Part shown: one piece after another, positions 1-64,000 of the stretch | Layout: every line of letters begins with the position of its first letter | Numbering within the stretch: the stretch's first letter is position 1 | IMG/VR virus record: IMGVR_UViG_3300028792_000003 | Coordinates: 27,794-91,793 of that record | DNA length: 64,000 bases | Reading direction: 5' to 3' (one strand) | Source of the DNA: a virus | Taxonomy: Duplodnaviria; Caudoviricetes | Made by a program: the position numbers and the translations under genes | Notes under the pieces: generated by a model | What the model saw: the letters and a program-made list of their open reading frames with translations, nothing else | What the model was told of the DNA's origin: nothing | The model's database searches: none

Positions 1-677
1 TGCTGATCAACGAGATGAACTTCCTGCCGGAACGGATCAGCACGGTCCTGTTCGGTCCCACGGACAGCCGCCGCGCTCTGACCCTGATGGACCACAAGGG
101 CGAGGTGCTGAAGGCTCACCGGCCCACGGTGCTGAAGCGTCGTGGCGACCAGATGATCCCGATCACCTGCTGGTGCGACTCCCCGGAGTCGGACGACTGC
201 AAGTCGAAGTGGGTGATCATCATCGGGGACATGAACCCGGACTACGAGGGCACCCGTCCGCTGAACAAGGCGTTCCGTAACCGGTTCGCGGTGCAGTTGC
301 AGTTCGACTACGACTCGGCGGTCGAGAAGTTGCTGATCAAGTCTGCAAGCCTTCGCATCATGGCTAACGACATCCGCAGCGACGACCAGTACGAGACCCC
401 GGTCGCCACCAACATGCTGATCGAGTTCGAGTCCCAGTGCGAGGTGCTGGGCATCGAGTTCGCCAAGTCGAACTTCATCAACCACTTCTCTCCGGAGGAG
501 CGCGATGTCGTGAAGGTCGTCATCGAAGCCTATGCGGACAACATCGAGTCGGAACTGTCCGACGAGATCGAGGCCGACGACGAGGACGACAGCAACGCTG
601 ATGCGGTTCCGTCCGTCGATGACGATGCCATCGAGGTGGACGAAGACACGTTCGACTGGGTTCAGACCACGGCCTGA
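1..677 (+). CDS. MoxR/CbbQ-like AAA+ ATPase, C-terminal part (5' truncated by the window)
   Basis: Walker B-like LINEMN, sensor-1 GDMNPDYEG, Arg-finger LNKAFRNRF; immediately upstream of a VWA gene. Confidence 0.8.
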   Translation, partial: LINEMNFLPERISTVLFGPTDSRRALTLMDHKGEVLKAHRPTVLKRRGDQMIPITCWCDSPESDDCKSKWVIIIGDMNPDYEGTRPLNKAFRNRFAVQLQFDYDSAVEKLLIKSASLRIMANDIRSDDQYETPVATNMLIEFESQCEVLGIEFAKSNFINHFSPEERDVVKVVIEAYADNIESELSDEIEADDEDDSNADAVPSVDDDAIEVDEDTFDWVQTTA

Positions 678-691
678 AGAAGAGGAACAAC

Positions 692-2824
692 ATGAACAAC
701 AACACCGTAGCGGAAATCAACGCCGACTTTCTGATCGACCAGCAGGAGCAGGCCGCGCGACTTGCGGGAATGTTGTCTGTCTTCGAGCGGGCCGACAAGA
801 CCCTCTCCGGCCAGAAGGTCAGCACCGCCATCGTGAACGAGCCGCGCAAGGGTGCTCCGGCCTGGTCCGACGGTCAGACGATCACCTTCAACGCCGCCAA
901 GATCGGGGAGGTGGCCACGACCGACGACCTGATCAAGATCACCGGCCTGAACTTCCACGAACTCGCGCACGTCATGTACACGCCCCGGGTGAAGTCCTGG
1001 CTCGGTCAGGAGGTCGCCAACGCCGGGTGCTGGTACGTGTTCAACATGCTGGAGGACCAGCGGATCGAGACGTTCATGTCGGCCCGCTACCTGTCCACCA
1101 AGGCGTACTTCAACATGGTGGTGCTGAAGTTCCTCTTGAACGACCCGTCCAACTGGAGCGAGCAGCACGTCCTTACCTACGGTCGCCGGTACCTGCCGCA
1201 GAAGGTCCGGGACGAGATGCAGCGTCGGTTCAAGGACCAGAAGAAGGTGCCGCGCATCAACTCGCTGATCGACCGCTACCGGGTGCTGTCCTTCCCGGCA
1301 GACGACCGTGAGGCGCTGGCCATCATCAAGGAGTTCAAGGCGCTGCTGGTGCAGACCGACACCACGCCGGAAGACCCCTTCGGTCACGACAGCAAGGGAT
1401 GCCGCCCGAACATCACTCAGGGTGACGCCTATGACCAGGACCAGCAGGACGACACCAAGTCCTGGGTTGACTACCGGGACGAGGAGCAGGCCGACCAGGA
1501 CGACGAGGAGTCAGATGACTTTGATGACTCTGACGACTCTGACGACTGGGATGACGCTGCTGGTGACGCTGGTGACCACGACGGTGCAGAAGCCGACGAG
1601 GACGCCGATGTCAGCCAGGAAGACGGCCAGGGTGGTGCCGGTGACGAAGAGGGCGACGACTCCGAGGAGGGCAATGACTCCGACGACGCTGGCAGTGACG
1701 GCGCTGCTGGTGATGATGACGACGAGGAGTCTTCTAGTGACTCTGACTCGTCTGGCCAGGATGGCGACCGGGGTGGCGATGAACTCACGGACACGGACGG
1801 CTCAGGGTCGGGCGACCAGTCCGACTCCGACTCGCAGCAGCAGAGCGACGGCGGGCAGTCCGACTCCGGCAAGGGCGCTGGTACCGGCAGCACGGGTAAT
1901 CACTACGGTGACCTGACCGACGACGAGTTCGAGAAGGCGATGCAGGACGTCTACAACGACATCGCCAATCAGCCCGACGTCCGGTCCGACATCAAGGACA
2001 AGGAAAAGGCCATTGAGAAGACGGTCGGCAAGTCGCCGTCGTTGGCCAAACTGCCCCACATGATGACGCCGATCACTCCGGACTACCGGCTTGCCGCTCG
2101 TCGGTTTGCCAAGGAACTGTCTCGGATGTGGGCGGATGCCGACCCGGCGTGGGACTCGCATCGTGCCAGTGGACGGGTCAACATCCAGCGCGCCATGCAC
2201 GGTCACGACATCGACACCGTGTTCGACGCCTGGGAAGAGGGCAAGCAGGACGCCAACGACATCGACATGGTGATGCTGGTGGACTACTCGGTCAGCATGC
2301 GTACGCAGATGAACGATGCGTCCAAGTCTCTGTGGGCGATCAAGCGCGCCGTCGAAGAGATTCGCGGCGAGGTCACCGTCATCGGCTACGACGACAAGAC
2401 GCCCACCGTGATGTACGACCGCTACGAGAAGGCAAGCCCGACTCATTACCGGCGTTTCATGGAAGGCGCCTACACCGACCCGGCACAGGCGTTGGCGGAG
2501 GCGTACACCATCCTGAAGCACAGCCGGGCCAAGCACCGGATCGTGCTGATCCTGACGGACGGTGCCTGGGGCAACTACGAGGTGTGCAACACGCTGGTCA
2601 AGAAGATCAATGCCACCACCATCACCACGGCGTTGGGCTTCCTCGCTGACGACATAGACAAGCGGGTTCTGGACCAGATGACGGCGGATGCCAAGGAGAC
2701 CGGTGACGACACGGCCTTGCAGGAGCAGAAGTTCCACTACTGCAAGGCAGCGTCTGTCTTCCAGGATGCTGCTGGCCTGACTGCTCTGGCCAAGGCCGTC
2801 GTGAAGCAGGCGATGAAGGAGTGA
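692..2824 (+). CDS. VWA-domain protein with N-terminal HExxH metallopeptidase-like domain and acidic linker (CobT-like AAA partner)
   Basis: FHELAH and FNMLEDQRIE motifs; MIDAS DYSVSM, YTDP, ILTDG. Confidence 0.85.
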   Translation: MNNNTVAEINADFLIDQQEQAARLAGMLSVFERADKTLSGQKVSTAIVNEPRKGAPAWSDGQTITFNAAKIGEVATTDDLIKITGLNFHELAHVMYTPRVKSWLGQEVANAGCWYVFNMLEDQRIETFMSARYLSTKAYFNMVVLKFLLNDPSNWSEQHVLTYGRRYLPQKVRDEMQRRFKDQKKVPRINSLIDRYRVLSFPADDREALAIIKEFKALLVQTDTTPEDPFGHDSKGCRPNITQGDAYDQDQQDDTKSWVDYRDEEQADQDDEESDDFDDSDDSDDWDDAAGDAGDHDGAEADEDADVSQEDGQGGAGDEEGDDSEEGNDSDDAGSDGAAGDDDDEESSSDSDSSGQDGDRGGDELTDTDGSGSGDQSDSDSQQQSDGGQSDSGKGAGTGSTGNHYGDLTDDEFEKAMQDVYNDIANQPDVRSDIKDKEKAIEKTVGKSPSLAKLPHMMTPITPDYRLAARRFAKELSRMWADADPAWDSHRASGRVNIQRAMHGHDIDTVFDAWEEGKQDANDIDMVMLVDYSVSMRTQMNDASKSLWAIKRAVEEIRGEVTVIGYDDKTPTVMYDRYEKASPTHYRRFMEGAYTDPAQALAEAYTILKHSRAKHRIVLILTDGAWGNYEVCNTLVKKINATTITTALGFLADDIDKRVLDQMTADAKETGDDTALQEQKFHYCKAASVFQDAAGLTALAKAVVKQAMKE

Positions 2825-3618
2825 ACGTGCAAGTTGGTGAGCGGGTGGTGATCCGCAGCGCCGACCCATGCAACGGCCGCGCCGGGAGTGTTGTACGAAT
2901 CAGCAACACTCCCGGCCTTGGCGATGTAACGGCGCATGTCGCTCTTGACTGGCAGCCCGGGGACGGGCCGCAAAACATCGTCTACTCGGCCACACTCGCG
3001 CAAGTGGAGAAGGAATACATGGCCAGCCAAAAACTAGATCGGGATGCCAAGATCGCCAGTTGGGATGCCGATGTCCCCGTGATGCTCGAAGGGATCGAGC
3101 AGGGTTACCTCGACAAGCACATCCGGCAGATCGCCAAGGCTTGCATCGACCGGTACCAGAAGATCAAAGGCTCCGAACTGGTGGCGGTTGCTCAGTCCAG
3201 CCAGGTGAAGACAGGAAGTATCAAGCACCCGGTCAGCAGCGGCAGTCCACAGGATGGAGTGGGGCAGATCGTTGCACCTACGACGATGATCACGGTGGCA
3301 AGCGTCCGGCACAAAGGCAGTGCCTGGGCAACCATCAATGAGACGGACGCTCGCAAGGTGATCCGGAACGACGGGCTGATCCTGCACATCGACCGCCGGG
3401 ACTTCCTGGGCAAGACGATCCGGATTCAGCCTCAGTCGCTGAAAGAGCGCGCCTACGACGGCTTGCGGATCAGGATCGACGCCTGTGGTCCCAAGATGAT
3501 CAAGGTCGCGTTCGTGGACGCTCCCCCGGTTGGGTCGGGCTACGCGAACAAGATCAAAGCAGATGCACCTTGCTTCATGTCGTACAAGGTGCTTGTCCCG
3601 TATCTCGACATCATCTAG
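2821..3618 (+). CDS. hypothetical protein
   Basis: 265-aa ORF with GTGA overlap and AAGGA RBS. Confidence 0.6.
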   Translation: MNVQVGERVVIRSADPCNGRAGSVVRISNTPGLGDVTAHVALDWQPGDGPQNIVYSATLAQVEKEYMASQKLDRDAKIASWDADVPVMLEGIEQGYLDKHIRQIAKACIDRYQKIKGSELVAVAQSSQVKTGSIKHPVSSGSPQDGVGQIVAPTTMITVASVRHKGSAWATINETDARKVIRNDGLILHIDRRDFLGKTIRIQPQSLKERAYDGLRIRIDACGPKMIKVAFVDAPPVGSGYANKIKADAPCFMSYKVLVPYLDII

Positions 3619-3630
3619 TAGGGGAACAAG

Positions 3631-3879
3631 ATGGGCGACGTCATCAACATCACCAACAAGGTAGCCCCTCGCCAGGACGAGGAACTCCGCAACCTGGCCA
3701 GACGGTTGGTGGGCAAACTCGCCACCCTGGACACGGCTCGGCTGGACACGCCACTGCTCCAGCCGTTGGATGTCTGGTCCGACTTGGAAGACGAGTACCA
3801 GATCATCCTCCAGAAGATCGCGGACATCAACATCCGGGTCTATCGGTTGTGCAACCAGAAGTCGCTGGTGTTCACGTGA
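3631..3879 (+). CDS. hypothetical protein
   Basis: RBS and phage-like codon usage. Confidence 0.6.
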   Translation: MGDVINITNKVAPRQDEELRNLARRLVGKLATLDTARLDTPLLQPLDVWSDLEDEYQIILQKIADINIRVYRLCNQKSLVFT

Positions 3880-4018
3880 CCAGGGAAGAGCGAGTTCGGG
3901 TCAGGCGGGACATCCGCAGGCGCAGGGCCGCGAAGAAGAACCAGAACACCCTCACCCCGCTTCAGTCCCGACTGATGCGAGACGCCTACCAGCAGATCGA
4001 TAAGAGAGAGAGCCAGCG

Positions 4019-4441
4019 ATGACGCTGACCAAGAAGCGCAAGGTTCCATCCAACAAGGCTGAGAAGATCGTCGTGCTCGACGGGCTGTTGTCCGACATCG
4101 AGGAGCGCCGCAAGGCGGTCAAGATCCTGAACGAAGAGATCAAGGACAGGCAGGACGAGGCCATCGTCCTGATGGAAGACCTGCACCTGGACAAGCACTC
4201 GACCAAGTTGCCCAACGGCGACACCGCGCGGGCTGCGCTGGTCAAGTCGTCCACCACGGTGCTGGACGAGGAGCGGTTGAAGAAGAAGGTCGGCGTCGCG
4301 CTGTGGAACAAGGTCACGTCCCGCGTGCTCGACAAGGCGAAGTTGGACGCCTACGTCAAGTCGGGTGACATCAAGGCAACGGTGATCGCGGACTGCATCA
4401 CCGAGAAGCCCCGCAGTCCGTTCATCAAGATCACCATCTGA
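4019..4441 (+). CDS. hypothetical coiled-coil phage protein
   Basis: strong codon bias, ATGA overlap. Confidence 0.7.
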   Translation: MTLTKKRKVPSNKAEKIVVLDGLLSDIEERRKAVKILNEEIKDRQDEAIVLMEDLHLDKHSTKLPNGDTARAALVKSSTTVLDEERLKKKVGVALWNKVTSRVLDKAKLDAYVKSGDIKATVIADCITEKPRSPFIKITI

Positions 4442-4469
4442 TCCAAGACATCCAGAAGGGCAGCGGCGG

Positions 4470-4886
4470 ATGCCACTCCAGAAGAAGAAGACAGCCAGCA
4501 AGCCGGTGCGCAGGAAGCCCGGGGCCTGCGACCACCAGAAGGCTTCTCCTTGCTGGAAGGTGAAGATGCCGGACAAGGACTACCACTGGCCCGACGAGGA
4601 CGGTGCGGTGATGTTCGCCTGCCGACACAGCAGGGAACTTGCAGTTGGCTCGACCGTGTTCGACCCGCTGGGCAACGTCGTCGTTCAGTTCGGTCCCCGG
4701 GAGTACGACACCGCCAAGTACCGAAGGCACTCCAGTCTGATCGCTGGCAACGTGCTGAACCGGCTGGACGACTTGCAGGCGGAAGCAGCCAAGGCCCGCC
4801 GTGAGCGACTGGCTCCCACCACGAAGAAGATTGCCCCTGTCAAGAAGGCGGCAGCCAAGAAGCCACTGAGAAAGAAGGTCGGCTGA
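4470..4886 (+). CDS. hypothetical basic protein
   Basis: tight packing; Lys-rich termini. Confidence 0.65.
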   Translation: MPLQKKKTASKPVRRKPGACDHQKASPCWKVKMPDKDYHWPDEDGAVMFACRHSRELAVGSTVFDPLGNVVVQFGPREYDTAKYRRHSSLIAGNVLNRLDDLQAEAAKARRERLAPTTKKIAPVKKAAAKKPLRKKVG

Positions 4887-5749
4887 TGATCCGGAAGAAG
4901 AAGACCCTTCGCAAGAAGGAGGTGACCAAGGAGCAGGCGGGCAAGCCTGCCGAGAAGCCGGTCGAGAAGCAGCGGCTGTGGAACCCGGCAGCCCGCACCA
5001 TGAGCGACATCAAGAAGATGAAGTTGCTCGCGCCCAAGGACGCACCGTCGCACTTCCCGAAGTTCGACTCGAAGATGCTCCCGGGCACCTACTTCCGGAT
5101 GGACGGCAAGATGGTGGACTCGCTGGTCACCGTCTTCCCGGACGGGGTGCACTGCTCGTGGTCCACCTGCGGCAGATGTCTTGGCACCATCGACTCGTGC
5201 AACTGCAAGGCCGGGATGGTCCACACCCAGGGCATCGAATGGATCTACATCCGGACGCTGCTCTGGAAGGAGAAGGTCTTCGACAGTTCGGACCGGGTGA
5301 CGGCAGACCACCACGAGGTCACCAGCCGGGGCCTGTACTGGTACGCGCCCAAGGCGTCCCGGGTCGGGAATCACCCGGTCGCACTCGGCGGCAGGAAGCC
5401 CATGGTCAGCAGTCCGGTCGCTGTTGGTAGCGCTACCGGGAAGAAGACCCTGCGGAAGAAGGGCCAGCCTCTGCCCGCAGAAGCCCGTCAGGTGGTCCAG
5501 AAGCCGTCAACCGGCACCGGGGCACCCCGGACCGCTGCCAAGCCCGCAGAACGGCGTACAGCGGCTCAGGTGCCTGCTCCGGTGAGCCTGGCAGAACTGA
5601 ACCGGGACGCTGCGAGCAGGTCGGACGAACTGGAGGCTGCTTTCTCCAGCGCAACCAGCAGTGCTGGCAGCAAGAAGAAGCCGCTTCGCAAGAGGGCTGG
5701 CCAGAACAACAACAACATGAGCAAGAAGCCACTCAGGAAGAAGGGCTAG
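4886..5749 (+). CDS. hypothetical basic protein with Cys cluster
   Basis: TGATG overlap; CxxxCxxC...CxC; repeated KKxLRK motifs. Confidence 0.7.
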   Translation: MIRKKKTLRKKEVTKEQAGKPAEKPVEKQRLWNPAARTMSDIKKMKLLAPKDAPSHFPKFDSKMLPGTYFRMDGKMVDSLVTVFPDGVHCSWSTCGRCLGTIDSCNCKAGMVHTQGIEWIYIRTLLWKEKVFDSSDRVTADHHEVTSRGLYWYAPKASRVGNHPVALGGRKPMVSSPVAVGSATGKKTLRKKGQPLPAEARQVVQKPSTGTGAPRTAAKPAERRTAAQVPAPVSLAELNRDAASRSDELEAAFSSATSSAGSKKKPLRKRAGQNNNNMSKKPLRKKG

Positions 5750-5753
5750 CGCG

Positions 5754-6461
5754 ATGAACGACACCAACACCACCACCATCAAGACCAAGACGAAGCCGGT
5801 ACTCGACAGTTTCCTGCTGCGCGACCTGATCATGTGGGCAGACAAGGACGAGAAGGCGATTCAGCACAAGGCTGCTCTGGCCGGTATCAAGTGGGACCAA
5901 AGCGACTGGGCCAGGGAGACCCGCAACGGCGTCTGTAAGACTGCCTGCTGCATCGCGGGTGCAGCGGTGCTGGCCACCGGCTTGGGGCTGTTGTTCGAAG
6001 GAGACGAAGGGGAGAAGAGCCGGACCGCTTACGGGTGTGCGCCGCTGGTTCCTTCCGACGAGTTGGACGACAAGGGCAAGCCGGTGATGGTCCCGGACCG
6101 TGATCAGTTCCGGTCTATCAACATGGGCGGCAGGCAGGCACTCGGGTTGACTGAATACGAGGCCGACTACCTGTTCAACGGCGATAACGACCTCGCCACT
6201 GTTGCCGCCATCGCGGAACGGATCGCGGAACGCCGGGGCATCAACCTGTCTCTGCCGACGAAACTGCACGACCTTGCCCGGACGGTGCACCTGTGCCGAA
6301 CGGACGGCGACAACCCTTGTGTTCAGAAGACCCGAGGCAGTGACATGTACGAGTACGACGTCTGTGACAAGTACATGGGCACGTACCGCTACCGGCTCAT
6401 GGACTGGGACAACCCGCCCGAGGCGCACGAGTTCAACCAGTTCGATCTGGTCGGGGGCTGA
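5754..6461 (+). CDS. hypothetical protein (CKTACCIAG motif)
   Basis: WxQxxW...CxTxxCIAG pattern seen in actinophage hypotheticals. Confidence 0.7.
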   Translation: MNDTNTTTIKTKTKPVLDSFLLRDLIMWADKDEKAIQHKAALAGIKWDQSDWARETRNGVCKTACCIAGAAVLATGLGLLFEGDEGEKSRTAYGCAPLVPSDELDDKGKPVMVPDRDQFRSINMGGRQALGLTEYEADYLFNGDNDLATVAAIAERIAERRGINLSLPTKLHDLARTVHLCRTDGDNPCVQKTRGSDMYEYDVCDKYMGTYRYRLMDWDNPPEAHEFNQFDLVGG

Positions 6462-6466
6462 TCTCG

Positions 6467-6805
6467 GTGGCGCGCAGGATGCAAGTCCAACTGCGAGAAC
6501 CGCAGAAGAAGGTGGCATCCGTCACCGATCTGTCGGACGACGCACTGGAGTGCAGGTTCAGCAACCGGCACGCACTGGTGCGGACCAACGAAGGGAACGT
6601 GGTCACCAACACCCGGAAGGAGGTCATCGAGTTCACCCGGTATCTGCGCTGCATGGTGTGCGGGTTGGAGCAGGCGAAGACATTCTCGGTGCCTGATTTC
6701 CGGTGCATCAAGACAATCCCGCACTACCCGGACGACTACCTGATGCAGCACCGGCTGGACAGGAACGAAGCACGGATGGAATACGTCAGGAGGCACTTCA
6801 AGTGA
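6467..6805 (+). CDS. hypothetical Zn-binding protein
   Basis: C..H...CxxC pattern. Confidence 0.6.
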   Translation: MARRMQVQLREPQKKVASVTDLSDDALECRFSNRHALVRTNEGNVVTNTRKEVIEFTRYLRCMVCGLEQAKTFSVPDFRCIKTIPHYPDDYLMQHRLDRNEARMEYVRRHFK

Positions 6806-7149
6806 CAGGCGCAGACACCAGCACCAACCGGTTGCAGTTCAAGTTCACGGACTCGGTAGAGATATCCGAAGAGGAGGGACAGTTCAGTGACGAGATCATG
6901 CTGATCCTGGACCTGGCGATGGAGGACTTCGCAGAACTGCACACCATGAAGGTGGAGTTCCACGGCCACCCGATGATGGTGGTCGGCTTGTACCAGGAAG
7001 ACGTGGACAGCGACAAGGAGAGCCACTTCCGTCCGCTGATCCTGATCCCGGACGCGCACACCATGCGGGGTTGCGTCGAACCGCTGAACCCAGATGTGAA
7101 CAAGGTTCCGCTGTCCAACGAGAACGAGACGAAGGAGACGGATGGCTGA
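6802..7149 (+). CDS. hypothetical acidic protein
   Basis: GTGA overlap with AGGAGG RBS. Confidence 0.6.
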   Translation: MTGADTSTNRLQFKFTDSVEISEEEGQFSDEIMLILDLAMEDFAELHTMKVEFHGHPMMVVGLYQEDVDSDKESHFRPLILIPDAHTMRGCVEPLNPDVNKVPLSNENETKETDG

Positions 7150-7411
7150 TGCCAATACTCAGGGGGCGTGGCCGGGAGCCGCCGCTATTCGCAAGGGGAT
7201 GCCACCGGGTTGGAACACCCGGCAGCAAGTCGCGGATGCGTGCAACCGAACACTGGACACGATTCAGCGGTGGGAGAAAGAGGGAGTCTGCCGCCCAGGT
7301 CGCTACGAGCAACGTGGACAGTTGCTCATTCCGCTGTACTCCGATCAGCAGATGGCTCTGCTGGTGGAAGTGGCAGCGACTATGAAGCCCGGTCGCAAGA
7401 AGGCCGAGTGA
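7142..7411 (+). CDS. MerR-like helix-turn-helix DNA-binding protein
   Basis: TRQQVADACNRTLDTIQRWEKEG...PLYSDQQM matches the MerR/excisionase HTH pattern. Confidence 0.75.
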   Translation: MADANTQGAWPGAAAIRKGMPPGWNTRQQVADACNRTLDTIQRWEKEGVCRPGRYEQRGQLLIPLYSDQQMALLVEVAATMKPGRKKAE

Positions 7412-7436
7412 GCCTCGCCAACAACAACATGAAAGC

Positions 7437-7715
7437 GTGGACCAGATCATGCGCGAAGTCGTCGTGGTGTTCAAGTGCGACATCGACAAGGAGACGGTGA
7501 CCGACGAGGCCGACCTCGTGGAGCGCACCTTCACCTGGGACCGGATCAACTACAAGTTCGAGTACGGCCCGTGCTGCGCACGAACGGTCGAGGACGGGAA
7601 GTTGACGATCCGCCAGTTGCTCGAATGTGCCGTCAAGGTCAGCAAGGTTCCGGGGCGGGTTCCCGGGGCTAAGAACAAGAAGGTTGCGGCATCCAAGTCC
7701 GCAGCCGGGAAGTAG
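7437..7715 (+). CDS. Lsr2-like protein, dimerisation domain only
   Basis: VVVVFKCDID...TFTWDRINYKFE resembles the Lsr2 N-terminus (VTVTLVDDFD...EFGLDGVTYEID); no RGR AT-hook domain. Confidence 0.5.
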   Translation: MDQIMREVVVVFKCDIDKETVTDEADLVERTFTWDRINYKFEYGPCCARTVEDGKLTIRQLLECAVKVSKVPGRVPGAKNKKVAASKSAAGK

Positions 7716-7723
7716 AGGGGTTC

Positions 7724-8026
7724 ATGCAGTACCGCATCGTGACCGAGGTCTTCGTGGAGAACGAGGACGGCTGGACACGCAAGGAAGCCTCCATCGGGGA
7801 GACGGTGGACGCCGAGTCGTTCAGCGAGGCGCTCCCCAAGTTCAACCTGGCGCTCAACGACCAGTGGAACAAGGTCGCTGAGATGGCGTCCATGATCGAC
7901 GCCCAACCGGAGTCCAGCAAGACCGAGCCGGAGAAGGAGACGGACAACAACATCACGATCACGATGCCGGACGGCAGGACGGTCCAGGCACTGATCCTTC
8001 CCGACCACCTCAACAACAACCAGTAG
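7724..8026 (+). CDS. hypothetical protein
   Basis: GAGGGG RBS, codon bias. Confidence 0.65.
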   Translation: MQYRIVTEVFVENEDGWTRKEASIGETVDAESFSEALPKFNLALNDQWNKVAEMASMIDAQPESSKTEPEKETDNNITITMPDGRTVQALILPDHLNNNQ

Positions 8027-8040
8027 GAAGGCCAACACCA

Positions 8041-8775
8041 ATGGCTGTCAAGAAGAAGAGCACGATCAAGGGCGGAGAGGTCGGTAGCGTCAAGGCGCTC
8101 CGCAAGTCCCTGAAGCGTGGCACGGGCACCACGTTCCTGAAGAACGTCCCGGACGAAGGTATCAACGTCCGGTTCCTCACCGAGCCGGACAAGTGGGTCG
8201 AGTACTACGAGCACTACGACGAGGACCGTACCGACAGCCGGTACTTCCCGTGCTCGGAGGACTGCGAGGGCTGCGAGAAGAACCTGCGCAAGTCCAAGCG
8301 GTACCTGACCAACGCGCTTGACCTGGACGACGGTCAGAAGGTCATCCCGCTGAAGTTGCCCGCCTCCCTGGCGGGGATGCTGCTGAAGCGGTTCGACAAG
8401 TTCGACACGATGATGGACCGCGACTACGAACTCTCCAAGGAGGGGTCGGGTCTCGACACCGAGTACAGCGAGGCGTACGAGTCCCCGAAGAAGCGGAACC
8501 TGTCCAAGTTCGAGTTGCTCGACCTTTGGTCGATCCTGGAGGGCCAGTTGAACGGCTCTGACGAGGACGACGAGGAAGAGGACGACGACGACACTCCTGT
8601 GCGCAAGGTCACCAAGGGTGGCAGTGCCAAGGGTGTGAAGAAGAAGCCCGTCGTTGACGACGACGAGGACGACGATGACGAGGACGAGGACGACGAGCCG
8701 GTCGTCAAGAAGCGCGTCGTCAAGAAGAAGCCGGGCAGCAAGCCCGTCAAGAAGTCCATCAAGAAGAAGAAGTGA
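8041..8775 (+). CDS. single-stranded DNA-binding protein (gp32-like)
   Basis: VRFL...YYEHY...CSEDCEGC...RDYELSKEGSGLDTEY; acidic and basic tail; replication context. Confidence 0.7.
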   Translation: MAVKKKSTIKGGEVGSVKALRKSLKRGTGTTFLKNVPDEGINVRFLTEPDKWVEYYEHYDEDRTDSRYFPCSEDCEGCEKNLRKSKRYLTNALDLDDGQKVIPLKLPASLAGMLLKRFDKFDTMMDRDYELSKEGSGLDTEYSEAYESPKKRNLSKFELLDLWSILEGQLNGSDEDDEEEDDDDTPVRKVTKGGSAKGVKKKPVVDDDEDDDDEDEDDEPVVKKRVVKKKPGSKPVKKSIKKKK

Positions 8776-8792
8776 ACGAGGGAGATACGGAC

Positions 8793-9617
8793 ATGACCAA
8801 GACCACCACCACCACGCAGGGTGACCTGGACGCGCTGCTCGCCACCGTCCACGCCGCCATCGGTTCGTACCTGGGTATCGACGGCACCGTGACCGTCGTG
8901 CAGGACGGCGAGGCAGAGCCTGCCGTTGAGGCTGCTCCGGCTGCCAAGGGCAAGGGCAAGAAGGCTGCTCGCCCGGCTCCGGTCAAGGAGGAGAAGGCTG
9001 TTGCTCCTGCCAAGACGGAGAAGGCTCGCCGCAAGCAGTTGGCCGGGATGGACGACGACGCCCTGCGCGCCCTGTGCGTCGGTTACGACTATGAGGACGC
9101 GGACGTTGCTGACGCTGACACCTCGGACCTGATCGACGCCATCCTCGGTGAGGAGTTCCCCGCCGACGCCGACGAGGCCGAGGAGACGGAGGAGGCTGAC
9201 GACTCCGACGAGGACGAGGCAGAGGACGACGACGAGGAGGACGACGACGACGAGGAGAAGGAGGAGGGTGACTCCCGCGAGTCGCTGTCTGGTCTCAACC
9301 TCCGCGAGTTGAAGGCCAAGGCGAAGGAGGCTGGTTACGCAACCAGCGACCTGAAGAACATGGACCAGGACGCGATCATCGACCTGCTGCTGGACGAAGC
9401 AGAGGACGAGGACGCCGACGAGGAGGAGCCCGAGGACGAGGACGACGAGTCCGACGAGGCTGCTGACGACGAGGAGGAGGCCGACGAGGAGGAGTGGTAC
9501 TCCGAGGCGCAGTTGAAGGCCATGTCCATCAAGGAACTCCGCGACCTGGCTGACGAGTACGAGATCGAGCACGACGGTCTGAAGAAGGCTGATCTCGTCG
9601 CCGCCCTGGTGGAGTGA
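8793..9617 (+). CDS. very acidic protein with three Rho-N/HeH-like helical repeats
   Basis: repeats MDDDALRALC, LNLRELKAKAKEAG, MSIKELRDLADEYEI...KKADLVAAL. Confidence 0.7.
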   Translation: MTKTTTTTQGDLDALLATVHAAIGSYLGIDGTVTVVQDGEAEPAVEAAPAAKGKGKKAARPAPVKEEKAVAPAKTEKARRKQLAGMDDDALRALCVGYDYEDADVADADTSDLIDAILGEEFPADADEAEETEEADDSDEDEAEDDDEEDDDDEEKEEGDSRESLSGLNLRELKAKAKEAGYATSDLKNMDQDAIIDLLLDEAEDEDADEEEPEDEDDESDEAADDEEEADEEEWYSEAQLKAMSIKELRDLADEYEIEHDGLKKADLVAALVE

Positions 9618-9633
9618 AATACTCCATCTGACT

Positions 9634-9890
9634 AGACCCCGCTAGGCACGCCGCACGGCTCAACGGTCTCGCCCTGTCAAAAGGGCGGGTACCGATCCCG
9701 TGGCAAATACCGCTGGAAGTGGCGGGGCGTGCCTAGCGGTCTCAGACGCCACCCCGGCAAGTACGCGTTGACCAAACAGGACTCCCCCGTGCCTGGCGGT
9801 CGCTGCAACCTTGCCGGGGTGGTCCTGTGGTAGCCCGGTGCCAGGCCGTGCCCCCACTGCCACCCCAAGGGCATCGGGCTACCTCACGAC
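9634..9890 (+). ncRNA. candidate structured RNA / 5' leader of dnaE
   Basis: three consecutive 13-14 bp stems (9639-9652/9726-9739; 9749-9761/9810-9822; 9829-9842/9870-9883) in a 317-nt intergenic gap. Confidence 0.55.
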
Positions 9891-9934
9891 CAAGTACGGC
9901 GTACACCAACTCCATCACCAGTGGAAGAAGAACA

Positions 9935-12766
9935 ATGGGCAAGTCAACCAGTTCATATTTTCCTGTGCACGCTCACTCGCAGTTCAGCACGCTCGACGGC
10001 ATGAGCAAGGTTCCCGCCATGGTTGCCCGGGTAGCAGAGATGGGGCAGCCCGGCATGGCGTTGAGTGACCACGGGAACATGGCGGGCACCGTTCAGTTGT
10101 ACAAGGCATGCAAGCAACACGGGATCAAGGCTTTCCCCGGCATCGAGGCGTACCTGCTCGATCCTGCGTTCGAGGGTCTGCTGGACGAGTCGGGTACCGC
10201 AGGCCGGTTCCACTTCGGATTGCTCGCCCTGTCGGAGAAGGGCTACAAGGCCCTGGTGGACTTCACCAGCAAGACGCACACCCGGCCACGGTTCAGCAGG
10301 TTCCCCCGGGCCACTCTTAGTGACATCACGGCTCTAGGACGGGACTACGGGGATCACGTCGCTCTGACCACCGGCTGTCACTTCGGCTGGTTGCAGCAGA
10401 CGCTGATCAAGCACGGGCCGGACGCAGCGGACCGTGTGCTCAACATGTACACGCAGGCGTTCCCCAACACGTTCGTGGAACTGCACCAGCACAACATCGA
10501 CGACCACGACAGCCACGACGAGGAAGAAGAGTTGCACTACACGTCTGACTACGACGTGATGATGGAACTCTACAAGATGGCTAAGGCGTATGACTTGCCG
10601 GTTGTCGCTGGGCAGGACAACCACTACACGTTCCAGAAGGAGAAGCGCGCTCATTCGTTGATGAAGTCGATGACCTACGGCGGGACCGATGACGCCTTCC
10701 CCGGTGACACGTTCCACCTGGCATCGGCCGACTGGATGGAAGAGCACTTCCCCGCCAAGGTCTGGAAGCGCATCGAAGCGGGTCACGAGCAACTGCTCGA
10801 CCTGCACCGGTTGAAGATCAAACCGCTGGACACCTACAAGATCGACGTCCCGCACATCATCGACAACCCCGAGAAGGTCGTCTGGGACACGGCACAGGCC
10901 AACCTGCGCAAGCACCTGAAACGCGACTCGGCCAACCAGGCAGCGCAGAAGAAGTACGAGGACCGGCTCGCGTTCGAGTGGGACATCATCGCTTACTTGG
11001 GCATGGCGGTGTACTTCGCCATCTGGATGGAGTTCGTCAAGTGGTGCAAGCAACAGCACATCGCTATCGAAGCGCGTGGCTCTGCGAACGGATCACTGAT
11101 CGCGTACGTCCTGGGCATCACGCAGGTTGACCCGATCAAGCACGGCACCGACTTCGAGCGGTTCATGTCCAAGGACCGGCTGAAGCCACCGGACGTGGAC
11201 ATGGACATCGAGGACGCCCGACGAGGTGAAGCGCTCGCCTGGCTGGCCAAGAGGTTCGAATCATCCCAGATTGGCACCTGGAGCAAGTTGGGCAGCACCG
11301 TCGATCCCGAGACCGGCGAGGAGAAGGGGTCGGTTCTCCAGACGTGGTTCCAGTCCAAGCGGCGCATGTGCGAGAACCAGGCTTGGGACAAGGAGAAGCA
11401 CCTCGCTGAGAAGCAGGACCGCAAGCCGGTCAAATACCAGGCGGTCGATGCTGGCAAGAAGCGGTTCGCCCGTGAGTTCGGCTGGGTCAAGTCCATGGAA
11501 GACGTACGGAAGGTCAACAAGAGCGAGTACGAAGGGCTGCGCCGCCTGGCAGAGATGAACAGCGCGTTCAGGTCGTACGGCGTACACGCAGCGGGCGTTC
11601 TGCTGTCCGGGGAGCACATCAAGATCACGGACTACATCCCCCGGATGCTGGTCGCGTCGTCGGACACCACTGTCACTCAGTACGACATGGATGACGTGGA
11701 AGAGTTCGGCATCCTGAAGATGGACCTGCTCGGGCAGACCACGTTGTCGGTGATGCGCAGGTGCCAGGAACTGATCGGGTTGGACGATCCAACTGACTTC
11801 TCCTGGATACCGATGGATGACCGGGCCGCGTACAGGTTGCTCAGAACGGGGCGGACTAATACCGGCATCTTCCACTTCGAGGGGTACACCAAGGCGAAGG
11901 GCGGGCGGGAACTGAAGGTCACCAACCTGAAGGACACGGTGCTGGTGCAGGCTCTGTACATGCCGGGCTGCATGGACGTCGCACCCGGGCAGAAGACCAG
12001 CCAGAAGGACTTGTACCTCCAGCGTCGCAACTCGGCGTCGGAACGGAAGAAGGTCACCTATCTGCACGGTGCGTTCGAGAAGGCCCTGAAGGAGACGCAT
12101 GGTGCAGTGGTCTTCCAGGAGCAGGTCATCAACATCATGCGCGGTCTCGGCATGGACATCGCGGGCATCAATACCTTCTTCAAGGTGGTGAAGGACTCGG
12201 GCAAGGGGTCCGGGGAACGCAACCGGGAACGGATGGCAAAGGTCCGGAAGCAGTTCGACAGCCTGTGCCACCAAGAGGGGATTGACAGCGACGCGGCCTG
12301 GGGACAGACAGCCGCGTTCGTGGCCTACGGGTTCAACCGCGCACACGCCACCGGGTACGCGATCCGCACTTACCGGTGTGCGTATCTGAAGGCGCACTAC
12401 CCGCTGGAGTTTATGACCGCCCTGCTGGAATCCTGGGCTGGTCGGGACAAGGAGGCGCTGTACATCAAGGAAGCAAGACGGATGGAAATCCCCATCCTCC
12501 CGCCGCACGTCAACATCAGCGGTGCGGCGTGGACGATGGATGCTAGCCGTGGCGCAATCCGCCGAGGTCTGCTATCAATCAAGGGTGTGGGTCCGGCTAT
12601 CGCGGACACCATTGCAAGGAACGCACCGTACGACTCCGTGAAGGACTTGTGCGAGCGGACCAAGGGGGTCGGGGGAACCAAGAAGTTCTTGGACAACGAT
12701 TCCTACACAGGAGCGTTGGCTGCATTGCAGTCGGCGGGGGCTTTGAAACGACTGAAGGAGAACTAA
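9935..12766 (+). CDS. dnaE: DNA polymerase III alpha subunit (family C)
   Basis: PHP motifs HAHSQFSTLDG and SDHG; RGSANGSL; catalytic PDVDMD; KMDLLG; YGFNRAHA; LKAHYPLEF; C-terminal OB region appears absent. Confidence 0.95.
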   Translation: MGKSTSSYFPVHAHSQFSTLDGMSKVPAMVARVAEMGQPGMALSDHGNMAGTVQLYKACKQHGIKAFPGIEAYLLDPAFEGLLDESGTAGRFHFGLLALSEKGYKALVDFTSKTHTRPRFSRFPRATLSDITALGRDYGDHVALTTGCHFGWLQQTLIKHGPDAADRVLNMYTQAFPNTFVELHQHNIDDHDSHDEEEELHYTSDYDVMMELYKMAKAYDLPVVAGQDNHYTFQKEKRAHSLMKSMTYGGTDDAFPGDTFHLASADWMEEHFPAKVWKRIEAGHEQLLDLHRLKIKPLDTYKIDVPHIIDNPEKVVWDTAQANLRKHLKRDSANQAAQKKYEDRLAFEWDIIAYLGMAVYFAIWMEFVKWCKQQHIAIEARGSANGSLIAYVLGITQVDPIKHGTDFERFMSKDRLKPPDVDMDIEDARRGEALAWLAKRFESSQIGTWSKLGSTVDPETGEEKGSVLQTWFQSKRRMCENQAWDKEKHLAEKQDRKPVKYQAVDAGKKRFAREFGWVKSMEDVRKVNKSEYEGLRRLAEMNSAFRSYGVHAAGVLLSGEHIKITDYIPRMLVASSDTTVTQYDMDDVEEFGILKMDLLGQTTLSVMRRCQELIGLDDPTDFSWIPMDDRAAYRLLRTGRTNTGIFHFEGYTKAKGGRELKVTNLKDTVLVQALYMPGCMDVAPGQKTSQKDLYLQRRNSASERKKVTYLHGAFEKALKETHGAVVFQEQVINIMRGLGMDIAGINTFFKVVKDSGKGSGERNRERMAKVRKQFDSLCHQEGIDSDAAWGQTAAFVAYGFNRAHATGYAIRTYRCAYLKAHYPLEFMTALLESWAGRDKEALYIKEARRMEIPILPPHVNISGAAWTMDASRGAIRRGLLSIKGVGPAIADTIARNAPYDSVKDLCERTKGVGGTKKFLDNDSYTGALAALQSAGALKRLKEN

Positions 12767-12770
12767 CAAC

Positions 12771-13154
12771 ATGTTCACCAGGGTGGAGCGTGACCCCCTA
12801 CTGCCGCACCAGATCGTCTTGGCGACGTCTCGCGGCGGTACTGACATCATTGTCAGTTGCAACTGTCTGCGGACGACGAAGAACTCGAAAGCCCGCAACG
12901 TGCATCACGAACCCATCGCCACGGTGACGACCGTCCCGGAGGCGTGGAAGTACTACAACGATTCATCCAACCATGACAGCAGCAGCAAGACCCCGTTCAC
13001 CGACGAGTGGAAGGGAGGTTCCCGTGCGCTATCTCAGGAAGCCGCTGTGGACCGAAAAGCAGCGGGAGCGGTACTGGCGCGGATTTATCCGCAGACTCGG
13101 CGGTCGGAAGTACGTGGACCCGAGGTACCGGGCAAGGTGCTTCAACTGCCGTAA
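12771..13154 (+). CDS. hypothetical protein
   Basis: GGAG RBS; 3' third overlaps the next ORF, so the end is uncertain. Confidence 0.5.
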   Translation: MFTRVERDPLLPHQIVLATSRGGTDIIVSCNCLRTTKNSKARNVHHEPIATVTTVPEAWKYYNDSSNHDSSSKTPFTDEWKGGSRALSQEAAVDRKAAGAVLARIYPQTRRSEVRGPEVPGKVLQLP

Positions 13155-13263
13155 CAACTTCACCATGTTCAAGGACATTCAGATGCGGGGCCTCGAAATG
13201 AGGCCCCGTTTTCTGTTGTGCACCAAGTGCTGGAACGAGACTAAGGAAACAGGGGAACTCTAG
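13024..13263 (+). CDS. small Zn-ribbon protein
   Basis: GGAGG RBS before GTG; CFNC...CTKC. Confidence 0.55.
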   Translation: MRYLRKPLWTEKQRERYWRGFIRRLGGRKYVDPRYRARCFNCRNNFTMFKDIQMRGLEMRPRFLLCTKCWNETKETGEL

Positions 13264-14405
13264 TGGCCACCAAGGCAACCAAGGCCCGCGAGTTGATGAA
13301 CAACGTCAACAAGGCACTGGGCGAAGAAGCCATCCGCATGGGCAGCGACAAGTCGTTCGTCGTGAAGTACATCAACACAGGCATCCTCCCCATCGACGCA
13401 CTGCTGGCGGGCGGCATCCCGCTGGGCCGGTTCACGGTGCTGACAGGTGACTGGAGCACGCTCAAGACGTACATCGGTCTGTGCGCCATCAGAGAGGTGC
13501 AGGCAGCCGGTGGCATCGCCGCCCTGATCGACACCGAGCGGACGTTCGATCCACAGTGGGCCAAGTCCATTGGTATCAACGTGGACGATCTGCTGCTGTA
13601 CCCGTCCCGCGACGTCGAAGACCTGACCACCATCAGCGGTGAGATGGCCATCGACGCTGCGGAAGCGATGGTGCGCAACGGGGTGGACCTGCTGGTGTTC
13701 GACTCGGTGGCTGCTGCACTGCCGGAAGCAGAGCGCAAGAAGCGGATGCACGACGAGAACATCCAGCCTGGTCGGCTGGCCGCGCTGATGTCTGCCGCGT
13801 GCCGTCGTCTGACTGCCGCGAACAACAAGACGGCAGTCATCTGGATCAATCAACTCCGGGAGAACATCGGTGTGTCCTTCGGTCCCACTACCAAGGCAAC
13901 CGGTGGACGTGCTCTGCCATATTTCGCGTCCTACATCCTCAACATCAAGAAGGTCGGCAAGATCACCCGGGACGTGAAGTACCACAACGGTGAGAAGTGG
14001 CAGTCCGGCAAAGAGCAGATCGGCCAGAAGTTCCAGGCCGAACTCCAGAAGAGCAAGTTGAACAAGCCGTTCCGGGACGTCTGGTTCGACTACTCGATGG
14101 AAGACAGCGCCATCGACGAGGTGGGGTACATGATCGCGCAGGGGATCGAGCACGGCTGGATCACCCAGAAGGGCGCGTCGTATTCCTACGGGCCACACAA
14201 GGCCGTAGGACGCGACAAGTGGCGTCAGACGGTTCTGGCTACCCCGGCGCTCTACGAGGCGCTTGAATCGGCTGTCAGGGACCACCACGGCATCCCCCAG
14301 GCCAGCAAGACGGCCCAGAAGCACCGGAAGCATGTTGCGGCAGTAGTAGCCGCTCCGGCGCAGCAGAAGAAGAAGCCAGTGCTAGCGAAGAAGACACTCC
14401 GGTAG
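13263..14405 (+). CDS. recA: RecA recombinase
   Basis: TGILPIDALLAGGIPLGR, ALIDTE, VFDSVAA, INQLRE, TGGRALPYFAS; Walker A variant GDWSTLKT. Confidence 0.93.
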   Translation: MATKATKARELMNNVNKALGEEAIRMGSDKSFVVKYINTGILPIDALLAGGIPLGRFTVLTGDWSTLKTYIGLCAIREVQAAGGIAALIDTERTFDPQWAKSIGINVDDLLLYPSRDVEDLTTISGEMAIDAAEAMVRNGVDLLVFDSVAAALPEAERKKRMHDENIQPGRLAALMSAACRRLTAANNKTAVIWINQLRENIGVSFGPTTKATGGRALPYFASYILNIKKVGKITRDVKYHNGEKWQSGKEQIGQKFQAELQKSKLNKPFRDVWFDYSMEDSAIDEVGYMIAQGIEHGWITQKGASYSYGPHKAVGRDKWRQTVLATPALYEALESAVRDHHGIPQASKTAQKHRKHVAAVVAAPAQQKKKPVLAKKTLR

Positions 14406-14415
14406 AAGTAGCGCC

Positions 14416-14628
14416 GTGGACACCCGATACGAACCAACCAGAAAGAACCTCGAAGGGTTCATGGCCAAGCAAGGTGTCTACACCGTGCAGTTGGCTAGTC
14501 CGATTGACTTGCCGATTGTCCGGAGCAGGGTGCAGGTGATGGCGGCGAAGCACAACAGGTCACTCGTCACCCGGTACGACGAGAAGAAGTGCCTGTTGGA
14601 AGTGAAGGTAGGGGAGCACATCGCATGA
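14416..14628 (+). CDS. hypothetical protein
   Basis: fills the gap, ATGA overlap with the next gene. Confidence 0.5.
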   Translation: MDTRYEPTRKNLEGFMAKQGVYTVQLASPIDLPIVRSRVQVMAAKHNRSLVTRYDEKKCLLEVKVGEHIA

Positions 14629-14942
14629 CCGGCCAGTCGGAACTTCCCTGGTCACCCAGGACCAGGCAGAAGATGGGCGAGAAGACAGAGCAGCAGATCG
14701 TCAAGAAGCGTGGTGGCCGGGTTCATCCCCGGTCCGGTGCTGGCTCTATCAAGGACGACGGATCATCCGACTTCGAAGTGATGGAGATTAAGGATGCCAA
14801 CAAGTCCTACACGCTGAACGGCAAGGAACTCGAAGGTCTGTACCGGCGAGCGACGCGTCAGAACAAGGATGCTTCGTTCATCATCTACTTCACCGGAGCA
14901 GACCTGACTGCCACCATCAACATCACCAAGGGCAAGGGGTAG
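14625..14942 (+). CDS. Hjc-like PD-(D/E)xK nuclease / Holliday junction resolvase
   Basis: G..TE...SGAG..KDD...MEIK pattern. Confidence 0.65.
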   Translation: MTGQSELPWSPRTRQKMGEKTEQQIVKKRGGRVHPRSGAGSIKDDGSSDFEVMEIKDANKSYTLNGKELEGLYRRATRQNKDASFIIYFTGADLTATINITKGKG

Positions 14943-14950
14943 GTACGACC

Positions 14951-15697
14951 ATGGAAGAGCAGGCACCAGAAACAGCACAAGAATGGATGGACAAGATGCT
15001 CGCCTGGAAGAGCGAGCCTCTGATCCCGGAACTTCTCGGGTATGTAGAGAAACTGCCCGGGTTCGGCACCGTCCTACGCAGCCCGTTGGTGTATCAAGTC
15101 CCGTTGTTCACACCGGGCCAGGCCAATGAGACGTACCGGCTGAAGAAGAAGGCCGTCAAAGAGGCCGAGGCTCGCAACGACATGGGTTCCGTTGTGTTTC
15201 TGCACGAACGCGCCTATCGGCTAGACGCGCTTGTCAGGTACGTCGTCGGTGCTGACGAACTCACCGAACAGCCGTGCTCGCTGGTAGGGCTCGATCAGGA
15301 AGCCCGTGATCTGGCTGCCGACGTATGGATTGATTCCGAGAACATCGACCAGTACCTGGATGTCTGGGGCGCTCTCTTCCGGGGCTGGGAGCCTGACATG
15401 CCACTGCTGCTGGGCGACCGTGACGAGCAGGCGGAGTTCAACGCCATGCCGGATGTGCTCCGTGTGTACCGGGCAGGCATCGACGATGGTGGTTGGTCGT
15501 GGACGTTGGACCCGAAGATCGCCGTCTTCTTCGCCAAGAGGTTCGGCAGCGACCACCCGATGGAGACAGCCATCGTCAAGAAGTCGGACGTGTTCGGTTA
15601 CTTGTCCCGGCGAACTGAGTCGGAGGTGCTGGTTGCCGATGGTGCAGCCCTGTTCGACAAGCGGCCCTATGTTCACGTGGAAGATGTCGAGCGGTGA
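14951..15697 (+). CDS. putative ADP-ribosyltransferase-fold protein (R-S-E class)
   Basis: VYRAG...WSWTLD..IA..FA...ESEVLV. Confidence 0.55.
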   Translation: MEEQAPETAQEWMDKMLAWKSEPLIPELLGYVEKLPGFGTVLRSPLVYQVPLFTPGQANETYRLKKKAVKEAEARNDMGSVVFLHERAYRLDALVRYVVGADELTEQPCSLVGLDQEARDLAADVWIDSENIDQYLDVWGALFRGWEPDMPLLLGDRDEQAEFNAMPDVLRVYRAGIDDGGWSWTLDPKIAVFFAKRFGSDHPMETAIVKKSDVFGYLSRRTESEVLVADGAALFDKRPYVHVEDVER

Positions 15698-16071
15698 AGC
15701 AGACACCACTGGAAGCCATCTACCTGGAGGGCTACCCGCTCCGGGTGCAGGCGTACCGGACCCTGATGCGGGCAGGCATCACGACGGTGGAAGAACTCAT
15801 CGGCCGGGACGTGTACCTGACCAGGACAGCGGAAGGCCCGTCTCCGTTCGCGGAAGACGACTGGGGTGTTCCGATCCGCACGGGAGCAGAGGCAAACGCG
15901 TGGGCACAGTGGATGGACTACCGGCACCGCTACGGTCTGGCAGAACTGAAGAACATCGGACCACGAGCACTGCACCAGTTGTCGATCATCCGGGAAGAGA
16001 TGATCGAACGTTGGCGTACTCGCACTGAACTTGAACGGGTTGCTCCGGCCAAGGAATGGTCATTCGACTGA
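15694..16071 (+). CDS. RNA polymerase alpha-CTD-like protein with internal insertion
   Basis: LRVQAYRTLMRAGITTVEELI...LKNIGPRALHQL vs alpha-CTD [21 protein letters not shown]...IRNFGQKSIDEV. Confidence 0.6.
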   Translation: MKQTPLEAIYLEGYPLRVQAYRTLMRAGITTVEELIGRDVYLTRTAEGPSPFAEDDWGVPIRTGAEANAWAQWMDYRHRYGLAELKNIGPRALHQLSIIREEMIERWRTRTELERVAPAKEWSFD

Positions 16072-16103
16072 ACAGACAAGACAAGAAAGCGAACAACAAC
16101 AAC

Positions 16104-16262
16104 ATGAACATCTTGCTGATGGCTTTCGCCCTCGGCGTGCCGATTCTTTTCATCATCTGCTCCAAGGTGATCGTCAGGCTGGTCTTCTACGGGATCGTCC
16201 TGTACGTCTCCTGGGGCATGATCCTGTCCACGTTCGGCATCGGCTGGGCACCCATCAAGTAA
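16104..16262 (+). CDS. small membrane protein
   Basis: two hydrophobic segments. Confidence 0.55.
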   Translation: MNILLMAFALGVPILFIICSKVIVRLVFYGIVLYVSWGMILSTFGIGWAPIK

Positions 16263-16280
16263 CAAAGGACTGACAGACAC

Positions 16281-17042
16281 ATGGCACCTCACCGAAGAGC
16301 AACCATCCGACTTGGCACGTTCAACGTCCCGTTCAACCTGCACGTCGGGACTGCCGACGCGGAGATCACCAAGTTCATCGAACTGGCCGACCCCGACGTG
16401 TTCGGCACCCAGGAGATGTGGGGCAACGACCGGGACCAGATCATCAACAACTGCCCCGGGTGGGCATGGCACCGGCCCAAGCAGACCGCACACAGCGACG
16501 AGTGCACCATCTTCTGGAGCAAGGACAGGTTCAAGGCACTGGACCACTTCTGCTACCAGATCGCACCGCCGATGGAAGGAGGTGCCGCCCCGGGCAGGTT
16601 CCTCAACGGCGTGCTATTGCACTCGCTCGACCTGAACCGGAACGTCTGGTTCCTGAACACGCACCTGGATGCTCTGTCCAACATCAACGGCGACAGGAAC
16701 CGCATCCGGAGCGAGGTGCAGGCGATCAGTGGGGAGATCGCGCGCCTGTCGAAGTACGGAGTGCCGGTCTTCATGGTGGGTGACTTCAACCAGAACTACT
16801 TCCGGAAGCCGATGTTGCGCGATGCATTTCACTCGGTGCGGACCCATGCGAACTGGGAACTCTACGGACGTAAGCCGCTCTGGTACGGCACGCACGGCAG
16901 GTCGTACATCGACACGTTGTGGATCAACCGGCCCGTCCACCACAACATCAAGATCGAGCACCAGCAGGTTCACCGTGGCTACAAGTCAGACCATCGACCT
17001 TTGACGGTGGACGTTTCCATGCCAGTACGACCGAAGGAGTGA
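16281..17042 (+). CDS. endonuclease/exonuclease/phosphatase (EEP) family protein
   Basis: TFNV, GTQE, NTHL, VGDFN, YID, SDHRP motifs. Confidence 0.9.
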   Translation: MAPHRRATIRLGTFNVPFNLHVGTADAEITKFIELADPDVFGTQEMWGNDRDQIINNCPGWAWHRPKQTAHSDECTIFWSKDRFKALDHFCYQIAPPMEGGAAPGRFLNGVLLHSLDLNRNVWFLNTHLDALSNINGDRNRIRSEVQAISGEIARLSKYGVPVFMVGDFNQNYFRKPMLRDAFHSVRTHANWELYGRKPLWYGTHGRSYIDTLWINRPVHHNIKIEHQQVHRGYKSDHRPLTVDVSMPVRPKE

Positions 17043-17045
17043 GCG

Positions 17046-18779
17046 ATGCCGCTCAACCTGCGTGACATCGCCAAGGCCGCGAATAACAACGACACGGTGA
17101 TGACTCCACTGATCCAGGACTGGTTGCTACAGCACGGAGACGAGGAGTACGACCGGCACATCGCTGACTGGATCAGGGATCAACTGGTCACCAAGCCCCG
17201 GAACAGGTCCGCATCGTTCAGCGCGTCTTCTGCGGGAGGTTGCCCTCGTGCGCAGCAGTTGCAGTACCTGGGTATCCGGGGACTTGACTCGGTGGACGTG
17301 CGGTTGCAGAACATCTTCAACGACGGCAAGTGGCGTCACCTCCGCTGGCAGGCGATGTCGTTCATGGCAGAAGCACTGACCAAGGCCGAGATGCCGTTGT
17401 TCTGGCGCAACATGCGGTCCAGAGGGACCATCGACGGCTACGGCATCGTTCCTGACGATCACCCGCGTGCACTGTGGCGCGGGATGGACTACGGCTTCGA
17501 GTTGAAGGGTATGAACCCCTTCGGCTACCAGAAGGCGATCAAGGGCGACCCGGAGATGAAGCATGAACACAAGTTGCAGGTGCATCGGTACTTCCTGATG
17601 GGCGGCTTCGACCTGTTCGTGATCATCTACGAGAACAAGGGTTGTGTTCCTGAATACACGCGTTGCATGACCCGACGTGGCTGGACATATCACTACGACC
17701 TCGTTGATGGTGACGAGATTCTGACCTACAACATGGAGCAAGATTGCATGGAGTGGGAGCCATATCAGAACAAAGTTGTCTACGAAGCAGACAGCGCTCC
17801 TTTGTATCGTGTTGGCAACAAGCACCAGGAGTTCGTCACTACACGCGATCATCGCTGGGCTGTGCGAGACCAACAAGGCAACATGTCAGTGCGACGTACC
17901 GATCAACTGAATTCAAACAGTTGGGTGCCGTTCCACGCTCCTTACGAGCAGAAGTCATCTGTCTGTACACCGTATGAGGCGGAAGCGATTGGCTGGGTCG
18001 CTTCAGATGGCTGGATCAGCGACCACAAGTGGTACACCATCGCTCAATCGAAACCCGAAGGGACCAAGGCTCTCGATGCTTTGCTAGAGCCTACCGATCT
18101 GAACGTGCAGGGGCCGTACGACGGCATGTATTACTACTACCTGAAGGGGCCGTTGCGCAGCAGGCTGAGAGAACTGCTTCCGACCAAAGACCACTTGCCC
18201 TCCCTAGTAACGCGAATGGATCGTCCTGCCTTAGAGGCGTTCGTGCGCGGTTGCTTGGGAGGTGACGGGTCATGGGCACCTACTGGTATGGAATTGCAGT
18301 TCTGCCAGAACGATGGCTTGGTCAAGGAAGCCTTCCAGATCGCCTGTACCTTGTTGGGAATTAGATACAACATCAACGAAGGCAAGTTGAGTGGCTATCT
18401 TGGTAACCGTCGTTGGATGCGCACTTACACTTCCGTTGCTCTCCCGCAATACGAACGAGTGTGGTGTCCCAAGACGACCAACGGTTTCTGGCTCATGGAG
18501 CAGAACGGCAAGGCCGTCATCACAGGCAACACCCAGGAATGGCACGAGTGGGTGATCGAGCCAGACGACGAGTACCTGGAAATGTCGCAGGCAGAACTCG
18601 AACTCCTCAACGACGGGATCGACAACCAGCGACTGGCCCCGGTACTGAACCAGTGCAAGGTTCACACCGGGCAGTTCAAGGAGTGCACGTTCGGGATGCA
18701 GCCGGGTAACTCCCCGTGCCTTCGGGCAGGACGCTGGCCGAACATCCAGACCAGCAAGAGCAAGAAGGGCAGTAAGTGA
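17046..18779 (+). CDS. Cas4-like PD-(D/E)xK exonuclease containing an intein
   Basis: SASSAGGCPR, GTIDG, FELKG, QVHRY, C-terminal Cys cluster; intein at aa 200-495. Confidence 0.85.
   Translation: MPLNLRDIAKAANNNDTVMTPLIQDWLLQHGDEEYDRHIADWIRDQLVTKPRNRSASFSASSAGGCPRAQQLQYLGIRGLDSVDVRLQNIFNDGKWRHLRWQAMSFMAEALTKAEMPLFWRNMRSRGTIDGYGIVPDDHPRALWRGMDYGFELKGMNPFGYQKAIKGDPEMKHEHKLQVHRYFLMGGFDLFVIIYENKGCVPEYTRCMTRRGWTYHYDLVDGDEILTYNMEQDCMEWEPYQNKVVYEADSAPLYRVGNKHQEFVTTRDHRWAVRDQQGNMSVRRTDQLNSNSWVPFHAPYEQKSSVCTPYEAEAIGWVASDGWISDHKWYTIAQSKPEGTKALDALLEPTDLNVQGPYDGMYYYYLKGPLRSRLRELLPTKDHLPSLVTRMDRPALEAFVRGCLGGDGSWAPTGMELQFCQNDGLVKEAFQIACTLLGIRYNINEGKLSGYLGNRRWMRTYTSVALPQYERVWCPKTTNGFWLMEQNGKAVITGNTQEWHEWVIEPDDEYLEMSQAELELLNDGIDNQRLAPVLNQCKVHTGQFKECTFGMQPGNSPCLRAGRWPNIQTSKSKKGSK
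17643..18530 (+). mobile_element. intein with LAGLIDADG endonuclease in the Cas4-like nuclease
   Basis: N-term CVPEYTRCMTRRGW, TRDHRW, GWVASDG/RGCLGGDG, C-term VWCP...ITGN followed by Thr; lower GC. Confidence 0.9.
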
Positions 18780-18780
18780 C

Positions 18781-19242
18781 ATGCGGAAGAAGACTGACAA
18801 GCCTGCCAAGAAGCAGGAGTCGCCTGAGCAACCTCCCCGCTCGAAGAAGCGCAAGCCGCCCAAGAAGACTCTGCGTGCGTTCGAGTTGGGTGAAGGAATG
18901 CCCAACCTCACCGAACTTGCGGCAGAACTGGATGCCATGACGGACGTCCTGTGTGGGCGTGTCGAACCGCCGATTGACCACGGCACACTCACACTGATGG
19001 AAGTGGCAGACGGTTACTTCGCACGGGCAAGTGAGATGGCTATGAAGATTCATAGGCTGGAGCGTCGGGGTCAGATCACGAAGACATCCGCGCACTACAA
19101 GTTCAGGACAGGCGAACTGCGCGACTTCACCGAGATGGCCAAGCGTGCAGCAGACCTGGGCAGCAGGCGTTTGACCGAAGAGACGCTCCAGTACGAGATG
19201 GCCAAGTTCGGCAGAGAATCCAAAGGGCAGGTGTTCCGATGA
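18781..19242 (+). CDS. hypothetical protein
   Basis: tight packing, codon bias. Confidence 0.65.
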   Translation: MRKKTDKPAKKQESPEQPPRSKKRKPPKKTLRAFELGEGMPNLTELAAELDAMTDVLCGRVEPPIDHGTLTLMEVADGYFARASEMAMKIHRLERRGQITKTSAHYKFRTGELRDFTEMAKRAADLGSRRLTEETLQYEMAKFGRESKGQVFR

Positions 19243-19508
19243 ACCACGAAGACGACAGCAGCATGTTCAACGCCATCACCGATGGGCAGTACGGCATGGC
19301 CGAGAAGATGGCTGGTACCGACATGTACCAGGCACAGGTCGATTCGGTACAGGCCCACACTCAACTGATGCTCGCCCACGAGGAGAGTGTCGTCAGCAAG
19401 AACCGGCTCCGGGATCAGATCTGCGCCACACTCACGGTGTCGTTCTTCGTCGGCCTCATGGTGTTGGTTCCGGTGATCGTGCACCTGTGGTTCTGGGCCA
19501 TCCCGTGA
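19239..19508 (+). CDS. membrane protein
   Basis: C-terminal hydrophobic helix; ATGA overlap. Confidence 0.6.
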   Translation: MNHEDDSSMFNAITDGQYGMAEKMAGTDMYQAQVDSVQAHTQLMLAHEESVVSKNRLRDQICATLTVSFFVGLMVLVPVIVHLWFWAIP

Positions 19509-19888
19509 GCACATCTCAACAGCGTCCTAAGCGGGTGCTGAAGGCACGCAACCTGCCGACACAGGACAAGCGCCCCACCTGCCCGCTGCACGACCTGAAG
19601 ATGCCCTACAACATCGACGAACTCCGGTGGGAGTGTCCCCGTCAAGGGTGTGCGCAGGTGGTGTTCCCCAAAGCCACCGTCGAGAACGGCAGACCGGTGC
19701 TGGGCCGTGGTGAGGTTGAACTCTTCAGGATGCTCAACCCTGACACCGGTCAGTACCACTACTTGCTACGATCATCCGAGAACAACGTGATGATCGACAT
19801 CACGGAGAACATGACTGGTGCCGTGGACAGCATCGTAGGCAGCAAGGCTTCCTTTGGGGTCCAGGCACTTATAGCGGGGGACTGGTAG
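19505..19888 (+). CDS. hypothetical Zn-ribbon protein
   Basis: CPLH...CPRQGC; GTGA overlap. Confidence 0.55.
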   Translation: MSTSQQRPKRVLKARNLPTQDKRPTCPLHDLKMPYNIDELRWECPRQGCAQVVFPKATVENGRPVLGRGEVELFRMLNPDTGQYHYLLRSSENNVMIDITENMTGAVDSIVGSKASFGVQALIAGDW

Positions 19889-19891
19889 GAC

Positions 19892-20449
19892 ATGAGCAAC
19901 ACCGTGGTGAGAACTGTCGTCATAGGCATTGACCCTTCGTCCAAGAAGATCGCCGCCACTGTCACAGTCAACGGAGCGGAACCAACCCTGCGTATCAGGC
20001 CGCTGCCCACCGGCAGGCGAGACACGCCCCGGCAGTTGTTTCTGGCCGGTCGCTGGTTCCGCCGACTCATCATGGAGTTCGACCCGCAGAGCAATGACGT
20101 ATATGTCTACATCGAGAACCCGTTCGTGTCTCCGAAGACGATCCGGGCATGCCTGCCACTGGCCCGGATGCACGGACATCTGATGGCCACCGCTTACGCA
20201 TGTGGAGTCAAGGTCGTTGACGGGGTGGACATCAGCCGGTGGAAGTCGGTTTCCATCGGCAAGGGCAACGCATCCAAGACGGAGATCATGGCGTGGGTGC
20301 GCAAGTGCTGGCCCCAGGCCGCAGAGCAGGTCGGCAAGGACCAGGACAAGGCAGACTCGGCTGGGATCAACGTGTACGGCCAGCACATGGTGAAGCAGAT
20401 CAAGAAGATCGAACGACTGAAGGAGAAGAACAGTGCCGACCAAGGCTAG
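19892..20449 (+). CDS. ruvC: RuvC-like Holliday junction resolvase
   Basis: VIGIDPS, VYIENP, WK...GKGNASKTEI, DKADS. Confidence 0.85.
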   Translation: MSNTVVRTVVIGIDPSSKKIAATVTVNGAEPTLRIRPLPTGRRDTPRQLFLAGRWFRRLIMEFDPQSNDVYVYIENPFVSPKTIRACLPLARMHGHLMATAYACGVKVVDGVDISRWKSVSIGKGNASKTEIMAWVRKCWPQAAEQVGKDQDKADSAGINVYGQHMVKQIKKIERLKEKNSADQG

Positions 20450-21941
20450 TGGGACCAAGGGCAAGAAGAAGGACAGCGATCCTCAGTTCGCCATCATCAA
20501 GACCGAACTCGTTCCGTTGGCAGACCTGCGGATGTACTACAAGAACCCCCGTGTCGGTAATGTCAACGAGGTGGCCAAGAGCCTGCACGTGAACAGCCAG
20601 TTCAAGCCGGTAGTTGTGAACGTTGGTACGCACACCGGGCGGGACAACGAGATCCTGGCTGGCAACCACACGTTCAAGGCCGCTGGCAAGGAACTCCAGT
20701 GGGTCGAGGACGGCGAGACCTACGAGAAGCCCACCTGGACGCATATCTGGGCGTCGTTCGTAGACGTGGACGAGGACGCTGCCAAGCGCATCGTGCTCGC
20801 TGACAACGCGACTGCCGACAAGGGCGAGTACGACGAGAAGTTGCGAGCGGAACTCCTGCTGGACCTCCCGAACGTCAGTGGTACCGGCTACACCCTGGAC
20901 GAGTTCGAGGACATCAAGGCCGACTTCGGTGACTTCGGTGACGACATCGACTTGTCCGAGGACGGCGAAGACCTCGAATCCATGATGGACGACGAGGACT
21001 ACGAGGAGCAGCCCAAGGGAAAGCGGTTCGCGGACACCGAACTTGGCGACGAGATCGACGCCGAGGAGGACGAGTCTCCGATCAGCAACCGCGAGCGGCT
21101 GAAGATCAAGGAAGAGACCGGCATCGACATCGCCAAGCAGTCGGAGGAACTCGGTGGTGTCCTCCAGTTGGACGACTCGCCGTTCTTCGACTACGTGAAG
21201 GTCGGTACCGGCGAACTCCAGTTCCAGTTGCCCCGGTACCTTCCCGAGATGTTGGTGCAGACGTCCGACCTGCCGGAGAAGTGGTCGGCCTGGGCGGGTA
21301 GCGCCACCCGGGACAAGCCGGAGAACGAAGACCCCGATCACTGGTGGCTCTACAACTACGGGGTGGACAGCACTTCCGGCATGGAGCACGTCGCCAACTC
21401 GTTCGTGTCCTTCTTCACCTTTGACGAGTACTTCGAGCGGTGGTGGGACGCTCCATCCAAGTACGTCGCCAAGTTGATCAATAGCAAGGTCAAGTACGCG
21501 GTCACGCCTGACTTCTCGTCGGTCAGCGAAATGGGCAACACGTTCTGCCTGTGGCAGATCTACCGGCAGATGTACCTGGGCCGGTACTTCCAGGAGGCGG
21601 GCATCAAGTTGCTGCCGCACGTGATCTGGCCGGATGGCGACATGGAGTTCCTGGAGAACATCACCCTGGCTGCCCTGCCGGACGAGGTTCCGGTGCTGAT
21701 GCTCCAGTTGCAGACCATTGACGAGAAGAACGTCGCGGGTGGCATCCAGCACTTCAAGGACCAGGTGCAGAAGATCATCAAGACGGTCAACCCCGAGACG
21801 CTCGTCGTCTACGCGGGCAAGCCGGGGCTGGAGTTCGTCCAGTCGCTCAACCTGCATGGCAGCGACCTGCGGTGGCTGAACACCCGGCAGGCCGCACTGT
21901 CGGAGTCCATGAAGGGCCGCACCAAGAAGACCGGCCTCTGA
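20433..21941 (+). CDS. ParB-N domain fused to DUF4417-like domain
   Basis: YKNPR...PVVVN...ILAGNHTFKAA...VLADN; C-terminal FFTFDEYFE, TPDFS, WQIYR...YFQEAGI. Confidence 0.8.
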   Translation: MPTKASGTKGKKKDSDPQFAIIKTELVPLADLRMYYKNPRVGNVNEVAKSLHVNSQFKPVVVNVGTHTGRDNEILAGNHTFKAAGKELQWVEDGETYEKPTWTHIWASFVDVDEDAAKRIVLADNATADKGEYDEKLRAELLLDLPNVSGTGYTLDEFEDIKADFGDFGDDIDLSEDGEDLESMMDDEDYEEQPKGKRFADTELGDEIDAEEDESPISNRERLKIKEETGIDIAKQSEELGGVLQLDDSPFFDYVKVGTGELQFQLPRYLPEMLVQTSDLPEKWSAWAGSATRDKPENEDPDHWWLYNYGVDSTSGMEHVANSFVSFFTFDEYFERWWDAPSKYVAKLINSKVKYAVTPDFSSVSEMGNTFCLWQIYRQMYLGRYFQEAGIKLLPHVIWPDGDMEFLENITLAALPDEVPVLMLQLQTIDEKNVAGGIQHFKDQVQKIIKTVNPETLVVYAGKPGLEFVQSLNLHGSDLRWLNTRQAALSESMKGRTKKTGL

Positions 21942-21979
21942 TCAACAACACCATCCGCCAGTGGAAGGCAACTAACAAC

Positions 21980-22870
21980 ATGACGACGTTCAACAACATC
22001 GAAGAGTCACCCACCGGGAAGATCGGGCGGAAGAAGTCCGATGTCACCATCCTGGGGGTTCCGTTCGACCTCGCCAGTACCAACCACTCCGGTCAGCGAA
22101 ATGCGCCGTACCGGATTAGGGATGCCGGGTTCTGGGACGAGGGCATGTACACCACCCAGCACGGCGTTGACCCGTTGCAGGCCCTGGAGGTGGTGGACGC
22201 CGGGGACGTGGAGATCATCCCCGGAGACACTCTGGGCGGCTGGCAGGCCATCCAGGACGCCGCTGCGCAGATCTACGCCAACACCCGGTGCCTGATCAGT
22301 ATCGGAGGGGACCACTCGATCACGGCGAAACTGCTGGCGGGCATCGTGTCCATCGAGCGTGACCCCGTGACGGTGTTCCACTTCGACGCGCACTGGGACT
22401 ACTGGCAGCACGACGCCGGGGTGGAGATGAACCACGGCACCTGGGTCCGCTACGTCATCGACAACGGGCTGGCCAACCGGGTGGTCCAGTTCGGGGTACG
22501 AGGCTGGGGCGTCCCCAAGACCGATGCCGCGTGGGCCGTGAAGAACGACATCACCACGTACCACGCTTCCAGCCGGTGGATGGACAGCCTGGTCGCGGAG
22601 ATCAAGGACACCAGCGACCCGATCTACCTGTCCATCGACGTGGACGTGCTGGACCCGGCGTTCGCTCCGGGGGTCGCCTATCAGGAGCCGGGCGGTTGGA
22701 CCACCAGAGAACTCTTCGGTGCGATCAAGGCCGTCGCAGGTTCGGGGAAGATGATCGGTGCCGACGTGGTGGAGGTGATCCCCGACCGCGATCCCACCGG
22801 GCAGACGGTGAAGGTGGCCAACAGATGCGTTGCTCAGTTGCTCACCAGCATCGCCGCTACCCGGAAGTGA
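21980..22870 (+). CDS. speB: agmatinase / ureohydrolase
   Basis: GVPFD, GGDHSIT, FDAHWD, HGT, SIDVDVLDPAFAPG, DVVEV. Confidence 0.88.
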   Translation: MTTFNNIEESPTGKIGRKKSDVTILGVPFDLASTNHSGQRNAPYRIRDAGFWDEGMYTTQHGVDPLQALEVVDAGDVEIIPGDTLGGWQAIQDAAAQIYANTRCLISIGGDHSITAKLLAGIVSIERDPVTVFHFDAHWDYWQHDAGVEMNHGTWVRYVIDNGLANRVVQFGVRGWGVPKTDAAWAVKNDITTYHASSRWMDSLVAEIKDTSDPIYLSIDVDVLDPAFAPGVAYQEPGGWTTRELFGAIKAVAGSGKMIGADVVEVIPDRDPTGQTVKVANRCVAQLLTSIAATRK

Positions 22871-23002
22871 CCGGGAAGTCAACGCACTGATTCAACGTGT
22901 CGTGGAAGACGCGTGTCGGGTTCCTTGTACGGTGGTGCGCCACAGGAGAAACTTGCACCAGTTGTTACGGCGAACCCCGTCGTACCCCGAAAGGAGAAAG
23001 TC

Positions 23003-23338
23003 GTGATCGAGGACTTCATGCTCGACACCGACGACGACGCGCTCGTCGTTTCCGGCGCTGCCACTCGTGGTGGCGGTGGTGGTGGTTCCGCCAAGAAGGC
23101 TGCCAAGCGTGGTGGCGGTACTCGTGCCCGCAAGGCCGCGAAGAAGACCACGGCCCGTCGTGGTGGCTCCACTGCCAAGAAGACGGCCAAGAAGGCTGCC
23201 AAGAAGGTCGGTCGCGCTCCGGCTCGTCCCGCCAAGAAGGCCGCGAAGAAGGTCGGTCGTCCCGTCAAGCGGACCGCCGCCAAGAAGGTCGCCAAGAAGG
23301 CCGTGAAGAAGACCGCTCGCCCCCGCAAGCGGGCTTGA
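23003..23338 (+). CDS. histone H1-like Lys/Ala/Arg-rich protein with short acidic leader
   Basis: AAGGAG RBS before GTG; AAKK repeats. Confidence 0.8.
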   Translation: MIEDFMLDTDDDALVVSGAATRGGGGGGSAKKAAKRGGGTRARKAAKKTTARRGGSTAKKTAKKAAKKVGRAPARPAKKAAKKVGRPVKRTAAKKVAKKAVKKTARPRKRA

Positions 23339-23371
23339 TCCACCGGCACCATCGCAATACCGCACCCACGA

Positions 23372-23417
23372 GAAGGGCGCTCTGGCCTAGCAACAGCCGG
23401 AGCGCCCTTCCTCTTTC
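23372..23417 (+). terminator. intrinsic terminator-like hairpin
   Basis: gaagggcgctc...gagcgcccttc followed by ctcttt. Confidence 0.65.
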
Positions 23418-23440
23418 CCTAGTGAAGAAAGACGAACAAC

Positions 23441-23845
23441 ATGACCAACATCAGACACGAGGAAGCGCTGGACGCCATGTTCGTGCTTCCGCCTGAACTA
23501 CTGGAGCAGTTCGGGCCGGACGACACCCACGAGCGCTGTGCCGTTCTGCTGGGCCACCGGGACCGGGGCAAGTTCGTGATCACCGACGTTGTGGAGGTCG
23601 CCAACGACGCGACGGACACCACGTCCACGTTCGCCATCAAGGCGGGCTCGATCAAGCGTGCGGTGCGCAAGGGCCGGGGGGTCTTCCTCGGCGTGCTGCA
23701 CACACACTGGGAATCGACCACCTACCCGTCGATCAACGACGTGCAGAACATCCCGCGTGGCTGGATCGGCTGCGTGCTCCACACCAAGACAAGAACAATC
23801 ACTTACTACACCCGCTCTGGGTACGTGACGGAGGTTCACCCCTGA
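23441..23845 (+). CDS. JAB/MPN+ (JAMM) metallopeptidase
   Basis: ERCAVLLG...HTH...PSIND. Confidence 0.8.
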   Translation: MTNIRHEEALDAMFVLPPELLEQFGPDDTHERCAVLLGHRDRGKFVITDVVEVANDATDTTSTFAIKAGSIKRAVRKGRGVFLGVLHTHWESTTYPSINDVQNIPRGWIGCVLHTKTRTITYYTRSGYVTEVHP

Positions 23846-24759
23846 TGCAGAAGACCGAGTACAAGAACGGTGAGGACTGGGTTAAGTTCAGCGTCCCCGA
23901 CGAGGACGGGGAGCCAGAGCAGTGGATGGTCCAGTCCAACTTCCTGCTGTCGAACTGGACGTGCATCTACGGACAGGGGTGCCCGGGTCTGACTCCCGCA
24001 AACGAGAACCGCTACTTCGATGACATCGGCTGTTGCAAGTTGGGGTTCTGGTTCACCGACATCGAGGACTACGAGAAGGTCGAGAAGCAGATCAAGAACC
24101 TGTCCAAAGAGGACTGGGACGACGAACTGCGTCAGTACGTTGACAAGAACGGCTGGGCGAACATCTACAGCATCGACCGGGACAACGACGAGATCAACGG
24201 CAAGTCGAAGGTCACCGACTTCGGGTGTGTGTTCGCCAACCGCAACACGGGCAGCGTCGGATCGACCGGCAAGACCGGATGCGCGTTCCACCACCTCGCC
24301 GCCAGGACCGGCCAGGACCACGTGGACGTGATGCCCCAGGTCTGCTGGCAGTTGCCCATCAAGTACGAGTTCGATGACGACAACGACCGGCACGTCATTC
24401 AGCCCTGGACCGTGGACCAGTGGGGCGGGGAGGACGAGGAAGGCTCACACGACCACATCATGTGCTGGTGGTGCACAGAGACGCCCGACGCCTACGTGGG
24501 CAGCAAGCCTGTGCTGGCAGCCATGGAGCACGAACTCCGGGAGATCATGGGCGACACGGCGTACGACGAGATGGTCCGGGTGCTGAACGCCCGACCCAAG
24601 CCCGCACCGATGCCGGGGTCCGTCACCAACGACGGCAGGCCGATGATCCCGCTGCTGATCGGCAACCGGGAACCGTACAAGGCACCATCGGCAACCAGCA
24701 CTCCCGCAGTGATGAAGAAGATGAAGGAGACCGGCAATGTCGTCGTCCCAGGTTCCTAG
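23845..24759 (+). CDS. Cys-rich DUF3109-like protein (putative Fe-S/Zn), host-like actinobacterial family
   Basis: WTCIYGQGC, GCC, GCVF, GCAFH, PQVCWQLP, WWCTE. Confidence 0.7.
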   Translation: MQKTEYKNGEDWVKFSVPDEDGEPEQWMVQSNFLLSNWTCIYGQGCPGLTPANENRYFDDIGCCKLGFWFTDIEDYEKVEKQIKNLSKEDWDDELRQYVDKNGWANIYSIDRDNDEINGKSKVTDFGCVFANRNTGSVGSTGKTGCAFHHLAARTGQDHVDVMPQVCWQLPIKYEFDDDNDRHVIQPWTVDQWGGEDEEGSHDHIMCWWCTETPDAYVGSKPVLAAMEHELREIMGDTAYDEMVRVLNARPKPAPMPGSVTNDGRPMIPLLIGNREPYKAPSATSTPAVMKKMKETGNVVVPGS

Positions 24760-24946
24760 TCCCGCAGACGATGCCGCCAAGAAGCGGATGGCGGCACTGA
24801 CACTCGCGGTGCTGCACCACGCATCGTCCAACCTGGCAGAAAGGGCTGTCCCTCCGGGGTGGCAGACCGTCGTGGACACCGCCGACGGGTTCCTGGACTA
24901 CATCAACACCGGCAACAAGCCGCAGCAGACAAGAGGAAGGCGATGA
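24737..24946 (+). CDS. hypothetical protein
   Basis: AAGGAG RBS. Confidence 0.55.
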   Translation: MSSSQVPSPADDAAKKRMAALTLAVLHHASSNLAERAVPPGWQTVVDTADGFLDYINTGNKPQQTRGRR

Positions 24947-25407
24947 TCATCACCATGGCCGAGCAGCACTGGCACGACCACGAGACGGAGCACACCACCC
25001 TCTACGGCCAGTTGGTCTGTCCTACCAACTGTCATTACGCCGGAAAGGACAGATTGTGGGAGACGGACATTGACGAACTGAAGGAGTGCGTCGCTGCTGC
25101 CCGTCATCTTCGTCCGACCAAGCACACAAGAAGTCAGTGCTTGACGGCAAGGTTCGACCCACGTCCGGCGGAAGAGCAGCAACCTGACCTGGTTAACCAC
25201 CCGCCGCACTACACCGGGAACGCCAACGGGGTCGAGTGCATCGACGTCGTGGAAGACCTGGGGTTCTGCATCGGCAACGCGATCAAGTACCTGTGGCGTG
25301 CCGACGAGAAGGACAACGCGCTCCAGGATCTACAGAAGGCGCGCTGGTACATCGACCGGGAGATCAACCGCCGCGAACGCCGCCAGTCTGGCGATAGCGG
25401 CAAGTAG
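24943..25407 (+). CDS. DUF3310 (SaV-like) domain protein
   Basis: VNHPPHY...ECID...FCIGNAIKYLWRA..K...DLQKARWY. Confidence 0.85.
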   Translation: MIITMAEQHWHDHETEHTTLYGQLVCPTNCHYAGKDRLWETDIDELKECVAAARHLRPTKHTRSQCLTARFDPRPAEEQQPDLVNHPPHYTGNANGVECIDVVEDLGFCIGNAIKYLWRADEKDNALQDLQKARWYIDREINRRERRQSGDSGK

Positions 25408-25467
25408 ACCAGCATCACTCAATAACAACCAATCATTCAACAACAACCAGTGGGGAGCCTTATCCAA

Positions 25468-25917
25468 ATGACTAGCACGAGCCTGATCGACACCAAGAGC
25501 CCGAACAAGACCGCCTGCGTGGACAACGGCAAGCACAAGTGGCAGGTCGCTCGCATCCGGGGCACCAAGGTCCGCCACCAGTGCGCCAAGTGCCTGCACA
25601 TGGACAGGTGGGTCCAGACGGCCAACTCCGGCAAGGTCACCGTCCAGAAGAACAGCAAGCCGCAGCCCGTGAACGCCACCAAGCAGAACTCCTTCACGGA
25701 CGAGCCGGGGAAGGTCACCAAGTTGACCGGTTCCAACTCGGTGCACGAGCACCTCGGTGACAGCACGTCGCAGATCTTCAAGGACTACGCCGCCACGTTG
25801 ACCGTCACGGAGTTGCGCGAGAAGGCCAAGAAGCACGGCCTGACCGGCTACTCGAAGATGAAGAAGGACGACCTGATCACGGCCCTCACCACGGCGCAGC
25901 CCGTGCAGACGGCCTAG
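25468..25917 (+). CDS. protein with N-terminal Zn-binding motif and C-terminal Rho-N domain
   Basis: LTVTELREKAKKHGLTGYSKMKKDDLITAL. Confidence 0.75.
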   Translation: MTSTSLIDTKSPNKTACVDNGKHKWQVARIRGTKVRHQCAKCLHMDRWVQTANSGKVTVQKNSKPQPVNATKQNSFTDEPGKVTKLTGSNSVHEHLGDSTSQIFKDYAATLTVTELREKAKKHGLTGYSKMKKDDLITALTTAQPVQTA

Positions 25918-25962
25918 TCCGGCAGACCACCGCTTCTTAGAGGCGAGCCTTCTAAGGGCCTT

Positions 25963-26038
25963 CAGGGCGGCTCGACGGGTGTCCCGGGGTGATTCCACGT
26001 CCCGAACCCTGTTGGGCCGTCCTGGGGCCGTTTCCGGG
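25963..26038. repeat. intergenic hairpin element, copy 1 (related to 39947-40027)
   Basis: 14-bp stem with G-U pairs; shares CCGAACCCTGTT and a 14-nt inverted segment with copy 2. Confidence 0.5.
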
Positions 26039-26064
26039 GGTTACAAGAACGGAGTAGGACCAGC

Positions 26065-26331
26065 ATGGGATACGACCAGCGCCTACGGGCGCAGCAGAAG
26101 CAGTTCCAGAAGCGATACGACGAGGTTGTCATCAAGAACGAGCAGGTCATCAACGCGCTCAGGCTGATGGGCATCGTCAATGCCGGGTACGAGGTCACAC
26201 TCGAACTGGCCGTTGCACTGCTCGCACAGGGCAAGCACGACGAGGCGGCACAGATCTGCACCGAGTCATTGGCGACCTGGCAGAAGTTCCTGTCCGGTCA
26301 CGACACCGAGGTCAAGGAGGCAATGCAGTGA
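26065..26331 (+). CDS. hypothetical protein
   Basis: AGGA RBS, codon bias. Confidence 0.6.
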   Translation: MGYDQRLRAQQKQFQKRYDEVVIKNEQVINALRLMGIVNAGYEVTLELAVALLAQGKHDEAAQICTESLATWQKFLSGHDTEVKEAMQ

Positions 26332-27050
26332 GCAAGAGCATCATCGAATCCGGCACTCTCGGGACGTACGTGTCCCAGCCCATCGAAGTCGAGGCAGTGC
26401 AGTGGACCGGGGAGAACGCCGGGGAGATGACCCAGTTCTTCAAGAACCGGCAGCCGGAGAACCAGCGCAACTGGATCAGGCGTCAGGCTGCATCGAAGGG
26501 CCTGTGGGAGCACATCGCTGGCAACGCGGACTGGAAGGACGACAAGGCATACACGGCGGCGGTGTTCGACTACATCCACGACACCTGGGTCGGAGTGAAG
26601 ACGAACCAGTTCATCATCTACGGCACCAAGCAGGAGTTCTACCCCTGTGACAGTGACGTCTTCACGACCAAGTACCGGTCCCGGGCAGAGGCAGCCAGCA
26701 GTGACGCTGTTCAGGCGGAGCCGCAGGTAGAGCCGGAGCCGACTGAGCCTGAGCCCAGGCCGGAGCCTGACCCCAACGTCAGTACGGACCCGAACCTGTT
26801 CGCACACATCGTCGGCAGCAGGCTGGCCGACTTCTTCACCGAGGAACTCGGGGTTCTGTTCGGGGTGGCCATGGACAACGCTGCTCGGGCAGCCGTCGAT
26901 GCGGTCAACAAGGCCGAGTGGGAAGAGACCAGTTCCGACGACCAGGACGTCACCGACGTGATCCGGGAAGCGCTGGACGACGCCACCGAGGAAGCGTCCC
27001 AGTCGGCCTTGGTCAAGCAGGCTGGCAAGGCGGGCAAGGTCACGGACTGA
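26328..27050 (+). CDS. hypothetical phage protein (VEAVQWTGEN family)
   Basis: PIEVEAVQWTGEN...EFYPCDSDVFTTKY is a common phage motif. Confidence 0.7.
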   Translation: MSKSIIESGTLGTYVSQPIEVEAVQWTGENAGEMTQFFKNRQPENQRNWIRRQAASKGLWEHIAGNADWKDDKAYTAAVFDYIHDTWVGVKTNQFIIYGTKQEFYPCDSDVFTTKYRSRAEAASSDAVQAEPQVEPEPTEPEPRPEPDPNVSTDPNLFAHIVGSRLADFFTEELGVLFGVAMDNAARAAVDAVNKAEWEETSSDDQDVTDVIREALDDATEEASQSALVKQAGKAGKVTD

Positions 27051-27241
27051 TGCAGTACCTGTGCTGCCCGAACTACGGGTGGAAGCGGGTCACTCGCCGG
27101 GAGTTCTCGGACGGCACCGGCTACGCCTGCGACCACTGTTCATGGTCCGCGTACATCGAGGAAGAGGGCGACCAGCCTGATCTGCGCAGGCTTCAGGACT
27201 GCAACCCTCTGCGCAGCATCCAGTTCAAGTACCGGCAGTAG
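27050..27241 (+). CDS. small Zn-ribbon protein
   Basis: TGATG overlap; CPN...CDHC. Confidence 0.5.
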   Translation: MQYLCCPNYGWKRVTRREFSDGTGYACDHCSWSAYIEEEGDQPDLRRLQDCNPLRSIQFKYRQ

Positions 27242-27246
27242 ACACG

Positions 27247-27299
27247 AGAAAGCCCCGGCCTTCGCCTAGTGCGTGATCTAGGTGACGGTCGGGGCTTTC
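27247..27299. terminator. terminator-like hairpin
   Basis: gaaagccccggcc...ggtcggggctttc. Confidence 0.65.
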
Positions 27300-27304
27300 C
27301 AGCA

Positions 27305-27470
27305 GTGGAAGCCAACGCCCTGGGCAAGAGCATTGTGTATGTCGGATCGGTTGGTGACCCGCGAACTACCGGGAAGGAATACGCCCCACTAGTTAGTTCC
27401 GGTCACCACTGGGGTTCCAACCCAGCGTTTGGTGATACCGACATGCCCCAAGAGTGGCAGTTCCAAACCA
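27305..27470 (+). ncRNA. candidate multibranch structured RNA
   Basis: nested stems 27337-45/27438-46, 27352-59/27401-08, 27363-68/27394-99, 27409-13/27421-25. Confidence 0.45.
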
Positions 27471-27680
27471 CGGAAGTCAACAAGATTGCGGCACTCAGTG
27501 CGACGAATGTCTGAACCAGCGTAATCACAGGCTTTTGTTTACCGAGGTCAGGGGCTGTTTTGCTGATTCACCCTGCCGAAGAAAAACATGAGCAGAGAGG
27601 GACGGAAATCACATCATGCGTGGAACGAGGGCACCACAGAACGGTAACAACCTGGCAGAGCAAACGAATCCGGAGGCCCC

Positions 27681-27869
27681 GTGAACCGGCTGCTGCGGCT
27701 GATGGCCAGCCTGCGGTGCGGGGCGTTCGGCCACCTGGAGATCACCGTCATAGATGAAGTCCTGCCAGTGCACGGGAGAGGCTGGCAGGTCATCACCCAG
27801 CACCATGCAGCCTGCCGCCGCTGCCTGCGCACACTGAACCACCCAAAGAGCAACACACCATTCTTCTAA
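27681..27869 (+). CDS. hypothetical protein
   Basis: GGAGG RBS; C..FGH...CRRC. Confidence 0.55.
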   Translation: MNRLLRLMASLRCGAFGHLEITVIDEVLPVHGRGWQVITQHHAACRRCLRTLNHPKSNTPFF

Positions 27870-27890
27870 CTGATACCGGGGGTATCGAGC

Positions 27891-28181
27891 ATGAGCACCG
27901 ACCCGAACGCCACCACTAGCACTGCGGCCAACCCGCACTACTACCGGCGCAACGGCCTGAACTGGGACGCGATCCGCGAGGACTACAACAAGCGCGCCAC
28001 TCCGCTGGAGCGCGGTCTGGTGGACGGCGTGGAGGTTCCCGTCCAGGAGCGCAGGACGCTACGGAAGAAGACGGCTGCGTCTGCTGTTCCGTCCCAGCGC
28101 AAGACGATCCGCAAGAAGACAGAGCAGAAGACGAAGATGACCCGCGACGACAAGGGCGACCTGAAGGTGTCCCGGAAGTAA
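27891..28181 (+). CDS. hypothetical basic protein
   Basis: codon bias; RRTLRKK and RKTIRKK motifs. Confidence 0.6.
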   Translation: MSTDPNATTSTAANPHYYRRNGLNWDAIREDYNKRATPLERGLVDGVEVPVQERRTLRKKTAASAVPSQRKTIRKKTEQKTKMTRDDKGDLKVSRK

Positions 28182-28293
28182 ACTCAGATCACGCGGGGCC
28201 GGGCAGGAAACCCATCATCGGGGCATGCTGTCCTGCTCGGTCCCGCGCACCAAGACCAACAGCCAGGCGAATCAACAAGAAAGGAAGTGCAAC

Positions 28294-28473
28294 ATGGCTC
28301 GTATCAAGATCACCGGCTACATCGACACCGACGAACTGGAGCAGGACGAGGTAGACACCAGCCACGAGATGGGCCTGAGCGTCGAGGGCTACGAGGCTGC
28401 TGTCGGTATCGACGGTGGTGGTGGCTGGTCGTTCACACGCATGAACGACGTCGAGTTCGTGCTGGAGAAGTAG
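28294..28473 (+). CDS. hypothetical acidic protein
   Basis: AAGGA RBS, codon bias. Confidence 0.6.
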   Translation: MARIKITGYIDTDELEQDEVDTSHEMGLSVEGYEAAVGIDGGGGWSFTRMNDVEFVLEK

Positions 28474-28611
28474 CACCCAAGGACTCCGCTCCCCATCGGG
28501 CGGGCCGGATGCTTCTGCCTGTAGGTCAGGAGCAGTCCGGAAGATAAACAGTGGTCCGACCACATTCACGGTGGGTGAGGAAGGTGGGCACTGCGGCGTC
28601 CATCTTCCAAC

Positions 28612-28693
28612 GCGGGCATGGCGGAACAGGCATACGCACCGTCCTCAAAAGACGGCACCGCAAGGTATACGGGTTCGACTCCCGTTGCCCGCA
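28612..28693 (+). tRNA. tRNA-Leu, anticodon CAA (class II, CCA not encoded)
   Basis: acceptor GCGGGCA/TGCCCGC + A; D-arm TGGCGGAACAGGCATACGC; anticodon arm CCGTC-CTCAAAA-GACGG; variable arm ACC-GCAA-GGT; T-arm ACGGG-TTCGACT-CCCGT. Confidence 0.93.
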
Positions 28694-28746
28694 CTGCAAC
28701 AAAACAACCAACATCAGTATCAACAACAACATCTGGAGGTACCGTC

Positions 28747-28989
28747 ATGCGCTACTACATCGGGTTCCTGATCGCCGTTGGTCTCGTGACCTGCGGGCTG
28801 ATCATCGGCCTGCACCCCGTCAGCACCTGGCAGAACATGCTCATCGGCGGGTGCGGTTCTGCACTACTGCCCCGGCAGAACTACGGGTGCACGGGCACGC
28901 ATTCCACGCTCAGTCTGGTCGGTGCCTATGGCCTGATCGGGTTCGGGCTGCTGGTCGCTGCACTGACGCCGCTCTATGGGAAGAAGTGA
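28747..28989 (+). CDS. membrane protein
   Basis: GGAGG RBS; hydrophobic segments. Confidence 0.6.
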   Translation: MRYYIGFLIAVGLVTCGLIIGLHPVSTWQNMLIGGCGSALLPRQNYGCTGTHSTLSLVGAYGLIGFGLLVAALTPLYGKK

Positions 28990-28995
28990 AGACAG

Positions 28996-29352
28996 ATGAA
29001 CGAGATCTCTACCGATGCCCAGGGAGGCCAAGTGAGCACCACACCGCGCCCGTGGTGCTGCCCCGAGCCACGCTGCACGCCGATTCACTCGCTCCAGGGC
29101 GGCGACAAGCCGCTAGACGAGCCCGACTCCGGAGAGTCGTTCTTCTGCTTTGGCGAGGCACCTCAGGTGGTGTTCATCTACGACGGCGTTGAGCACGTCA
29201 ACGACACCCGATCCTGCGCCTACACGCCGCTCAAAGGAGTCATCTCGTGGCAGGAGAACGCCGAGGACTGGAGGGCTCTCTCAAACGCCTACAGTCGAGC
29301 GAGCCGGGCCCTGGAAGTGCACCGATCTGAGCGGGAGGCGGGCGATGAGTGA
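28996..29352 (+). CDS. hypothetical Cys-containing protein
   Basis: operon-like packing. Confidence 0.55.
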   Translation: MNEISTDAQGGQVSTTPRPWCCPEPRCTPIHSLQGGDKPLDEPDSGESFFCFGEAPQVVFIYDGVEHVNDTRSCAYTPLKGVISWQENAEDWRALSNAYSRASRALEVHRSEREAGDE

Positions 29353-29710
29353 GCACACCGCCGACTATGACGTGCCTGTCGCGCCCAGGTTCCTGACGGG
29401 CAAGCGGCCCGGCGTGAACGTGGACCGCATCGACGTAGGGGCCGGGCTCCGTCGCCTCGAAGCCTTGGGGTGGAGTCAGCAGGGTGACGCTCGCACGTTC
29501 ATGGTGATCCATTACGCCTTGCAGCGTTGGGCTCGTGGCGAAGAGGCCGAGGCTGAGCGGCTGGCAATCGCCCAGGGCGAGACCGATCCGACGTTCATTG
29601 CAGCCGCCATCGACCTGACCTCGTGGCGTGTCGTGCTGGCGTCCGCGATGACCGGAGCAGCGCAGGTCATTCCGCCCGCTGTGACCAAGGAGACACGACA
29701 TGCCGAGTGA
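29345..29710 (+). CDS. hypothetical protein
   Basis: GGAGG RBS. Confidence 0.55.
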   Translation: MSEHTADYDVPVAPRFLTGKRPGVNVDRIDVGAGLRRLEALGWSQQGDARTFMVIHYALQRWARGEEAEAERLAIAQGETDPTFIAAAIDLTSWRVVLASAMTGAAQVIPPAVTKETRHAE

Positions 29711-30086
29711 GATGACGACCGAGAGCGTGGAGGCGCTGGCTGCGGGGCTGGCGGGGCACGAGGCCGACGTGAGCCCTTACGACGCGGCTAGCATCTACGG
29801 CTGCCGTTGCGGCTGGACGTTGACCACAGAGCAGAAGCATGTCGACGACTACGGCTGGAGCGCCTATCGCATTCACGTTGTCGAGGCCCTCATTGCTTCC
29901 GGTGCTGTCTTGCTTGCCCAAGACGTACGGCACGAAGCACTTCGGGAGTTGGCCAAGAAGTGGCAGTGGAATGAGTGGACCACGCTCACTGCCCAGTTCA
30001 AGAAACAGTCGCTGATCGGGACTGCTCAGGTTGTGACCGACTGGCTCTGGCATTACGCCAATAAAGAGAAGAGAGAAGACGTATGA
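29700..30086 (+). CDS. hypothetical protein
   Basis: AAGGAG RBS. Confidence 0.55.
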   Translation: MPSEMTTESVEALAAGLAGHEADVSPYDAASIYGCRCGWTLTTEQKHVDDYGWSAYRIHVVEALIASGAVLLAQDVRHEALRELAKKWQWNEWTTLTAQFKKQSLIGTAQVVTDWLWHYANKEKREDV

Positions 30087-30457
30087 ATCCTCCATACTCA
30101 GATTCAGCCTGTGTGTTCTGCAACCTGGACAAGATCGCCAACCCGGTGGAGAGGTGGGTCGCCTCAGTTCACGGAATAGTCTGCTTTGTCTTCGAGCCGC
30201 TCAACCCCGTTGTGCCGGGGCACTTGCTGGTGGTTCCGGAGAAACACGTCGAGAACGCGACTGTCTCGCCTTGTACTGCTGCGGGAGCGATGGAACTAGC
30301 AGCGATGGTCGCAACTCGCTATTCGTCCGCGAACATCATCACCTCCATCGGCGCTCCGGCTACTCAGTCGGTCATGCACCTGCACCTGCACGTCGTGCCT
30401 CGCCAGGAGAACGACGGCCTGCACCTGCCGTGGACCAACCAGACAGCCAATCGGTAG
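30083..30457 (+). CDS. HIT family hydrolase
   Basis: CVFC, PLNPVVPGHLLVVP, QSVMHLHLHVVPR. Confidence 0.92.
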   Translation: MNPPYSDSACVFCNLDKIANPVERWVASVHGIVCFVFEPLNPVVPGHLLVVPEKHVENATVSPCTAAGAMELAAMVATRYSSANIITSIGAPATQSVMHLHLHVVPRQENDGLHLPWTNQTANR

Positions 30458-30480
30458 AGAGACGGGAGAACAACAGCAAC

Positions 30481-30795
30481 ATGATGTGCGACGGAGTAAG
30501 CGAGTCCGGTGGGTTCACCACCCTGGAAGTTGATTGGCTCAGAGTTCTGTCCCGCGCCGACTCACAGTGTCAGCGTGACGACGACAGCAGCATGCGGGCA
30601 CTGGAGTACTTGAACAACATCGGCGTGGTCCGGGTGGTGTCCGAGACAAGTCAGATGATCAGACTGCGACTGACCAGGCCCCGGGACGAGGAAACCCGGA
30701 ACAGGGTCGTCCAGACCCCGGAACAGGCCCAGAAAGCCCGCACAGACGCTCTGGTGGCTTCCCACACGGGTGCTGACGACAGAAAGGAAGGCTGA
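30481..30795 (+). CDS. hypothetical protein
   Basis: GGAG + AACAGCAACATG start. Confidence 0.5.
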   Translation: MMCDGVSESGGFTTLEVDWLRVLSRADSQCQRDDDSSMRALEYLNNIGVVRVVSETSQMIRLRLTRPRDEETRNRVVQTPEQAQKARTDALVASHTGADDRKEG

Positions 30796-30800
30796 CTGCG

Positions 30801-31112
30801 GTGAACGAGCCGAACGAGGACTTCATCGTCCCGCAAATCAGAGCCCATGGGATGGCACGAGTCGGGACACGGGTCCATATTGACTACCCGACGACGGCCG
30901 TGGTCGAGGACAGGAACGCACCCAAGGTCATGTTCTGCCGCACGGTGGTGGTCCGGGGAGAACTCGAATCCGGAGACCTGCCCATGTGCGAGGACTGCGT
31001 GAAGCGGTACCTGGACTACTGCCACGCGGTGGCGAACATGCACTACGAGCAGGCCAGGAACATCGTCGAGGCCATGACGGAAGACGCCCAGAAGAGAGAG
31101 GAAGGCCAGTGA
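30801..31112 (+). CDS. hypothetical protein
   Basis: RBS; CEDC motif. Confidence 0.55.
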   Translation: MNEPNEDFIVPQIRAHGMARVGTRVHIDYPTTAVVEDRNAPKVMFCRTVVVRGELESGDLPMCEDCVKRYLDYCHAVANMHYEQARNIVEAMTEDAQKREEGQ

Positions 31113-31591
31113 GCAATCCGGCCAACGACGACTGGGAGAAGGAGAACCGGTACCCGACCCCCGAGGAGTGGGTAGCCCGGTTCGAGAGCCTGAGCCACGA
31201 AGACAGGCTGAAGAGCGCGGCGTGGGCCATCCAGAACTGGCATGACTCGCGGGAGTGCTTCCTGCTCAACCACGCGGAAAGACTCGCGGCACAGGACCAG
31301 CAACTCCGGGAGGCACACATTCGGATCAGGCGCATGGAGCAAGACGGCCAGCGCTTCTACGGTGTGGGCGGGAATGAGAGCGGCCTGAAGACCGACGACA
31401 GTGGGCGGGTGACCACTCCCGTCTTCTTTGTCTGCCCGGTGTGCATGTCCGAGGTGAAGAACATCGTCGGACTCGTGGAAGCGCACTTGCGGAGCGGGAA
31501 CTCGATCTGTCCCGCGTCAGACACCCCGCTGATGTACCGGATGCAGGAAGAGCCGGGAGAACAAGCCCCTGACGACACGCGGCGGGAGTAG
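31109..31591 (+). CDS. hypothetical protein with Zn-finger-like CPVC...H..C
   Basis: GTGA overlap. Confidence 0.55.
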   Translation: MSNPANDDWEKENRYPTPEEWVARFESLSHEDRLKSAAWAIQNWHDSRECFLLNHAERLAAQDQQLREAHIRIRRMEQDGQRFYGVGGNESGLKTDDSGRVTTPVFFVCPVCMSEVKNIVGLVEAHLRSGNSICPASDTPLMYRMQEEPGEQAPDDTRRE

Positions 31592-31831
31592 CAACTTCCT
31601 CGGCGTACACCCCGTACAGTCCCAGGATACGTAGAGAGATGTACGGGGAAGCAGAAGAGGGACCAGCAGACAGTCAGCAGCAAGCCAAGCAGACAGCCAG
31701 CAATAGACCGGCAATAGACCGGCAGAACTGCTCAAGAACATGGCACTAAGTTGGATGGTCAGAACCAGCAGAAACCACGTCTGACCTCGAAGAACATGAT
31801 GATCAGCCTATCGACAGTAGGGACCAGCAAG

Positions 31832-32884
31832 ATGGCAGGCAGCACGACTGAGGGACAGGCAGAGGGGAAGACGGATGCTCCTCAGCCCAAAAAGCGTGCA
31901 ACGAATCGTTCAACTTCAGCAGCGAAGAAAACGGGGGTGAAAAAGACTGCTCAGAAGACGGCTCAGAGGGGGGTGAAAAAGGCATCCAACTCCGTACAAC
32001 GTCGCACGCCTGCGAAGAAGCCCAAGATCAAGAAGGACGGCACTCCGGTACGCAAGCCGTCGAACGCGAAGCACAACTACGAAGAGGCACGGGGCATCTA
32101 TGTAGAAGGCGTCCCGAAAGACCCCTCGAAACCGGACGGCGACAGGACATGGCTGAACATGTCCGAACTGTCAGAGCGCACCGGAATCCCCTACGTGCGG
32201 ATCAGGCAGCGTTCCAGCGAAGAGCGATGGCCTGACCAGCGGGCGCAGTTCCAGCAGAAGATCTCCGCCAAGAGACTGGAACTCCGCGCCGAGTCGCTGG
32301 CCCGGGAAACCATCGACTTCGAGGACAAGACGCTCGACGTTGCCAAGATGGGCACCAAACTGGTCACGGTGCGGATGGCAGAGATCGCCCGCGAGGTCCG
32401 GGAGTACGAGCAGAAGCGCGCTGCGGTCAAGGTGAAGTTGGATGCCGGAGTAGCCGTCGAGCCGTGGGAACTGAAGTACCTGAAGACCGCCATCGGAGCG
32501 GGCGAACTGGAACGTCTTGCCAACGCGGCCACCAAGTTCCAGGAGATCGGCCTGAAGGCGCTGAACGCGGACATCATCCGGGCGGAAATCTCCGGCCCGA
32601 ACGGTGCACCCATCCAGTCGCAGGTGGAACACACGATCTCGGTGGTGCAGGAACTGAACCGCGACGACCCGGACCGCCTCGGTGCGTTCCTGTCGGCAGC
32701 AGCCAACGCTGGCATCTTCGATCAACTCGCTGCCATCGACGTGGACGCGGAAGAAGACGACGAGCACTGGGAGCCTCACCCCCGGGAAATCGAGGCCCAG
32801 CAGCAGCAGCGGTTCCAGCAGGACTCGGCACACGAACGGGCAGACAGCCAGCCCGAAGAAGAATCAGACACAGAAGGGGAATGA
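31832..32884 (+). CDS. putative terminase small subunit
   Basis: HTH (MSELSERTGIPYVRIRQRS..ERW), helical oligomerisation region, EISGPNGAPI motif typical of TerS C-termini; start uncertain. Confidence 0.65.
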   Translation: MAGSTTEGQAEGKTDAPQPKKRATNRSTSAAKKTGVKKTAQKTAQRGVKKASNSVQRRTPAKKPKIKKDGTPVRKPSNAKHNYEEARGIYVEGVPKDPSKPDGDRTWLNMSELSERTGIPYVRIRQRSSEERWPDQRAQFQQKISAKRLELRAESLARETIDFEDKTLDVAKMGTKLVTVRMAEIAREVREYEQKRAAVKVKLDAGVAVEPWELKYLKTAIGAGELERLANAATKFQEIGLKALNADIIRAEISGPNGAPIQSQVEHTISVVQELNRDDPDRLGAFLSAAANAGIFDQLAAIDVDAEEDDEHWEPHPREIEAQQQQRFQQDSAHERADSQPEEESDTEGE

Positions 32885-33156
32885 ACGGGGAGATGGCAAG
32901 AACCAGCACGACCAACAGCAGCACCACCAGCAAGAACAGCAGCAAGAACAGCACGGTCAAGAAGGACACCCGCAAGACGGAGCACGACGGGCAGCACAGC
33001 AGCAAGTTCATGTGCGGGTCCGTCAAGGAGTTCGACGGCACGAACATCAAGTGCTGGAAGCGTAAGCACTCGACGGACGAAAAGTGCATGGCCACGGTGC
33101 CCAAGGGCTCCGGCCCGGCAGGTGGCTTCCAGACGATCTACTGGCAGAAGGACTGA
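32881..33156 (+). CDS. hypothetical protein
   Basis: ATGA overlap. Confidence 0.55.
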   Translation: MNGEMARTSTTNSSTTSKNSSKNSTVKKDTRKTEHDGQHSSKFMCGSVKEFDGTNIKCWKRKHSTDEKCMATVPKGSGPAGGFQTIYWQKD

Positions 33157-33163
33157 CTGGCTG

Positions 33164-33466
33164 ATGGACAAGCACGAGCAAGACAGCAGCGCTACCGACG
33201 ACAGCAGCAACCGCGTGGTGCTGGTGGTCGCGTTCGACATGCAGGACCAGTACACGCTCAGGCAGGTGCACAGCACCGTGCTGGAGGCCATCACCAAGAA
33301 CCTCCCCGAACTCTCGCCGGAAGACATCCGCCCCAGGGTGTACGCGGCACTGCCGCCACTGTCCGTCAACGTGGAAGACCTCTTCGCCAACGATCTTGAC
33401 GGCGAACCGACCAACCAGCACCAGGCAGACAACCAGGCAGACAAGAAGGAGGGCACGGATGACTAG
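33164..33466 (+). CDS. hypothetical protein
   Basis: RBS, packing. Confidence 0.55.
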   Translation: MDKHEQDSSATDDSSNRVVLVVAFDMQDQYTLRQVHSTVLEAITKNLPELSPEDIRPRVYAALPPLSVNVEDLFANDLDGEPTNQHQADNQADKKEGTDD

Positions 33467-33917
33467 CAGTTCTGCCAGCAGTCAAGGCCGCAGTTCAGGC
33501 AGTAGTCCAGGCAGCAGCAAGAGCAGGCGCATCCGCAAGGGCCAGAAGGACGTCATGCGGTCTGCCTACGAGGCTGGTTACCGGGCTGGCTATTCCCGCA
33601 GCCGGGACAGTTCTGCCAGCAGCCACTTCGAGGACTGGTACGCCCTGTTCAACGGCACGGCTGATGTCTACCACTCTGCTGATCGTCCGGCTGATCGTCC
33701 GGGCTATCACCCGACAGACAGTCTCAGCCCAGAGGTGCGGGAGCAGAACACCAATCCCGAACTGGCCGCTCACATCGCAGACCAGATCAGCCTGGCAGTC
33801 GGCATGCCGGTCACGGTCAGCGACGACCTCAGCCTGGTCAGCACGGGCAGCACGGTCACCCGGGAAGAGGCTGATCTGATCAAGGAGGCTTTCCGGAAGG
33901 CTGGTCAGCATGACTGA
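33459..33917 (+). CDS. hypothetical protein
   Basis: GGAGG RBS. Confidence 0.55.
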   Translation: MTSSSASSQGRSSGSSPGSSKSRRIRKGQKDVMRSAYEAGYRAGYSRSRDSSASSHFEDWYALFNGTADVYHSADRPADRPGYHPTDSLSPEVREQNTNPELAAHIADQISLAVGMPVTVSDDLSLVSTGSTVTREEADLIKEAFRKAGQHD

Positions 33918-34446
33918 CACCGAGAAGTTGCACGTCAAGCAGGACGTGCTGGCCATGAAGATGCACAGGGAGCACGTCTACGAAAGCAAACCCAGTACCG
34001 CGTGGGATCAGTTGCCCCGGGAGACGCAGGCCGCACTGGCTAAGACGTGCGTCTGCTGGTCAGCCGCTGGGTGGATCATCAAGTCCGGCGTGTTCGAGGA
34101 ACTCGAAACGAAGATCACCAGCCGGGTCGAACAGCGCATCGAACACGACGACCAGGAGAAGCAGCAGGTAGTCACTACCAAGCCACTTTTCGATGCTGTC
34201 CGTCTCGGCGGAGCGTTCAACGTTTCTAACACCCTGCTCGGCCTGCTCGGCGACCTGATCACCGGCGACCCGTGGGACACCCGGGCAGCAAAAGCAGTCA
34301 GCGAGCCCCTGACCACTGACACGATCAGCAAGGCCAAGCAGGCGGTGCAGGAAACCCTGAGCACCGACCAGTACCAGGCACGGCTGGCCTGGGAGCAGGT
34401 TCTGTTCAAGCCCGACAACTCAGTCATCATCAGCGACGTCATCTAA
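33910..34446 (+). CDS. hypothetical protein
   Basis: overlapping start, codon bias. Confidence 0.6.
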   Translation: MTDTEKLHVKQDVLAMKMHREHVYESKPSTAWDQLPRETQAALAKTCVCWSAAGWIIKSGVFEELETKITSRVEQRIEHDDQEKQQVVTTKPLFDAVRLGGAFNVSNTLLGLLGDLITGDPWDTRAAKAVSEPLTTDTISKAKQAVQETLSTDQYQARLAWEQVLFKPDNSVIISDVI

Positions 34447-34487
34447 GCCCGAGCCACTTACCCCGTGCCATCTAAGCCCAGACAGGG

Positions 34488-35834
34488 ATGCCTCACATGA
34501 GTACTCGCAAGAAGAGCACCGGTACCAACTTCAACTCCGTCGCGCTGTCAGCACAGGCGCTGAAGCAGATCAGGCTGGCCAAGAGCCACGGGATCAAGAT
34601 TCCGTTCCGGGCCTACCGCGCAGCCAAGCGAGCGGGCATCCCGTTCTACGTGGCGTGTGCGTTCTTGGTGCAGGAGTCCAACGGCGGGGAGAACGTCTTC
34701 GGACACGACCCGGGGAACTTCTCCGGTGCGGGCACGGTCACCCGGGCCAAGTACTTCCGGTACAAGCAACTGCGCGCAGAGGGTCACGGCATGCAAGGGG
34801 TCGGGCCGTGCCAGTTGTGTGTTGACCCTGACAGCCTGATCCTCACTTCGGATCTGCGCTGGGAAAAAGCATCCAAGGTCACCGAGGGTATGGAGATCAT
34901 CGCCTTCGATGAAGAGGGGACGCCGGACAAGCGACACACCACTAAGCGTCGATACTTCAGGACTGCTCGGGTGGACGGCATGTTCGTGTCCGACATGCAG
35001 CGGGTCCGGATCGTCACCGACAAGGGCTCGGTGATCGTCACGCCAGAGCACAAGTTTCTTACTCACCGACCCGAGAGGTACACATGGAAGGAAGCGCAGT
35101 ACTTGCAGGTAGGTGACTTGATTCCAGACGTGCCGACGTGGACTGAAGACGACATCTATGAGGCGGGATACGTTGCGGGGCAGTTTGACGGCGAGGGATG
35201 CCTGACGGTAGGCGAAGGTGCTAACGGCCAGGCATATGGCAGGCTCCTTTGGTCACAGAAGGAATCCAGCCCTGACGTGCAGTACATGGAAGCGCTGATC
35301 GAGGATTTCGGCTTTGAAGTGAGACGGCATAACGCACCTGGTCGTGGCTGGAATGGTGAGCGAGGTAACGGACCAGTTGCCCATCTCGTTATTGGTGGCA
35401 GTTGGCTGGAAACGTTGCGTTTCCTTGGTACGTTCCGCCCACGTCGGATGCTGCGTCACCCTCGTCTGCGTGAAGTCTGGGAAAACCGACAGTTGAACGG
35501 CTGCGGCAGGCAGACAGTACTGGCCATTGAGCCACTTGACGATGGGCCAATGGTTGCGCACAAAACCAGTACGAGCACCTTGATCGTTAACGGCCTGCTT
35601 TCGCACAACACCTGGTGGGAGTTCCAAGACGAGGCAGACGCCGCAGGAGGCTGCTGGAGGCCCTACGTCAACATGCTGGTGGCATTCCGCCACCTGGCCA
35701 CGTTGCGGCGCTCTATGGGCACCTGGAAGGACGCTGCGCGCAGGTACAACGGCAGCGGCCCCGCCGCAGACAGGTACGCCGACCAGATGGAGCAGCGGTT
35801 CAACCACTGGGTGCGGGTAGTCGGGAGCAAGTGA
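34488..35834 (+). CDS. lysozyme-like / lytic transglycosylase containing an intein
   Basis: catalytic QES, GVGPCQL|TW motif, RRYNGSG..A..YA. Confidence 0.8.
   Translation: MPHMSTRKKSTGTNFNSVALSAQALKQIRLAKSHGIKIPFRAYRAAKRAGIPFYVACAFLVQESNGGENVFGHDPGNFSGAGTVTRAKYFRYKQLRAEGHGMQGVGPCQLCVDPDSLILTSDLRWEKASKVTEGMEIIAFDEEGTPDKRHTTKRRYFRTARVDGMFVSDMQRVRIVTDKGSVIVTPEHKFLTHRPERYTWKEAQYLQVGDLIPDVPTWTEDDIYEAGYVAGQFDGEGCLTVGEGANGQAYGRLLWSQKESSPDVQYMEALIEDFGFEVRRHNAPGRGWNGERGNGPVAHLVIGGSWLETLRFLGTFRPRRMLRHPRLREVWENRQLNGCGRQTVLAIEPLDDGPMVAHKTSTSTLIVNGLLSHNTWWEFQDEADAAGGCWRPYVNMLVAFRHLATLRRSMGTWKDAARRYNGSGPAADRYADQMEQRFNHWVRVVGSK
34818..35609 (+). mobile_element. intein with LAGLIDADG-type endonuclease in the transglycosylase
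   Basis: CVDPDSLILT, VTPEHKF, YVAGQFDGEG, LLSHN followed by Thr. Confidence 0.9.
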
Positions 35835-35835
35835 G

Positions 35836-36291
35836 ATGCCTGACAACCTTGACAACCTTGACAACTCTGGCAGCAATGACAGCCATGACGGCCTGGATGG
35901 CCCGACTGTCGAGGACTACGTACGGGCCACGGCCGAAGCGTTCGGCCTGGACCCTGATCAGGCGACTGATCATCTGAAGCGGGAGTTCCAGTACGCACAG
36001 GACCAGATGCGGGAGCGGCTGACTCACCAGCGTGACCTGATGCCCAGGCCCTACATCGGGATGACGGTGCACTACACCAGTTTTGGCACTCCCAACGGCG
36101 AGTACCCCAGCCAGTGCCGGGCAGCGGTCGTCACGGAGGTCATGGGCAAGGTCCCTGCTGACGCCAACGTGCACGTGTCACTGTGCGTGCTCAACCCGTC
36201 GGGTCAGTTCTACGACCGCGATCTGCGGTACAGCCAGGAGCACGTCGGCGGAACCTGGCACGATGTTGACGGCTGCCCCAACGGCAAGTGA
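35836..36291 (+). CDS. hypothetical phage protein
   Basis: PYIGMTVHY...CRAAVVTEV...LCVLNPSG...GTWH motif common in phages. Confidence 0.65.
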   Translation: MPDNLDNLDNSGSNDSHDGLDGPTVEDYVRATAEAFGLDPDQATDHLKREFQYAQDQMRERLTHQRDLMPRPYIGMTVHYTSFGTPNGEYPSQCRAAVVTEVMGKVPADANVHVSLCVLNPSGQFYDRDLRYSQEHVGGTWHDVDGCPNGK

Positions 36292-36333
36292 GACAGGACT
36301 AGCAAGCATGAGCAAGAAGGAGGTGCGGTACTG

Positions 36334-36645
36334 ATGGCCGAACTGGTGGACCGCGACAGCATCGAAGAGATCGTCGGCTGCGAACGACAGAACCAGCAGC
36401 ACATGGCACGGGCCGTCACCGCAGAGCAGACCGTCTACATCCTGCACAGCCACTTCTGCCTGGGAGCCAACCCGGACCTGCGGGAGTGCATCTTCTCCCA
36501 GGCGCTGGACAACGGCGTCGAACCGGACCGGTGGGAAGGCTTCGAGGACAGGCCCGTGCAGGTGCTGATCTCGTGGGAAGGGAGGCTGGTCCCGGCCCGT
36601 CAGGCAAGGTCCGTACCGACGAGCAGAACGGAACAAGACAGATGA
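36334..36645 (+). CDS. hypothetical protein
   Basis: GGAGG RBS. Confidence 0.6.
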   Translation: MAELVDRDSIEEIVGCERQNQQHMARAVTAEQTVYILHSHFCLGANPDLRECIFSQALDNGVEPDRWEGFEDRPVQVLISWEGRLVPARQARSVPTSRTEQDR

Positions 36646-37271
36646 GCCTCCTCAGTAAGCGCTACCGGATGGACCGGCTGCACAAGGCGCAGGCCAGGGC
36701 ACTGGCTCTGGACCTAGGCAGTTCAGGCAGTGCAGACGGCAACACAGACAGTGCAGGCAGGCTGTTCAGCCCGGAGTGGGTCGGTTCGCCCGACAACAAG
36801 ATCGCACTGGTCGCGGCGCAGCCCGAGGAATGGGATGCCGTGGACGCGGGTGGGTTCCCGATGTGGGCCAAGATCGAAGAACTGCTCGCGGCGCACAGCA
36901 TCAGCCCGGATGCCTGCTACCGGACCAGCATCGTGAAGACGTACGAGACGAACCTCGCTGTCAGCGCGCACCTGTTCCACGGCAGACGGTGGCTGTCGAA
37001 GGAACTCGACATCATGCAGCCCGCCGTGACCATGCTGATCGGGGTGACGCCGACTCAGGTGATGCTGGGCAACCTGCACATGGGCCAGGTGCACGGACGA
37101 GCGGTGCACCTCACTGACCAGCCGGTGATGAAGCGCTCGCACACCGTGGTGCCGTGCTACAACCCGCTGCTGCTCGCCGGGAGCAACGAACTGCGCAAGG
37201 CCGTGCAGTACGACTTCAGCCGGGTCGCGGACGTCTACCACTGGCAGACCTACGAGATGCATCGCCAGTGA
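36642..37271 (+). CDS. uracil-DNA glycosylase family 4-like protein, degenerate active site
   Basis: GSPDNKIALVAAQP, YRTSIVK, WLSKELDIMQP..MLIG, VHGR, PCYNP. Confidence 0.65.
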   Translation: MSLLSKRYRMDRLHKAQARALALDLGSSGSADGNTDSAGRLFSPEWVGSPDNKIALVAAQPEEWDAVDAGGFPMWAKIEELLAAHSISPDACYRTSIVKTYETNLAVSAHLFHGRRWLSKELDIMQPAVTMLIGVTPTQVMLGNLHMGQVHGRAVHLTDQPVMKRSHTVVPCYNPLLLAGSNELRKAVQYDFSRVADVYHWQTYEMHRQ

Positions 37272-37527
37272 CTATGCCGGGGTAGTTCACCTGAGCCATT
37301 TCATCCCACACGTTAGTAACATTCCAGAACGCATGAGTAATGTTTGGTACCGGCAGGCTGCACCAACAGCGTCAGAGCCTGCCAGCGTCACGTCGGGGGA
37401 CCGAACAGAAGTGCAATGAAGTAGTCCACTCGCACACGAGTCGCAGCAGCAGCAGCACCGCAAGATTGGTAGCAGTGGAGCAGTACTTCCGGGCCAGGAC
37501 TCTGGCCCGCACTCTGGGGAGGGTGAC

Positions 37528-37707
37528 ATGAGCATCATGGCAAGCGAGATCGAGACCGAGCAGGCAGCACTGCTGTTCGCATCGAGCAAGAACACGAGCA
37601 ACCGGCGTCGCAGTGACACGCTGGCCAGGAACCTAGGTCTGTTCGCGGTCGGGCTGGCATTTCTGAGTGCTGTGTTCAGCACTGTGGCAGCCGTCGTTCT
37701 CTTCTGA
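37528..37707 (+). CDS. small membrane protein (59 aa, not in the ORF track)
   Basis: GGAGG RBS; C-terminal TM segment LGLFAVGLAFLSAVFSTVAAVVLF. Confidence 0.5.
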   Translation: MSIMASEIETEQAALLFASSKNTSNRRRSDTLARNLGLFAVGLAFLSAVFSTVAAVVLF

Positions 37708-37802
37708 CGTACCGGGAAGCACGTCAGCCACCACAAGAGAAGCATGACTCGCAACAACAGCAGCCCTGGGCACACAACTGAATACAGGTAGGTCACAAGG
37801 GG

Positions 37803-37843
37803 GAAGCCCCGTCCAGTCTGAGGGGTCTGGGCGGGGCTTTTTC
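37803..37843 (+). terminator. intrinsic terminator
   Basis: aagccccgtccag...ctgggcggggctt followed by T-run. Confidence 0.75.
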
Positions 37844-38142
37844 TATGCCCGAAAACAGGAGACGGGTCTACCTGTTCGGCAACTTGCCACGGGCCTGCGA
37901 TCATCTGCGCATGGGCAAGCACACGATCCTCGACGTCACGCGGGACGACAGTGGCGAACATCATGTGTCGCTGTGTGAGGACGCAGTTGATGGGATGGTC
38001 CATGCTTGTCTTTCAGCGGTACAGGACTTCCTCGGGGTCGAACTGATCCGGCTGCACGACTAAGCAACCAGCAGCACGGGTCGGCAGCAGAGCAGCGGAA
38101 GTGCAACAAAACTATCCACACCGACCAAAGGGCAGGTCAACC

Positions 38143-38691
38143 ATGAGCATCCAGACGCATCGCAAGATGACGCTGAAGCAGCGGTTCGGGGCCAGGGTCG
38201 CGCACGTCATCGAGATGTGGCGAGCCAACCAGGTCATCAACCCGTGCAGTGACGGCACTCCCGTCACCTACCCCTACGGCGTTCGGTCCAGCGCCTACGC
38301 CTCGGGCTACCACACCGGCGAGGACCATGCCTGCGTCGAAGGCACCCTCGTCCAGTCGGTGTCGTACGGCAAGGTCGTCTTCGTTGGCGACGGCAGTCAC
38401 CCCGGAGGCTGGGGACCGTCGTACGGCAAGCAGGTCATCATCGAGACCGTCAAGGTGGAACAGAAGACCGGTAAGTCGTACCGCTACGCGTACTGCCACC
38501 TCAGCGCGGTGAACATCAAGGTCGGCACCCGGGTCAACCCCGGAGCGGTTCTGGGCCGCAGCGGACAGACCGGCAACGCGACCGGACCGCACCTGCACTT
38601 CGAGGCCCGGGTCGTGCCCTACACCTACGGGACCGACATCCGGCCTTCCATCGTCAAGATGCGTCGTGGCAACCGAGCGGGGAACCGCTGA
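38143..38691 (+). CDS. M23 family peptidase (peptidoglycan endopeptidase)
   Basis: HTGED, YCHLS, SGQTGNATGPHLHFE. Confidence 0.92.
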   Translation: MSIQTHRKMTLKQRFGARVAHVIEMWRANQVINPCSDGTPVTYPYGVRSSAYASGYHTGEDHACVEGTLVQSVSYGKVVFVGDGSHPGGWGPSYGKQVIIETVKVEQKTGKSYRYAYCHLSAVNIKVGTRVNPGAVLGRSGQTGNATGPHLHFEARVVPYTYGTDIRPSIVKMRRGNRAGNR

Positions 38692-38873
38692 TGTTCGCGC
38701 ACCTGGGGGAGTTGCTGCTCCCGGGAGGGGCCGCAGGCCAGACAGTGGGCTTCCCACTGGTGGCGGCTTCGGTCGCTCCGTTCTGGGTGGGCACGCAGTT
38801 GTATGTCGTGTGCGAGCGGCTGTACCGGAACATCCAGAAGCGCAGTCAGTCCGGCAGAGCGAGCACACCATGA
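38691..38873 (+). CDS. small membrane protein (possible lysis accessory)
   Basis: TGATG overlap; hydrophobic segment. Confidence 0.4.
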   Translation: MFAHLGELLLPGGAAGQTVGFPLVAASVAPFWVGTQLYVVCERLYRNIQKRSQSGRASTP

Positions 38874-38982
38874 TGCGCAAGTCGGAATGGATGCAGGAGT
38901 TCGCATCCCTGATGAACTGGAACATGTCCAAGGACGTAGCGTGGGCGGTCCGGATGGATCGCCTGTTCGGAGTGATGCTGTG

Positions 38983-39936
38983 ATGAACCCGACCGACCCG
39001 TGGCACCTACACGTCAGCCAGATTCGGGAGCAGGTAGTCCCGGGCAGACGGCTGGGCAGGCACGTCAAGCACGACTCGCGTTCGCTGCGGTTCCCGTTCA
39101 AGGCAGGCCCGGTCCCGCTGAGGGACTGCCGCTGGTCGTCGGTGGTGACGCCGGTACTAGACCAGGGTGACGTCGGGTGTTGCACAGGCAATGCAACAGT
39201 GGCTGCTCTGCTGTGCAACCCGTTCTTCCTGACGTTCGACAACGAGCGGATCGCCACCTTGTCGGAGGAACTGGCGCTGAAGATCTACACCCGGGCCACC
39301 CAGACGGACGGCTTCGACGGCGAGTACCCGCTCCAGGACACCGGCAGCGACGGCCTGGACGTGGCCAAGGCAGCCGTCGAGTTCGGCTACATCAACGGCT
39401 ACAGCCACGCGTTCGGGCTGAACGACGCTCTTGCCGCGTTGCAGTTCGGGCCGGTCATCGTGGGCGTCAACTGGTACGAGGGGTTCGACGCTCCCGACGC
39501 ACTGGGCCAGATGGACAAGGCCGGCAACGCTCGCGGCGGGCACGAAGTCTGCATCGACCAGATCGACGTGCAGAACAAGAGAGTCTGGATTCGCAACTCC
39601 TGGGGCAGAGAATGGGCCTGCCAGGGGCGAGCGTTCTGGACCTGGGACACGTTCGGCCAGTTGCTGGACGAGCAGGGCGACGTCACGGTGCTGAACCCGC
39701 TGACGGTCAGTCCGCCGACCCCGGTTCCTGCTCCGACTCCGGTTGTTCCGGTGCCGGTTCCCGTGCCGCCTGTCCAGCCTGTGACTTCGGACCCGGCTAA
39801 GGTACTCATCGAAGTTGCACGTCCCTGGGCACAGCACAAAAAGTTCAACGCTGGCAACGAACGTCTCCGACAGGCCCTGATCCCGTGGCTGGCAGCACAA
39901 CCGGCAGAACAGCCAGCCGATCCGGGGCAGAACTAG
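38983..39936 (+). CDS. papain-like (C1) cysteine protease
   Basis: DQGDVGCCTG, GGHEV, IRNSWG; Pro-rich linker. Confidence 0.88.
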   Translation: MNPTDPWHLHVSQIREQVVPGRRLGRHVKHDSRSLRFPFKAGPVPLRDCRWSSVVTPVLDQGDVGCCTGNATVAALLCNPFFLTFDNERIATLSEELALKIYTRATQTDGFDGEYPLQDTGSDGLDVAKAAVEFGYINGYSHAFGLNDALAALQFGPVIVGVNWYEGFDAPDALGQMDKAGNARGGHEVCIDQIDVQNKRVWIRNSWGREWACQGRAFWTWDTFGQLLDEQGDVTVLNPLTVSPPTPVPAPTPVVPVPVPVPPVQPVTSDPAKVLIEVARPWAQHKKFNAGNERLRQALIPWLAAQPAEQPADPGQN

Positions 39937-39946
39937 CCCGGAGACG

Positions 39947-40027
39947 CCCGGAAACGGCCCTCTGGCGGGTTTGTAGGCGCTGACTGGTCCCAGCCACTAC
40001 CGAACCCTGTTCAACCCGTCAGAGGGC
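39947..40027. repeat. intergenic hairpin element, copy 2
   Basis: gccctctggcgggtt/aacccgtcagagggc stem; CCGAACCCTGTT in the loop. Confidence 0.5.
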
Positions 40028-40098
40028 AACCTCCGCTTCACCGCACCAGAACAGCAAGGGCCAGAACATCCAGGACCAGGATCAGTCAGGACCAGACC

Positions 40099-42774
40099 AT
40101 GAGCGACCGGCTAATTCACAACGCAGGGGAAGAACGACAGCGCCGACGTCAGGAGCAGCAGGACGCGCAGGCTGCCGCAGAGGCGATGGACCTGATCACG
40201 GGGCTATCCGTTCCTGATCACGGCGGGCTGTTGCCCGAGCCGGTTGACTCAGAGCAGGCCATTGAGGAACAGCAGAAGACCGCATCGCTGGAGCGGGACA
40301 TCTTCGATGACCCGGTGCGCCGGAAGATGACCAGCCACATCAAGGCTCTGCCGGACGTGGAACGGCAGCGTCTGATCAGCCTGGCCACGCCCCGGATCGT
40401 GGAGCCGTACTTCAAGCACATCCCGCACCCGCCGCAGCAGGTGTTCCTCAGCCTGAACAGCATCGAGGAGGTCATGTACGGCGGCGCTGCCGGAGGAGGC
40501 AAGGCCCTGGCGTTAGACACGCCGCTCGTCACTCCGACTGGATGGACCACGATGGGCGACGTTCAGCCCGGCGACTACGTACACAACGAGCAGGGTGTGC
40601 CGACCAGGGTGCTGGCTAAGTCGGAGGTAATGTACAACCATAAGTGCTATGACGTTTTTTTCAGTGATGGCACCAAGATCACTGCTGATGCAGAACACCT
40701 CTGGTCGGTCGTGAATACCAACCGGCGTGTGCCTGTCGTGAAGACCACGGAGCAAATCGCAAGCAACCTGACCACGCCTGCTGGCCGTCGCAAATGGGCA
40801 GTGCCAATGACGGCACCCATCGAAGGCGAGCACCAGCAATTCTGCATTGATCCATATGTCTTTGGTCTGTGGTTGGGAGATGGAGATACTCGACGTGGTT
40901 ACATCACCATCGGGCTAGACGACACAGAACTGGTCTGGCAGATGAAGGAGTGCGGGGAAGAACTGACGCAGTTGTCAGACACGCACTACCGGGTGGAAGG
41001 TCTGTCGGAGCGGCTGCGTCAGATCGGCGTGTTGGGCACCTATCGAAACCCTAACCCTAAGCGGATTCCGCAGGTGTACCTTCGTGCGTCTGTCCAACAG
41101 CGTCGTGCTCTGCTCCAGGGAATCGTGGACAGTGACGGCTACGTGGATGGCGATGTGGAGGTCTGCTGGACCAGTCGTGGCCTGACGGATGATTTGCTCG
41201 AACTACTCTTCAGCCTAGGGATCAAGGCGCAAGCACATGAGTCTCGGGCAACGCTGAACGGCAAGGACTGCGGTCCGCGTTGGCGGGTGAAGTGGATGAC
41301 TGACATCCAGTCCGCTCGCTTGGACAGGAAGCATCGCGCGCAGAAGCGAACGGGTTTCCGTGGAACTCACGACATGCGCTACATCGTCGCGGTTCAGGCA
41401 GTGTCTTCGGTTCCGGTGCAGTGCATCAAGGTGGATAGCCCGTCACACCTGTACCTTGCTGGTCGGGAGATGGTCCCGACTCATAACTCGGATGCTCTGT
41501 TGATGTCCGCGTTGCAGTACGTGGACGTGCCGGGCTACTCAGCGTTGATCCTGCGCAGGACATGGCCGGACCTGAACGCCCCGGGAGCGATCCTGGACCG
41601 TGCCCGGTCGTGGCTGGAAGACACTCCCGCGCGGCAGAAGGACGGAGGCCGGATCTGGGAGTTCCCGTCCGGTGCCCGCATCCAGTTCGGCTATGTCCAG
41701 CACGAGAAGGACCGGACCAAGTTCCAGTCGGCCGAGTACCAGTTCGTGGGCTTTGACGAGTTGACCCACTTCCCGCAGTCGATCTACTCGTACCTGTTCA
41801 GCCGGGTGCGCAGGCCCACGGTGTCGTGCCTGAACTGCGGCACCAGCATCAAGCAGGTGCTCTACAAGAAGGACAGCCAGCACTACTGGACGCACAACGA
41901 CGCGCACGCTCGACAGACGTGCAGGGGCATCATGCCCGACCCCAAGATCGTTGCTCAGTACCAGCCTGCGGAGTCAGACGGGATGACTCTCTTCGACGTT
42001 CCGCTGCGGGTCAGGTCGGCAACCAACCCTGGCGGCGTCGGCCACCTGTGGGTCAAGTCGCACTTCATCGACGAGCGGACCAAGAAGCCCGATGCCGTGT
42101 TCATCCCGGCGCGGCTGAAGGACAACCCGTCGCTGGACCGCAAGTCGTACGAGAAGAACCTCCAGCACCTGCTGCCGGTTGACCGGGAGCGACTGCTGAA
42201 CGGCGACTGGGACGTCGAAGAAGAAGGGTCGATGTTCGCCAGGCACTGGCTGAAGCCGGTGAACATTGCTCCTGCACAACCGACGTCGTGCGTTCGTTTC
42301 TGGGATCTCGCATCCACAGAAGGCGGCGGTGACTGGACAGTCGGGGCGAAGGTCAGTCTCAGCACAGAAGGCCAGTGGTTCATTGAAGACATCGTGCGCT
42401 TGCAGGGTTCACCGTTGACAGTCGAGAAGACCATCTACCACACCGCGATGTTGGATGGTTCTGGCATTCCCATCCGGATGGAGCAGGAGCCAGGTTCCGC
42501 AGGCGTGAACAGCATCAGCCACTACAAGCGGAACGTGCTCACCGGGTTCAACTTCGACGGTATCCGTGCAACAGGCGACAAGGTGACTCGGGCCACTGCC
42601 CTGTCATCGGCTTCTGAGTCAGGCAACGTGTTTATTGTGCTTGGTGACTGGAACCGCGACTTCTTGGATGAGTTAGCGCTCTTCCCTCACGGTGCACATG
42701 ATGATCAGGTTGATGCAGTTGCAGGAGCCGTGAACCAGATTAGTTTTGGTCGCCGGACAAGGCTACTCGTCTGA
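40099..42774 (+). CDS. terL: terminase large subunit containing an intein
   Basis: YGGAAGGGK|S Walker A, FDELTHF Walker B, ATNPGG, FWDLA, HDDQVDA nuclease motif; Zn-ribbon-like insert CLNC. Confidence 0.95.
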   Translation: MSDRLIHNAGEERQRRRQEQQDAQAAAEAMDLITGLSVPDHGGLLPEPVDSEQAIEEQQKTASLERDIFDDPVRRKMTSHIKALPDVERQRLISLATPRIVEPYFKHIPHPPQQVFLSLNSIEEVMYGGAAGGGKALALDTPLVTPTGWTTMGDVQPGDYVHNEQGVPTRVLAKSEVMYNHKCYDVFFSDGTKITADAEHLWSVVNTNRRVPVVKTTEQIASNLTTPAGRRKWAVPMTAPIEGEHQQFCIDPYVFGLWLGDGDTRRGYITIGLDDTELVWQMKECGEELTQLSDTHYRVEGLSERLRQIGVLGTYRNPNPKRIPQVYLRASVQQRRALLQGIVDSDGYVDGDVEVCWTSRGLTDDLLELLFSLGIKAQAHESRATLNGKDCGPRWRVKWMTDIQSARLDRKHRAQKRTGFRGTHDMRYIVAVQAVSSVPVQCIKVDSPSHLYLAGREMVPTHNSDALLMSALQYVDVPGYSALILRRTWPDLNAPGAILDRARSWLEDTPARQKDGGRIWEFPSGARIQFGYVQHEKDRTKFQSAEYQFVGFDELTHFPQSIYSYLFSRVRRPTVSCLNCGTSIKQVLYKKDSQHYWTHNDAHARQTCRGIMPDPKIVAQYQPAESDGMTLFDVPLRVRSATNPGGVGHLWVKSHFIDERTKKPDAVFIPARLKDNPSLDRKSYEKNLQHLLPVDRERLLNGDWDVEEEGSMFARHWLKPVNIAPAQPTSCVRFWDLASTEGGGDWTVGAKVSLSTEGQWFIEDIVRLQGSPLTVEKTIYHTAMLDGSGIPIRMEQEPGSAGVNSISHYKRNVLTGFNFDGIRATGDKVTRATALSSASESGNVFIVLGDWNRDFLDELALFPHGAHDDQVDAVAGAVNQISFGRRTRLLV
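40504..41487 (+). mobile_element. class 3 (Ala1) intein with LAGLIDADG endonuclease in the TerL Walker A motif
   Basis: ALALDTP start; WCT triplet (EHLW, VQCI, PTHN); GLWLGDG and QGIVDSDG; Ser+1. Confidence 0.92.
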
Positions 42775-43254
42775 TGACGCGGCTCTCCTTGCACGCAGCC
42801 TGCGCATCCGTTCCCTTGACTGGGCACGGAGCAGATCACCTTTCTCTTCGTAGCGTCGAGAAAGACGTGCTTGTTCGCAAGCGATGCAGACGCGGGCACC
42901 TTTGTTGTCGTACCTGGTGTTCTCGTCGGTCCATTCGTGCAGGTGTTTCTGGCAGTAGCGTCGAGTTCGCTTTCCTTCCCGCACGTTGTTGGCCGACGTA
43001 CTCAGTGCAAGATGGGTCGGTTCAATGCAGGCTCGGTGCTTGCACAAAAGCCCACCGGGACAGTCCCGATCCCAGTTGTGGCAGAGATGGTCAACTACGG
43101 CACCGGGTGGGATCGCGCCGTAGTTGTCAATCCATGCTTGCCGGTGCGCGAGTATGGCCTTGCCACCGACAGACAGATACCCGTATCCCTTGCTCTGTTT
43201 ACCGGCGGTCGTGTACTTGCATTTCTTACGCAGTCTAGTAGTCACAAAGGGCAA
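42763..43254 (-). CDS. free-standing HNH endonuclease
   Basis: GYG...AHRQAW...VDHLC...CIEPTHL..T..NN; C..H...ENT...R.CIAC; the only convincing minus-strand gene. Confidence 0.88.
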   Translation of the reverse strand: MPFVTTRLRKKCKYTTAGKQSKGYGYLSVGGKAILAHRQAWIDNYGAIPPGAVVDHLCHNWDRDCPGGLLCKHRACIEPTHLALSTSANNVREGKRTRRYCQKHLHEWTDENTRYDNKGARVCIACEQARLSRRYEEKGDLLRAQSRERMRRLRARRAASSDE

Positions 43255-43345
43255 TGTTACGCGCGGTTGAGTTCAATACGCGATTTGGCGACACGTAGGG
43301 CAGACTCTCGGACCAGTGGAAAAACAACCAGAGGGGAAGAACAAC

Positions 43346-43594
43346 ATGTCTAGCAACATTCCGACAGGCGACCAGGGCGAGAACGGGTGCCGAGAAGGCA
43401 TCTTCATCGGCGGCGACCGGCTGATGTGCAACCGGGAAGCAGAGCACAGCCAGCACAGTGCGCAGTCGAATCGGCACGGGGAAGTGCGATGGTCCGGGCA
43501 GGTCGGCAACACGGAGTACAGCGAGCCGGGTGGCAGCGCGATCATGTCCAAGGAGGGCAACGTCATTGCCCGCATCGGGAAGGCGTTCCTGTGA
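43346..43594 (+). CDS. hypothetical protein
   Basis: GAGGGG RBS, AACAACATG start. Confidence 0.5.
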   Translation: MSSNIPTGDQGENGCREGIFIGGDRLMCNREAEHSQHSAQSNRHGEVRWSGQVGNTEYSEPGGSAIMSKEGNVIARIGKAFL

Positions 43595-43890
43595 TGGGCA
43601 CGAACTCTGCACACAGCCTCACCGACACCGACACTGGTACTGACACCGGCACTGACATCAGTACCGACACCGAGCAGCCCGCCATGCTGCTGGGCGGCAA
43701 CACGGTGCTGGTCCGGGACATGAAAGGACGGATCAACGACCTGATCGTCTGCCGGGACGAGAGCCTGGGTCTGGCGCACAACTACCGGAACCAGGCAGCC
43801 GCTGCGGAGAAGAACGCCGCCGCCACGGACATGCTGATCAACGAGTACCGCGCCTTGGTCGGGGTCTACGAAGCCTGGGGACAGCAGTGA
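43594..43890 (+). CDS. hypothetical protein
   Basis: TGATG overlap. Confidence 0.5.
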   Translation: MGTNSAHSLTDTDTGTDTGTDISTDTEQPAMLLGGNTVLVRDMKGRINDLIVCRDESLGLAHNYRNQAAAAEKNAAATDMLINEYRALVGVYEAWGQQ

Positions 43891-44114
43891 GCAGGTTCTC
43901 GCCGGAAGGCAGCAACACCCGGCCTGCACAGGCCAGTCACGCAGAGGAACAGCCCATCCCGGTGTCGCTGCGCACGGTGGTGGCGCTGATGCTGCTGGTG
44001 CTCGGCGTCGGGCTGACTGCTACTGGCGTGGCGCTGTGGGTCTGTCCTGCCGCTGGAGTTGCGACACTTGGTGCAGACTTGACGGTGCTCGGTTTGATGA
44101 TCGGGAAGCAGTAA
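43887..44114 (+). CDS. small two-TM membrane protein preceding the portal gene
   Basis: hydrophobic helices. Confidence 0.6.
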   Translation: MSRFSPEGSNTRPAQASHAEEQPIPVSLRTVVALMLLVLGVGLTATGVALWVCPAAGVATLGADLTVLGLMIGKQ

Positions 44115-44124
44115 GGGGCTAGGA

Positions 44125-47100
44125 ATGGGATTCCTCGACGGGCTGTTCGAGAAGAAGTCGGCAGCCAACGACCGGGCGACCGGGCACGCCATCAGTGGCT
44201 CGCCCAACGCGATGGCCTACGGCTACGCGTCCGGTGGTGACTGGGACACCGACAAGGCAGTCAAGGCCGGGTACGAGAAGGTGCTCTGGGTGTTCCGGTG
44301 CGTCGATGCAATCGCGTCGAACCAGGTGACCATCCCGATCTATGAGCAGCGCGGTGCGCAGAAGCAGCAGCAGGGGCACCTGAAGAACCACAATCCGAAG
44401 TTGCATCACCTGCTCAACGTGCGGGCCAACTCGTACGAGGACGCCGCCATGTTCCGGTACCGGCTGACCAGCCTGGCTCTGCTGTCGCGGCGGGGTGTGT
44501 TCATCGAGGTGGTCGGCAACCCGAACAACCCCGAAGCGCTGCACCTGATCCCGCCCGGTTCCTGCGAGCCGATCCCCGACCCCAAGACGTTCGTATCGGG
44601 CTACAGGGTCCGCACCGCCAACGGCAGCGTCGAAGAGTTGAAGCCCTCGCAAGTGATCTGGATCAGGGTCAAGCCGCACCCGACCGACCCGTATGCGCAG
44701 ATGACTCCGCTGGTGGCAGCGGGCATCACCGCCGAGACGGACTACTTCGCTCGCCTGTTCAACAGGAACTTCCTGATGAACGACGGGCGTCCGGGACTCC
44801 TGATCACGGTGGACGGGCCGATCAGCCCGGAAGACGCGCAGGAACTGAAGCGCAGGTTCTCCGGTGGGGCTAGCACTGCGGGCCAGGCATCCGTCATCGA
44901 GGCAGAGGGTCTGAACGTCGCGGACCTGTCGGCTACTCCTCGGGATGCGCAGTGGCAGGAAGTCACCCGGGTCAGCAAGGAAGACCTGCTGCTGGCGTTC
45001 GGTGTCCCGGAGAGCATCCTCGGCAACGCGAGCGGGCGCTGCGTGGATGACCAGACCGAGGCGTTCACAAAGCGCGGTTGGGTCAACGGGTACGACCTGA
45101 CCACGGATGACGTGATCCTGTCGTGTGACCCTGCGGACGGGCGGATGAAGTGGTCCCCCATCCACGAGGTCTACCGCAACCACAACTACGCGGGCGACAT
45201 GTACCGGCTGAAGCACAGCCACGCCGACTTCCTGGTCACTCCCGGTCACAACTGGCTGACCACGGACGGTGAACTGGTCAAGGTCGAAGATCTGAACACT
45301 CACTCTCGGCTCGTGTTGATGGGTGATGCCGAGGACTCGACGGACAAGGCGATCTATGACGACGCGCTTGTCGAACTGGTCGGTTGGTACGCAACCGAGG
45401 GGTACAACGGCGGCAAGAAGACCCCGTATCTGCGCATCCGGCAGAACGACGGTCCTAACTCGGTCCGGATCGAGGACGCCCTTCAGCGTGCAGATGCTGC
45501 TTACTCGACACACCGCGACGAGAAGAAGTGGCTGTTCAACATTCGTGGTGACGTGGCCAGGCAGATCGACCAGATCGCACCGGAGAAGATCATCTCGTAT
45601 GACTTCATCCGCGATCTGACCGCCGATCAGCGGATGCTGCTGATGAACACGATGGTTGACGGAGACGGATGCCGTCAGGGATCAACCAAGTCGCTCACGT
45701 TCGCGCAGAAGGACAAGCGCGCGTCTGAGGCGTTCGTCTACCTGGCCACCCTCTGTGGGTACAGCACGTCACTCCGGGAGCGGTCCTACACCTACAGGCA
45801 CAAGGGTGTCGAGCAGCAGAAGAGTGACTGGATCGTGATCGTTCGGCACCGCAAGGTCACGACTACCCAGCGGAACACTGTCTCGATGGAGAAGTACAAC
45901 GGATTCGTCTGGTGCCCTCGTACGGACTACGGCACGTTCGTGGCTCGCCGCAACGGTCGGGTGATGGTTACCGGCAACACCTTCGACAACGCCGATGCCG
46001 AGTACGAGATCTTCTGGACGCACACCATGAAGCCGCACTGCGAAGCGCTCGCACGTGGCCTGGACCCGTTGACCGGCAGCATCGGTGACAGCACGAAGGT
46101 GGCGTTCGACTACTCGACGGTGGACGTGCTCCAGCGGCAGGAGCGCCGTCAGCACGACAAGGCGTTCGCGGAGTGGCAGGCCGGAGCCACCAGCCTGGAC
46201 GAGTACCGGATGGCCACTGGCAAAGACCCCATCAACGTGCCGGGATCGCGGATCATCGTGCTCCCTTCCGGCATTGCCATCGCGCACAGCCCCGAGGACC
46301 AGGCAGCCGTCACCAAACTGCCGAACGTCTACGCGGCCATGCAACAGGCCGGGCAGCAGGGTGCAGGCGGTGCAGGCGGTGCAGACGGTGCGGCAGGAGC
46401 CACAGGAGGCCCTCTGGGAGCGCGTCCGCCCCGTCCGGGTGGGGTATCCGGCCAGGGACTGCCTGCGGGCGCTACAGCCGGAATGCGGGCCATCGAGTCC
46501 GGGGCTGCACACGCCGGGGCGATGGCAGGAGTGCAGGCCGGTCTGCACAACCTGGACAACCAGATGTCGGCACGGGCACTCAGACTGGCCGGGAAGAACT
46601 TCATCCCGTCCCGGCAGATCGAGAAGAAGGCCCTTCACAACTCTGCCGGTGCAGGCAGCACAGGCAGCGGCACGGACGGGCAGGTCATCGACGTGCTCGG
46701 CTACGAGGTCAAGGAGCACCCCTACGCGGACCAGCGCAGAACTCTGGAAGGCCAGTTGCAGGGGGTGATGCTCTCCTGGGGCAACCGGCAGGCCAAGGTC
46801 TGCGTGGACCGGCTGGGCCACAGCAAGGTGCGCAAGGGCACCCGGCACTGGGACGGCGAGGAGAGCAAGGCATTCCGTGGGCTGGATGCTTTCTACGTGG
46901 TCGAGGTGGACAAGTGGGTCGATGAAGTGCAGTCCGACTTCCGGGTGATCCTGACCGACGCCATGAAGAAGGAGGCCCTGCGAGTTGCCCGGGACATGCA
47001 GGACACCGGAGTGCTGGCCGACATGCTGACGGCCGGGAAGGGCAACCCCAAGGGCGTGTCCCCGCTGGACAAGGTGATGGGCTCGCGGCAGCAGAAGGAA

Positions 47101-47544
47101 GCCATGTTGGAGCAGGTCATGCAGTCCGTGCTCGACGTGGTGGAAGCAAGTACCCGCAGGCAGTCGCACCGGATCGCGGAGAAGATCCAGCAGATGGACC
47201 AGGCCGGTGCGTCGCTGGCAGAGATCCGGGAGCAGACCCGCAGGATGGTCGCTGATCAGTCCACCTGGCACAAGGCGCTGACCACGAACATGACGACTGC
47301 GGCCTACGAAGGCGTCAAGCACGAGGTCTACGCGACGGCGGGAAACCTGCTGGAGAAGGTCTGGAACTGCCTGGAGGACGAGCGGGTCAGGTTCAGCCAC
47401 AAGGAAGTGGACGGGGACACTCGACGTGTCGGCGTCCCGTTCATCGTCGGGAAGTCGGCGATGATGTATCCAGGCGATCCCGAAGGGCCAGCCGAAGAGG
47501 TGGCAAACTGCCGCTGCTTCCTAACTTTTCAAACCACGCAGTGA
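44125..47544 (+). CDS. HK97-type portal protein with intein, fused to C-terminal MuF/head morphogenesis domain
   Basis: VFRCVDAIA, LLNVRAN, NFLMNDGRPG, AFGVPESILG; C-terminal W...DERVR.SH...YPGDP...EVANCRC. Confidence 0.92.
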   Translation: MGFLDGLFEKKSAANDRATGHAISGSPNAMAYGYASGGDWDTDKAVKAGYEKVLWVFRCVDAIASNQVTIPIYEQRGAQKQQQGHLKNHNPKLHHLLNVRANSYEDAAMFRYRLTSLALLSRRGVFIEVVGNPNNPEALHLIPPGSCEPIPDPKTFVSGYRVRTANGSVEELKPSQVIWIRVKPHPTDPYAQMTPLVAAGITAETDYFARLFNRNFLMNDGRPGLLITVDGPISPEDAQELKRRFSGGASTAGQASVIEAEGLNVADLSATPRDAQWQEVTRVSKEDLLLAFGVPESILGNASGRCVDDQTEAFTKRGWVNGYDLTTDDVILSCDPADGRMKWSPIHEVYRNHNYAGDMYRLKHSHADFLVTPGHNWLTTDGELVKVEDLNTHSRLVLMGDAEDSTDKAIYDDALVELVGWYATEGYNGGKKTPYLRIRQNDGPNSVRIEDALQRADAAYSTHRDEKKWLFNIRGDVARQIDQIAPEKIISYDFIRDLTADQRMLLMNTMVDGDGCRQGSTKSLTFAQKDKRASEAFVYLATLCGYSTSLRERSYTYRHKGVEQQKSDWIVIVRHRKVTTTQRNTVSMEKYNGFVWCPRTDYGTFVARRNGRVMVTGNTFDNADAEYEIFWTHTMKPHCEALARGLDPLTGSIGDSTKVAFDYSTVDVLQRQERRQHDKAFAEWQAGATSLDEYRMATGKDPINVPGSRIIVLPSGIAIAHSPEDQAAVTKLPNVYAAMQQAGQQGAGGAGGADGAAGATGGPLGARPPRPGGVSGQGLPAGATAGMRAIESGAAHAGAMAGVQAGLHNLDNQMSARALRLAGKNFIPSRQIEKKALHNSAGAGSTGSGTDGQVIDVLGYEVKEHPYADQRRTLEGQLQGVMLSWGNRQAKVCVDRLGHSKVRKGTRHWDGEESKAFRGLDAFYVVEVDKWVDEVQSDFRVILTDAMKKEALRVARDMQDTGVLADMLTAGKGNPKGVSPLDKVMGSRQQKEAMLEQVMQSVLDVVEASTRRQSHRIAEKIQQMDQAGASLAEIREQTRRMVADQSTWHKALTTNMTTAAYEGVKHEVYATAGNLLEKVWNCLEDERVRFSHKEVDGDTRRVGVPFIVGKSAMMYPGDPEGPAEEVANCRCFLTFQTTQ
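45040..45978 (+). mobile_element. intein with LAGLIDADG endonuclease in the portal
   Basis: CVDDQTEAFTKRGW, VTPGHNW, GWYATEG/TMVDGDG, VWCP...VTGN followed by Thr. Confidence 0.92.
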
Positions 47545-47556
47545 GAGGAAACACCC

Positions 47557-48036
47557 ATGACCGTCAAGGACGCCAGCGGCAACACCCAGAGCAAGGCTCA
47601 GGTGGACGCCCTGAAGACCGCTGTCACTCCGGTGCAGTTCTACACGTTCGCCGCGCCGCTGTATGCGACGTTCCCACTCGCGGGTGAGGACCGGAGCAAG
47701 AACTACGAGTCCGGGCTGAAGAAGGTGCTGATCCCCGGCGTGCAGTACACGCAGGCGCAGATCGACGCGCTCTTCGAGTCCGCTGCCACGGTCACGTCGG
47801 TGTCGCCCAACTCTGGGGTCGCTGCGGGCGGGGTCAAGGTCACCATCACCGGCACCAACCTGGAGGGCGTCTCCGGGGTCACCTTCGGTGGTACCGCCGC
47901 GACCAACGTGAAGAGCGTCAACGACACCACGGTCACGTGCACGACTCCGGCGCACGCCACGGGTGCGGTCAACGTCGTGGTCACGGACGACGTGTCCGGA
48001 AACGTCACGCTGACGAACGGCTACACGTACGTCTGA
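47557..48036 (+). CDS. IPT/TIG Ig-like domain protein (probable virion decoration)
   Basis: VTSVSPNSG..AGG..VTITGTNL...VTFGG...CTTPAH..G.V.V.V. Confidence 0.85.
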   Translation: MTVKDASGNTQSKAQVDALKTAVTPVQFYTFAAPLYATFPLAGEDRSKNYESGLKKVLIPGVQYTQAQIDALFESAATVTSVSPNSGVAAGGVKVTITGTNLEGVSGVTFGGTAATNVKSVNDTTVTCTTPAHATGAVNVVVTDDVSGNVTLTNGYTYV

Positions 48037-48081
48037 CCGGCAGCCTGATCACCAGCCTGACCGGCAGCAAGACCGGGAGCC

Positions 48082-48132
48082 AGAGGGGCGGTACTGCGCA
48101 GACCTGAGAACTGCACAGTGCCGTCCCTCTTC
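48082..48132 (+). terminator. terminator-like hairpin
   Basis: agaggggcggtactg...cagtgccgtccctct. Confidence 0.55.
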
Positions 48133-48184
48133 AGGTAGCAGCACAGAACGCAAGTCTCACTACCAGTAGGAGGGACCGTTCGAC

Positions 48185-49138
48185 ATGAGCGGCATCGTAG
48201 TTCCGCAGAAGACCACCGCTCTGATCGAGCAGGCCCAAGACATCATCCAGCAGAAGGTGGCGGGGGAGTTTTCCACCCGCACTCGCCGGGTGCCGCTCTA
48301 TCTGCACGACGGCAGCGACGTGAAGTGCCTTGCTCATGTGCAGGCCATGATGGGCGTGGACCGGATCACGGCTGCCATGTACTGCGCAGAGCAGAAGTCA
48401 AGAATGCCGTTCGTCTTGGGGGTGGAAAGCAAGTCAGTGCTGATGGAGGCTGGCCACCTGGAGGAGAAGGCAGTCCGTCACGTCCGGGACGCGGGCTACT
48501 GGGGCAAGCCGGTGGGAACCATCATCATCGGCGACTCTGGTGGCAAGGGCGGCAGCACCCTGGACAACCTGAAGTTCGTGGAGTCCCCCTACAAGGGCTG
48601 GGACACGGTGGCAGCCAAGGACGGCACCCAGTTCGAGGTCGGCTACGACGACAGCACCAGCAGTTGGGTGGCAGCCCGGATGCCCGGTGGCTGGGACGAT
48701 GTTGTCGTGGAGGGAGCCAAGACCAAGGACGACGCGCTGAAGAAGTTGAACTCGGTGGCAGGCAAGAGCCACGGTACTGCCAGCACCCAGACCCCGGCAG
48801 ACGCGTCCCAGGCCGGGAGATCGGCTCCTGTGGCTTCTAGTGATGCTTTCCGGGACAGCCTGAACCCCAAGGGGCAGTGGGCCTACGACCGACAGGTCAG
48901 GCTGGGCAACTCTGTGCAGGACGCCCGAGCCGAAGGTCAGCGGATGCACGACATCGGTGAAGAAGGCCAACAGGTAGCGAATGGCCAGCGAGCAGAAGCC
49001 CTGAAGCGCATCTTCTCGAAGTTGGATGGCTGGAAGCACTACACACGTGAGAACCTGAAGGACATGCCGTACCGGTTGCTGCAACAACTGGAGCAGGCGT
49101 ACGACAACGAGCACCGGAGTAGTGGGGGCAAACGATGA
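48185..49138 (+). CDS. head-module protein carrying the shared VRHV tag and ~70-aa repeat domain
   Basis: EKAVRHVRDAGYWGKPVGTII...GWD...EVGYDDST..WVA..GGWDDVVV. Confidence 0.75.
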   Translation: MSGIVVPQKTTALIEQAQDIIQQKVAGEFSTRTRRVPLYLHDGSDVKCLAHVQAMMGVDRITAAMYCAEQKSRMPFVLGVESKSVLMEAGHLEEKAVRHVRDAGYWGKPVGTIIIGDSGGKGGSTLDNLKFVESPYKGWDTVAAKDGTQFEVGYDDSTSSWVAARMPGGWDDVVVEGAKTKDDALKKLNSVAGKSHGTASTQTPADASQAGRSAPVASSDAFRDSLNPKGQWAYDRQVRLGNSVQDARAEGQRMHDIGEEGQQVANGQRAEALKRIFSKLDGWKHYTRENLKDMPYRLLQQLEQAYDNEHRSSGGKR

Positions 49139-51000
49139 CACTGATCATGCTGGAGGAACTGGACCACCTGGAACTGAAGGCAGTCCGGAAGGTCCGCACT
49201 CCTGGTGGCGCGAAGAAGTACGGGCAGGAGATCGGGACGATCATCGTGGCCGATGGAAAGCCGCCGCTGAAGAACCTGAAGATCGCTCCCAAGGGCGAGT
49301 ACGTCGGCTGGGACTTGGTGCACGGCTCGGACGGGAAGCAGTACGACGTCGGCATGGACGAGACCACCGGTCACTGGGTAGCCACCCGGGCCGGTTCGTG
49401 GGACGACATCGCGGTGGACAACGCCAGCAGCGAGGAAGAGGTCTACACGCTGCTGGACAAGGCGGTAGGCACCGGCAAGCGCCGGAAGGGAGACACTCTG
49501 CTCGGGTCGCACAGCAAGTACGACACCGAACGAGACCGCACCAAGGGCCGCAAGCACATGCAGACGCAGCGGGACCAGGCCAAGGACAAGTACGGCGACC
49601 GCAGGAAGGCGGGCTACGACAAGTTCGTCTCCGCCGCGATCATCAACTACGACAAGGCAGTCAAGGACGGCGACTACGCTCAGGCGCAGGACTGGCTGGA
49701 CAAGATGTTCGAGTCGATCAAGGCCCGGCACCGTCAGGACCAACTGCGAGCGGATGCTGCACTACAGGACAGCGCGAACAGGAACAACAGCAAGAAAGGC
49801 CCTATGAGCGTCACGCAGGTGCAGGAGCGCGCTGCGCAGATGCTGGCCGACCTGCAAGAGTCCTCCGTGTTCCAGAAGCACAAGGCCCAGATGGAGGCCC
49901 ACGACAAGAAGAAGCGCGACGGACTGGCCCGCAGAGTGGACGCGCTGAAGAAGTACACTGACGAGGGTCCGGGCTACGACCGGGACATCGCGGGCAACAT
50001 CAGCCGCTACCACGAAGAGATGGCCAACCTTGCCGGTGCTGATGGTCCGACCGCACGCAACGAGGTGATCAGCAACGCACAGGTTCACCTGCAACGTGCA
50101 GAGCGACGGGCAGATGCCAAGCGCAACACCGGCATCGTGCAGCACTCGCCGGTAGGACAGCCGGAGAAGGACAAGACGTCCAACAAGAAGCCCACTCCGG
50201 GGCAGGAAGGCTCGTCCGTCACCATCGGCGGGATGAAGGTCACGGTCACTCGGTCTGCCAGGCGGGACGCTCACGGGATGACCGACATCGGGATGCATTA
50301 CCTGGACCGCGACTACGACGTGCAGATGCCGTCGTACCAGGCCGGGAAGGCCAGCAAGATCACGGTCACCGATCCGACCAGCGGCAAGCAGGAGGAAGGC
50401 TTCCTGCCGCCCCGTGAAGAGGCAGGCGCTACCCCGGCAGATCGAGCCCAGCACGCCAACAGCCTGCTGGCCGGGATCATCAAGCGGCTGCACGGCAAGT
50501 TGGGAGACTCGCCCAACACGGCACGCAGGGGCATGCTCCAGAAGGGCAGTGCTGTACTCAGCACGCCGAACGACGACAAGAACAGCCTTTCCGGAGCGGA
50601 CCGGCAGAAGTTCCAGACCCTGAAGCGGCACCTGGACCTGGCCATCGCCACCAACGACGGAGAGCGTGCAGCAGCGGTGCTGGACCTGCTGGACGAGACA
50701 CTGTCCGACTCGGGGGTGGACAAGAAGCACGACACCCGGAAGCAGATCGAGAGGTTGCAGGACGCGACCAAGTACATGACGCAGCATCCGACCCTCAGCC
50801 TGGACCGTCCGATGACCAACAACGACCTGGCCGGGCAGGAGTCCTGGGTGCTCCAGAAGTTCCTTGCTGCCAGCGAGTCGGAACTCGCTGACGTTGCCGG
50901 GTCGAAACGAAAGGCGGATGTCGCACGGGCTGAGACACTGAAAGCCAACATCAGCCGGACCCAGCACACGCTGGCCAGCAGCACCGCCAACCAGCAGTAA
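49135..51000 (+). CDS. head-module protein carrying the shared VRKV tag and ~70-aa repeat domain, large unknown C-terminus
   Basis: LKAVRKVRTPGGAKKYGQEIGTIIVADGK...GWD...DVGMDETT..WVA..GSWDDIAV. Confidence 0.75.
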   Translation: MTLIMLEELDHLELKAVRKVRTPGGAKKYGQEIGTIIVADGKPPLKNLKIAPKGEYVGWDLVHGSDGKQYDVGMDETTGHWVATRAGSWDDIAVDNASSEEEVYTLLDKAVGTGKRRKGDTLLGSHSKYDTERDRTKGRKHMQTQRDQAKDKYGDRRKAGYDKFVSAAIINYDKAVKDGDYAQAQDWLDKMFESIKARHRQDQLRADAALQDSANRNNSKKGPMSVTQVQERAAQMLADLQESSVFQKHKAQMEAHDKKKRDGLARRVDALKKYTDEGPGYDRDIAGNISRYHEEMANLAGADGPTARNEVISNAQVHLQRAERRADAKRNTGIVQHSPVGQPEKDKTSNKKPTPGQEGSSVTIGGMKVTVTRSARRDAHGMTDIGMHYLDRDYDVQMPSYQAGKASKITVTDPTSGKQEEGFLPPREEAGATPADRAQHANSLLAGIIKRLHGKLGDSPNTARRGMLQKGSAVLSTPNDDKNSLSGADRQKFQTLKRHLDLAIATNDGERAAAVLDLLDETLSDSGVDKKHDTRKQIERLQDATKYMTQHPTLSLDRPMTNNDLAGQESWVLQKFLAASESELADVAGSKRKADVARAETLKANISRTQHTLASSTANQQ

Positions 51001-51015
51001 CGGGAGAGACAGACC

Positions 51016-51303
51016 ATGCCACTCACCACTAAGCACTGGTACGTGAACGGCGATACCGTCACGCCCGTGAACTGGTCCACCGCCGTGGTGAACGGCGTGG
51101 CCACTATCGACATTGACGAGATCACTCTGCGCAGCGACCAGGCGCACCCGGACCGCTGGAACTGGGCGAACAAGAACACCCAGGTGCCCGGCAGCGCAGT
51201 GACACAGGCTCAGGCACTTCAGGACGGCGGGGCGGTGCCGCAGGAGCGCTTCCCCGGCAGTGCCCCGGGCAAGTTCGCCACCCCCGCCATCACGGTCGCC
51301 TGA
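51016..51303 (+). CDS. hypothetical protein, probably virion-associated
   Basis: GGAG RBS; ends PAITVA, similar to the PPITVT end of 63049-63660. Confidence 0.6.
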   Translation: MPLTTKHWYVNGDTVTPVNWSTAVVNGVATIDIDEITLRSDQAHPDRWNWANKNTQVPGSAVTQAQALQDGGAVPQERFPGSAPGKFATPAITVA

Positions 51304-51356
51304 CCGGTCAACCAACCAGCAGCCAGTACCAGCCCCAGTAGAGGAAGAGAAACGTC

Positions 51357-53021
51357 ATGGGCATCTTGGACGCACCGGGCAGGACACTCGCGGTGAACAG
51401 CACCGTCAGTACGGACGGCACCCTCGCGGTGAACAGGCACAACCCGGTGGACGCTTCTGCCAGTAACCGGACGATGACTCTTCCGGATGCCACGGGCGGC
51501 GGTCAGACCGTGATCGTCAGCAAGAAGGACAGCACGTCCAACACTGTCACGATCAACGTGGCGCACCTCCGGGACAACGGTGCCGGGACGGTCACGCTGG
51601 ACTACCAGTTCGAGTCGCTGGAGTTCCTGAGCAAGTCGGACGGCACGTGGTGGCCGATTGCAGGCCACAAGACGAAGGCGCAACTATCGGCCACATTTGC
51701 CACGGTCGCCGGACTCCAGAAGAACACCCGCAAGATCGTCGGCTACGAGTCCCTTGTGGCCGCGCTCTCTGAGGCCCAGGACGACGTGGCGGTCGGACTC
51801 GTTGGGGATTCCACCGGGGACGCGGTGGATGAGTGGTTCTACCTGTTCGGCCAGTACCTGGCAACCACCAACCCGGCGTACACCGCCAAGCACCGGGCCT
51901 GGTCCGACTCCACGCAGAAGTTAGCCGCTCCGACCACCTACCAGACCGGCACGGGCGGCGTTCAGCGCGCGGTCGTGATGGCCCCCTCGGGCATCACTGG
52001 TGGCGTCGGCTTCGCGGGGCCGAACGTGATCACCGACCTCGACGTGGCGATCTATTGCAAGCCCGGCACCTGGCGCTCGGGCACCCAGACGTTTGTGTCC
52101 AAGTTCAGCACCTCGGGCACCGATCGGTCGTTCCGGTTCCAGATCAACAGCACCGGCAATCTCGTCTTCGACTGGACCGCGGACGGCACCACCATCCAGA
52201 CTGCCGCGAACTCCGGCACCACGGTCCCGTTCGCGGACGGAACCGCAGGGTGGGTCCGGGTCGTCCTCGATGTGGACAACGGCACCGGCGGGCACGCCAT
52301 CATGTTCTACACGTCCACCGATGGCCTCACCTGGACCCAACTCGGGTCCACCGTCACCCGAACCGGCACCACAACCAGCGTGTTCGCGTCCACCTACGCC
52401 TACGAACTCGGCGTCCGCTCGGGCGGCTCCGAGCCCCTGTACGGGGCACGCATCTACGAGGTGGAGATCCGCGACGGCATCGACGGACCCACCATTGCAC
52501 CCCGGCTGGCAACCCTGTGGAACCGAGGCGTCGGCACGGGCGTCCCGACCATCGAAGGTGCTCCGGTGCTGACGATGGTCAACGGGTCCATGCCCGGCGC
52601 GGCCACGTCGTACCTGAACGACCCGGTGCGCTACAAGCGGATGACCCCCGACTACGGCCAGGCGGTCGTGTTCTTCTCCGACTCCCACAACGAGCAGAAC
52701 ACGGTCGGGCAGGCGTGGATCACGCTGCTGTCCTCATGGGTGACCAACGTGCTCGGTCGGCTGCCGATGGCCGCCCCGGTGCTGCTCACCCAGAACCCGC
52801 GCTACAGCCCGACGACGTTCATCGACTCCCACGCCAAGCGGCGCAGGCAGACCATCGGCTGGGCACGGCAGAAGGGCTACTCCGTCATCGACACCTATCA
52901 GGCGTTCCTCGATGACGGACGCGGCGCGGCGCTCATCAACATCGACGGTATCCACCCGACCCAGGTCCCCAACGGCGGGCAGGCCGTGTGGCTCAACGCC
53001 ATCAAGGCCCCGCTGCTCTGA
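51357..53021 (+). CDS. virion-associated SGNH/GDSL hydrolase with inserted LamG/concanavalin-like beta-sandwich
   Basis: VGDSTG block I and DGIHP block V separated by a Thr/Gly-rich beta region. Confidence 0.7.
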   Translation: MGILDAPGRTLAVNSTVSTDGTLAVNRHNPVDASASNRTMTLPDATGGGQTVIVSKKDSTSNTVTINVAHLRDNGAGTVTLDYQFESLEFLSKSDGTWWPIAGHKTKAQLSATFATVAGLQKNTRKIVGYESLVAALSEAQDDVAVGLVGDSTGDAVDEWFYLFGQYLATTNPAYTAKHRAWSDSTQKLAAPTTYQTGTGGVQRAVVMAPSGITGGVGFAGPNVITDLDVAIYCKPGTWRSGTQTFVSKFSTSGTDRSFRFQINSTGNLVFDWTADGTTIQTAANSGTTVPFADGTAGWVRVVLDVDNGTGGHAIMFYTSTDGLTWTQLGSTVTRTGTTTSVFASTYAYELGVRSGGSEPLYGARIYEVEIRDGIDGPTIAPRLATLWNRGVGTGVPTIEGAPVLTMVNGSMPGAATSYLNDPVRYKRMTPDYGQAVVFFSDSHNEQNTVGQAWITLLSSWVTNVLGRLPMAAPVLLTQNPRYSPTTFIDSHAKRRRQTIGWARQKGYSVIDTYQAFLDDGRGAALINIDGIHPTQVPNGGQAVWLNAIKAPLL

Positions 53022-53112
53022 CTGCCCCACTTCGCCCGCATAGTGCTAGGTAAGAACTAACTAGCACCAGCGTCAATTGGGGCAGTCTGAACTGGCAGTG
53101 ACAGCACAGGAA

Positions 53113-53147
53113 CAGAGCGACTCGTGTCCAGCACACGGGTCGTTCTG
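53113..53147 (+). terminator. 15-bp hairpin in intergenic gap
   Basis: cagagcgactcgtgt/acacgggtcgttctg. Confidence 0.5.
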
Positions 53148-53219
53148 CTCTTCCCGTGAGACCCTGCACACGACGGACCATCTGACTTGCCTGACCTGCA
53201 CCCGATCAGGGAGAACCAC

Positions 53220-56200
53220 ATGAACATCGCTGCACGGGCGATTGCAGCCACGAAGAGCCTGTCCCCGGTGTCTGGGGTCAACGGCACCCTGGAACGCCCG
53301 CAGAACGGCGCTGACGGATCGGCAGAACGCTCTGCTGGTCTGCTGCCGCCGCCTGCCAGCGACCTGGACGGGTTCGCGGTGATGCTGATCCCGCAGGACG
53401 ACGACGCAGCGGACATCGCTCCGTTCTGCGCGGTGGACCCGTCCGACCTGCACACGACGCTGGTCTACTACGGCGACGCCGCTCAGTACAAGGGTCAGTG
53501 GACGGGTGACCTGCTGGCCAAGGTACTACAGGCTGTTGCACTTGTGCAGGAGCCGATCCAGGCAGTGCTGGGCGGGGTGATCAGGTTCTCTGGCAAGCCG
53601 GGTGGTAACGACCCCATCGTGTTCAGCGTGGACAGCAAGGATCTGTCTGTCTTCCGGCAGGCAGTTCTCGACCGGCTCGCTGACGAGTGCAGTATCACCG
53701 AGCAGACGGAGCACGGGTTCACGCCGCACATGACGATGGGCTACTTGCCGCACGACGAGTCGCTGCAACTCAACGGCTGGAAGCCCAGGAAGATCGTCTT
53801 CGACCGGGTGCGGGTCGGGTTTGGCAAGGACCAGTACGACGTCTACTTGGGCGAGGGTTGGGGCGACAAGTCCGTCCGGCACGTGTCCAGTGCTGCGGGA
53901 GTACGCCGGTACAACCTCCCCATCGGCAGCGTGATCGGCTCTGACGGACCGCAGGTTCTGCCGCTGGACATCGAAGAGCCCGACCCGAAGTTGAACAAGC
54001 CTCGTGACATGGCCCGGATCAGCAAGCGACCCGACGTGGCCGACGCAAGGACCGAGTACAGCCACATGCAGGCCCAGTTCGAGACGTTGCAAGAGCGCGA
54101 CGACGAGTACTGGAGCAGCACGGACAAGAACTCGTACACGGACTCGCCGTCCGCGAAGTTCTACCGGGACTACGGGTTCACGCACGAAGACACGCAGTAC
54201 AACGACTCCGGCCTTGCTGGTGCCGTTGCCCAGGGGCCGTGGGCCGGGTTCGGAGCCTGTAAGGCGATCCGGCAGTCCGCGTACGACATGCTGGGGTTCA
54301 AGTCCACGAACCAGTCAGAGACGCGCGGTGACGCGCACATCCACACTGCTGCGCCGTCATGGGGAGCGGGTGCGGGAGTGAACAACCCTGCCCTGCACGC
54401 CTACGCGCTGATGATGGGAGTGCGGGACGGCGACAGGTTCCACCAGCCGCTGTACCGGGGAGTGACGGTTCCGGACAGTGCCGGGTTCGTCAAGAAGTTG
54501 AAGGAGGGGGACACCTTCGACATGCCGCTGGTGTCTTTCGCCAACGACCGGGGCACCAGCGCTCGCTTCGGCACCGACGTCACGTTCGTCTTGCAGTCGG
54601 GTGCTCGTGCTGTCGAGGGTGGAGTGATGGGCCTGCCGACGGACGACCCGCGCCACCACGACTGGGTAAACGGGATGCTGGAAGATGACGACTTCCGGGA
54701 GTACGTCTCCGGTGGCAGGTTCAGGATCACCGGCATCCGGCCCAACAGCAACGGCTACACAGTGCTGATCAAGCAGATAGGAGTGTTCGACCCGCAGACT
54801 GCCGTCCTGACTAAGACAGACGGTGCAGGCAAGTATGTGCAGCCGAACTTCTCCTGGATGTTCGACACCGCGCTGGCACTGCCGAAGCCGAAGAAGAAGC
54901 AGGCTGGAAACCAGGAGAAGGCAGCCCTGCTGGTGTGCAAGGACTGTGGCAAGACCTATGCGGCGGACAGTCAGGAGGAGATCGACGCGCACCGGGCTCT
55001 GCATGACGATAAGCAGGAGCACAAGGACGTCTACAACGGGATGCCTGGCCTGCCGATGAAGCGCAAGCCGAAGCGCCCGAAGATCGTCCAGCGCACGCCG
55101 TCTGCACTCAGGACGCGGGCCAGCACCCATGTAGCCCGGAACATCACCAGCGAGAAGAAGGACGGCGCTCTTGACTTGGTTGCTCGTGCTCTGGCCGTAG
55201 AACTGAAGACGGTCAGGCATGTGGCCACTCAGGCTGGAGCCAAGCGGTTCGGTCAGCCCATCGGCACCATCATCGTCGCGGACGGCAAGACTCCGCTACC
55301 CAACCTGTCGATCAGCAAGAAGCCCGCGTACGACGGCTGGACCAACATCGACGGCACGGACGGCAAGACCTACGAGGTGGGTCACGACGACAGCACCGAC
55401 TCTTGGGTCGCCTGCGGTCCCGGTGGCTGGGACGACGTGGTGGTGGACCGTGCCAAGTCTGAGGACGATGCTCTGCGGAAGTTGGACGCCTACGTCAAGA
55501 AGCAGCCGCAGAAGAAGACTCCGCTGAAGCCGAAGACGACCGTTGCCAAGAGCAGTACTGGCAACAAGAAGCCGGTGGGTACGGCCAAGGCTCGTGCGGC
55601 TGCGGGAACCGGCTACAAGCGCGTGGGCAAGGGGTTGGATGTCCAGGGAGAGAACAACAACATCCCCTACGGCAACGCACCCGCAGAGGAACGCAAGCGC
55701 AGGATTCCTCCGGGCACCAGGACGTTGCGCAAGTACACCGACAAGAGTCCCGAGGCCGCTGCCTTCCGGAAGAAGTACGGAATCCCGCCCGCCTACAAGA
55801 CGTTCTGGATCAACGAATCGCGGGACGAGAGCGCTCCCGACAGTCAGTACGACGGCCTCGTCTTCATCGGCTACGACGAGTTCAAGAAGAAGGATCAGTT
55901 CGTCTTCTCGTCCCGGCACTGGGACCGGCAGGACGGGAAGAAGTTCGGAACCAGCAACGATCCCGACGCCGCAGAACTGAGCAACGTGCCGGTGCTGCTG
56001 AAGAACCGGACCCGGGTGCTGAACGTGCTGAAGAAGGATGCACAGTCCAGCGATCCCAAGAAGCGAGCCGCAGCACGCGCACTGCTGGTGCAGGCCATGA
56101 CCGGCATGCGGATCGGCGCGGAGCACAAGAAGGGCGAGCGTGCCATCGACAGGCGGTACGGGGCGTCCACCCTGGAGGCACGACACGTCACCGTCAACAA

Positions 56201-56690
56201 GAACAGCGTGACGTTCAACTTCATGGCCAAGGGCAATCACCCTCGCTTCGATGACGCGGGCCAGCCGATCCTGAACCCGAACGGGAAGAACATCTGGCCG
56301 GGCAAGCCCTACAAGGTGCGGATCACGGACAAGACACTCGTTGACCTGATGACTGACGAACTGGACTCGAAGGCACGCAACGACAGGCTGTTCCAGGCAT
56401 CCGCCAGCCAGGCCAACGACTACTTCCGCGACGTGCAGAAGCAACTCAAACTGTCGGGCGACCTGACGTCGCACAACTTCCGGCACGTCAAAGCGACGAT
56501 GGTCGCCCTGTCTGAGATCGACAAGATGACCAAGCCGAAGACAGAGGCCGACTTCATCAAGAAGCAGCGGGAGGTGTGCGAGCGAGTAGGTGCGGTGATC
56601 AACGACAGTTGGGATGTTGCTCGGCGGTCGTACATCATGCACAGCGTGTGGCAGGCATGGACCAACGGAACCGACTGGAAGGCGCTCTGA
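53220..56690 (+). CDS. polyvalent protein: 2H phosphoesterase + ADP-ribosyltransferase + C2H2-like finger + repeat domain + DNA topoisomerase IB
   Basis: LHTTL/PHMTM; LYRG...VSF...REYV; CKDC...H...H; IPPAY..WI, GMRIG, YGASTLEARHV, F.AKG, SHNFR, ARRSYI. Confidence 0.85.
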   Translation: MNIAARAIAATKSLSPVSGVNGTLERPQNGADGSAERSAGLLPPPASDLDGFAVMLIPQDDDAADIAPFCAVDPSDLHTTLVYYGDAAQYKGQWTGDLLAKVLQAVALVQEPIQAVLGGVIRFSGKPGGNDPIVFSVDSKDLSVFRQAVLDRLADECSITEQTEHGFTPHMTMGYLPHDESLQLNGWKPRKIVFDRVRVGFGKDQYDVYLGEGWGDKSVRHVSSAAGVRRYNLPIGSVIGSDGPQVLPLDIEEPDPKLNKPRDMARISKRPDVADARTEYSHMQAQFETLQERDDEYWSSTDKNSYTDSPSAKFYRDYGFTHEDTQYNDSGLAGAVAQGPWAGFGACKAIRQSAYDMLGFKSTNQSETRGDAHIHTAAPSWGAGAGVNNPALHAYALMMGVRDGDRFHQPLYRGVTVPDSAGFVKKLKEGDTFDMPLVSFANDRGTSARFGTDVTFVLQSGARAVEGGVMGLPTDDPRHHDWVNGMLEDDDFREYVSGGRFRITGIRPNSNGYTVLIKQIGVFDPQTAVLTKTDGAGKYVQPNFSWMFDTALALPKPKKKQAGNQEKAALLVCKDCGKTYAADSQEEIDAHRALHDDKQEHKDVYNGMPGLPMKRKPKRPKIVQRTPSALRTRASTHVARNITSEKKDGALDLVARALAVELKTVRHVATQAGAKRFGQPIGTIIVADGKTPLPNLSISKKPAYDGWTNIDGTDGKTYEVGHDDSTDSWVACGPGGWDDVVVDRAKSEDDALRKLDAYVKKQPQKKTPLKPKTTVAKSSTGNKKPVGTAKARAAAGTGYKRVGKGLDVQGENNNIPYGNAPAEERKRRIPPGTRTLRKYTDKSPEAAAFRKKYGIPPAYKTFWINESRDESAPDSQYDGLVFIGYDEFKKKDQFVFSSRHWDRQDGKKFGTSNDPDAAELSNVPVLLKNRTRVLNVLKKDAQSSDPKKRAAARALLVQAMTGMRIGAEHKKGERAIDRRYGASTLEARHVTVNKNSVTFNFMAKGNHPRFDDAGQPILNPNGKNIWPGKPYKVRITDKTLVDLMTDELDSKARNDRLFQASASQANDYFRDVQKQLKLSGDLTSHNFRHVKATMVALSEIDKMTKPKTEADFIKKQREVCERVGAVINDSWDVARRSYIMHSVWQAWTNGTDWKAL

Positions 56691-56692
56691 TC

Positions 56693-56821
56693 ATGGGCTA
56701 CGTCGAAGATACGGACATCGCAGACGTGCAGGACGTTGCAGTAGTAGACGTCCCGACCGAAAAAGAAGAGGCTGCCCTGACGGTCAAGTACGGCCACCTG
56801 CTAGGACTGAACGATGCCTAG
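56693..56821 (+). CDS. small acidic protein
   Basis: fills the gap between the polyprotein and the protease gene. Confidence 0.4.
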   Translation: MGYVEDTDIADVQDVAVVDVPTEKEEAALTVKYGHLLGLNDA

Positions 56822-59690
56822 GAACACCAGGCTGGACGCACGGGCCGAAGCGTTCCTGGAGGAGAAGGCAGTCGTACGCACACCCGGTGGCCGAGTAGGC
56901 AGCGACGACAAGCACGGCAGCAGTGCGAACGGCACCAACTGGGTGGAGCGGTCCAAGCCCGGGAAGAAGGGCAGCCTGCCGCGCTACATCCGGATCGTGC
57001 GCAACGGGTTGATCAAGGACGGCAAGTCCGAGTCGCAGGCAACGGCGCTGGCCGTGTCCGCGATCAAGAGGTGGGCTTCGGGTGGCGACAACGTGTCGCC
57101 CAAGGTGCAGAAGGCCGCAGCGCAGGCTCTGGCCGAGTGGGAAAAGATGAAGCAGTCCGCACATGCGAAGAAGGATGACGCGCCGGATTTCCAGGACGAC
57201 TGGTCGGAATCCTCTAGTCTTCAGCACCAGGACCAGAACACCACTGAGATGAAAGGCTCGACAGCGATGCACATGGAGCACAAGTCGGTCGGGGTGAGTG
57301 GCCTCAGCGTCGTTGACGAGACCAAGGGCGTCGTGGAGACCATCGTCTCCGTGACCGGCATCGTGGACAACGTGAAGGACATCATCGAGCCGGGCGCGTA
57401 CACCAAGTCCCTGAACACCCGCACTCCCAAGGGCGTCTGGAGCCATTCCTGGGACACCCCTGTTGCGAAGACCATCGCAGTCAAGGAACTGATGCCAGGA
57501 GACAGCGACCTGCCTGCCAACCTTCCCAGCGGCCTACCCTGGCCTGCTGACGCCGGAGCGCTGCTGGTGAAGACCCAGTTCAACCTGGGCACCCAGCGCG
57601 GGCAGGAAGCCTATAGCGACGTGACCTTCTTCGGTGACCAGCAGGAGTGGTGCGCTGACGCCGACACGGAGATCCTGACGCAGCGTGGCTGGGTCCGTTA
57701 CGACGACCTGACCACGGATGACCTTGCCTACACGCTTGATCCGCAGATGGCGGTGGGTCGCTTCGAGAAGGTCGAGGCGGTCAACATCTGGGAAGACAAG
57801 ACGCGTACGATGCGCAAGATCGAGACCGGTGGGCACTCGTCACTGACCACTGCCCAGCACCGCTGGCCCGTGGTTCGAACGATGACGGGCGGGCATGTCG
57901 ATTGGAAGACCACCGACACACTGGACACTCGTGACCAGTTCTTCCGGGCAGCACAGCGAATCGACGCGCCCATCGAGGCCAAGTACAACGATGCCTTCGT
58001 GGAGATTGTTGCGTGGTTCTGGAATGAGGGGTGGGTTCCTCCGGCAGACCATTCGGATGCGGGGTTGTACTTCGCGCAGTCTGTGGACAAGAACCCACAG
58101 CACGTCGCCGCCATCAGGTCTGCGCTCCAGCGGGCGTTCAACGGCCACTGGACCGAGCGGCACAGCAACGATGGCATGGCGCGTTTCCGGCTCACCCGGG
58201 AAGCGGCGAGCCACGTCCTGGCAGTGACCGGGGAGCACAAGCAGCCGCTTCCGGAGTTCATCACGTCGTTGACCACCGCGCAGTTGCGACTGTTCATCGA
58301 GAAGTGCCTCGATGGGGATGGCCACCGGGCCAAGGGCGGTCAGCGGACGTGGTACCAGGTTGAAGATGCGTCTGTCCGTGCGTTCGAGATGATCTGCGCA
58401 CTGGCTGGCGTTCCGACCAACACAAAGGCGCAGAAGGACTATGGCAATCGTCATGGTCGTACTCCGCAACGAGTGGCACTGCTGAAGTCCGGCATGGTCG
58501 GTCCGCTTGCTTCAATCAAGACGAAGGGCTACGGCTACAAGACGGGTGACCCGCGTACGCCGTCCACTGACGAGTGGGTCGAGCACACCGGCATCGTCTG
58601 GTGCCCGACAACTGCTTCAGGCACCTGGCTCGCTCGACGCAATGGTTCGATCTACTTCACCGGCAACAGCATCGGCTACCAGGTTCCGGTGGGTGGCGCG
58701 ACCATCGACAGCAAGACCGGCCAGCGCAGGATTCACACGCTGGAACTCTACGAGTACAGCCCCGTCCTGTTCGGTGCCATGCCTGCCGCTCGTACCCGGA
58801 TGGGCGAGTTGGACGGTGTGAAGTCGGCTCAGATCGCGTTCAAGTCGATGAGCATGAATCCCGTCGAACTGAAGGAGTGGGCCGGTGAGATCAACCTCGA
58901 CATCACGGACTTCCTCGAAGCAAAGGACGGCAAGCCCAAGAACAACAAGCCGTCTGACTCGAACGAGGACGAGGACGATCTCTTCCTCGCGGGTGACGAA
59001 GAGGATGCAGAAGACGCAGCCGACGGTGGCATCGACGAAGCCGAAGAGGACGACGAAGACGACACCGCCACAGCCAAGCGCGGTCACAAGTCCGCGTACA
59101 CGGCGTGGGAGCACGAGATTCTCGTCAAGGCCCACGACGCCATCGGTGCAGTCCTTGGATTCGGGAACACGACCGACGCGGACGACATCTCCGACCTCAC
59201 CGAGCAGAAGGGTGCAGCCGATCCCAACGGCGACGACCCCGAGGACTCCGGTGCAGGCGGCGACGGTGGAGCCGACGAAGCCGACGAGACGTCCTCGCTT
59301 TCCGATGTTGTCTCGAACTTCGCGGAAGTCCTGAAGAACAACGAGATGGATGACATCGAGTCCTACGCGTCTGACTTCGATGACGCCGTTGACGGAAGCG
59401 ATCCGGATGGCGCAGAGCAGGCCGGTAACGCGATCCTGGACATGATCGAGGGCATCGAGGAGCCGGACAGCGACCTGCGGGAAGCGTTCAGCGCAGTGGC
59501 CCGTGCCATTGCCGATCTCGCCCCGGAGGCAGCCGGTGACTCTGCTGCGCAGACGGACAGCGCTGGCAACGATGCTCCTCCGGCTGACGAGACCGACACC
59601 CAGAAGAAGACGGATGACGCGGTGATCACCATCGAGACGAAGCAGTTGGATGCTTTGCGTGCGTCGTTGCTCGGGAATTACAGGATCTAG
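56814..59690 (+). CDS. HK97-type prohead (capsid maturation) protease with intein, N-terminal extension and acidic C-terminal scaffold-like region
   Basis: VDNVKDIIEPGAY, WSH, G.EAY, EW|SIGY, LYEYSPVLFGAMPAAR. Confidence 0.9.
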   Translation: MPRNTRLDARAEAFLEEKAVVRTPGGRVGSDDKHGSSANGTNWVERSKPGKKGSLPRYIRIVRNGLIKDGKSESQATALAVSAIKRWASGGDNVSPKVQKAAAQALAEWEKMKQSAHAKKDDAPDFQDDWSESSSLQHQDQNTTEMKGSTAMHMEHKSVGVSGLSVVDETKGVVETIVSVTGIVDNVKDIIEPGAYTKSLNTRTPKGVWSHSWDTPVAKTIAVKELMPGDSDLPANLPSGLPWPADAGALLVKTQFNLGTQRGQEAYSDVTFFGDQQEWCADADTEILTQRGWVRYDDLTTDDLAYTLDPQMAVGRFEKVEAVNIWEDKTRTMRKIETGGHSSLTTAQHRWPVVRTMTGGHVDWKTTDTLDTRDQFFRAAQRIDAPIEAKYNDAFVEIVAWFWNEGWVPPADHSDAGLYFAQSVDKNPQHVAAIRSALQRAFNGHWTERHSNDGMARFRLTREAASHVLAVTGEHKQPLPEFITSLTTAQLRLFIEKCLDGDGHRAKGGQRTWYQVEDASVRAFEMICALAGVPTNTKAQKDYGNRHGRTPQRVALLKSGMVGPLASIKTKGYGYKTGDPRTPSTDEWVEHTGIVWCPTTASGTWLARRNGSIYFTGNSIGYQVPVGGATIDSKTGQRRIHTLELYEYSPVLFGAMPAARTRMGELDGVKSAQIAFKSMSMNPVELKEWAGEINLDITDFLEAKDGKPKNNKPSDSNEDEDDLFLAGDEEDAEDAADGGIDEAEEDDEDDTATAKRGHKSAYTAWEHEILVKAHDAIGAVLGFGNTTDADDISDLTEQKGAADPNGDDPEDSGAGGDGGADEADETSSLSDVVSNFAEVLKNNEMDDIESYASDFDDAVDGSDPDGAEQAGNAILDMIEGIEEPDSDLREAFSAVARAIADLAPEAAGDSAAQTDSAGNDAPPADETDTQKKTDDAVITIETKQLDALRASLLGNYRI
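57651..58667 (+). mobile_element. intein with LAGLIDADG endonuclease in the prohead protease
   Basis: CADADTEILTQRGW, TAQHRW, AWFWNEG/KCLDGDG, VWCP...FTGN followed by Ser. Confidence 0.92.
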
Positions 59691-59795
59691 TGCTTTAATC
59701 GGCACTAACGAGTTCGCCACAGTGCTGACTGGTGGCAAGCACTCACCACACAGAAGTACCCAAACAGCACCCACTTGGAAAGGTAGGAAACCGCG

Positions 59796-61172
59796 ATGTC
59801 TGTTGACACCACGCGGGTGGCGGAACTCGAAACCGCTTACCAGGAGAAGGTCGCCTTCATCAACGAGGGCATCGAGAAGGGCGTCAAGGTCGATGGGGCC
59901 AACGTCGAGATCAAGTCGGACGACTGGAAGGCCCTGGAGGCGGCGCGCGACGACGCTCTTCAGATCAAGTCGCTGATCGGCATGCAGTACATGGGCGACG
60001 AGTTCAAGTCGTTCATGGGCAACATGCAGGCGATGGCCGGTGACGGTTCGTCCACCGCTTCTGTCGCTCTTCAGGCGGCGCAGCAGATGCAGCGTCCCGA
60101 GATCAAGTCGCTGGGCGCGGCGTTCACGGACTCCGAGGAGTTCAAGTCCCTGCTGAAGTCGGGCCGGATGACCATGGACACGCCGTTCACGATGGAGGCG
60201 CACGACGTCTCCGCGTACGGCACCTACGGTCAGAAGGACGTCTTCGGGGCGATGTCGGGTGCGCAGCACACGATCAACCACGGCTTCGGCTCGATTCAGT
60301 TCGACCCGATGATCCCCCGTCCGCAGCGTCCGACTCGTGTGCGTGACCTGTTCCCGGTCGCCACCACGAACGCCAACCTGATCGACTACTTCCGCGTGCT
60401 CGGCTTCGCGGAGAACAGCGGCCAGGGCAACGCGCTTCCGGTCCGGGACCGCGCTGCTGCTGATGGCACGTCCAACCCGGCTGGGAACAGCACCGACACG
60501 TTCGGCCTGAAGCCCAAGTCGAACCTGACCTTCGAGTCGGCTCAGGCTCCGGTCCGGACCCTGGCCCACTGGGAGGCCGCGCACCGCAACGTCCTTCAGG
60601 ACGAGCCGCAGTTGCAGTCCACGATCAACAACGAACTGCTCTACGGCCTGGCGCTGGAGGAGGACTTCCAGATCCTTCAGGGCGACGGCACCGGTGAGAA
60701 CCTGCTCGGCCTGCTGAACGCGAACAACACGCAGTCGTACACCCAGGCGTCCAGCGGCGGTACCCCCACGGAGTTGAAGAGCGATGCTCTTCGCCGTGCG
60801 GCCACCAAGGCGTTCCTGGCGTACTACCCGGCTACGGGCTACGTGCTGCACCCCTACGACTGGGAGGACATCGAACTCCAGCGGGGCACCACGAACGACC
60901 AGTACATGCTGGTCACGAACATCGCGGTGGGTGCGCAGCAGCAGGTCTGGCGTCAGCCGGTGGTCGAGACCCCGGCCATGCCGGAGGGCACCTTCGTCAC
61001 GGGTGCCTGGGGCATCGGTGCGCAGTTGTACGACCGTCAGGTCGCCAACGTGCGGATCGCGGAGCAGCACGCGGACTTCTTCGTGCGAAACGCGGTCGCC
61101 ATTCTGGTTGAGGAGCGGCTTGCATTTGCTGTGAAGCGTCCCCAATCCTTCGTTATTGGTCGCTTCGCCTGA
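59796..61172 (+). CDS. major capsid protein, HK97 fold, with N-terminal delta-like domain
   Basis: VRDLFPV, KPKSNLTF, VRTLAHW, EDFQILQGDGTGENLLGL, FVRNAVAILVEERLA. Confidence 0.95.
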   Translation: MSVDTTRVAELETAYQEKVAFINEGIEKGVKVDGANVEIKSDDWKALEAARDDALQIKSLIGMQYMGDEFKSFMGNMQAMAGDGSSTASVALQAAQQMQRPEIKSLGAAFTDSEEFKSLLKSGRMTMDTPFTMEAHDVSAYGTYGQKDVFGAMSGAQHTINHGFGSIQFDPMIPRPQRPTRVRDLFPVATTNANLIDYFRVLGFAENSGQGNALPVRDRAAADGTSNPAGNSTDTFGLKPKSNLTFESAQAPVRTLAHWEAAHRNVLQDEPQLQSTINNELLYGLALEEDFQILQGDGTGENLLGLLNANNTQSYTQASSGGTPTELKSDALRRAATKAFLAYYPATGYVLHPYDWEDIELQRGTTNDQYMLVTNIAVGAQQQVWRQPVVETPAMPEGTFVTGAWGIGAQLYDRQVANVRIAEQHADFFVRNAVAILVEERLAFAVKRPQSFVIGRFA

Positions 61173-61175
61173 TTC

Positions 61176-61205
61176 TTGACAAAGAAGTCCCCCTTCCGGC
61201 ATGAT
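61176..61205 (+). promoter_or_regulatory. sigma70-type promoter for the HNH gene, embedded in a hairpin
   Basis: TTGACA-N18-CATGAT. Confidence 0.55.
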
Positions 61206-61252
61206 GGCTACTTGCGTGAATAGTCATCGAATCCCGGAAGGGGGATTTCTTT
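61181..61252 (+). terminator. 19-bp hairpin after the capsid gene that also covers the HNH RBS
   Basis: aaagaagtcccccttccgg / ccggaagggggatttcttt, ending 1 nt before the ATG. Confidence 0.7.
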
Positions 61253-62023
61253 ATGGTAGTGGAAGCGAAGAACAAGAGGACAGGGCGACCGCCTAGTAAG
61301 GCAAACGTCGTCAGTGTGAAGTGTGAGGGGTGTGGCAAGTCGCTCACTAGATTCAAGTCTGAGTACGACAGGAACAAGACCAAGCGGTTCTTCTGCGGGG
61401 CTGATTGCCGAAACACGGTGGGCGTCAAGCCGCGTCGAAAGCAGAACCTGAAGTGTCCCGGCTGCGGGGAGATGTTCTACCCACGCGATGACCAGCAGCA
61501 GACGTGCTCTAGCGAATGTCGGTATGCAGTTCAGTCAACTGCTGTGGTCTATACGAAGAAGTGCAACGGTTGCGGCAAGAAGTTTGAGACCAAGAGGGCC
61601 GCTGCGCTCTACTGCAACCAGGCGTGTCGCTTCCCGAAACGACGAGTGAACACCTACAAGTGTCGCAACTGCGGAAATCAGATCAAATCGAAGATCGCTC
61701 GTAAGTTCTGCGACCGTGATTGCTTCTACGAGTATCAGACGGAAAACGCTCAGGGCAGCGTCAACGAAGATGGCTACGTGATCATCTCGGTAGATGGCTT
61801 GCTGAAGAAGCAACACCGGCACGTCATGGAGCAGCACCTGGGACGCGCTTTGATCCGTAGTGAAACCGTCCACCACAAGAACGGCATCCGCGACGACAAC
61901 CGGATCGAGAACCTCGAACTCTGGTCTTCGTGTCATCCTTCCGGCCAGCGAGTGCAAGACCTACTAGCATTTGCCCGGAAGATCATCGAAACGTACGAAC
62001 CCATCGAAGCGGCGATCACATGA
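61253..62023 (+). CDS. free-standing HNH endonuclease with four Zn-finger repeats
   Basis: repeated CxxC...C...C; HRHVMEQHLGR.L...ETVHHKNGIRDDNRIENLELW. Confidence 0.92.
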   Translation: MVVEAKNKRTGRPPSKANVVSVKCEGCGKSLTRFKSEYDRNKTKRFFCGADCRNTVGVKPRRKQNLKCPGCGEMFYPRDDQQQTCSSECRYAVQSTAVVYTKKCNGCGKKFETKRAAALYCNQACRFPKRRVNTYKCRNCGNQIKSKIARKFCDRDCFYEYQTENAQGSVNEDGYVIISVDGLLKKQHRHVMEQHLGRALIRSETVHHKNGIRDDNRIENLELWSSCHPSGQRVQDLLAFARKIIETYEPIEAAIT

Positions 62024-62176
62024 CGGTCTACAGGGCCAGACCCCGGGAGCAGAAACTGTTCGGCCAGGATTGGGTCGATCACGGCTACCCGGTGTCTCCC
62101 ACGTTGGACAGTCCGGACGACTGCCCGGTGTGCCAGAACAGTCAGAACCTCTGTACAGGATCAGGAGCAAGCCACC

Positions 62177-62884
62177 ATGGCGAAGCAGCAGCAGGGCAAG
62201 CAGAACAAGACCACCGGACCGGCCTCTTCGGGGACTACCAGCAACGTCTCCAAGACAAACGACCCGTCCAACACGACGCCGGACCCGACTCTGAAGCCGG
62301 AGAGCCTGTCCGACCAGAACCCGACGCCGGGGACGGTCACCCCGGACAGCAACTCGGGCAGCAACAGCAACCCGGAGAACGCGGCATCGACTGGCAGCGT
62401 TCAGGAGGGTCAGCCGGGTCAGACGGACTCGACCTCCGGTCAGGACTCTGGACCGGACTCGACTGACGGCCAGCAGGACGGCCAGGACGGCGGTCTGCCG
62501 GGCCAGGACACCACGGACGGGCAGGAAGACCCGAACGGGGACGCCAAGCCCGCAGAGAGCGCCTCAGAGGCTCAGGAGGATGGCGCTGGGGAGCGGGTCA
62601 GCCCGAACCTCGCGGATGCGATCCGGAAGCACCCGGGCCAGACCGCTCCGGAGGGACGGATTCTGGAGGTGGGCGACCCTCTGGAGTTCGAGGGCGAGAA
62701 GGTCGGTCGCAGCATCGTCGTCAAGGAAGACGTCTACCGGCGCTACATCCCGCGCGGGGCCAAGCGACCTTCGTACGACCTGCTGTACCGCAAGGGCACC
62801 GTGCTGAGTGCGCTGTCGGTGGAACTGCACAACGAGCGGGTCAACAGCGGCGAGAACCTGATCGGTGGACCTGGCATCGTCTGA
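62177..62884 (+). CDS. hypothetical low-complexity protein downstream of the capsid gene
   Basis: AGGAG RBS, codon bias. Confidence 0.65.
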   Translation: MAKQQQGKQNKTTGPASSGTTSNVSKTNDPSNTTPDPTLKPESLSDQNPTPGTVTPDSNSGSNSNPENAASTGSVQEGQPGQTDSTSGQDSGPDSTDGQQDGQDGGLPGQDTTDGQEDPNGDAKPAESASEAQEDGAGERVSPNLADAIRKHPGQTAPEGRILEVGDPLEFEGEKVGRSIVVKEDVYRRYIPRGAKRPSYDLLYRKGTVLSALSVELHNERVNSGENLIGGPGIV

Positions 62885-62942
62885 CCGACGAATGACCGGC
62901 GAGTGATCGGCAAGTGACCGGAGTCGCTAAACCGGCGAAACC

Positions 62943-63005
62943 AAGAGCGGTGCCTGACAATTGTTCTGAAGCAGGACTTCGGAGTGGTCAGGCACCGCTC
63001 TTCTT
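62943..63005 (+). terminator. terminator-like hairpin
   Basis: aagagcggtgcctgac...gtcaggcaccgctctt. Confidence 0.65.
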
Positions 63006-63048
63006 GTGTACGGACTACTGACGAAGAGCAACAAGAGAGGCAACTGAA

Positions 63049-63660
63049 ATGTCTACAACCTGGATCGTGGTCTACAACACCTCCCGCAGCGGAGCGACCG
63101 TTCTGCTGGACGGCGGCAGGACCGTCGATGCCGACGAGTTCGACTACGCGTTGCTGGAAGACCCCAACGTGCAGAAGGCGCTCACGGCCGGGCGGCTGAA
63201 GCAGGTCACTCAGTCGATCAACCCCAACGACACCACGATCCGGCAGGACGCCCGGGACGCCGCTGCCCAGGTACTCACGCTGTCCGGGCAGTCCTACAGC
63301 CCGCCGCAGCCGGACCCGACTCCTACGTCGTGGCCGCAGATCGCGCAGATCGTGGGCACCGGCAGGCTGTCTGCGGACGCCATCCAGAAGCGGATCGCCC
63401 GGACCCCGGAGCAGATCATCACCGGAGCACTCACCCGGGATGCCAATGGAGCCGTCACCAGTGCGGCAGTGACCTGGCCGGACGGAACTGCGGGAGTGTT
63501 CACCGCCACCACTGTCAGCACCGCGTTCCCGGGTGCGGTCGATGCCTACACGATCACCTACGGCAACCCCACGGTGCTGAAGACCTACACCCAGCCTGCG
63601 GTGACGCGGGACTCGACCACGGGTGCGGTCACGAACTGCCCGCCCATCACGGTCACCTGA
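63049..63660 (+). CDS. probable virion structural protein
   Basis: TRDANGAVTSAAVTWPDGTAG...TQPAVTRD motif; Thr-rich. Confidence 0.65.
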   Translation: MSTTWIVVYNTSRSGATVLLDGGRTVDADEFDYALLEDPNVQKALTAGRLKQVTQSINPNDTTIRQDARDAAAQVLTLSGQSYSPPQPDPTPTSWPQIAQIVGTGRLSADAIQKRIARTPEQIITGALTRDANGAVTSAAVTWPDGTAGVFTATTVSTAFPGAVDAYTITYGNPTVLKTYTQPAVTRDSTTGAVTNCPPITVT

Positions 63661-63716
63661 TCTCGGTTCTGCCACCAGCCAACCAGACAGCCAGCACCAG
63701 GAAGAGAGACAGACCC

Positions 63717-64000
63717 ATGGGACTACTTGACGTTCCTGCGGTTCCGGCAGCGAACCTGCTCCAGAAGTGGAAGCAGAACACCTACTACGCGGCTGGCACG
63801 CCGGTCATCAACCCGTCCGGAGACACCGTTGTAGCCAAGGTGAACTTCACCAGTGGTTCGTCGTACGACGGTGCCAATTGGGATACCCCACCCGGGCTAA
63901 GGGCCACTTATGCCGGACTCCGAGCCCCGACCCGCTTCGACCCGACCGGAAAACCAGACGGAGCCATCGGGTCAAAGATGGACACCGGACAGGCGGTCAC
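63717..64000 (+). CDS. probable virion protein (3' truncated) with CBM5/12-like N-terminus
   Basis: MGLLDVP...WKQNTYYAAGTPV...FTSGSSYDGANW; start resembles MGILDAP of 51357. Confidence 0.6.
   Translation, partial: MGLLDVPAVPAANLLQKWKQNTYYAAGTPVINPSGDTVVAKVNFTSGSSYDGANWDTPPGLRATYAGLRAPTRFDPTGKPDGAIGSKMDTGQAV

What the first reader, a model, noticed from the sequence alone, without database searches (positions are those of the whole stretch)
48185..56900. Candidate capsid-cargo system: shared K-[AST]-V-R-x-V tag on head-module proteins and the protease
Seen: EK-AVRHVRDAGYWGKPVGTII (48467), LK-AVRKVRTPGGAKKYGQEIGTII (49177), DK-SVRHVSSAAGVRRYNLPIGSVI (53868), LK-TVRHVATQAGAKRFGQPIGTII (55206) and a shorter EK-AVVRTPGG (56865) at the protease N-terminus. 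In the polyprotein the tags fall exactly at domain boundaries, before the ART and before the topoisomerase module. Established: the HK97 protease cleaves the capsid protein after Lys (K/S), and this capsid N-terminus has repeated IKSL/FKSF/FKSL. Inference: the tag is a combined protease cut site and head-targeting or ejection signal, so enzymes are packaged, released as separate units and injected with the DNA. I know of no description of this tag.
Basis: partly seen in the sequence, partly recalled or inferred. Interest (0 to 1): 0.9.

Follow-up and report, generated by a model that had tools for sequence, protein, structure and literature searches.

The report
Header tag on phage head cargo
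A conserved, apparently undescribed peptide of about 30 residues opens every enzyme unit (RNA phosphoesterase, ADP-ribosyltransferase, topoisomerase and others) encoded between the portal and capsid genes of this Gordonia-type phage and about 200 other phage protein clusters. It most likely marks where the head protease cuts and labels the pieces as cargo carried in the capsid, though no experiment yet shows this.

Summary
Four copies are highly significant (HMM E 6e-10 to 7e-19 within the genome). The fifth, at the protease N-terminus, is only a half copy.

Three copies are the start of a ~100-residue domain (tag T plus globular part G) with no Pfam, NCBIfam, PHROG, PDB or BFVD match.

A profile search of 1.84 billion proteins found 198 clusters. 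They hold 235 tags in the 152 proteins mapped, up to 7 in one protein. Tags sit at N-termini or about 320 residues apart. Partner domains include topoisomerase IB, 2H phosphoesterase, ART, zeta toxin, GNAT, PG-binding, Tad3, MuF and S78 protease. Wherever I could see the genomic context, the tags lay next to portal, protease or capsid genes.

The tag has two parts:
- **Prefix (L-E-x-K):** it matches the E-x-K|S sites packed into the capsid delta domain, and occurs only in phages with an S78 (HK97-type) protease.
- **Core (V-R-R-V-R-T-P-x-G...Y-G-Q-P-I-G-S-I-I):** it also occurs, without the prefix, in Mu-type-protease phages, often at the very N-terminus.

Best reading: a cut site plus a retained cargo header. 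The header's role in packaging, retention or ejection is inferred, not shown.

Earlier notes of this scan report analogous header tags with different sequences in other phages. I found no published description.

The parts
44125..47544 (+). Portal protein with an intein (45040-45978) and a C-terminal MuF-like domain; upstream border of the cargo block
   Evidence: Pfam Phage_portal E 5e-36. Phage_Mu_F E 1.8e-4, below the Pfam cut-off. PHROG head morphogenesis E 3e-22. Intein borders found by comparison with Gray gp23.
48185..49138 (+). P0001 (317 aa): N-terminal ~80-residue domain, an E-S-K|S site, leader plus E-E-K, then variant tag plus G domain (48455-48763), then a C-terminal part
   Evidence: E 6e-10. 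The same variant tag (H-V-R-D..Y-W-G) opens Gray gp26 and gp27.
49135..51000 (+). P0002 (621 aa): 15-residue leader ending L-E-L-K, tag plus G domain (49165-49470), then ~500 residues of charged, probably helical protein of unknown role
   Evidence: AF2 model of residues 1-125 has pLDDT 85. HMM E 7e-18.
53187..56690 (+). P0004 polyprotein; its true start is probably the ATG at 53220. Order of parts: 2H phosphoesterase (53376-53855), tag alone (53838-53939), ART (about 54024-54821), zinc-finger-like stretch (54918-55007), leader plus tag plus G (55164-55496), topoisomerase IB (56001-56609)
   Evidence: Pfam 2_5_RNA_ligase2 E 2e-8 and Topoisom_I E 2e-8. ART fold from AF2 plus Foldseek, top hits all ARTs, E 1e-6. 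Invariant R, S and E across relatives. Start codon from the Atlas record.
56814..59690 (+). Prohead protease (S78, HK97 type) split by an intein (57651-58667). Its N-terminal extension starts with leader, E-E-K and a half tag (56814-56891). An M-E-H-K|S-V site (57267-57293) lies just before the protease domain, and a long acidic C-terminal region follows
   Evidence: Pfam Peptidase_S78 E 5e-5, above cut-off. TIGR01543 E 7e-6, below cut-off. 57% identical to Gray gp34 across the N-extein. Half tag scores E 7.9.
59796..61172 (+). Major capsid protein (HK97 fold) with an N-terminal delta domain holding five E/Q/D-x-K-[SA]-hydrophobic sites (59922-60152)
   Evidence: Pfam Phage_capsid E 7e-38. Sites listed. 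In 120 relatives there are 297 such sites in the first 135 residues against 5 in the rest.
51357..53021 (+). P0003, a tail-fibre-like or hydrolase-like protein without a tag, lying inside the block. Not part of the tag system, but it shows the block is not purely head cargo
   Evidence: PHROG tail fibre E 2e-32. Gray has 'minor tail protein' genes and lysin B at the same place.

Best explanation
The tag is the header of a head-cargo cassette and has two separable parts.

**Part 1: leader and prefix.** A short, probably helical leader ends in hydrophobic-E-x-K. This is most likely a cleavage site for the phage's own HK97-type (S78) prohead protease, the same kind of site that riddles the capsid delta domain and flanks the protease domain.

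**Part 2: core.** The core is about 22 residues (V-R-[RH]-V-R-T-P-x-G-x-R-R-Y-G-Q-P-I-G-S-I-I). It lies after the cut, so it would become the new N-terminus of each released unit.

**Proposed mechanism.** P0001, P0002, the P0004 polyprotein and the protease precursor are built into the procapsid. The protease then cuts before each core, releasing separate enzymes (2H phosphoesterase, ART, topoisomerase IB and others), each still carrying the core. The core, alone or as the first element of the T+G domain, is the label that gets or keeps these units in the head so that they enter the host with the DNA.

**Shown:** the motif, its position at unit borders, its spread, its head-module context, the link between prefix and protease family, and the cargo domain identities.

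**Inferred:** cleavage at E-x-K, presence in virions, and the core's role in packaging or retention.
For: 1. **A real family.** The profile of the three window copies finds 198 clusters at E<=1e-3 (102 at <=1e-10) among 1.84e9 proteins.
2. **Header position.** 235 tags were mapped in 152 proteins. The first tag lies within 30 residues of the N-terminus in 64 of 143 proteins and within 60 in 89 of 143. Median spacing between tags is 323 residues. One protein holds up to 7 tags, and three adjacent giant proteins hold 12.
3. **Cassette behaviour.** The ART module of P0004 directly follows a tag in relatives P0066, P0145, P0075, P0154 and P0017. In Gordonia phage Gray the ART (gp26) and gp27 are separate genes that each start with leader, E-x-K and tag.
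4. **Cut-site logic.**
   - E is present in 172 of 229 and K in 214 of 230 aligned tags, just before the core.
   - The pattern [EDQ]-x-K-[SATG]-hydrophobic occurs 1.83 times per 100 residues in the first 135 residues of 120 related capsid proteins, against 0.013 in the rest.
   - 16 of the 23 such sites in the genome's long frames lie in the head block.
   - Similar sites bracket the protease domain.
5. **Prefix follows the protease.** All six phages with an S78 protease have E-x-K-type prefixes: the window, DalanDe, Gray, L025, G004 and G009. Five phages with a Mu-like protease, plus Forza (neither family found), have the core without the prefix, often directly after the start Met.
6. **Head context.** Wherever neighbours could be identified, tags lay within about 10 kb of portal, MuF, protease or capsid genes on the same strand. 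The ten cases are the window, DalanDe, Gray, Forza, L022, L025, L006, L008, G004 and G005.
7. **Cargo-like partners.** Topo IB 24, 2H 25, PG_binding 8, S78 7, ART 5, zeta toxin 3, MuF 3, GNAT 2, Tad3 1.
8. **Virus-specific.** A degenerate DNA pattern for the core hits 12 IMG/VR contigs but only one contig in 185,579 prokaryote genomes.
Against: - There are no protein-level data: no virion proteome, no N-terminal sequence, no binding result.
- The tag prefix and the capsid sites differ in detail. P2 is polar and P4 hydrophobic in tags; P2 is hydrophobic and P4 acidic in the capsid. P1' is often Val or Gly in tags.
- One window copy has G-D-K instead of E-x-K.
- The core is conserved across phages with different portal and protease families (Phage_portal with S78, Portal_Mu with Mu-like_Pro). 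That argues against a lineage-specific docking surface on the shell.
- The 2H protein of Gray (gp25) has no detectable tag, so a tag is not needed by every such enzyme.
- In T+G the tag is an integral, well-ordered part of a folded domain (pLDDT above 90). The tag alone is predicted disordered (pLDDT 25-38). It may therefore simply be a domain fragment or a binding motif for another partner.
- The 6-versus-6 prefix-to-protease link is not phylogenetically independent.
Confidence: 0.5

Rival explanations
1. The cut-site part is right, but the core is not a packaging signal. It is a handle used after assembly. As a strongly basic N-terminal peptide it could bind the packaged DNA or the portal and tail channel, so that each released unit leaves with the DNA (an ejection or hitch-hiking signal).
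For: - The core carries 4-5 Arg or Lys in 22 residues.
- It lies after the putative cut, so it would be retained at the N-terminus.
- It is conserved across phages with different portal and protease families, as expected for a universal partner such as DNA.
- The tag alone is predicted disordered.
Against: - The invariant non-basic positions (T-P-x-G, Y-G-Q-P-I-G-S-x-I) suggest a specific fold or partner rather than charge alone.
- In T+G the core is buried in a folded domain.
- There is no direct evidence for DNA binding or ejection.
Confidence: 0.2
2. The tag and the T+G domain act in the infected cell, not in the capsid. They would form a small adaptor module that brings each enzyme to a common host or phage target (a protein, nucleic acid or the cell envelope). 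The head-module location would reflect only that these are polyvalent early effectors.
For: - T+G is a compact alpha/beta domain with weak SH2-like topology rows (Z about 4, not significant).
- G occurs alone and in tandem.
- Tags accompany very different enzymes.
- Carrier phages span 41-71% GC.
Against: - A host-directed adaptor would not be expected to carry a prefix that tracks the phage's own protease family.
- It would not be expected on the prohead protease and on a portal C-terminus.
- Hosts as different as the GC range implies are unlikely to share one target.
Confidence: 0.15
3. The conserved G-[ST] inside the core (P-I-G-S-I-I) is an autoproteolytic site of the SEA-domain kind (G|S-V-V-V), so the units free themselves without the prohead protease.
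For: - Ser or Thr follows the invariant Gly in 211 of 235 copies.
- The local string resembles the SEA cleavage motif (from memory, not tested).
Against: - Ala or Asp replaces the nucleophile in 19 of 235 copies.
- The tag-alone copies have no fold to strain the bond.
- No SEA domain appears among the fold matches.
- This reading does not explain the E-x-K prefix or its link to the protease family.
Confidence: 0.03

Closest known systems
Polyvalent proteins of phages and conjugative elements (Iyer, Burroughs, Anand, de Souza, Aravind 2017, PMC5512222)
   Same: Several conflict-type enzyme domains (2H phosphoesterase, ART, GNAT, zeta toxin and others) sit in one polypeptide, are encoded among virion genes, are often joined to MuF or portal, and are predicted to be delivered with the DNA. 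P0004 and its relatives fit this description.
   Different: The paper proposes built-in zincin-like peptidases for processing. In my term searches of it I found no recurring header peptide between units. Here there is no zincin domain; a conserved tag heads each unit and the prohead protease is the likely processor. Topoisomerase IB is the commonest partner here.
Phage T4 capsid targeting sequence of internal proteins IPI-III and Alt, with the gp21 protease (from established knowledge; reviews PMC9026906, PMC9958956)
   Same: An N-terminal address on proteins that are packed in the head, processed by the prohead protease and injected. Alt is an ART.
   Different: The T4 sequence is about 10-20 residues, is removed by cleavage after Glu (L/I-x-E), and binds the scaffolding core. 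Here the conserved core lies after the putative cut (after Lys) and would be kept. The protease is of another family (S78). The tag also recurs inside polyproteins.
HK97 gp4 protease and gp5 delta domain (Peptidase_S78)
   Same: The protease family is the same. The capsid protein has an N-terminal delta domain with repeated Lys|Ser sites. From memory, the HK97 mature N-terminus follows Lys103, and a C-terminal piece of gp4 targets proteins into proheads (Duda, Oh, Hendrix 2013).
   Different: HK97 is not known to process cargo polyproteins, and its targeting element is the protease's C-terminus, which is unrelated in sequence. Here the protease precursor carries the tag at its N-terminus, and the protease gene is split by an intein.
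MuF-based polymorphic toxins of temperate phages (Jamet et al. 2017, PMC5576092)
   Same: Variable toxin or effector domains are attached to a head protein. Relatives P0053 and P0154 are MuF proteins followed by tagged units.
   Different: In the window MuF is fused to the portal, while the cargo proteins are separate genes. That paper contains none of the words motif, linker or cleav-. The carriers here appear to be lytic phages: 12 viral contigs match the core pattern against one contig in 185,579 prokaryote genomes.
Encapsulin cargo-loading peptides
   Same: A short conserved peptide with a G-S-hydrophobic core addresses diverse enzymes to the inside of an HK97-fold shell. This is an analogy only.
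   Different: No sequence relation was shown, encapsulin peptides are mostly C-terminal, and binding of this tag to the capsid protein could not be tested.

Membership tests
Polyvalent proteins (Iyer et al. 2017) | Two or more effector-type domains in one polypeptide | tested here: met
   P0004 holds 2H (Pfam E 2e-8), an ART fold (Foldseek E 1e-6, top hits all ARTs) and topo IB (Pfam E 2e-8).
Polyvalent proteins (Iyer et al. 2017) | Encoded among virion or late genes of a phage, often next to portal or MuF | tested here: met
   The gene lies between portal-MuF (44125-47544) and protease and capsid (56814-61172).
Polyvalent proteins (Iyer et al. 2017) | Delivered into the host with the DNA | not testable with these tools
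   Needs a virion proteome and an ejection assay.
T4-type capsid targeting sequence | Short N-terminal leader that is cut off by the prohead protease after packaging | tested here: inconclusive
   A 10-18-residue leader ending E-x-K precedes the core and could play this part. However, the conserved core lies after the putative cut, and copies in Mu-type phages start right after Met.
T4-type capsid targeting sequence | gp21-family protease cutting after Glu in L/I-x-E | tested here: not met
   The protease is Peptidase_S78, and the conserved residue before the core is Lys (214 of 230).
HK97-type maturation (Peptidase_S78 with delta domain) | S78 prohead protease encoded next to the capsid gene | tested here: met
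   PF04586 E 5e-5, 24 bits against a 21-bit cut-off. 57% identity to Gray gp34 'capsid maturation protease'. The gene is interrupted by a 339-residue intein.
HK97-type maturation (Peptidase_S78 with delta domain) | Capsid protein with an N-terminal delta domain carrying the protease sites | tested here: met
   The Pfam Phage_capsid match starts at residue 238. Five E/Q/D-x-K-[SA]-hydrophobic sites lie in residues 43-119. Across 120 relatives the enrichment is 140-fold. Actual cleavage was not tested.
HK97-type maturation (Peptidase_S78 with delta domain) | Cleavage of the tagged proteins at E-x-K by this protease | not testable with these tools
   Only the sequence match and the prefix-to-protease co-occurrence (6 of 6 against 0 of 6) support it.
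MuF polymorphic toxins (Jamet et al. 2017) | N-terminal MuF domain joined to a variable C-terminal toxin | tested here: not met
   In the window, MuF is at the portal C-terminus (weak Pfam hit, PHROG E 3e-22), and the tagged proteins have no MuF. Relatives P0053 and P0154 do have MuF plus tagged units.
Any catalogued family for the tag or the T+G domain | Match to a Pfam, NCBIfam or PHROG model or to a known fold | tested here: inconclusive
   No model hits P0001 or P0002. Foldseek on PDB and BFVD gives nothing at E<=1e-3. The best VIA Z is 4.5. Absence of a match does not prove a new fold.

The most novel reading that the evidence does not exclude
The ~22-residue core is a general N-terminal address peptide that does not depend on the protease family. 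It would load, hold or eject arbitrary proteins in tailed-phage heads. Different phage lineages would have fitted it with their own protease site, giving a portable 'cut here, carry this' cassette system. Such a system could be used to pack chosen proteins into phage particles, and it would show which enzymes (topoisomerase IB, 2H, ART, Tad3 and others) phages deliver ready-made.
Probability: 0.35. Interest if true: 0.85.

Novelty: new variant of a known kind. Interest (0 to 1): 0.72.

Why it matters
Phages are known to carry a few ready-made proteins into the cell. Examples are T4 internal proteins and Alt, the P1 Dar proteins and the N4 RNA polymerase. Outside those models, how proteins are chosen for the head is largely unknown.

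A sequence-defined header would help in four ways:
- It gives a way to list head cargo straight from genomes. The list here is led by topoisomerase IB and 2H phosphoesterase, with ART, zeta toxin, GNAT and one Thoeris inhibitor (Tad3).
- It gives a testable rule for how polyvalent proteins are taken apart.
- It extends cargo processing to the HK97-type protease family.
- It offers a possible handle for loading proteins into phage particles.

The tag is present in cultured, non-pathogen phages (Gordonia phages Gray, GMA6, DalanDe, Forza), so the prediction can be tested with ordinary virion mass spectrometry.

Tried and rejected
- **Complex prediction.** Complex prediction (capsid protein alignment A7 with tag alignment A6) was not available, so tag-to-capsid binding could not be examined.
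- **Atlas fold library.** Not on the machine.
- **Near-identical DNA in named phages.** None found.
- **The search for related loci with the window's own copies.** Gave only 4 loci because the derived patterns were too specific. A hand-made degenerate pattern did better.
- **tblastn with a 45-residue tag.** Found nothing. A 76-residue relative was needed.
- **Shorter stand-alone homologues of the P0004 ART module.** None at E<=1e-5. Pfam sees no ART in it or in its relatives. The assignment rests on fold and the conserved R/S/E.
- **Fold of T+G.** No match in PDB by Foldseek or BFVD. VIA wide gave a best Z of 4.5, with SH2-like rows near Z 4. I do not claim an SH2 relation.
- **Recombination-site idea.** The idea was that tags act as DNA recombination sites for cassette shuffling. 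The window's copies show no excess nucleotide identity: 54-69% nt, with synonymous positions no more alike than codon bias would give. This is not supported for this genome.
- **'T binds G in trans' idea.** Complete genomes of Gray, Forza and the 98%-complete G005 have tags but no G module. G therefore cannot be the general partner.
- **Upstream K-S/T site.** A second site 6-16 residues before E-x-K occurs in 20% of tags against an 11% background. This is weak, so I did not build on it.
- **Literature.** Motif strings appear in no paper. The T4, P1 and jumbo-phage literature describes other signals.

Full report
**Where the window lies.** The window is bases 27794-91793 of a 91.8-kb IMG/VR virus record that CheckV rates complete. 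GC is about 62% and the head-module genes examined (40.1-61.2 kb) all lie on the + strand. The capsid protein is 59-61% identical to those of Gordonia phages GMA6 and Gray (genus Bendigovirus, which have a tail sheath).

Gene order around the finding is as follows:
- Large terminase with an intein (40099-42774).
- Portal with an intein and a C-terminal MuF-like domain (44125-47544).
- A TIG-domain protein (47557-48036).
- P0001 (48185-49138).
- P0002 (49135-51000).
- A 95-residue ORF.
- P0003, tail-fibre-like (51357-53021).
- P0004 (53187-56690).
- An S78 prohead protease split by an intein (56814-59690).
- The HK97-type major capsid protein (59796-61172).

**Check of the observation.** The five strings are at the stated coordinates. 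Three of them are not 25-residue tags. They are the first third of a ~100-residue domain shared by P0001, P0002 and P0004, with 41-55% identity and BLASTP E 1e-20 to 4e-29.

The protease copy is half a T: with a tag profile built from relatives it scores E=7.9, while the other four score 6e-10 to 7e-19 against the six-frame genome. It is credible only by position, because the 'capsid maturation protease' genes of Gordonia phages DalanDe and UBSmoodge begin with a full T+G. The genome holds no further copy.

**Domain borders.**
- The P0004 2H phosphoesterase domain ends at about residue 223 (Pfam 87-193 of a 152-position model; PHROG 64-223). T starts at 224-228.
- The module after it gave no Pfam hit. 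An Atlas feature search pointed to ADP-ribosyltransferases (score 0.94).
- An AlphaFold2 model of residues 215-600 has pLDDT 70-90 over the module. Its best Foldseek matches are all ARTs: Tre1 E 1e-6, then Vis, C3 and ExoS.
- An R-G, an S-F and a Glu are invariant across eight relatives.
- The second tag, with its G, precedes topoisomerase IB (Pfam 944-1141).

**The family.** A profile of the three window copies, run over 1.84 billion representative proteins, found 198 clusters at E<=1e-3, 102 at <=1e-10 and 11 at <=1e-30. Mapping the modules in 152 proteins gave 291 hits: 146 T+G, 89 T alone, and G alone or in tandem.

From 235 copies the consensus is hydrophobic-E-x-K-(x)-[VI]-R-[RH]-V-R-T-[PA]-[AE]-G-x-R-[RK]-[YF]-[GK]-Q-P-I-G-[ST]-[IV]-I. 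E is present in 172 of 229 copies and K in 214 of 230.

Position statistics:
- The first tag lies within 30 residues of the N-terminus in 64 of 143 proteins, and within 60 in 89.
- Successive tags are a median of 323 residues apart.
- One 2537-residue MuF protein has 7 tags. Together with the next two giant proteins, one of which carries poly(A) polymerase, PNKP-like and NUDIX domains, that phage has 12 tags and no G in the 22 kb seen.

Pfam partners over 147 representatives are topoisomerase IB 24, 2H 25, PG_binding_1 8, S78 protease 7, ADPrib_exo_Tox 3, DRAT 2, zeta toxin 3, MuF 3, GNAT 2, LysM 2, DUF7178 2, and one each of Tad3, PI3/4-kinase-like and HeH.

No Pfam, NCBIfam or PHROG model covers T or G.

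**Structure.** P0002 residues 1-125 fold with mean pLDDT 85, and above 90 from about residue 20 to 110. T forms a short strand, a helix and a strand that belong to one compact alpha/beta domain with G. I found no convincing fold relative. By contrast, the T-alone copy of P0004 is predicted without confidence (pLDDT 25-38). T thus looks like a peptide that is ordered only when it has something to pack against.

**Context.** In every case where I could identify neighbours, the tags lie in the portal-to-capsid block on the same strand:
- The window.
- DalanDe gp21, gp22 and gp27.
- Gray gp26 and gp27.
- Forza gp80, annotated 'ADP-ribosyltransferase', and a small ORF before the capsid gene.
- L022, next to a portal-2H fusion.
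- L025, just before protease and capsid.
- L006 and L008, next to Mu-type portals.
- G004 and G005, 2-9 kb from the protease.

A degenerate DNA pattern for the core matches 12 IMG/VR contigs but only one small MAG contig among 185,579 prokaryote genomes. The carriers therefore seem to be lytic phages. Their GC runs from 41% to 71%, so the hosts are probably diverse. The named carriers infect Gordonia and Brevibacterium.

**Fused versus split.** Gray has the same modules in the same order as the window's P0004, but as separate genes: 2H (gp25), ART (gp26), and gp27, whose only detectable likeness to P0004 is at the tags.
- gp26 and gp27 each begin with a 10-17-residue leader ending E-x-K, followed by a variant core (H-V-R-D..[YF]-W-G..G-T-P-I). 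The same variant is seen in the window's P0001.
- gp27 has a second, canonical tag inside.
- gp25 has no tag.

The ART module of P0004 directly follows a tag in five other relatives, in two of them right at the N-terminus. Tag plus domain therefore behaves as a cassette.

**The cut-site part.** The capsid delta domain of the window has five [EDQ]-x-K-[SA]-hydrophobic sites in residues 43-119. In 120 related capsid proteins there are 297 such sites in the first 135 residues against 5 in the remaining ~320, that is 1.83 against 0.013 per 100 residues. Of 23 such sites in all long frames of the genome, 16 lie in the head block. Similar sites bracket the protease domain: M-E-H-K|S-V in the window; L-Q-Y-K|A-V and M-E-I-K|S-L in DalanDe; and Gray gp34 starts with a 9-residue leader ending D-Y-K|A-V. 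This fits the Lys|Ser specificity I recall for HK97, which I did not check in a paper here.

The tag prefix shares E at P3, K at P1, a small residue at P1' and a hydrophobic one at P2'. It differs at P2 and P4.

**Prefix and core are separable.**
- Six phages with an S78 protease have E-x-K-type prefixes: the window, DalanDe, Gray, L025, G004 and G009.
- Five phages with a Mu-like protease (G001, G002, G005, G006, G008) have the core without the prefix. So does Forza, in which neither protease family was found.
- In L006 three proteins, among them a GNAT-MuF protein and a giant of more than 3362 residues, begin with Met followed at once by the core.

A cut site at the very start of a protein would be pointless, so the core must do something else. 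The natural N-terminal cores look like what S78 cleavage would create in the window phage. These 12 genomes are not independent samples.

**What the core does.** This step is inferred. I favour a head-incorporation or retention label (about 0.5 for the whole scheme) for three reasons:
- It is confined to the head block.
- It heads very different enzymes.
- It also sits on proteins that must be inside the procapsid (protease precursors, a portal C-terminus).

The main rival is a post-assembly role: a basic N-terminal handle for DNA or the exit channel. That would explain conservation across portal and protease families better. A host-directed adaptor role and SEA-like self-cleavage are less likely, as set out under the rivals. 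G cannot be the general partner of T, because complete carrier genomes lack G.

**Comparison with what is known.** The proteins are good examples of the polyvalent proteins of Iyer et al. 2017 (PMC5512222), which I read. In my term searches of that paper I found no header peptide between units, and it proposes zincin-like peptidases for processing. The MuF toxin paper (PMC5576092) contains none of the words motif, linker or cleav-. T4's capsid targeting sequence is the closest in function but differs in position relative to the cut, in protease family and in cleavage residue. The motif strings occur in no paper of the library.

Earlier notes of this scan report the same theme with other tag sequences in other phages. 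These are unchecked AI notes and I did not test them. They suggest that header tags on head cargo are a general, still undescribed habit of phages, of which this is one well-populated family.

**Verdict.** This is a new, well-defined variant of a known kind of system: protease-processed, head-packaged effector proteins. It has an undescribed tag and domain family and a clear experimental test in cultured Gordonia phages.

Noticed in passing
window 40099-42774, 45040-45978 (in portal), 57651-58667 (in protease), 34488-35834: Three head-assembly genes are each interrupted by an intein: large terminase (LAGLIDADG/Hom_end hits), portal (313 residues) and prohead protease (339 residues). The intein-free homologues in Gray and DalanDe define the borders. 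A fourth weak intein signal lies in a muramidase-like gene. An intein inside an S78 prohead protease seems unusual.
   Followed up: partly
window 44125-47544: Portal and MuF-like head-morphogenesis domains are fused in one 1139-residue protein. The same fusion occurs in Gray gp23 (30% identity over the C-terminal part).
   Followed up: partly
window 51357-53021; L026 17697-22266: A tail-fibre-like or hydrolase-like protein (P0003; PHROG tail fibre E 2e-32) lies between portal and protease. In Gray, two 'minor tail protein' genes and lysin B lie in the same position. It is unclear why tail or lysis functions sit inside the head block.
   Followed up: no
window 53187-53220: The P0004 ORF as listed starts at a TTG. 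A public record of the same protein starts at the ATG 11 codons later (53220), which is the more likely start.
   Followed up: partly
window 48473-48529; L026 13041-13150 and 14129-14240: A variant of the core (H-V-R-D-x-x-[YF]-W-G-x-P-x-G-T) occurs in P0001 and at the N-termini of Gray gp26 (ART) and gp27. The family therefore has at least two sequence types within one phage group.
   Followed up: partly
L022 3496-5790 and 16452-21767: In an uncultured relative, the portal itself is fused to a 2H phosphoesterase. A 1771-residue protein with poly(A) polymerase, PNKP-like HAD and NUDIX domains carries two tags, which would make it a possible packaged RNA-repair or RNA-modifying kit.
   Followed up: no
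alignment A4 (one of P0114-P0157): One tag-bearing protein contains a Tad3 domain (type I Thoeris inhibitor; Pfam E 1.5e-35). This would be an anti-defence protein delivered ready-made. I did not identify which member it is or where the tag lies relative to Tad3.
   Followed up: no
window 56950-57130 (P0005 residues about 50-105): The protease N-terminal extension holds a second conserved-looking stretch (helical, ...A-I-K-R-W-A-S-G-G...A-E-W-E...). DalanDe's protease ends with a G-S-F-P-I...N-A-I-x-A-x-G-R-A stretch. Both resemble motifs I recall from other phage head proteins. Neither was examined.
   Followed up: no
window 61253-62023: An HNH endonuclease gene (Pfam HNH_3 E 4e-10) lies directly after the capsid gene.
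   Followed up: no

Follow-up and report, generated by a model that had tools for sequence, protein, structure and literature searches.

What role could a single phage gene play that joins a 2H phosphoesterase, an ADP-ribosyltransferase (ART) and a type IB topoisomerase (TopIB), and at what stage of infection would its product act? Such a gene lies at positions 53220..56690 on the + strand of the window, by which we mean the whole stretch of 64,000 nucleotides analyzed here, taken from a complete 92-kb record of an uncultured phage of actinobacterial type. A sequence-only reading of this locus had called the product a polyprotein and proposed that it is an injected early toolkit. We favor, with a probability of about 0.55, the reading that it is a phage 'polyvalent' capsid-cargo protein, which is made together with the head proteins and comprises three enzyme modules, each able to function by itself, that are cut apart at repeated tags and delivered with the DNA.

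A multidomain protein with intact enzyme modules

Both the ORF list and the translation show 53220..56690 to be a single intact ORF of 1156 aa. The uninterrupted frame opens with an in-frame TTG at 53187 and ends at 56690 on the + strand; the likely start is the ATG at 53220, which has a ribosome-binding site, GGGAGA, ahead of it. The modules follow each other in the order 2H domain, tag J1, ART, a finger-like element, tag J2, domain B, a basic linker and TopIB, and the presence of three enzyme domains in one ORF agrees with the definition of polyvalent proteins as those with at least two unrelated effector domains. The catalytic residues of all domains are intact and kept in relatives, and in the translation every landmark of the sequence-only reading was found where that reading had placed it. 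Five full-length-like relatives are present in metagenomes, and an IMG/VR scan with the full-length alignment detected only six remote 2H loci. Neither the promoter scan of 47400-61400 (one weak promoter-like site, near 61176) nor the terminator-like matches in that interval (17, against 9.0 +/- 3.6 in shuffled controls) were informative for the 1156-aa gene.

The first domain (aa ~56-212; 53385..53855, +) contains both HxT motifs of a 2H phosphoesterase, H78-T-T at nt 53451 and H170-M-T at nt 53727, as originally noticed, with H170 and T172 invariant across the family alignment. Judged by its sequence, it is a generic LigT-like member: it matches Pfam 2_5_RNA_ligase2 (PF13563; aa 76-182, E 1.9e-8, 34.9 bits against a cut-off of 27) and PHROG 2659 'RNA ligase' (aa 53-212, 7e-16), and the profile of the six-member family matches the LigT-like 2H protein 1vdx at 9e-4, whereas TIGR02258 scores only 16 bits. 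The domain shares the two HxT/S motifs of the 2H superfamily with Acb1 and the LigT/ThpR 2',3'-cyclic phosphodiesterases; however, where Acb1 is a phage 2H anti-CBASS phosphodiesterase, the phage domain examined here matches generic LigT-like models instead. The Pfam and NCBIfam models that match it are all LigT-like and none is Acb1, and a single-sequence phmmer search of the domain against all PDB chains (E<=10) found neither Acb1 nor any other 2H protein, although sequence comparison may miss distant kinship. The anti-CBASS or anti-type III role previously suggested for this domain thus received no specific support.

The ART module (aa 255-565; 53982..54914, +) consists of a helical N-terminal subdomain and an R-S-E core formed by R413, S439 and E494, which stand in the YRG, VSF and FRE-Y motifs already recognized in the first reading. 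Domain-wise structure prediction produced a confident AF2 model of this module with an ART fold (pLDDT 86.4, pTM 0.84). In a Foldseek search of the PDB, the model retrieved Tre1 first (5.6e-7), followed by Vis, XopAI, HopU1, ExoS/T, C3 and CDTa; at E<=1e-3, the search yielded 81 matches, and those listed were all ARTs or ART-fold effectors. The ART profile matches Vis at E 0.013, with YRG, STS and ExE in register. Among 45 ART sequences, R413 (R159) never varies and at least 90% keep E494 (E240), S439 lies in PL[AV]SF, and in the helical subdomain one Trp is invariant and one Arg nearly so. In fold and in the register of Arg, Ser and catalytic Glu, the module thus agrees with the R-S-E toxins (Tre1 6drh, Vis 4xzj, C3, ExoS/T, HopU1), but identity to these is 10-15% and the phage ART has a long helical N-terminal subdomain. 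As had been observed, [QE]xE is absent, because the residue at -2 of the catalytic Glu is F (N or A in relatives); the first Glu or Gln of the [QE]-x-E turn sets acceptor specificity. Neither Pfam ART-PolyVal nor ADPrib_exo_Tox matches the module. The latter, suggested at first by 3 of the 45 relatives, was dropped as a name for the clade because in P0022 it matches a second domain apart from this module, and because Pfam detects no ART in ten short relatives. A tblastn search of GenBank phages with the ART module found no match.

The ART module is followed by a CxxC...HxxxH zinc-finger-like element (aa 573-595; 54936..55004, +). The ligands of the proposed C2H2-like finger are where they had been placed (C573-x2-C576...H591-x3-H595), but the HMM match is weak (zf-C2H2_3, E 8e-4, 19.6 bits, cut-off 27), and among relatives the ligands recur only in P0010 and P0013, in part as Cys, and in a 551-aa ORF of locus L017.

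Between tag J2 and TopIB lies domain B (aa ~696-764; 55305..55511, +), a small domain of a beta-sheet and a helix that the first reading had missed. A search of the phage's own genome identified paralogues in two upstream genes, at 48185..49138 and 49135..51000 (both +; E 5.8e-31 and 2.4e-24), and domain B precedes TopIB in all relatives compared. Its AF2 model has a core pLDDT above 90; Foldseek against the PDB found no match at E<=1e-3, the best Z in a wide VIA-align comparison (4.7) was at background level, and the best ESM Atlas score (0.78) was uninformative. A WW-like assignment, based on a weak phmmer match to 6jk1 (E 0.73), was rejected, as the AF2 model gave it no support. A Lys/Ala/Pro-rich basic linker (aa 765-845; 55512..55754, +) comes next; 25 K+R against 9 D+E were counted over aa 765-870, and the linker is of the same kind across the family.

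The C-terminal part (aa ~846-1156; 55755..56687, +), comprising an N-terminal 'IPPAY..W' region and a catalytic domain, is a complete and apparently active TopIB of the bacterial/poxvirus type. The four residues of the catalytic core named at the outset are all present, in GMRIG (R964), MAKG (K1004), NFR (R1088) and RSYI (Y1138), and N1128, absent from that list, completes the pentad as R-K-R-N-Y. In the six-sequence alignment, four pentad residues are invariant and the Lys is found in 6/6 sequences, offset by a gap. Topoisom_I (PF01028) matches aa 933-1130 (E 1.9e-8, 34.4 bits against a cut-off of 23.7), reaching E 4e-24 in relatives, and the six-member family profile matches the TopIBs of D. 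radiodurans (2f4q, 7.3e-17, pentad aligned), variola (3e-6) and vaccinia (9e-6). The pentad R-K-R-(N/H)-Y and the catalytic-domain sequence are as in 2f4q, variola 2h7f and vaccinia 1a41; 2f4q is aligned also at the fourth pentad position, where the phage has Asn. The phage enzyme differs from known TopIBs in having an insert (aa ~1006-1030), in the tag, beta domain and basic linker on its N-terminal side, and in being the C-terminal module of a polyprotein. With the TopIB, tblastn against 50,697 GenBank phage records yielded only remote matches (E 1e-4 or weaker), in an uncultured 485-kb phage and topoisomerases of 190-230-kb phages, and P0009 was the sole protein retrieved by a word-based search restricted to the TopIB region. 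The vaccinia TopIB is carried in the virion.

A repeated tag at the module boundaries

Two copies of a tag of ~30 aa, overlooked in the first reading, are located ahead of the ART and ahead of domain B and TopIB. The consensus is ([ED]-x-K)-[GAS]-V-R-x-V-R-T-P-x-G-x-x-x-[YF]-G-x-P-I-G-x-x-I. Here and below, a slash follows the Lys: J1 (aa 215-248; 53862..53963, +; motif HMM 64 bits) reads GDK/SVRHVSSAAGVRRYNLPIGSVIGSDG, and J2 (aa 659-695; 55194..55304, +; 64.8 bits) reads VELK/TVRHVATQAGAKRFGQPIGTIIVADG. The own-genome search and the tag HMM also detected the tag in the two upstream genes that encode domain B: the product of the first (317 aa) has a short variant, and that of the second (621 aa) has a 15-aa leader, then LELK/AVRKVRTPGGAKKYGQEIG, and then domain B. 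Synonymous sites vary among the four copies in the window, which indicates that selection acts on the peptide.

Altogether, the HMM search identified 72 distinct copies, in proteins of the window, 26 of the 80 collected proteins, loci L001 and L005, and 17 IMG/VR loci (L012-L028), with up to four copies per protein. Tags lie in the first ~40 residues or else separate unrelated modules (GNAT, ART, TopIB, zeta toxin, MuF), as in P0033, where the order is MuF-tag-X-tag-ART-tag. Because the ORFs of relatives were taken from stop to stop and their starts are uncertain, leader lengths are approximate. Among the 72 tags, 57 have a Lys at most 4 residues upstream, which in 40 of the 57 is directly preceded by an acidic residue; in J1, this Lys is preceded by G-D and not by E-x. 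Several proteins with an N-terminal tag begin directly with M-x-x-V-R-x-V-R-T-P, the N-terminus that cutting after Lys would create. Gordonia phages that are in culture have the tag as well; in DalanDe, gp19, gp21 and gp22 carry it. Complex prediction for the tag with the capsid protein scored 0.00 in both runs, which is neutral on binding.

The head-gene neighborhood and the prohead protease

The gene resides in the head module, a position that is conserved. Upstream is the gene for a portal with an intein and a C-terminal MuF-like domain (44125..47544, +; PHROG, Pfam and translation); downstream are those for a prohead serine protease (S78), with an intein inserted in it and an acidic scaffold-like tail behind it (56814..59690, +; Pfam S78 and translation), and for an HK97-fold major capsid protein (59796..61172, +; Pfam Phage_capsid 7e-38 and translation). 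The order terminase, portal(-MuF), unknown genes, polyprotein gene, S78 protease, HK97 capsid protein is the same in the window and in three independent relatives, so that the gene, with portal, MuF and capsid genes around it, has the late, structural context in which polyvalent proteins are encoded.

The protease itself has FLEEK/AVVRTPGGRVG at its N-terminus, which corresponds to the first half of the tag only (tag HMM 0.3 bits), and its counterpart in L017 starts exactly with the tag-like M-A-R-V-R-T-P-G-G. The capsid protein has PEIK/SLGAAF at the expected delta-domain boundary (QMK/SLG and QVK/DLG in relatives), which we take to be equivalent to the HK97 maturation site. Counts of E-x-K-[SAGT] in the capsid protein (4 in its first 118 residues) were dropped as a test of the protease rule, because at least two of these sites are conserved capsid features that are present even where P1' differs.

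Proposed cargo modules and alternative readings

The proposed injected toolkit fits the fixed position between portal-MuF and protease, the fusion of some relatives of the ART module to MuF, and the polyvalent concept. [quoted passage not shown] The term polyprotein is plausible because the tag delimits the modules and a close relative encodes them by separate genes, although the cleavage it implies stays at the level just given. This relative is L017 (capsid protein E 2.6e-165), in which 2H (317 aa) and leader, tag, domain B and TopIB (452 aa) are encoded by adjacent, separate genes in the same place.

The protein might instead be packaged and ejected uncut, as one polyvalent protein, the tag having a structural or docking function towards capsid, portal or DNA, or being left over from gene fusions. 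The strong conservation of ~25 tag residues, beyond the needs of a protease site, would fit this, as would the 15 of the 72 tags that have no nearby Lys; moreover, where processing of polyvalent proteins is assumed, they usually bring their own MPTase (PMC5512222), and the 1156-aa protein has no Pfam match to an MPTase-type processing peptidase or to LPD domains at E<=1. However, stand-alone proteins start exactly at the tag, internal copies follow [ED]-x-K, L017 encodes the same modules separately, and the three enzymes have different targets, so that we consider an uncut protein unlikely.

A role outside the virion, as a late cytoplasmic multi-enzyme in which TopIB relieves concatemer torsion during packaging while 2H and the ART fold repair RNA in the manner of 2H/KptA, appears still less likely. 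Enzymes of the 2H and ART-fold (KptA) types do cooperate in RNA repair (PMC9503650), and late co-expression with head genes is no proof of packaging. Nevertheless, the ART has an R-S-E toxin-type fold closest to Tre1, Vis and C3, with no KptA/Tpt1 among the Foldseek matches listed, no RNA ligase is linked to it, and the same ART clade is fused to MuF in relatives. Furthermore, 2H is fused or coupled to portal in kin (PMC5512222). The tag, finally, is common to several head-module genes.

A role as a polymorphic-toxin-like effector aimed at rival phages or bacteria, for instance in superinfection exclusion, and not as a take-over kit in the phage's own infection, is highly unlikely. The zeta toxin, GNAT and additional ART modules of relatives would suit such an effector, and MuF-linked polymorphic toxins reportedly exist (Jamet and colleagues are said to have described them in 2017), but TopIB and 2H are atypical as toxins, the surroundings of the 1156-aa gene show no evident immunity gene, and the gene holds a conserved head-module position in a complete 92-kb phage. 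Finally, although 2H and TopIB are separate genes in one relative, an assembly or annotation artefact that merged separate genes is hardly credible, given the continuous frame without stops, at least five independent metagenomic proteins with the fused 2H...ART...TopIB order, and the ART-TopIB fusions in P0014, P0017 and P0025.

In the favored reading, that of a cleaved capsid cargo, the protein would co-assemble into the procapsid together with its two tag-bearing neighbors and the tag-like protease. The S78 protease would then cut ahead of each tag, on the C-terminal side of the Lys, in the way expected for the capsid protein at EIK/SLG, releasing 2H, tag-ART (with the Zn finger) and tag-domain B-TopIB. 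These pieces would exit with the DNA into the next host, where TopIB would relax or otherwise handle the incoming genome, ART would modify a host target using NAD+, and 2H would hydrolyze RNA or nucleotide substrates with 2',3'-cyclic or 2'-5' phosphodiester bonds.

Relation to known systems and implications

Parts of this scheme have counterparts. In T4, Alt, a head-packaged ART, and the internal proteins are injected with the DNA, and a short N-terminal cargo signal is trimmed by the gp21 head protease, much as in the proposed reading. The T4 signal is ~10 aa long and is removed at L/I-x-E by a protease unrelated to S78; in contrast, the ~30-aa tag would remain on the mature modules and heads several modules per chain, and the protease is of the HK97-type S78.

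Polyvalent proteins of phages and conjugative elements were described by Iyer, Burroughs, Anand, de Souza and Aravind in 2017 (PMC5512222; also PMC9503650), and the head-packaged ones include ART and 2H domains (PMC5512222, PMC9503650). GNAT is a frequent neighbor of ART in these proteins, for which delivery with the DNA was predicted, and MPTase and LPD domains are frequent but not obligatory (PMC5512222). The phage protein resembles them in combining several unrelated effector enzymes in one polypeptide encoded among late head genes near portal/MuF, and differs in the lack of detected MPTase/LPD, in the presence of TopIB and in the ~30-aa tag that delimits its modules (PMC5512222). The word 'topoisomerase' occurs only in the reference list of PMC5512222 and is absent from PMC9503650, and we found no description of the tag in the polyvalent-protein paper PMC5512222. 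Hence, the head-packaged multi-enzyme strategy is known, whereas a topoisomerase or a ~30-aa tag in such cargo has probably not been described yet.

Head-packaged polyvalent proteins are a computational prediction that has so far seen very little experimental follow-up. We know of no phage with a topoisomerase in its virion; if the present reading is true, TopIB would become the first topoisomerase known from a bacteriophage virion, in parallel to poxviruses, and such cargo would bear on the handling of incoming DNA before host enzymes arrive. The occurrence of the tag at module boundaries and at the N-termini of stand-alone cargo provides a concrete hypothesis for cargo addressing and for release by an HK97-type protease. 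More tentatively, a portable ~30-aa N-terminal tag and an [ED]-x-K rule, read by the HK97-type prohead protease, may allow actinophage-type viruses to load, release and inject freely exchangeable modules, a capsid-borne TopIB among them. If so, the tag would work as a general address label with which foreign proteins could be loaded into phage capsids.

Domain composition of the protein

The ORF encoding the 1156-aa protein (53220-56690, plus strand) is unbroken, and all the landmarks from which the sequence-only reading had deduced a fusion of 2H phosphoesterase, ADP-ribosyltransferase (ART) and topoisomerase IB (TopIB) modules were found where it had placed them; the zinc finger it had listed is present as a weak call only. 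The 2H domain and TopIB each exceed the curated Pfam thresholds. A profile built from six family members matched the D. radiodurans TopIB (7.3e-17) and the poxvirus enzymes (about 1e-5), with the catalytic pentad aligned at R964, K1004, R1088, N1128 and Y1138, as well as a LigT-like 2H protein (9e-4). The anti-CBASS role previously proposed for the 2H domain found no specific support, and this domain may, on equal footing, be involved in RNA-end processing or in the breakdown of 2'-5' or cyclic signals. In the uncultured 485-kb phage LR745208.1, the 2H domain (E 2e-10) and the TopIB module (E 1e-4) each have a match of their own, at about 348 kb and about 404 kb.

As no Pfam model matched the ART-like region, it was tested on its own. 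Exhaustive phmmer comparison with 1.84 billion representatives yielded 71 relatives of this module, 17 of them below 1e-30; the stronger matches are mostly long multidomain proteins, and the weaker ones include short proteins. The AF2 model (alignment of 45 sequences; pLDDT 86.4, pTM 0.84) has as its best PDB fold matches exclusively R-S-E ADP-ribosyltransferases or ART-fold effectors, namely, Tre1 (5.6e-7) followed by Vis, XopAI, HopU1, ExoS/T and C3. The sequence profile of the module also matched Vis, with the YRG, Ser motif and catalytic Glu in register; among the sequences, Arg never varies and Glu is retained in at least 90%. The residue at Glu -2 is indeed unconserved, in agreement with the earlier remark that the usual [QE]xE is lacking. 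Ahead of TopIB, in every relative aligned, there is a small beta-rich domain (hereafter, domain B), the model core of which has pLDDT above 90 and for which structure searches matched no known fold.

Genomic context

The window, with a G+C content of 60-65%, represents the final 64 kb of an IMG/VR virus record of 91.8 kb that is rated complete by CheckV. Among cultured phages, the closest are Gordonia phages of the Bendigovirus type (GMA6 and DalanDe), with nucleotide identity of only about 68-70%, confined to portions of the terminase and portal genes.

The annotated genes of the studied region are on the plus strand, in the order terminase (40099-42774), portal with a C-terminal MuF domain (44125-47544), two genes of unknown function (48185-49138 and 49135-51000), a tail-fibre-like gene (51357-53021), the 2H-ART-TopIB gene, an S78 prohead protease with an acidic tail (56814-59690) and an HK97-fold capsid protein (59796-61172). 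Three of these head-module genes appear to contain inteins: the terminase, with Pfam LAGLIDADG/Hom_end matches at aa 323-388; the portal, with an insert from SGR/C to VTGN/T located between the portal and MuF parts; and the S78 protease, with an insert from QEW/C to FTGN/S (slashes mark the insert boundaries). The proteases of two related loci (L005 and L017) have no intein. The 554-aa product of the tail-fibre-like gene matches PHROG 15641 'tail fiber protein' in its C-terminal part, which also shows SGNH-esterase-like motifs (GDSTGD...DGIHP), and an HNH endonuclease gene (61253-62023) lies directly behind the capsid gene.

A repeated peptide between modules

A feature missed by the sequence-only reading is a peptide of about 30 aa, here called the tag. 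Residues 657-790 of the protein have paralogues in both upstream genes of unknown function, and what they share is the tag and, behind it, domain B. In the 2H-ART-TopIB protein, the tag occurs twice, at aa 215-248 ahead of the ART module and at aa 659-695 ahead of domain B and TopIB. The four copies in the window vary at synonymous positions, so the peptide itself is conserved.

The 72 distinct copies detected by an HMM built from the tag are distributed over the proteins of the window, 26 of the 80 proteins collected by that point, genes 21 and 22 of DalanDe, locus L005 and 17 IMG/VR loci (L012-L028). The tag, in up to four copies per protein, is located either within the first 40 or so residues or between unrelated modules, as in the relatives P0025 (tag-GNAT-tag-X-tag-ART-tag-domain B-TopIB), P0017 (tag-ART-tag-...-TopIB-tag-zeta toxin) and P0033 (MuF-tag-X-tag-ART-tag). 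Ahead of internal copies there is usually [ED]-x-K; across all copies, 57 of the 72 have a Lys ahead of the tag, with an acidic residue directly before it in 40 of the 57. Several N-terminal copies begin directly at M-x-x-V-R-x-V-R-T-P.

In all family members, a second conserved junction, [E]-x-K-D-V-Y-x-G...LRARA (aa ~598-657; window 55011-55190), lies ahead of the second tag copy and may be a further cutting site or part of a TopIB-module propeptide. ORFs of more than 2000 aa, ended by the locus edge, carry the tag within their first 50 or so residues in six of the IMG/VR loci (L012, L013, L015, L018, L023 and L024), which points to far larger putative cargo polyproteins with the same tag; an adjoining tag-bearing ORF in L012 has GNAT and MuF.

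Relatives and a split form

The 2H...ART...TopIB order is common to five metagenomic proteins that differ in the inserts between tags, and on long contigs, the portal lies on one side of the gene and the S78 protease/capsid genes on the other. The family is rare (71 representative clusters). Among 50,697 phage records, tblastn matched the ART module nowhere and TopIB only remotely; judging from these searches, the family as a whole is absent from cultured phages. In DalanDe (genes 18-22), the last 4 bases of the portal gene are shared with a 2H gene (gp19) annotated as 'RNA ligase', and two large hypothetical genes downstream of it, 21 and 22, bear the tag.

In L017, a close relative of the window's phage (capsid protein E 2.6e-165), the modules are split: a 317-aa 2H gene is followed by a 452-aa gene encoding a leader, the tag, domain B and TopIB. 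In the product of the next gene (5764-7419), a Cys/His finger is combined with a copy of the tag and a module bearing a HEIGH zincin motif; this product, which has no Pfam match, could be a cargo metallopeptidase. The L017 protease starts with M-A-R-V-R-T-P-G-G, which corresponds exactly to what would come behind the Lys in the N-terminal FLEEK/AVVRTPGG of the window's protease. The capsid proteins of the three relatives contain K/SLG or K/DLG at the HK97 gp5 cut position.

Predicted packaging and processing

The domain set and genomic context group the protein with the polyvalent phage proteins described by Iyer et al. ART, GNAT and 2H domains, along with 2H-MuF/portal fusions, have already been described as probable head-packaged, injected effectors (PMC5512222; PMC9503650). 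The main texts of both papers do not contain the word 'topoisomerase', no description of a repeated inter-module tag was found in PMC5512222, and nothing comparable emerged from a search of the literature on phage type IB topoisomerases.

We estimate the probability that the protein is packaged in the capsid at about 0.65; its ejection is somewhat favored, and its cleavage is a more tentative proposition, slightly under even odds. Under the proposed mechanism, the prohead protease would cut after Lys, and the modules would end as separate proteins, each beginning with the tag. Taken together, the N-terminal position of the tag in stand-alone modules, its location behind [ED]-x-K when internal and its partial sharing with the protease point to such putative release of tag-headed modules. 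The tag could bind to the inside of the capsid, to the acidic scaffold tail, to the portal-MuF protein or to DNA. The presence of the tag in a cultured relative makes the central proposition directly testable.
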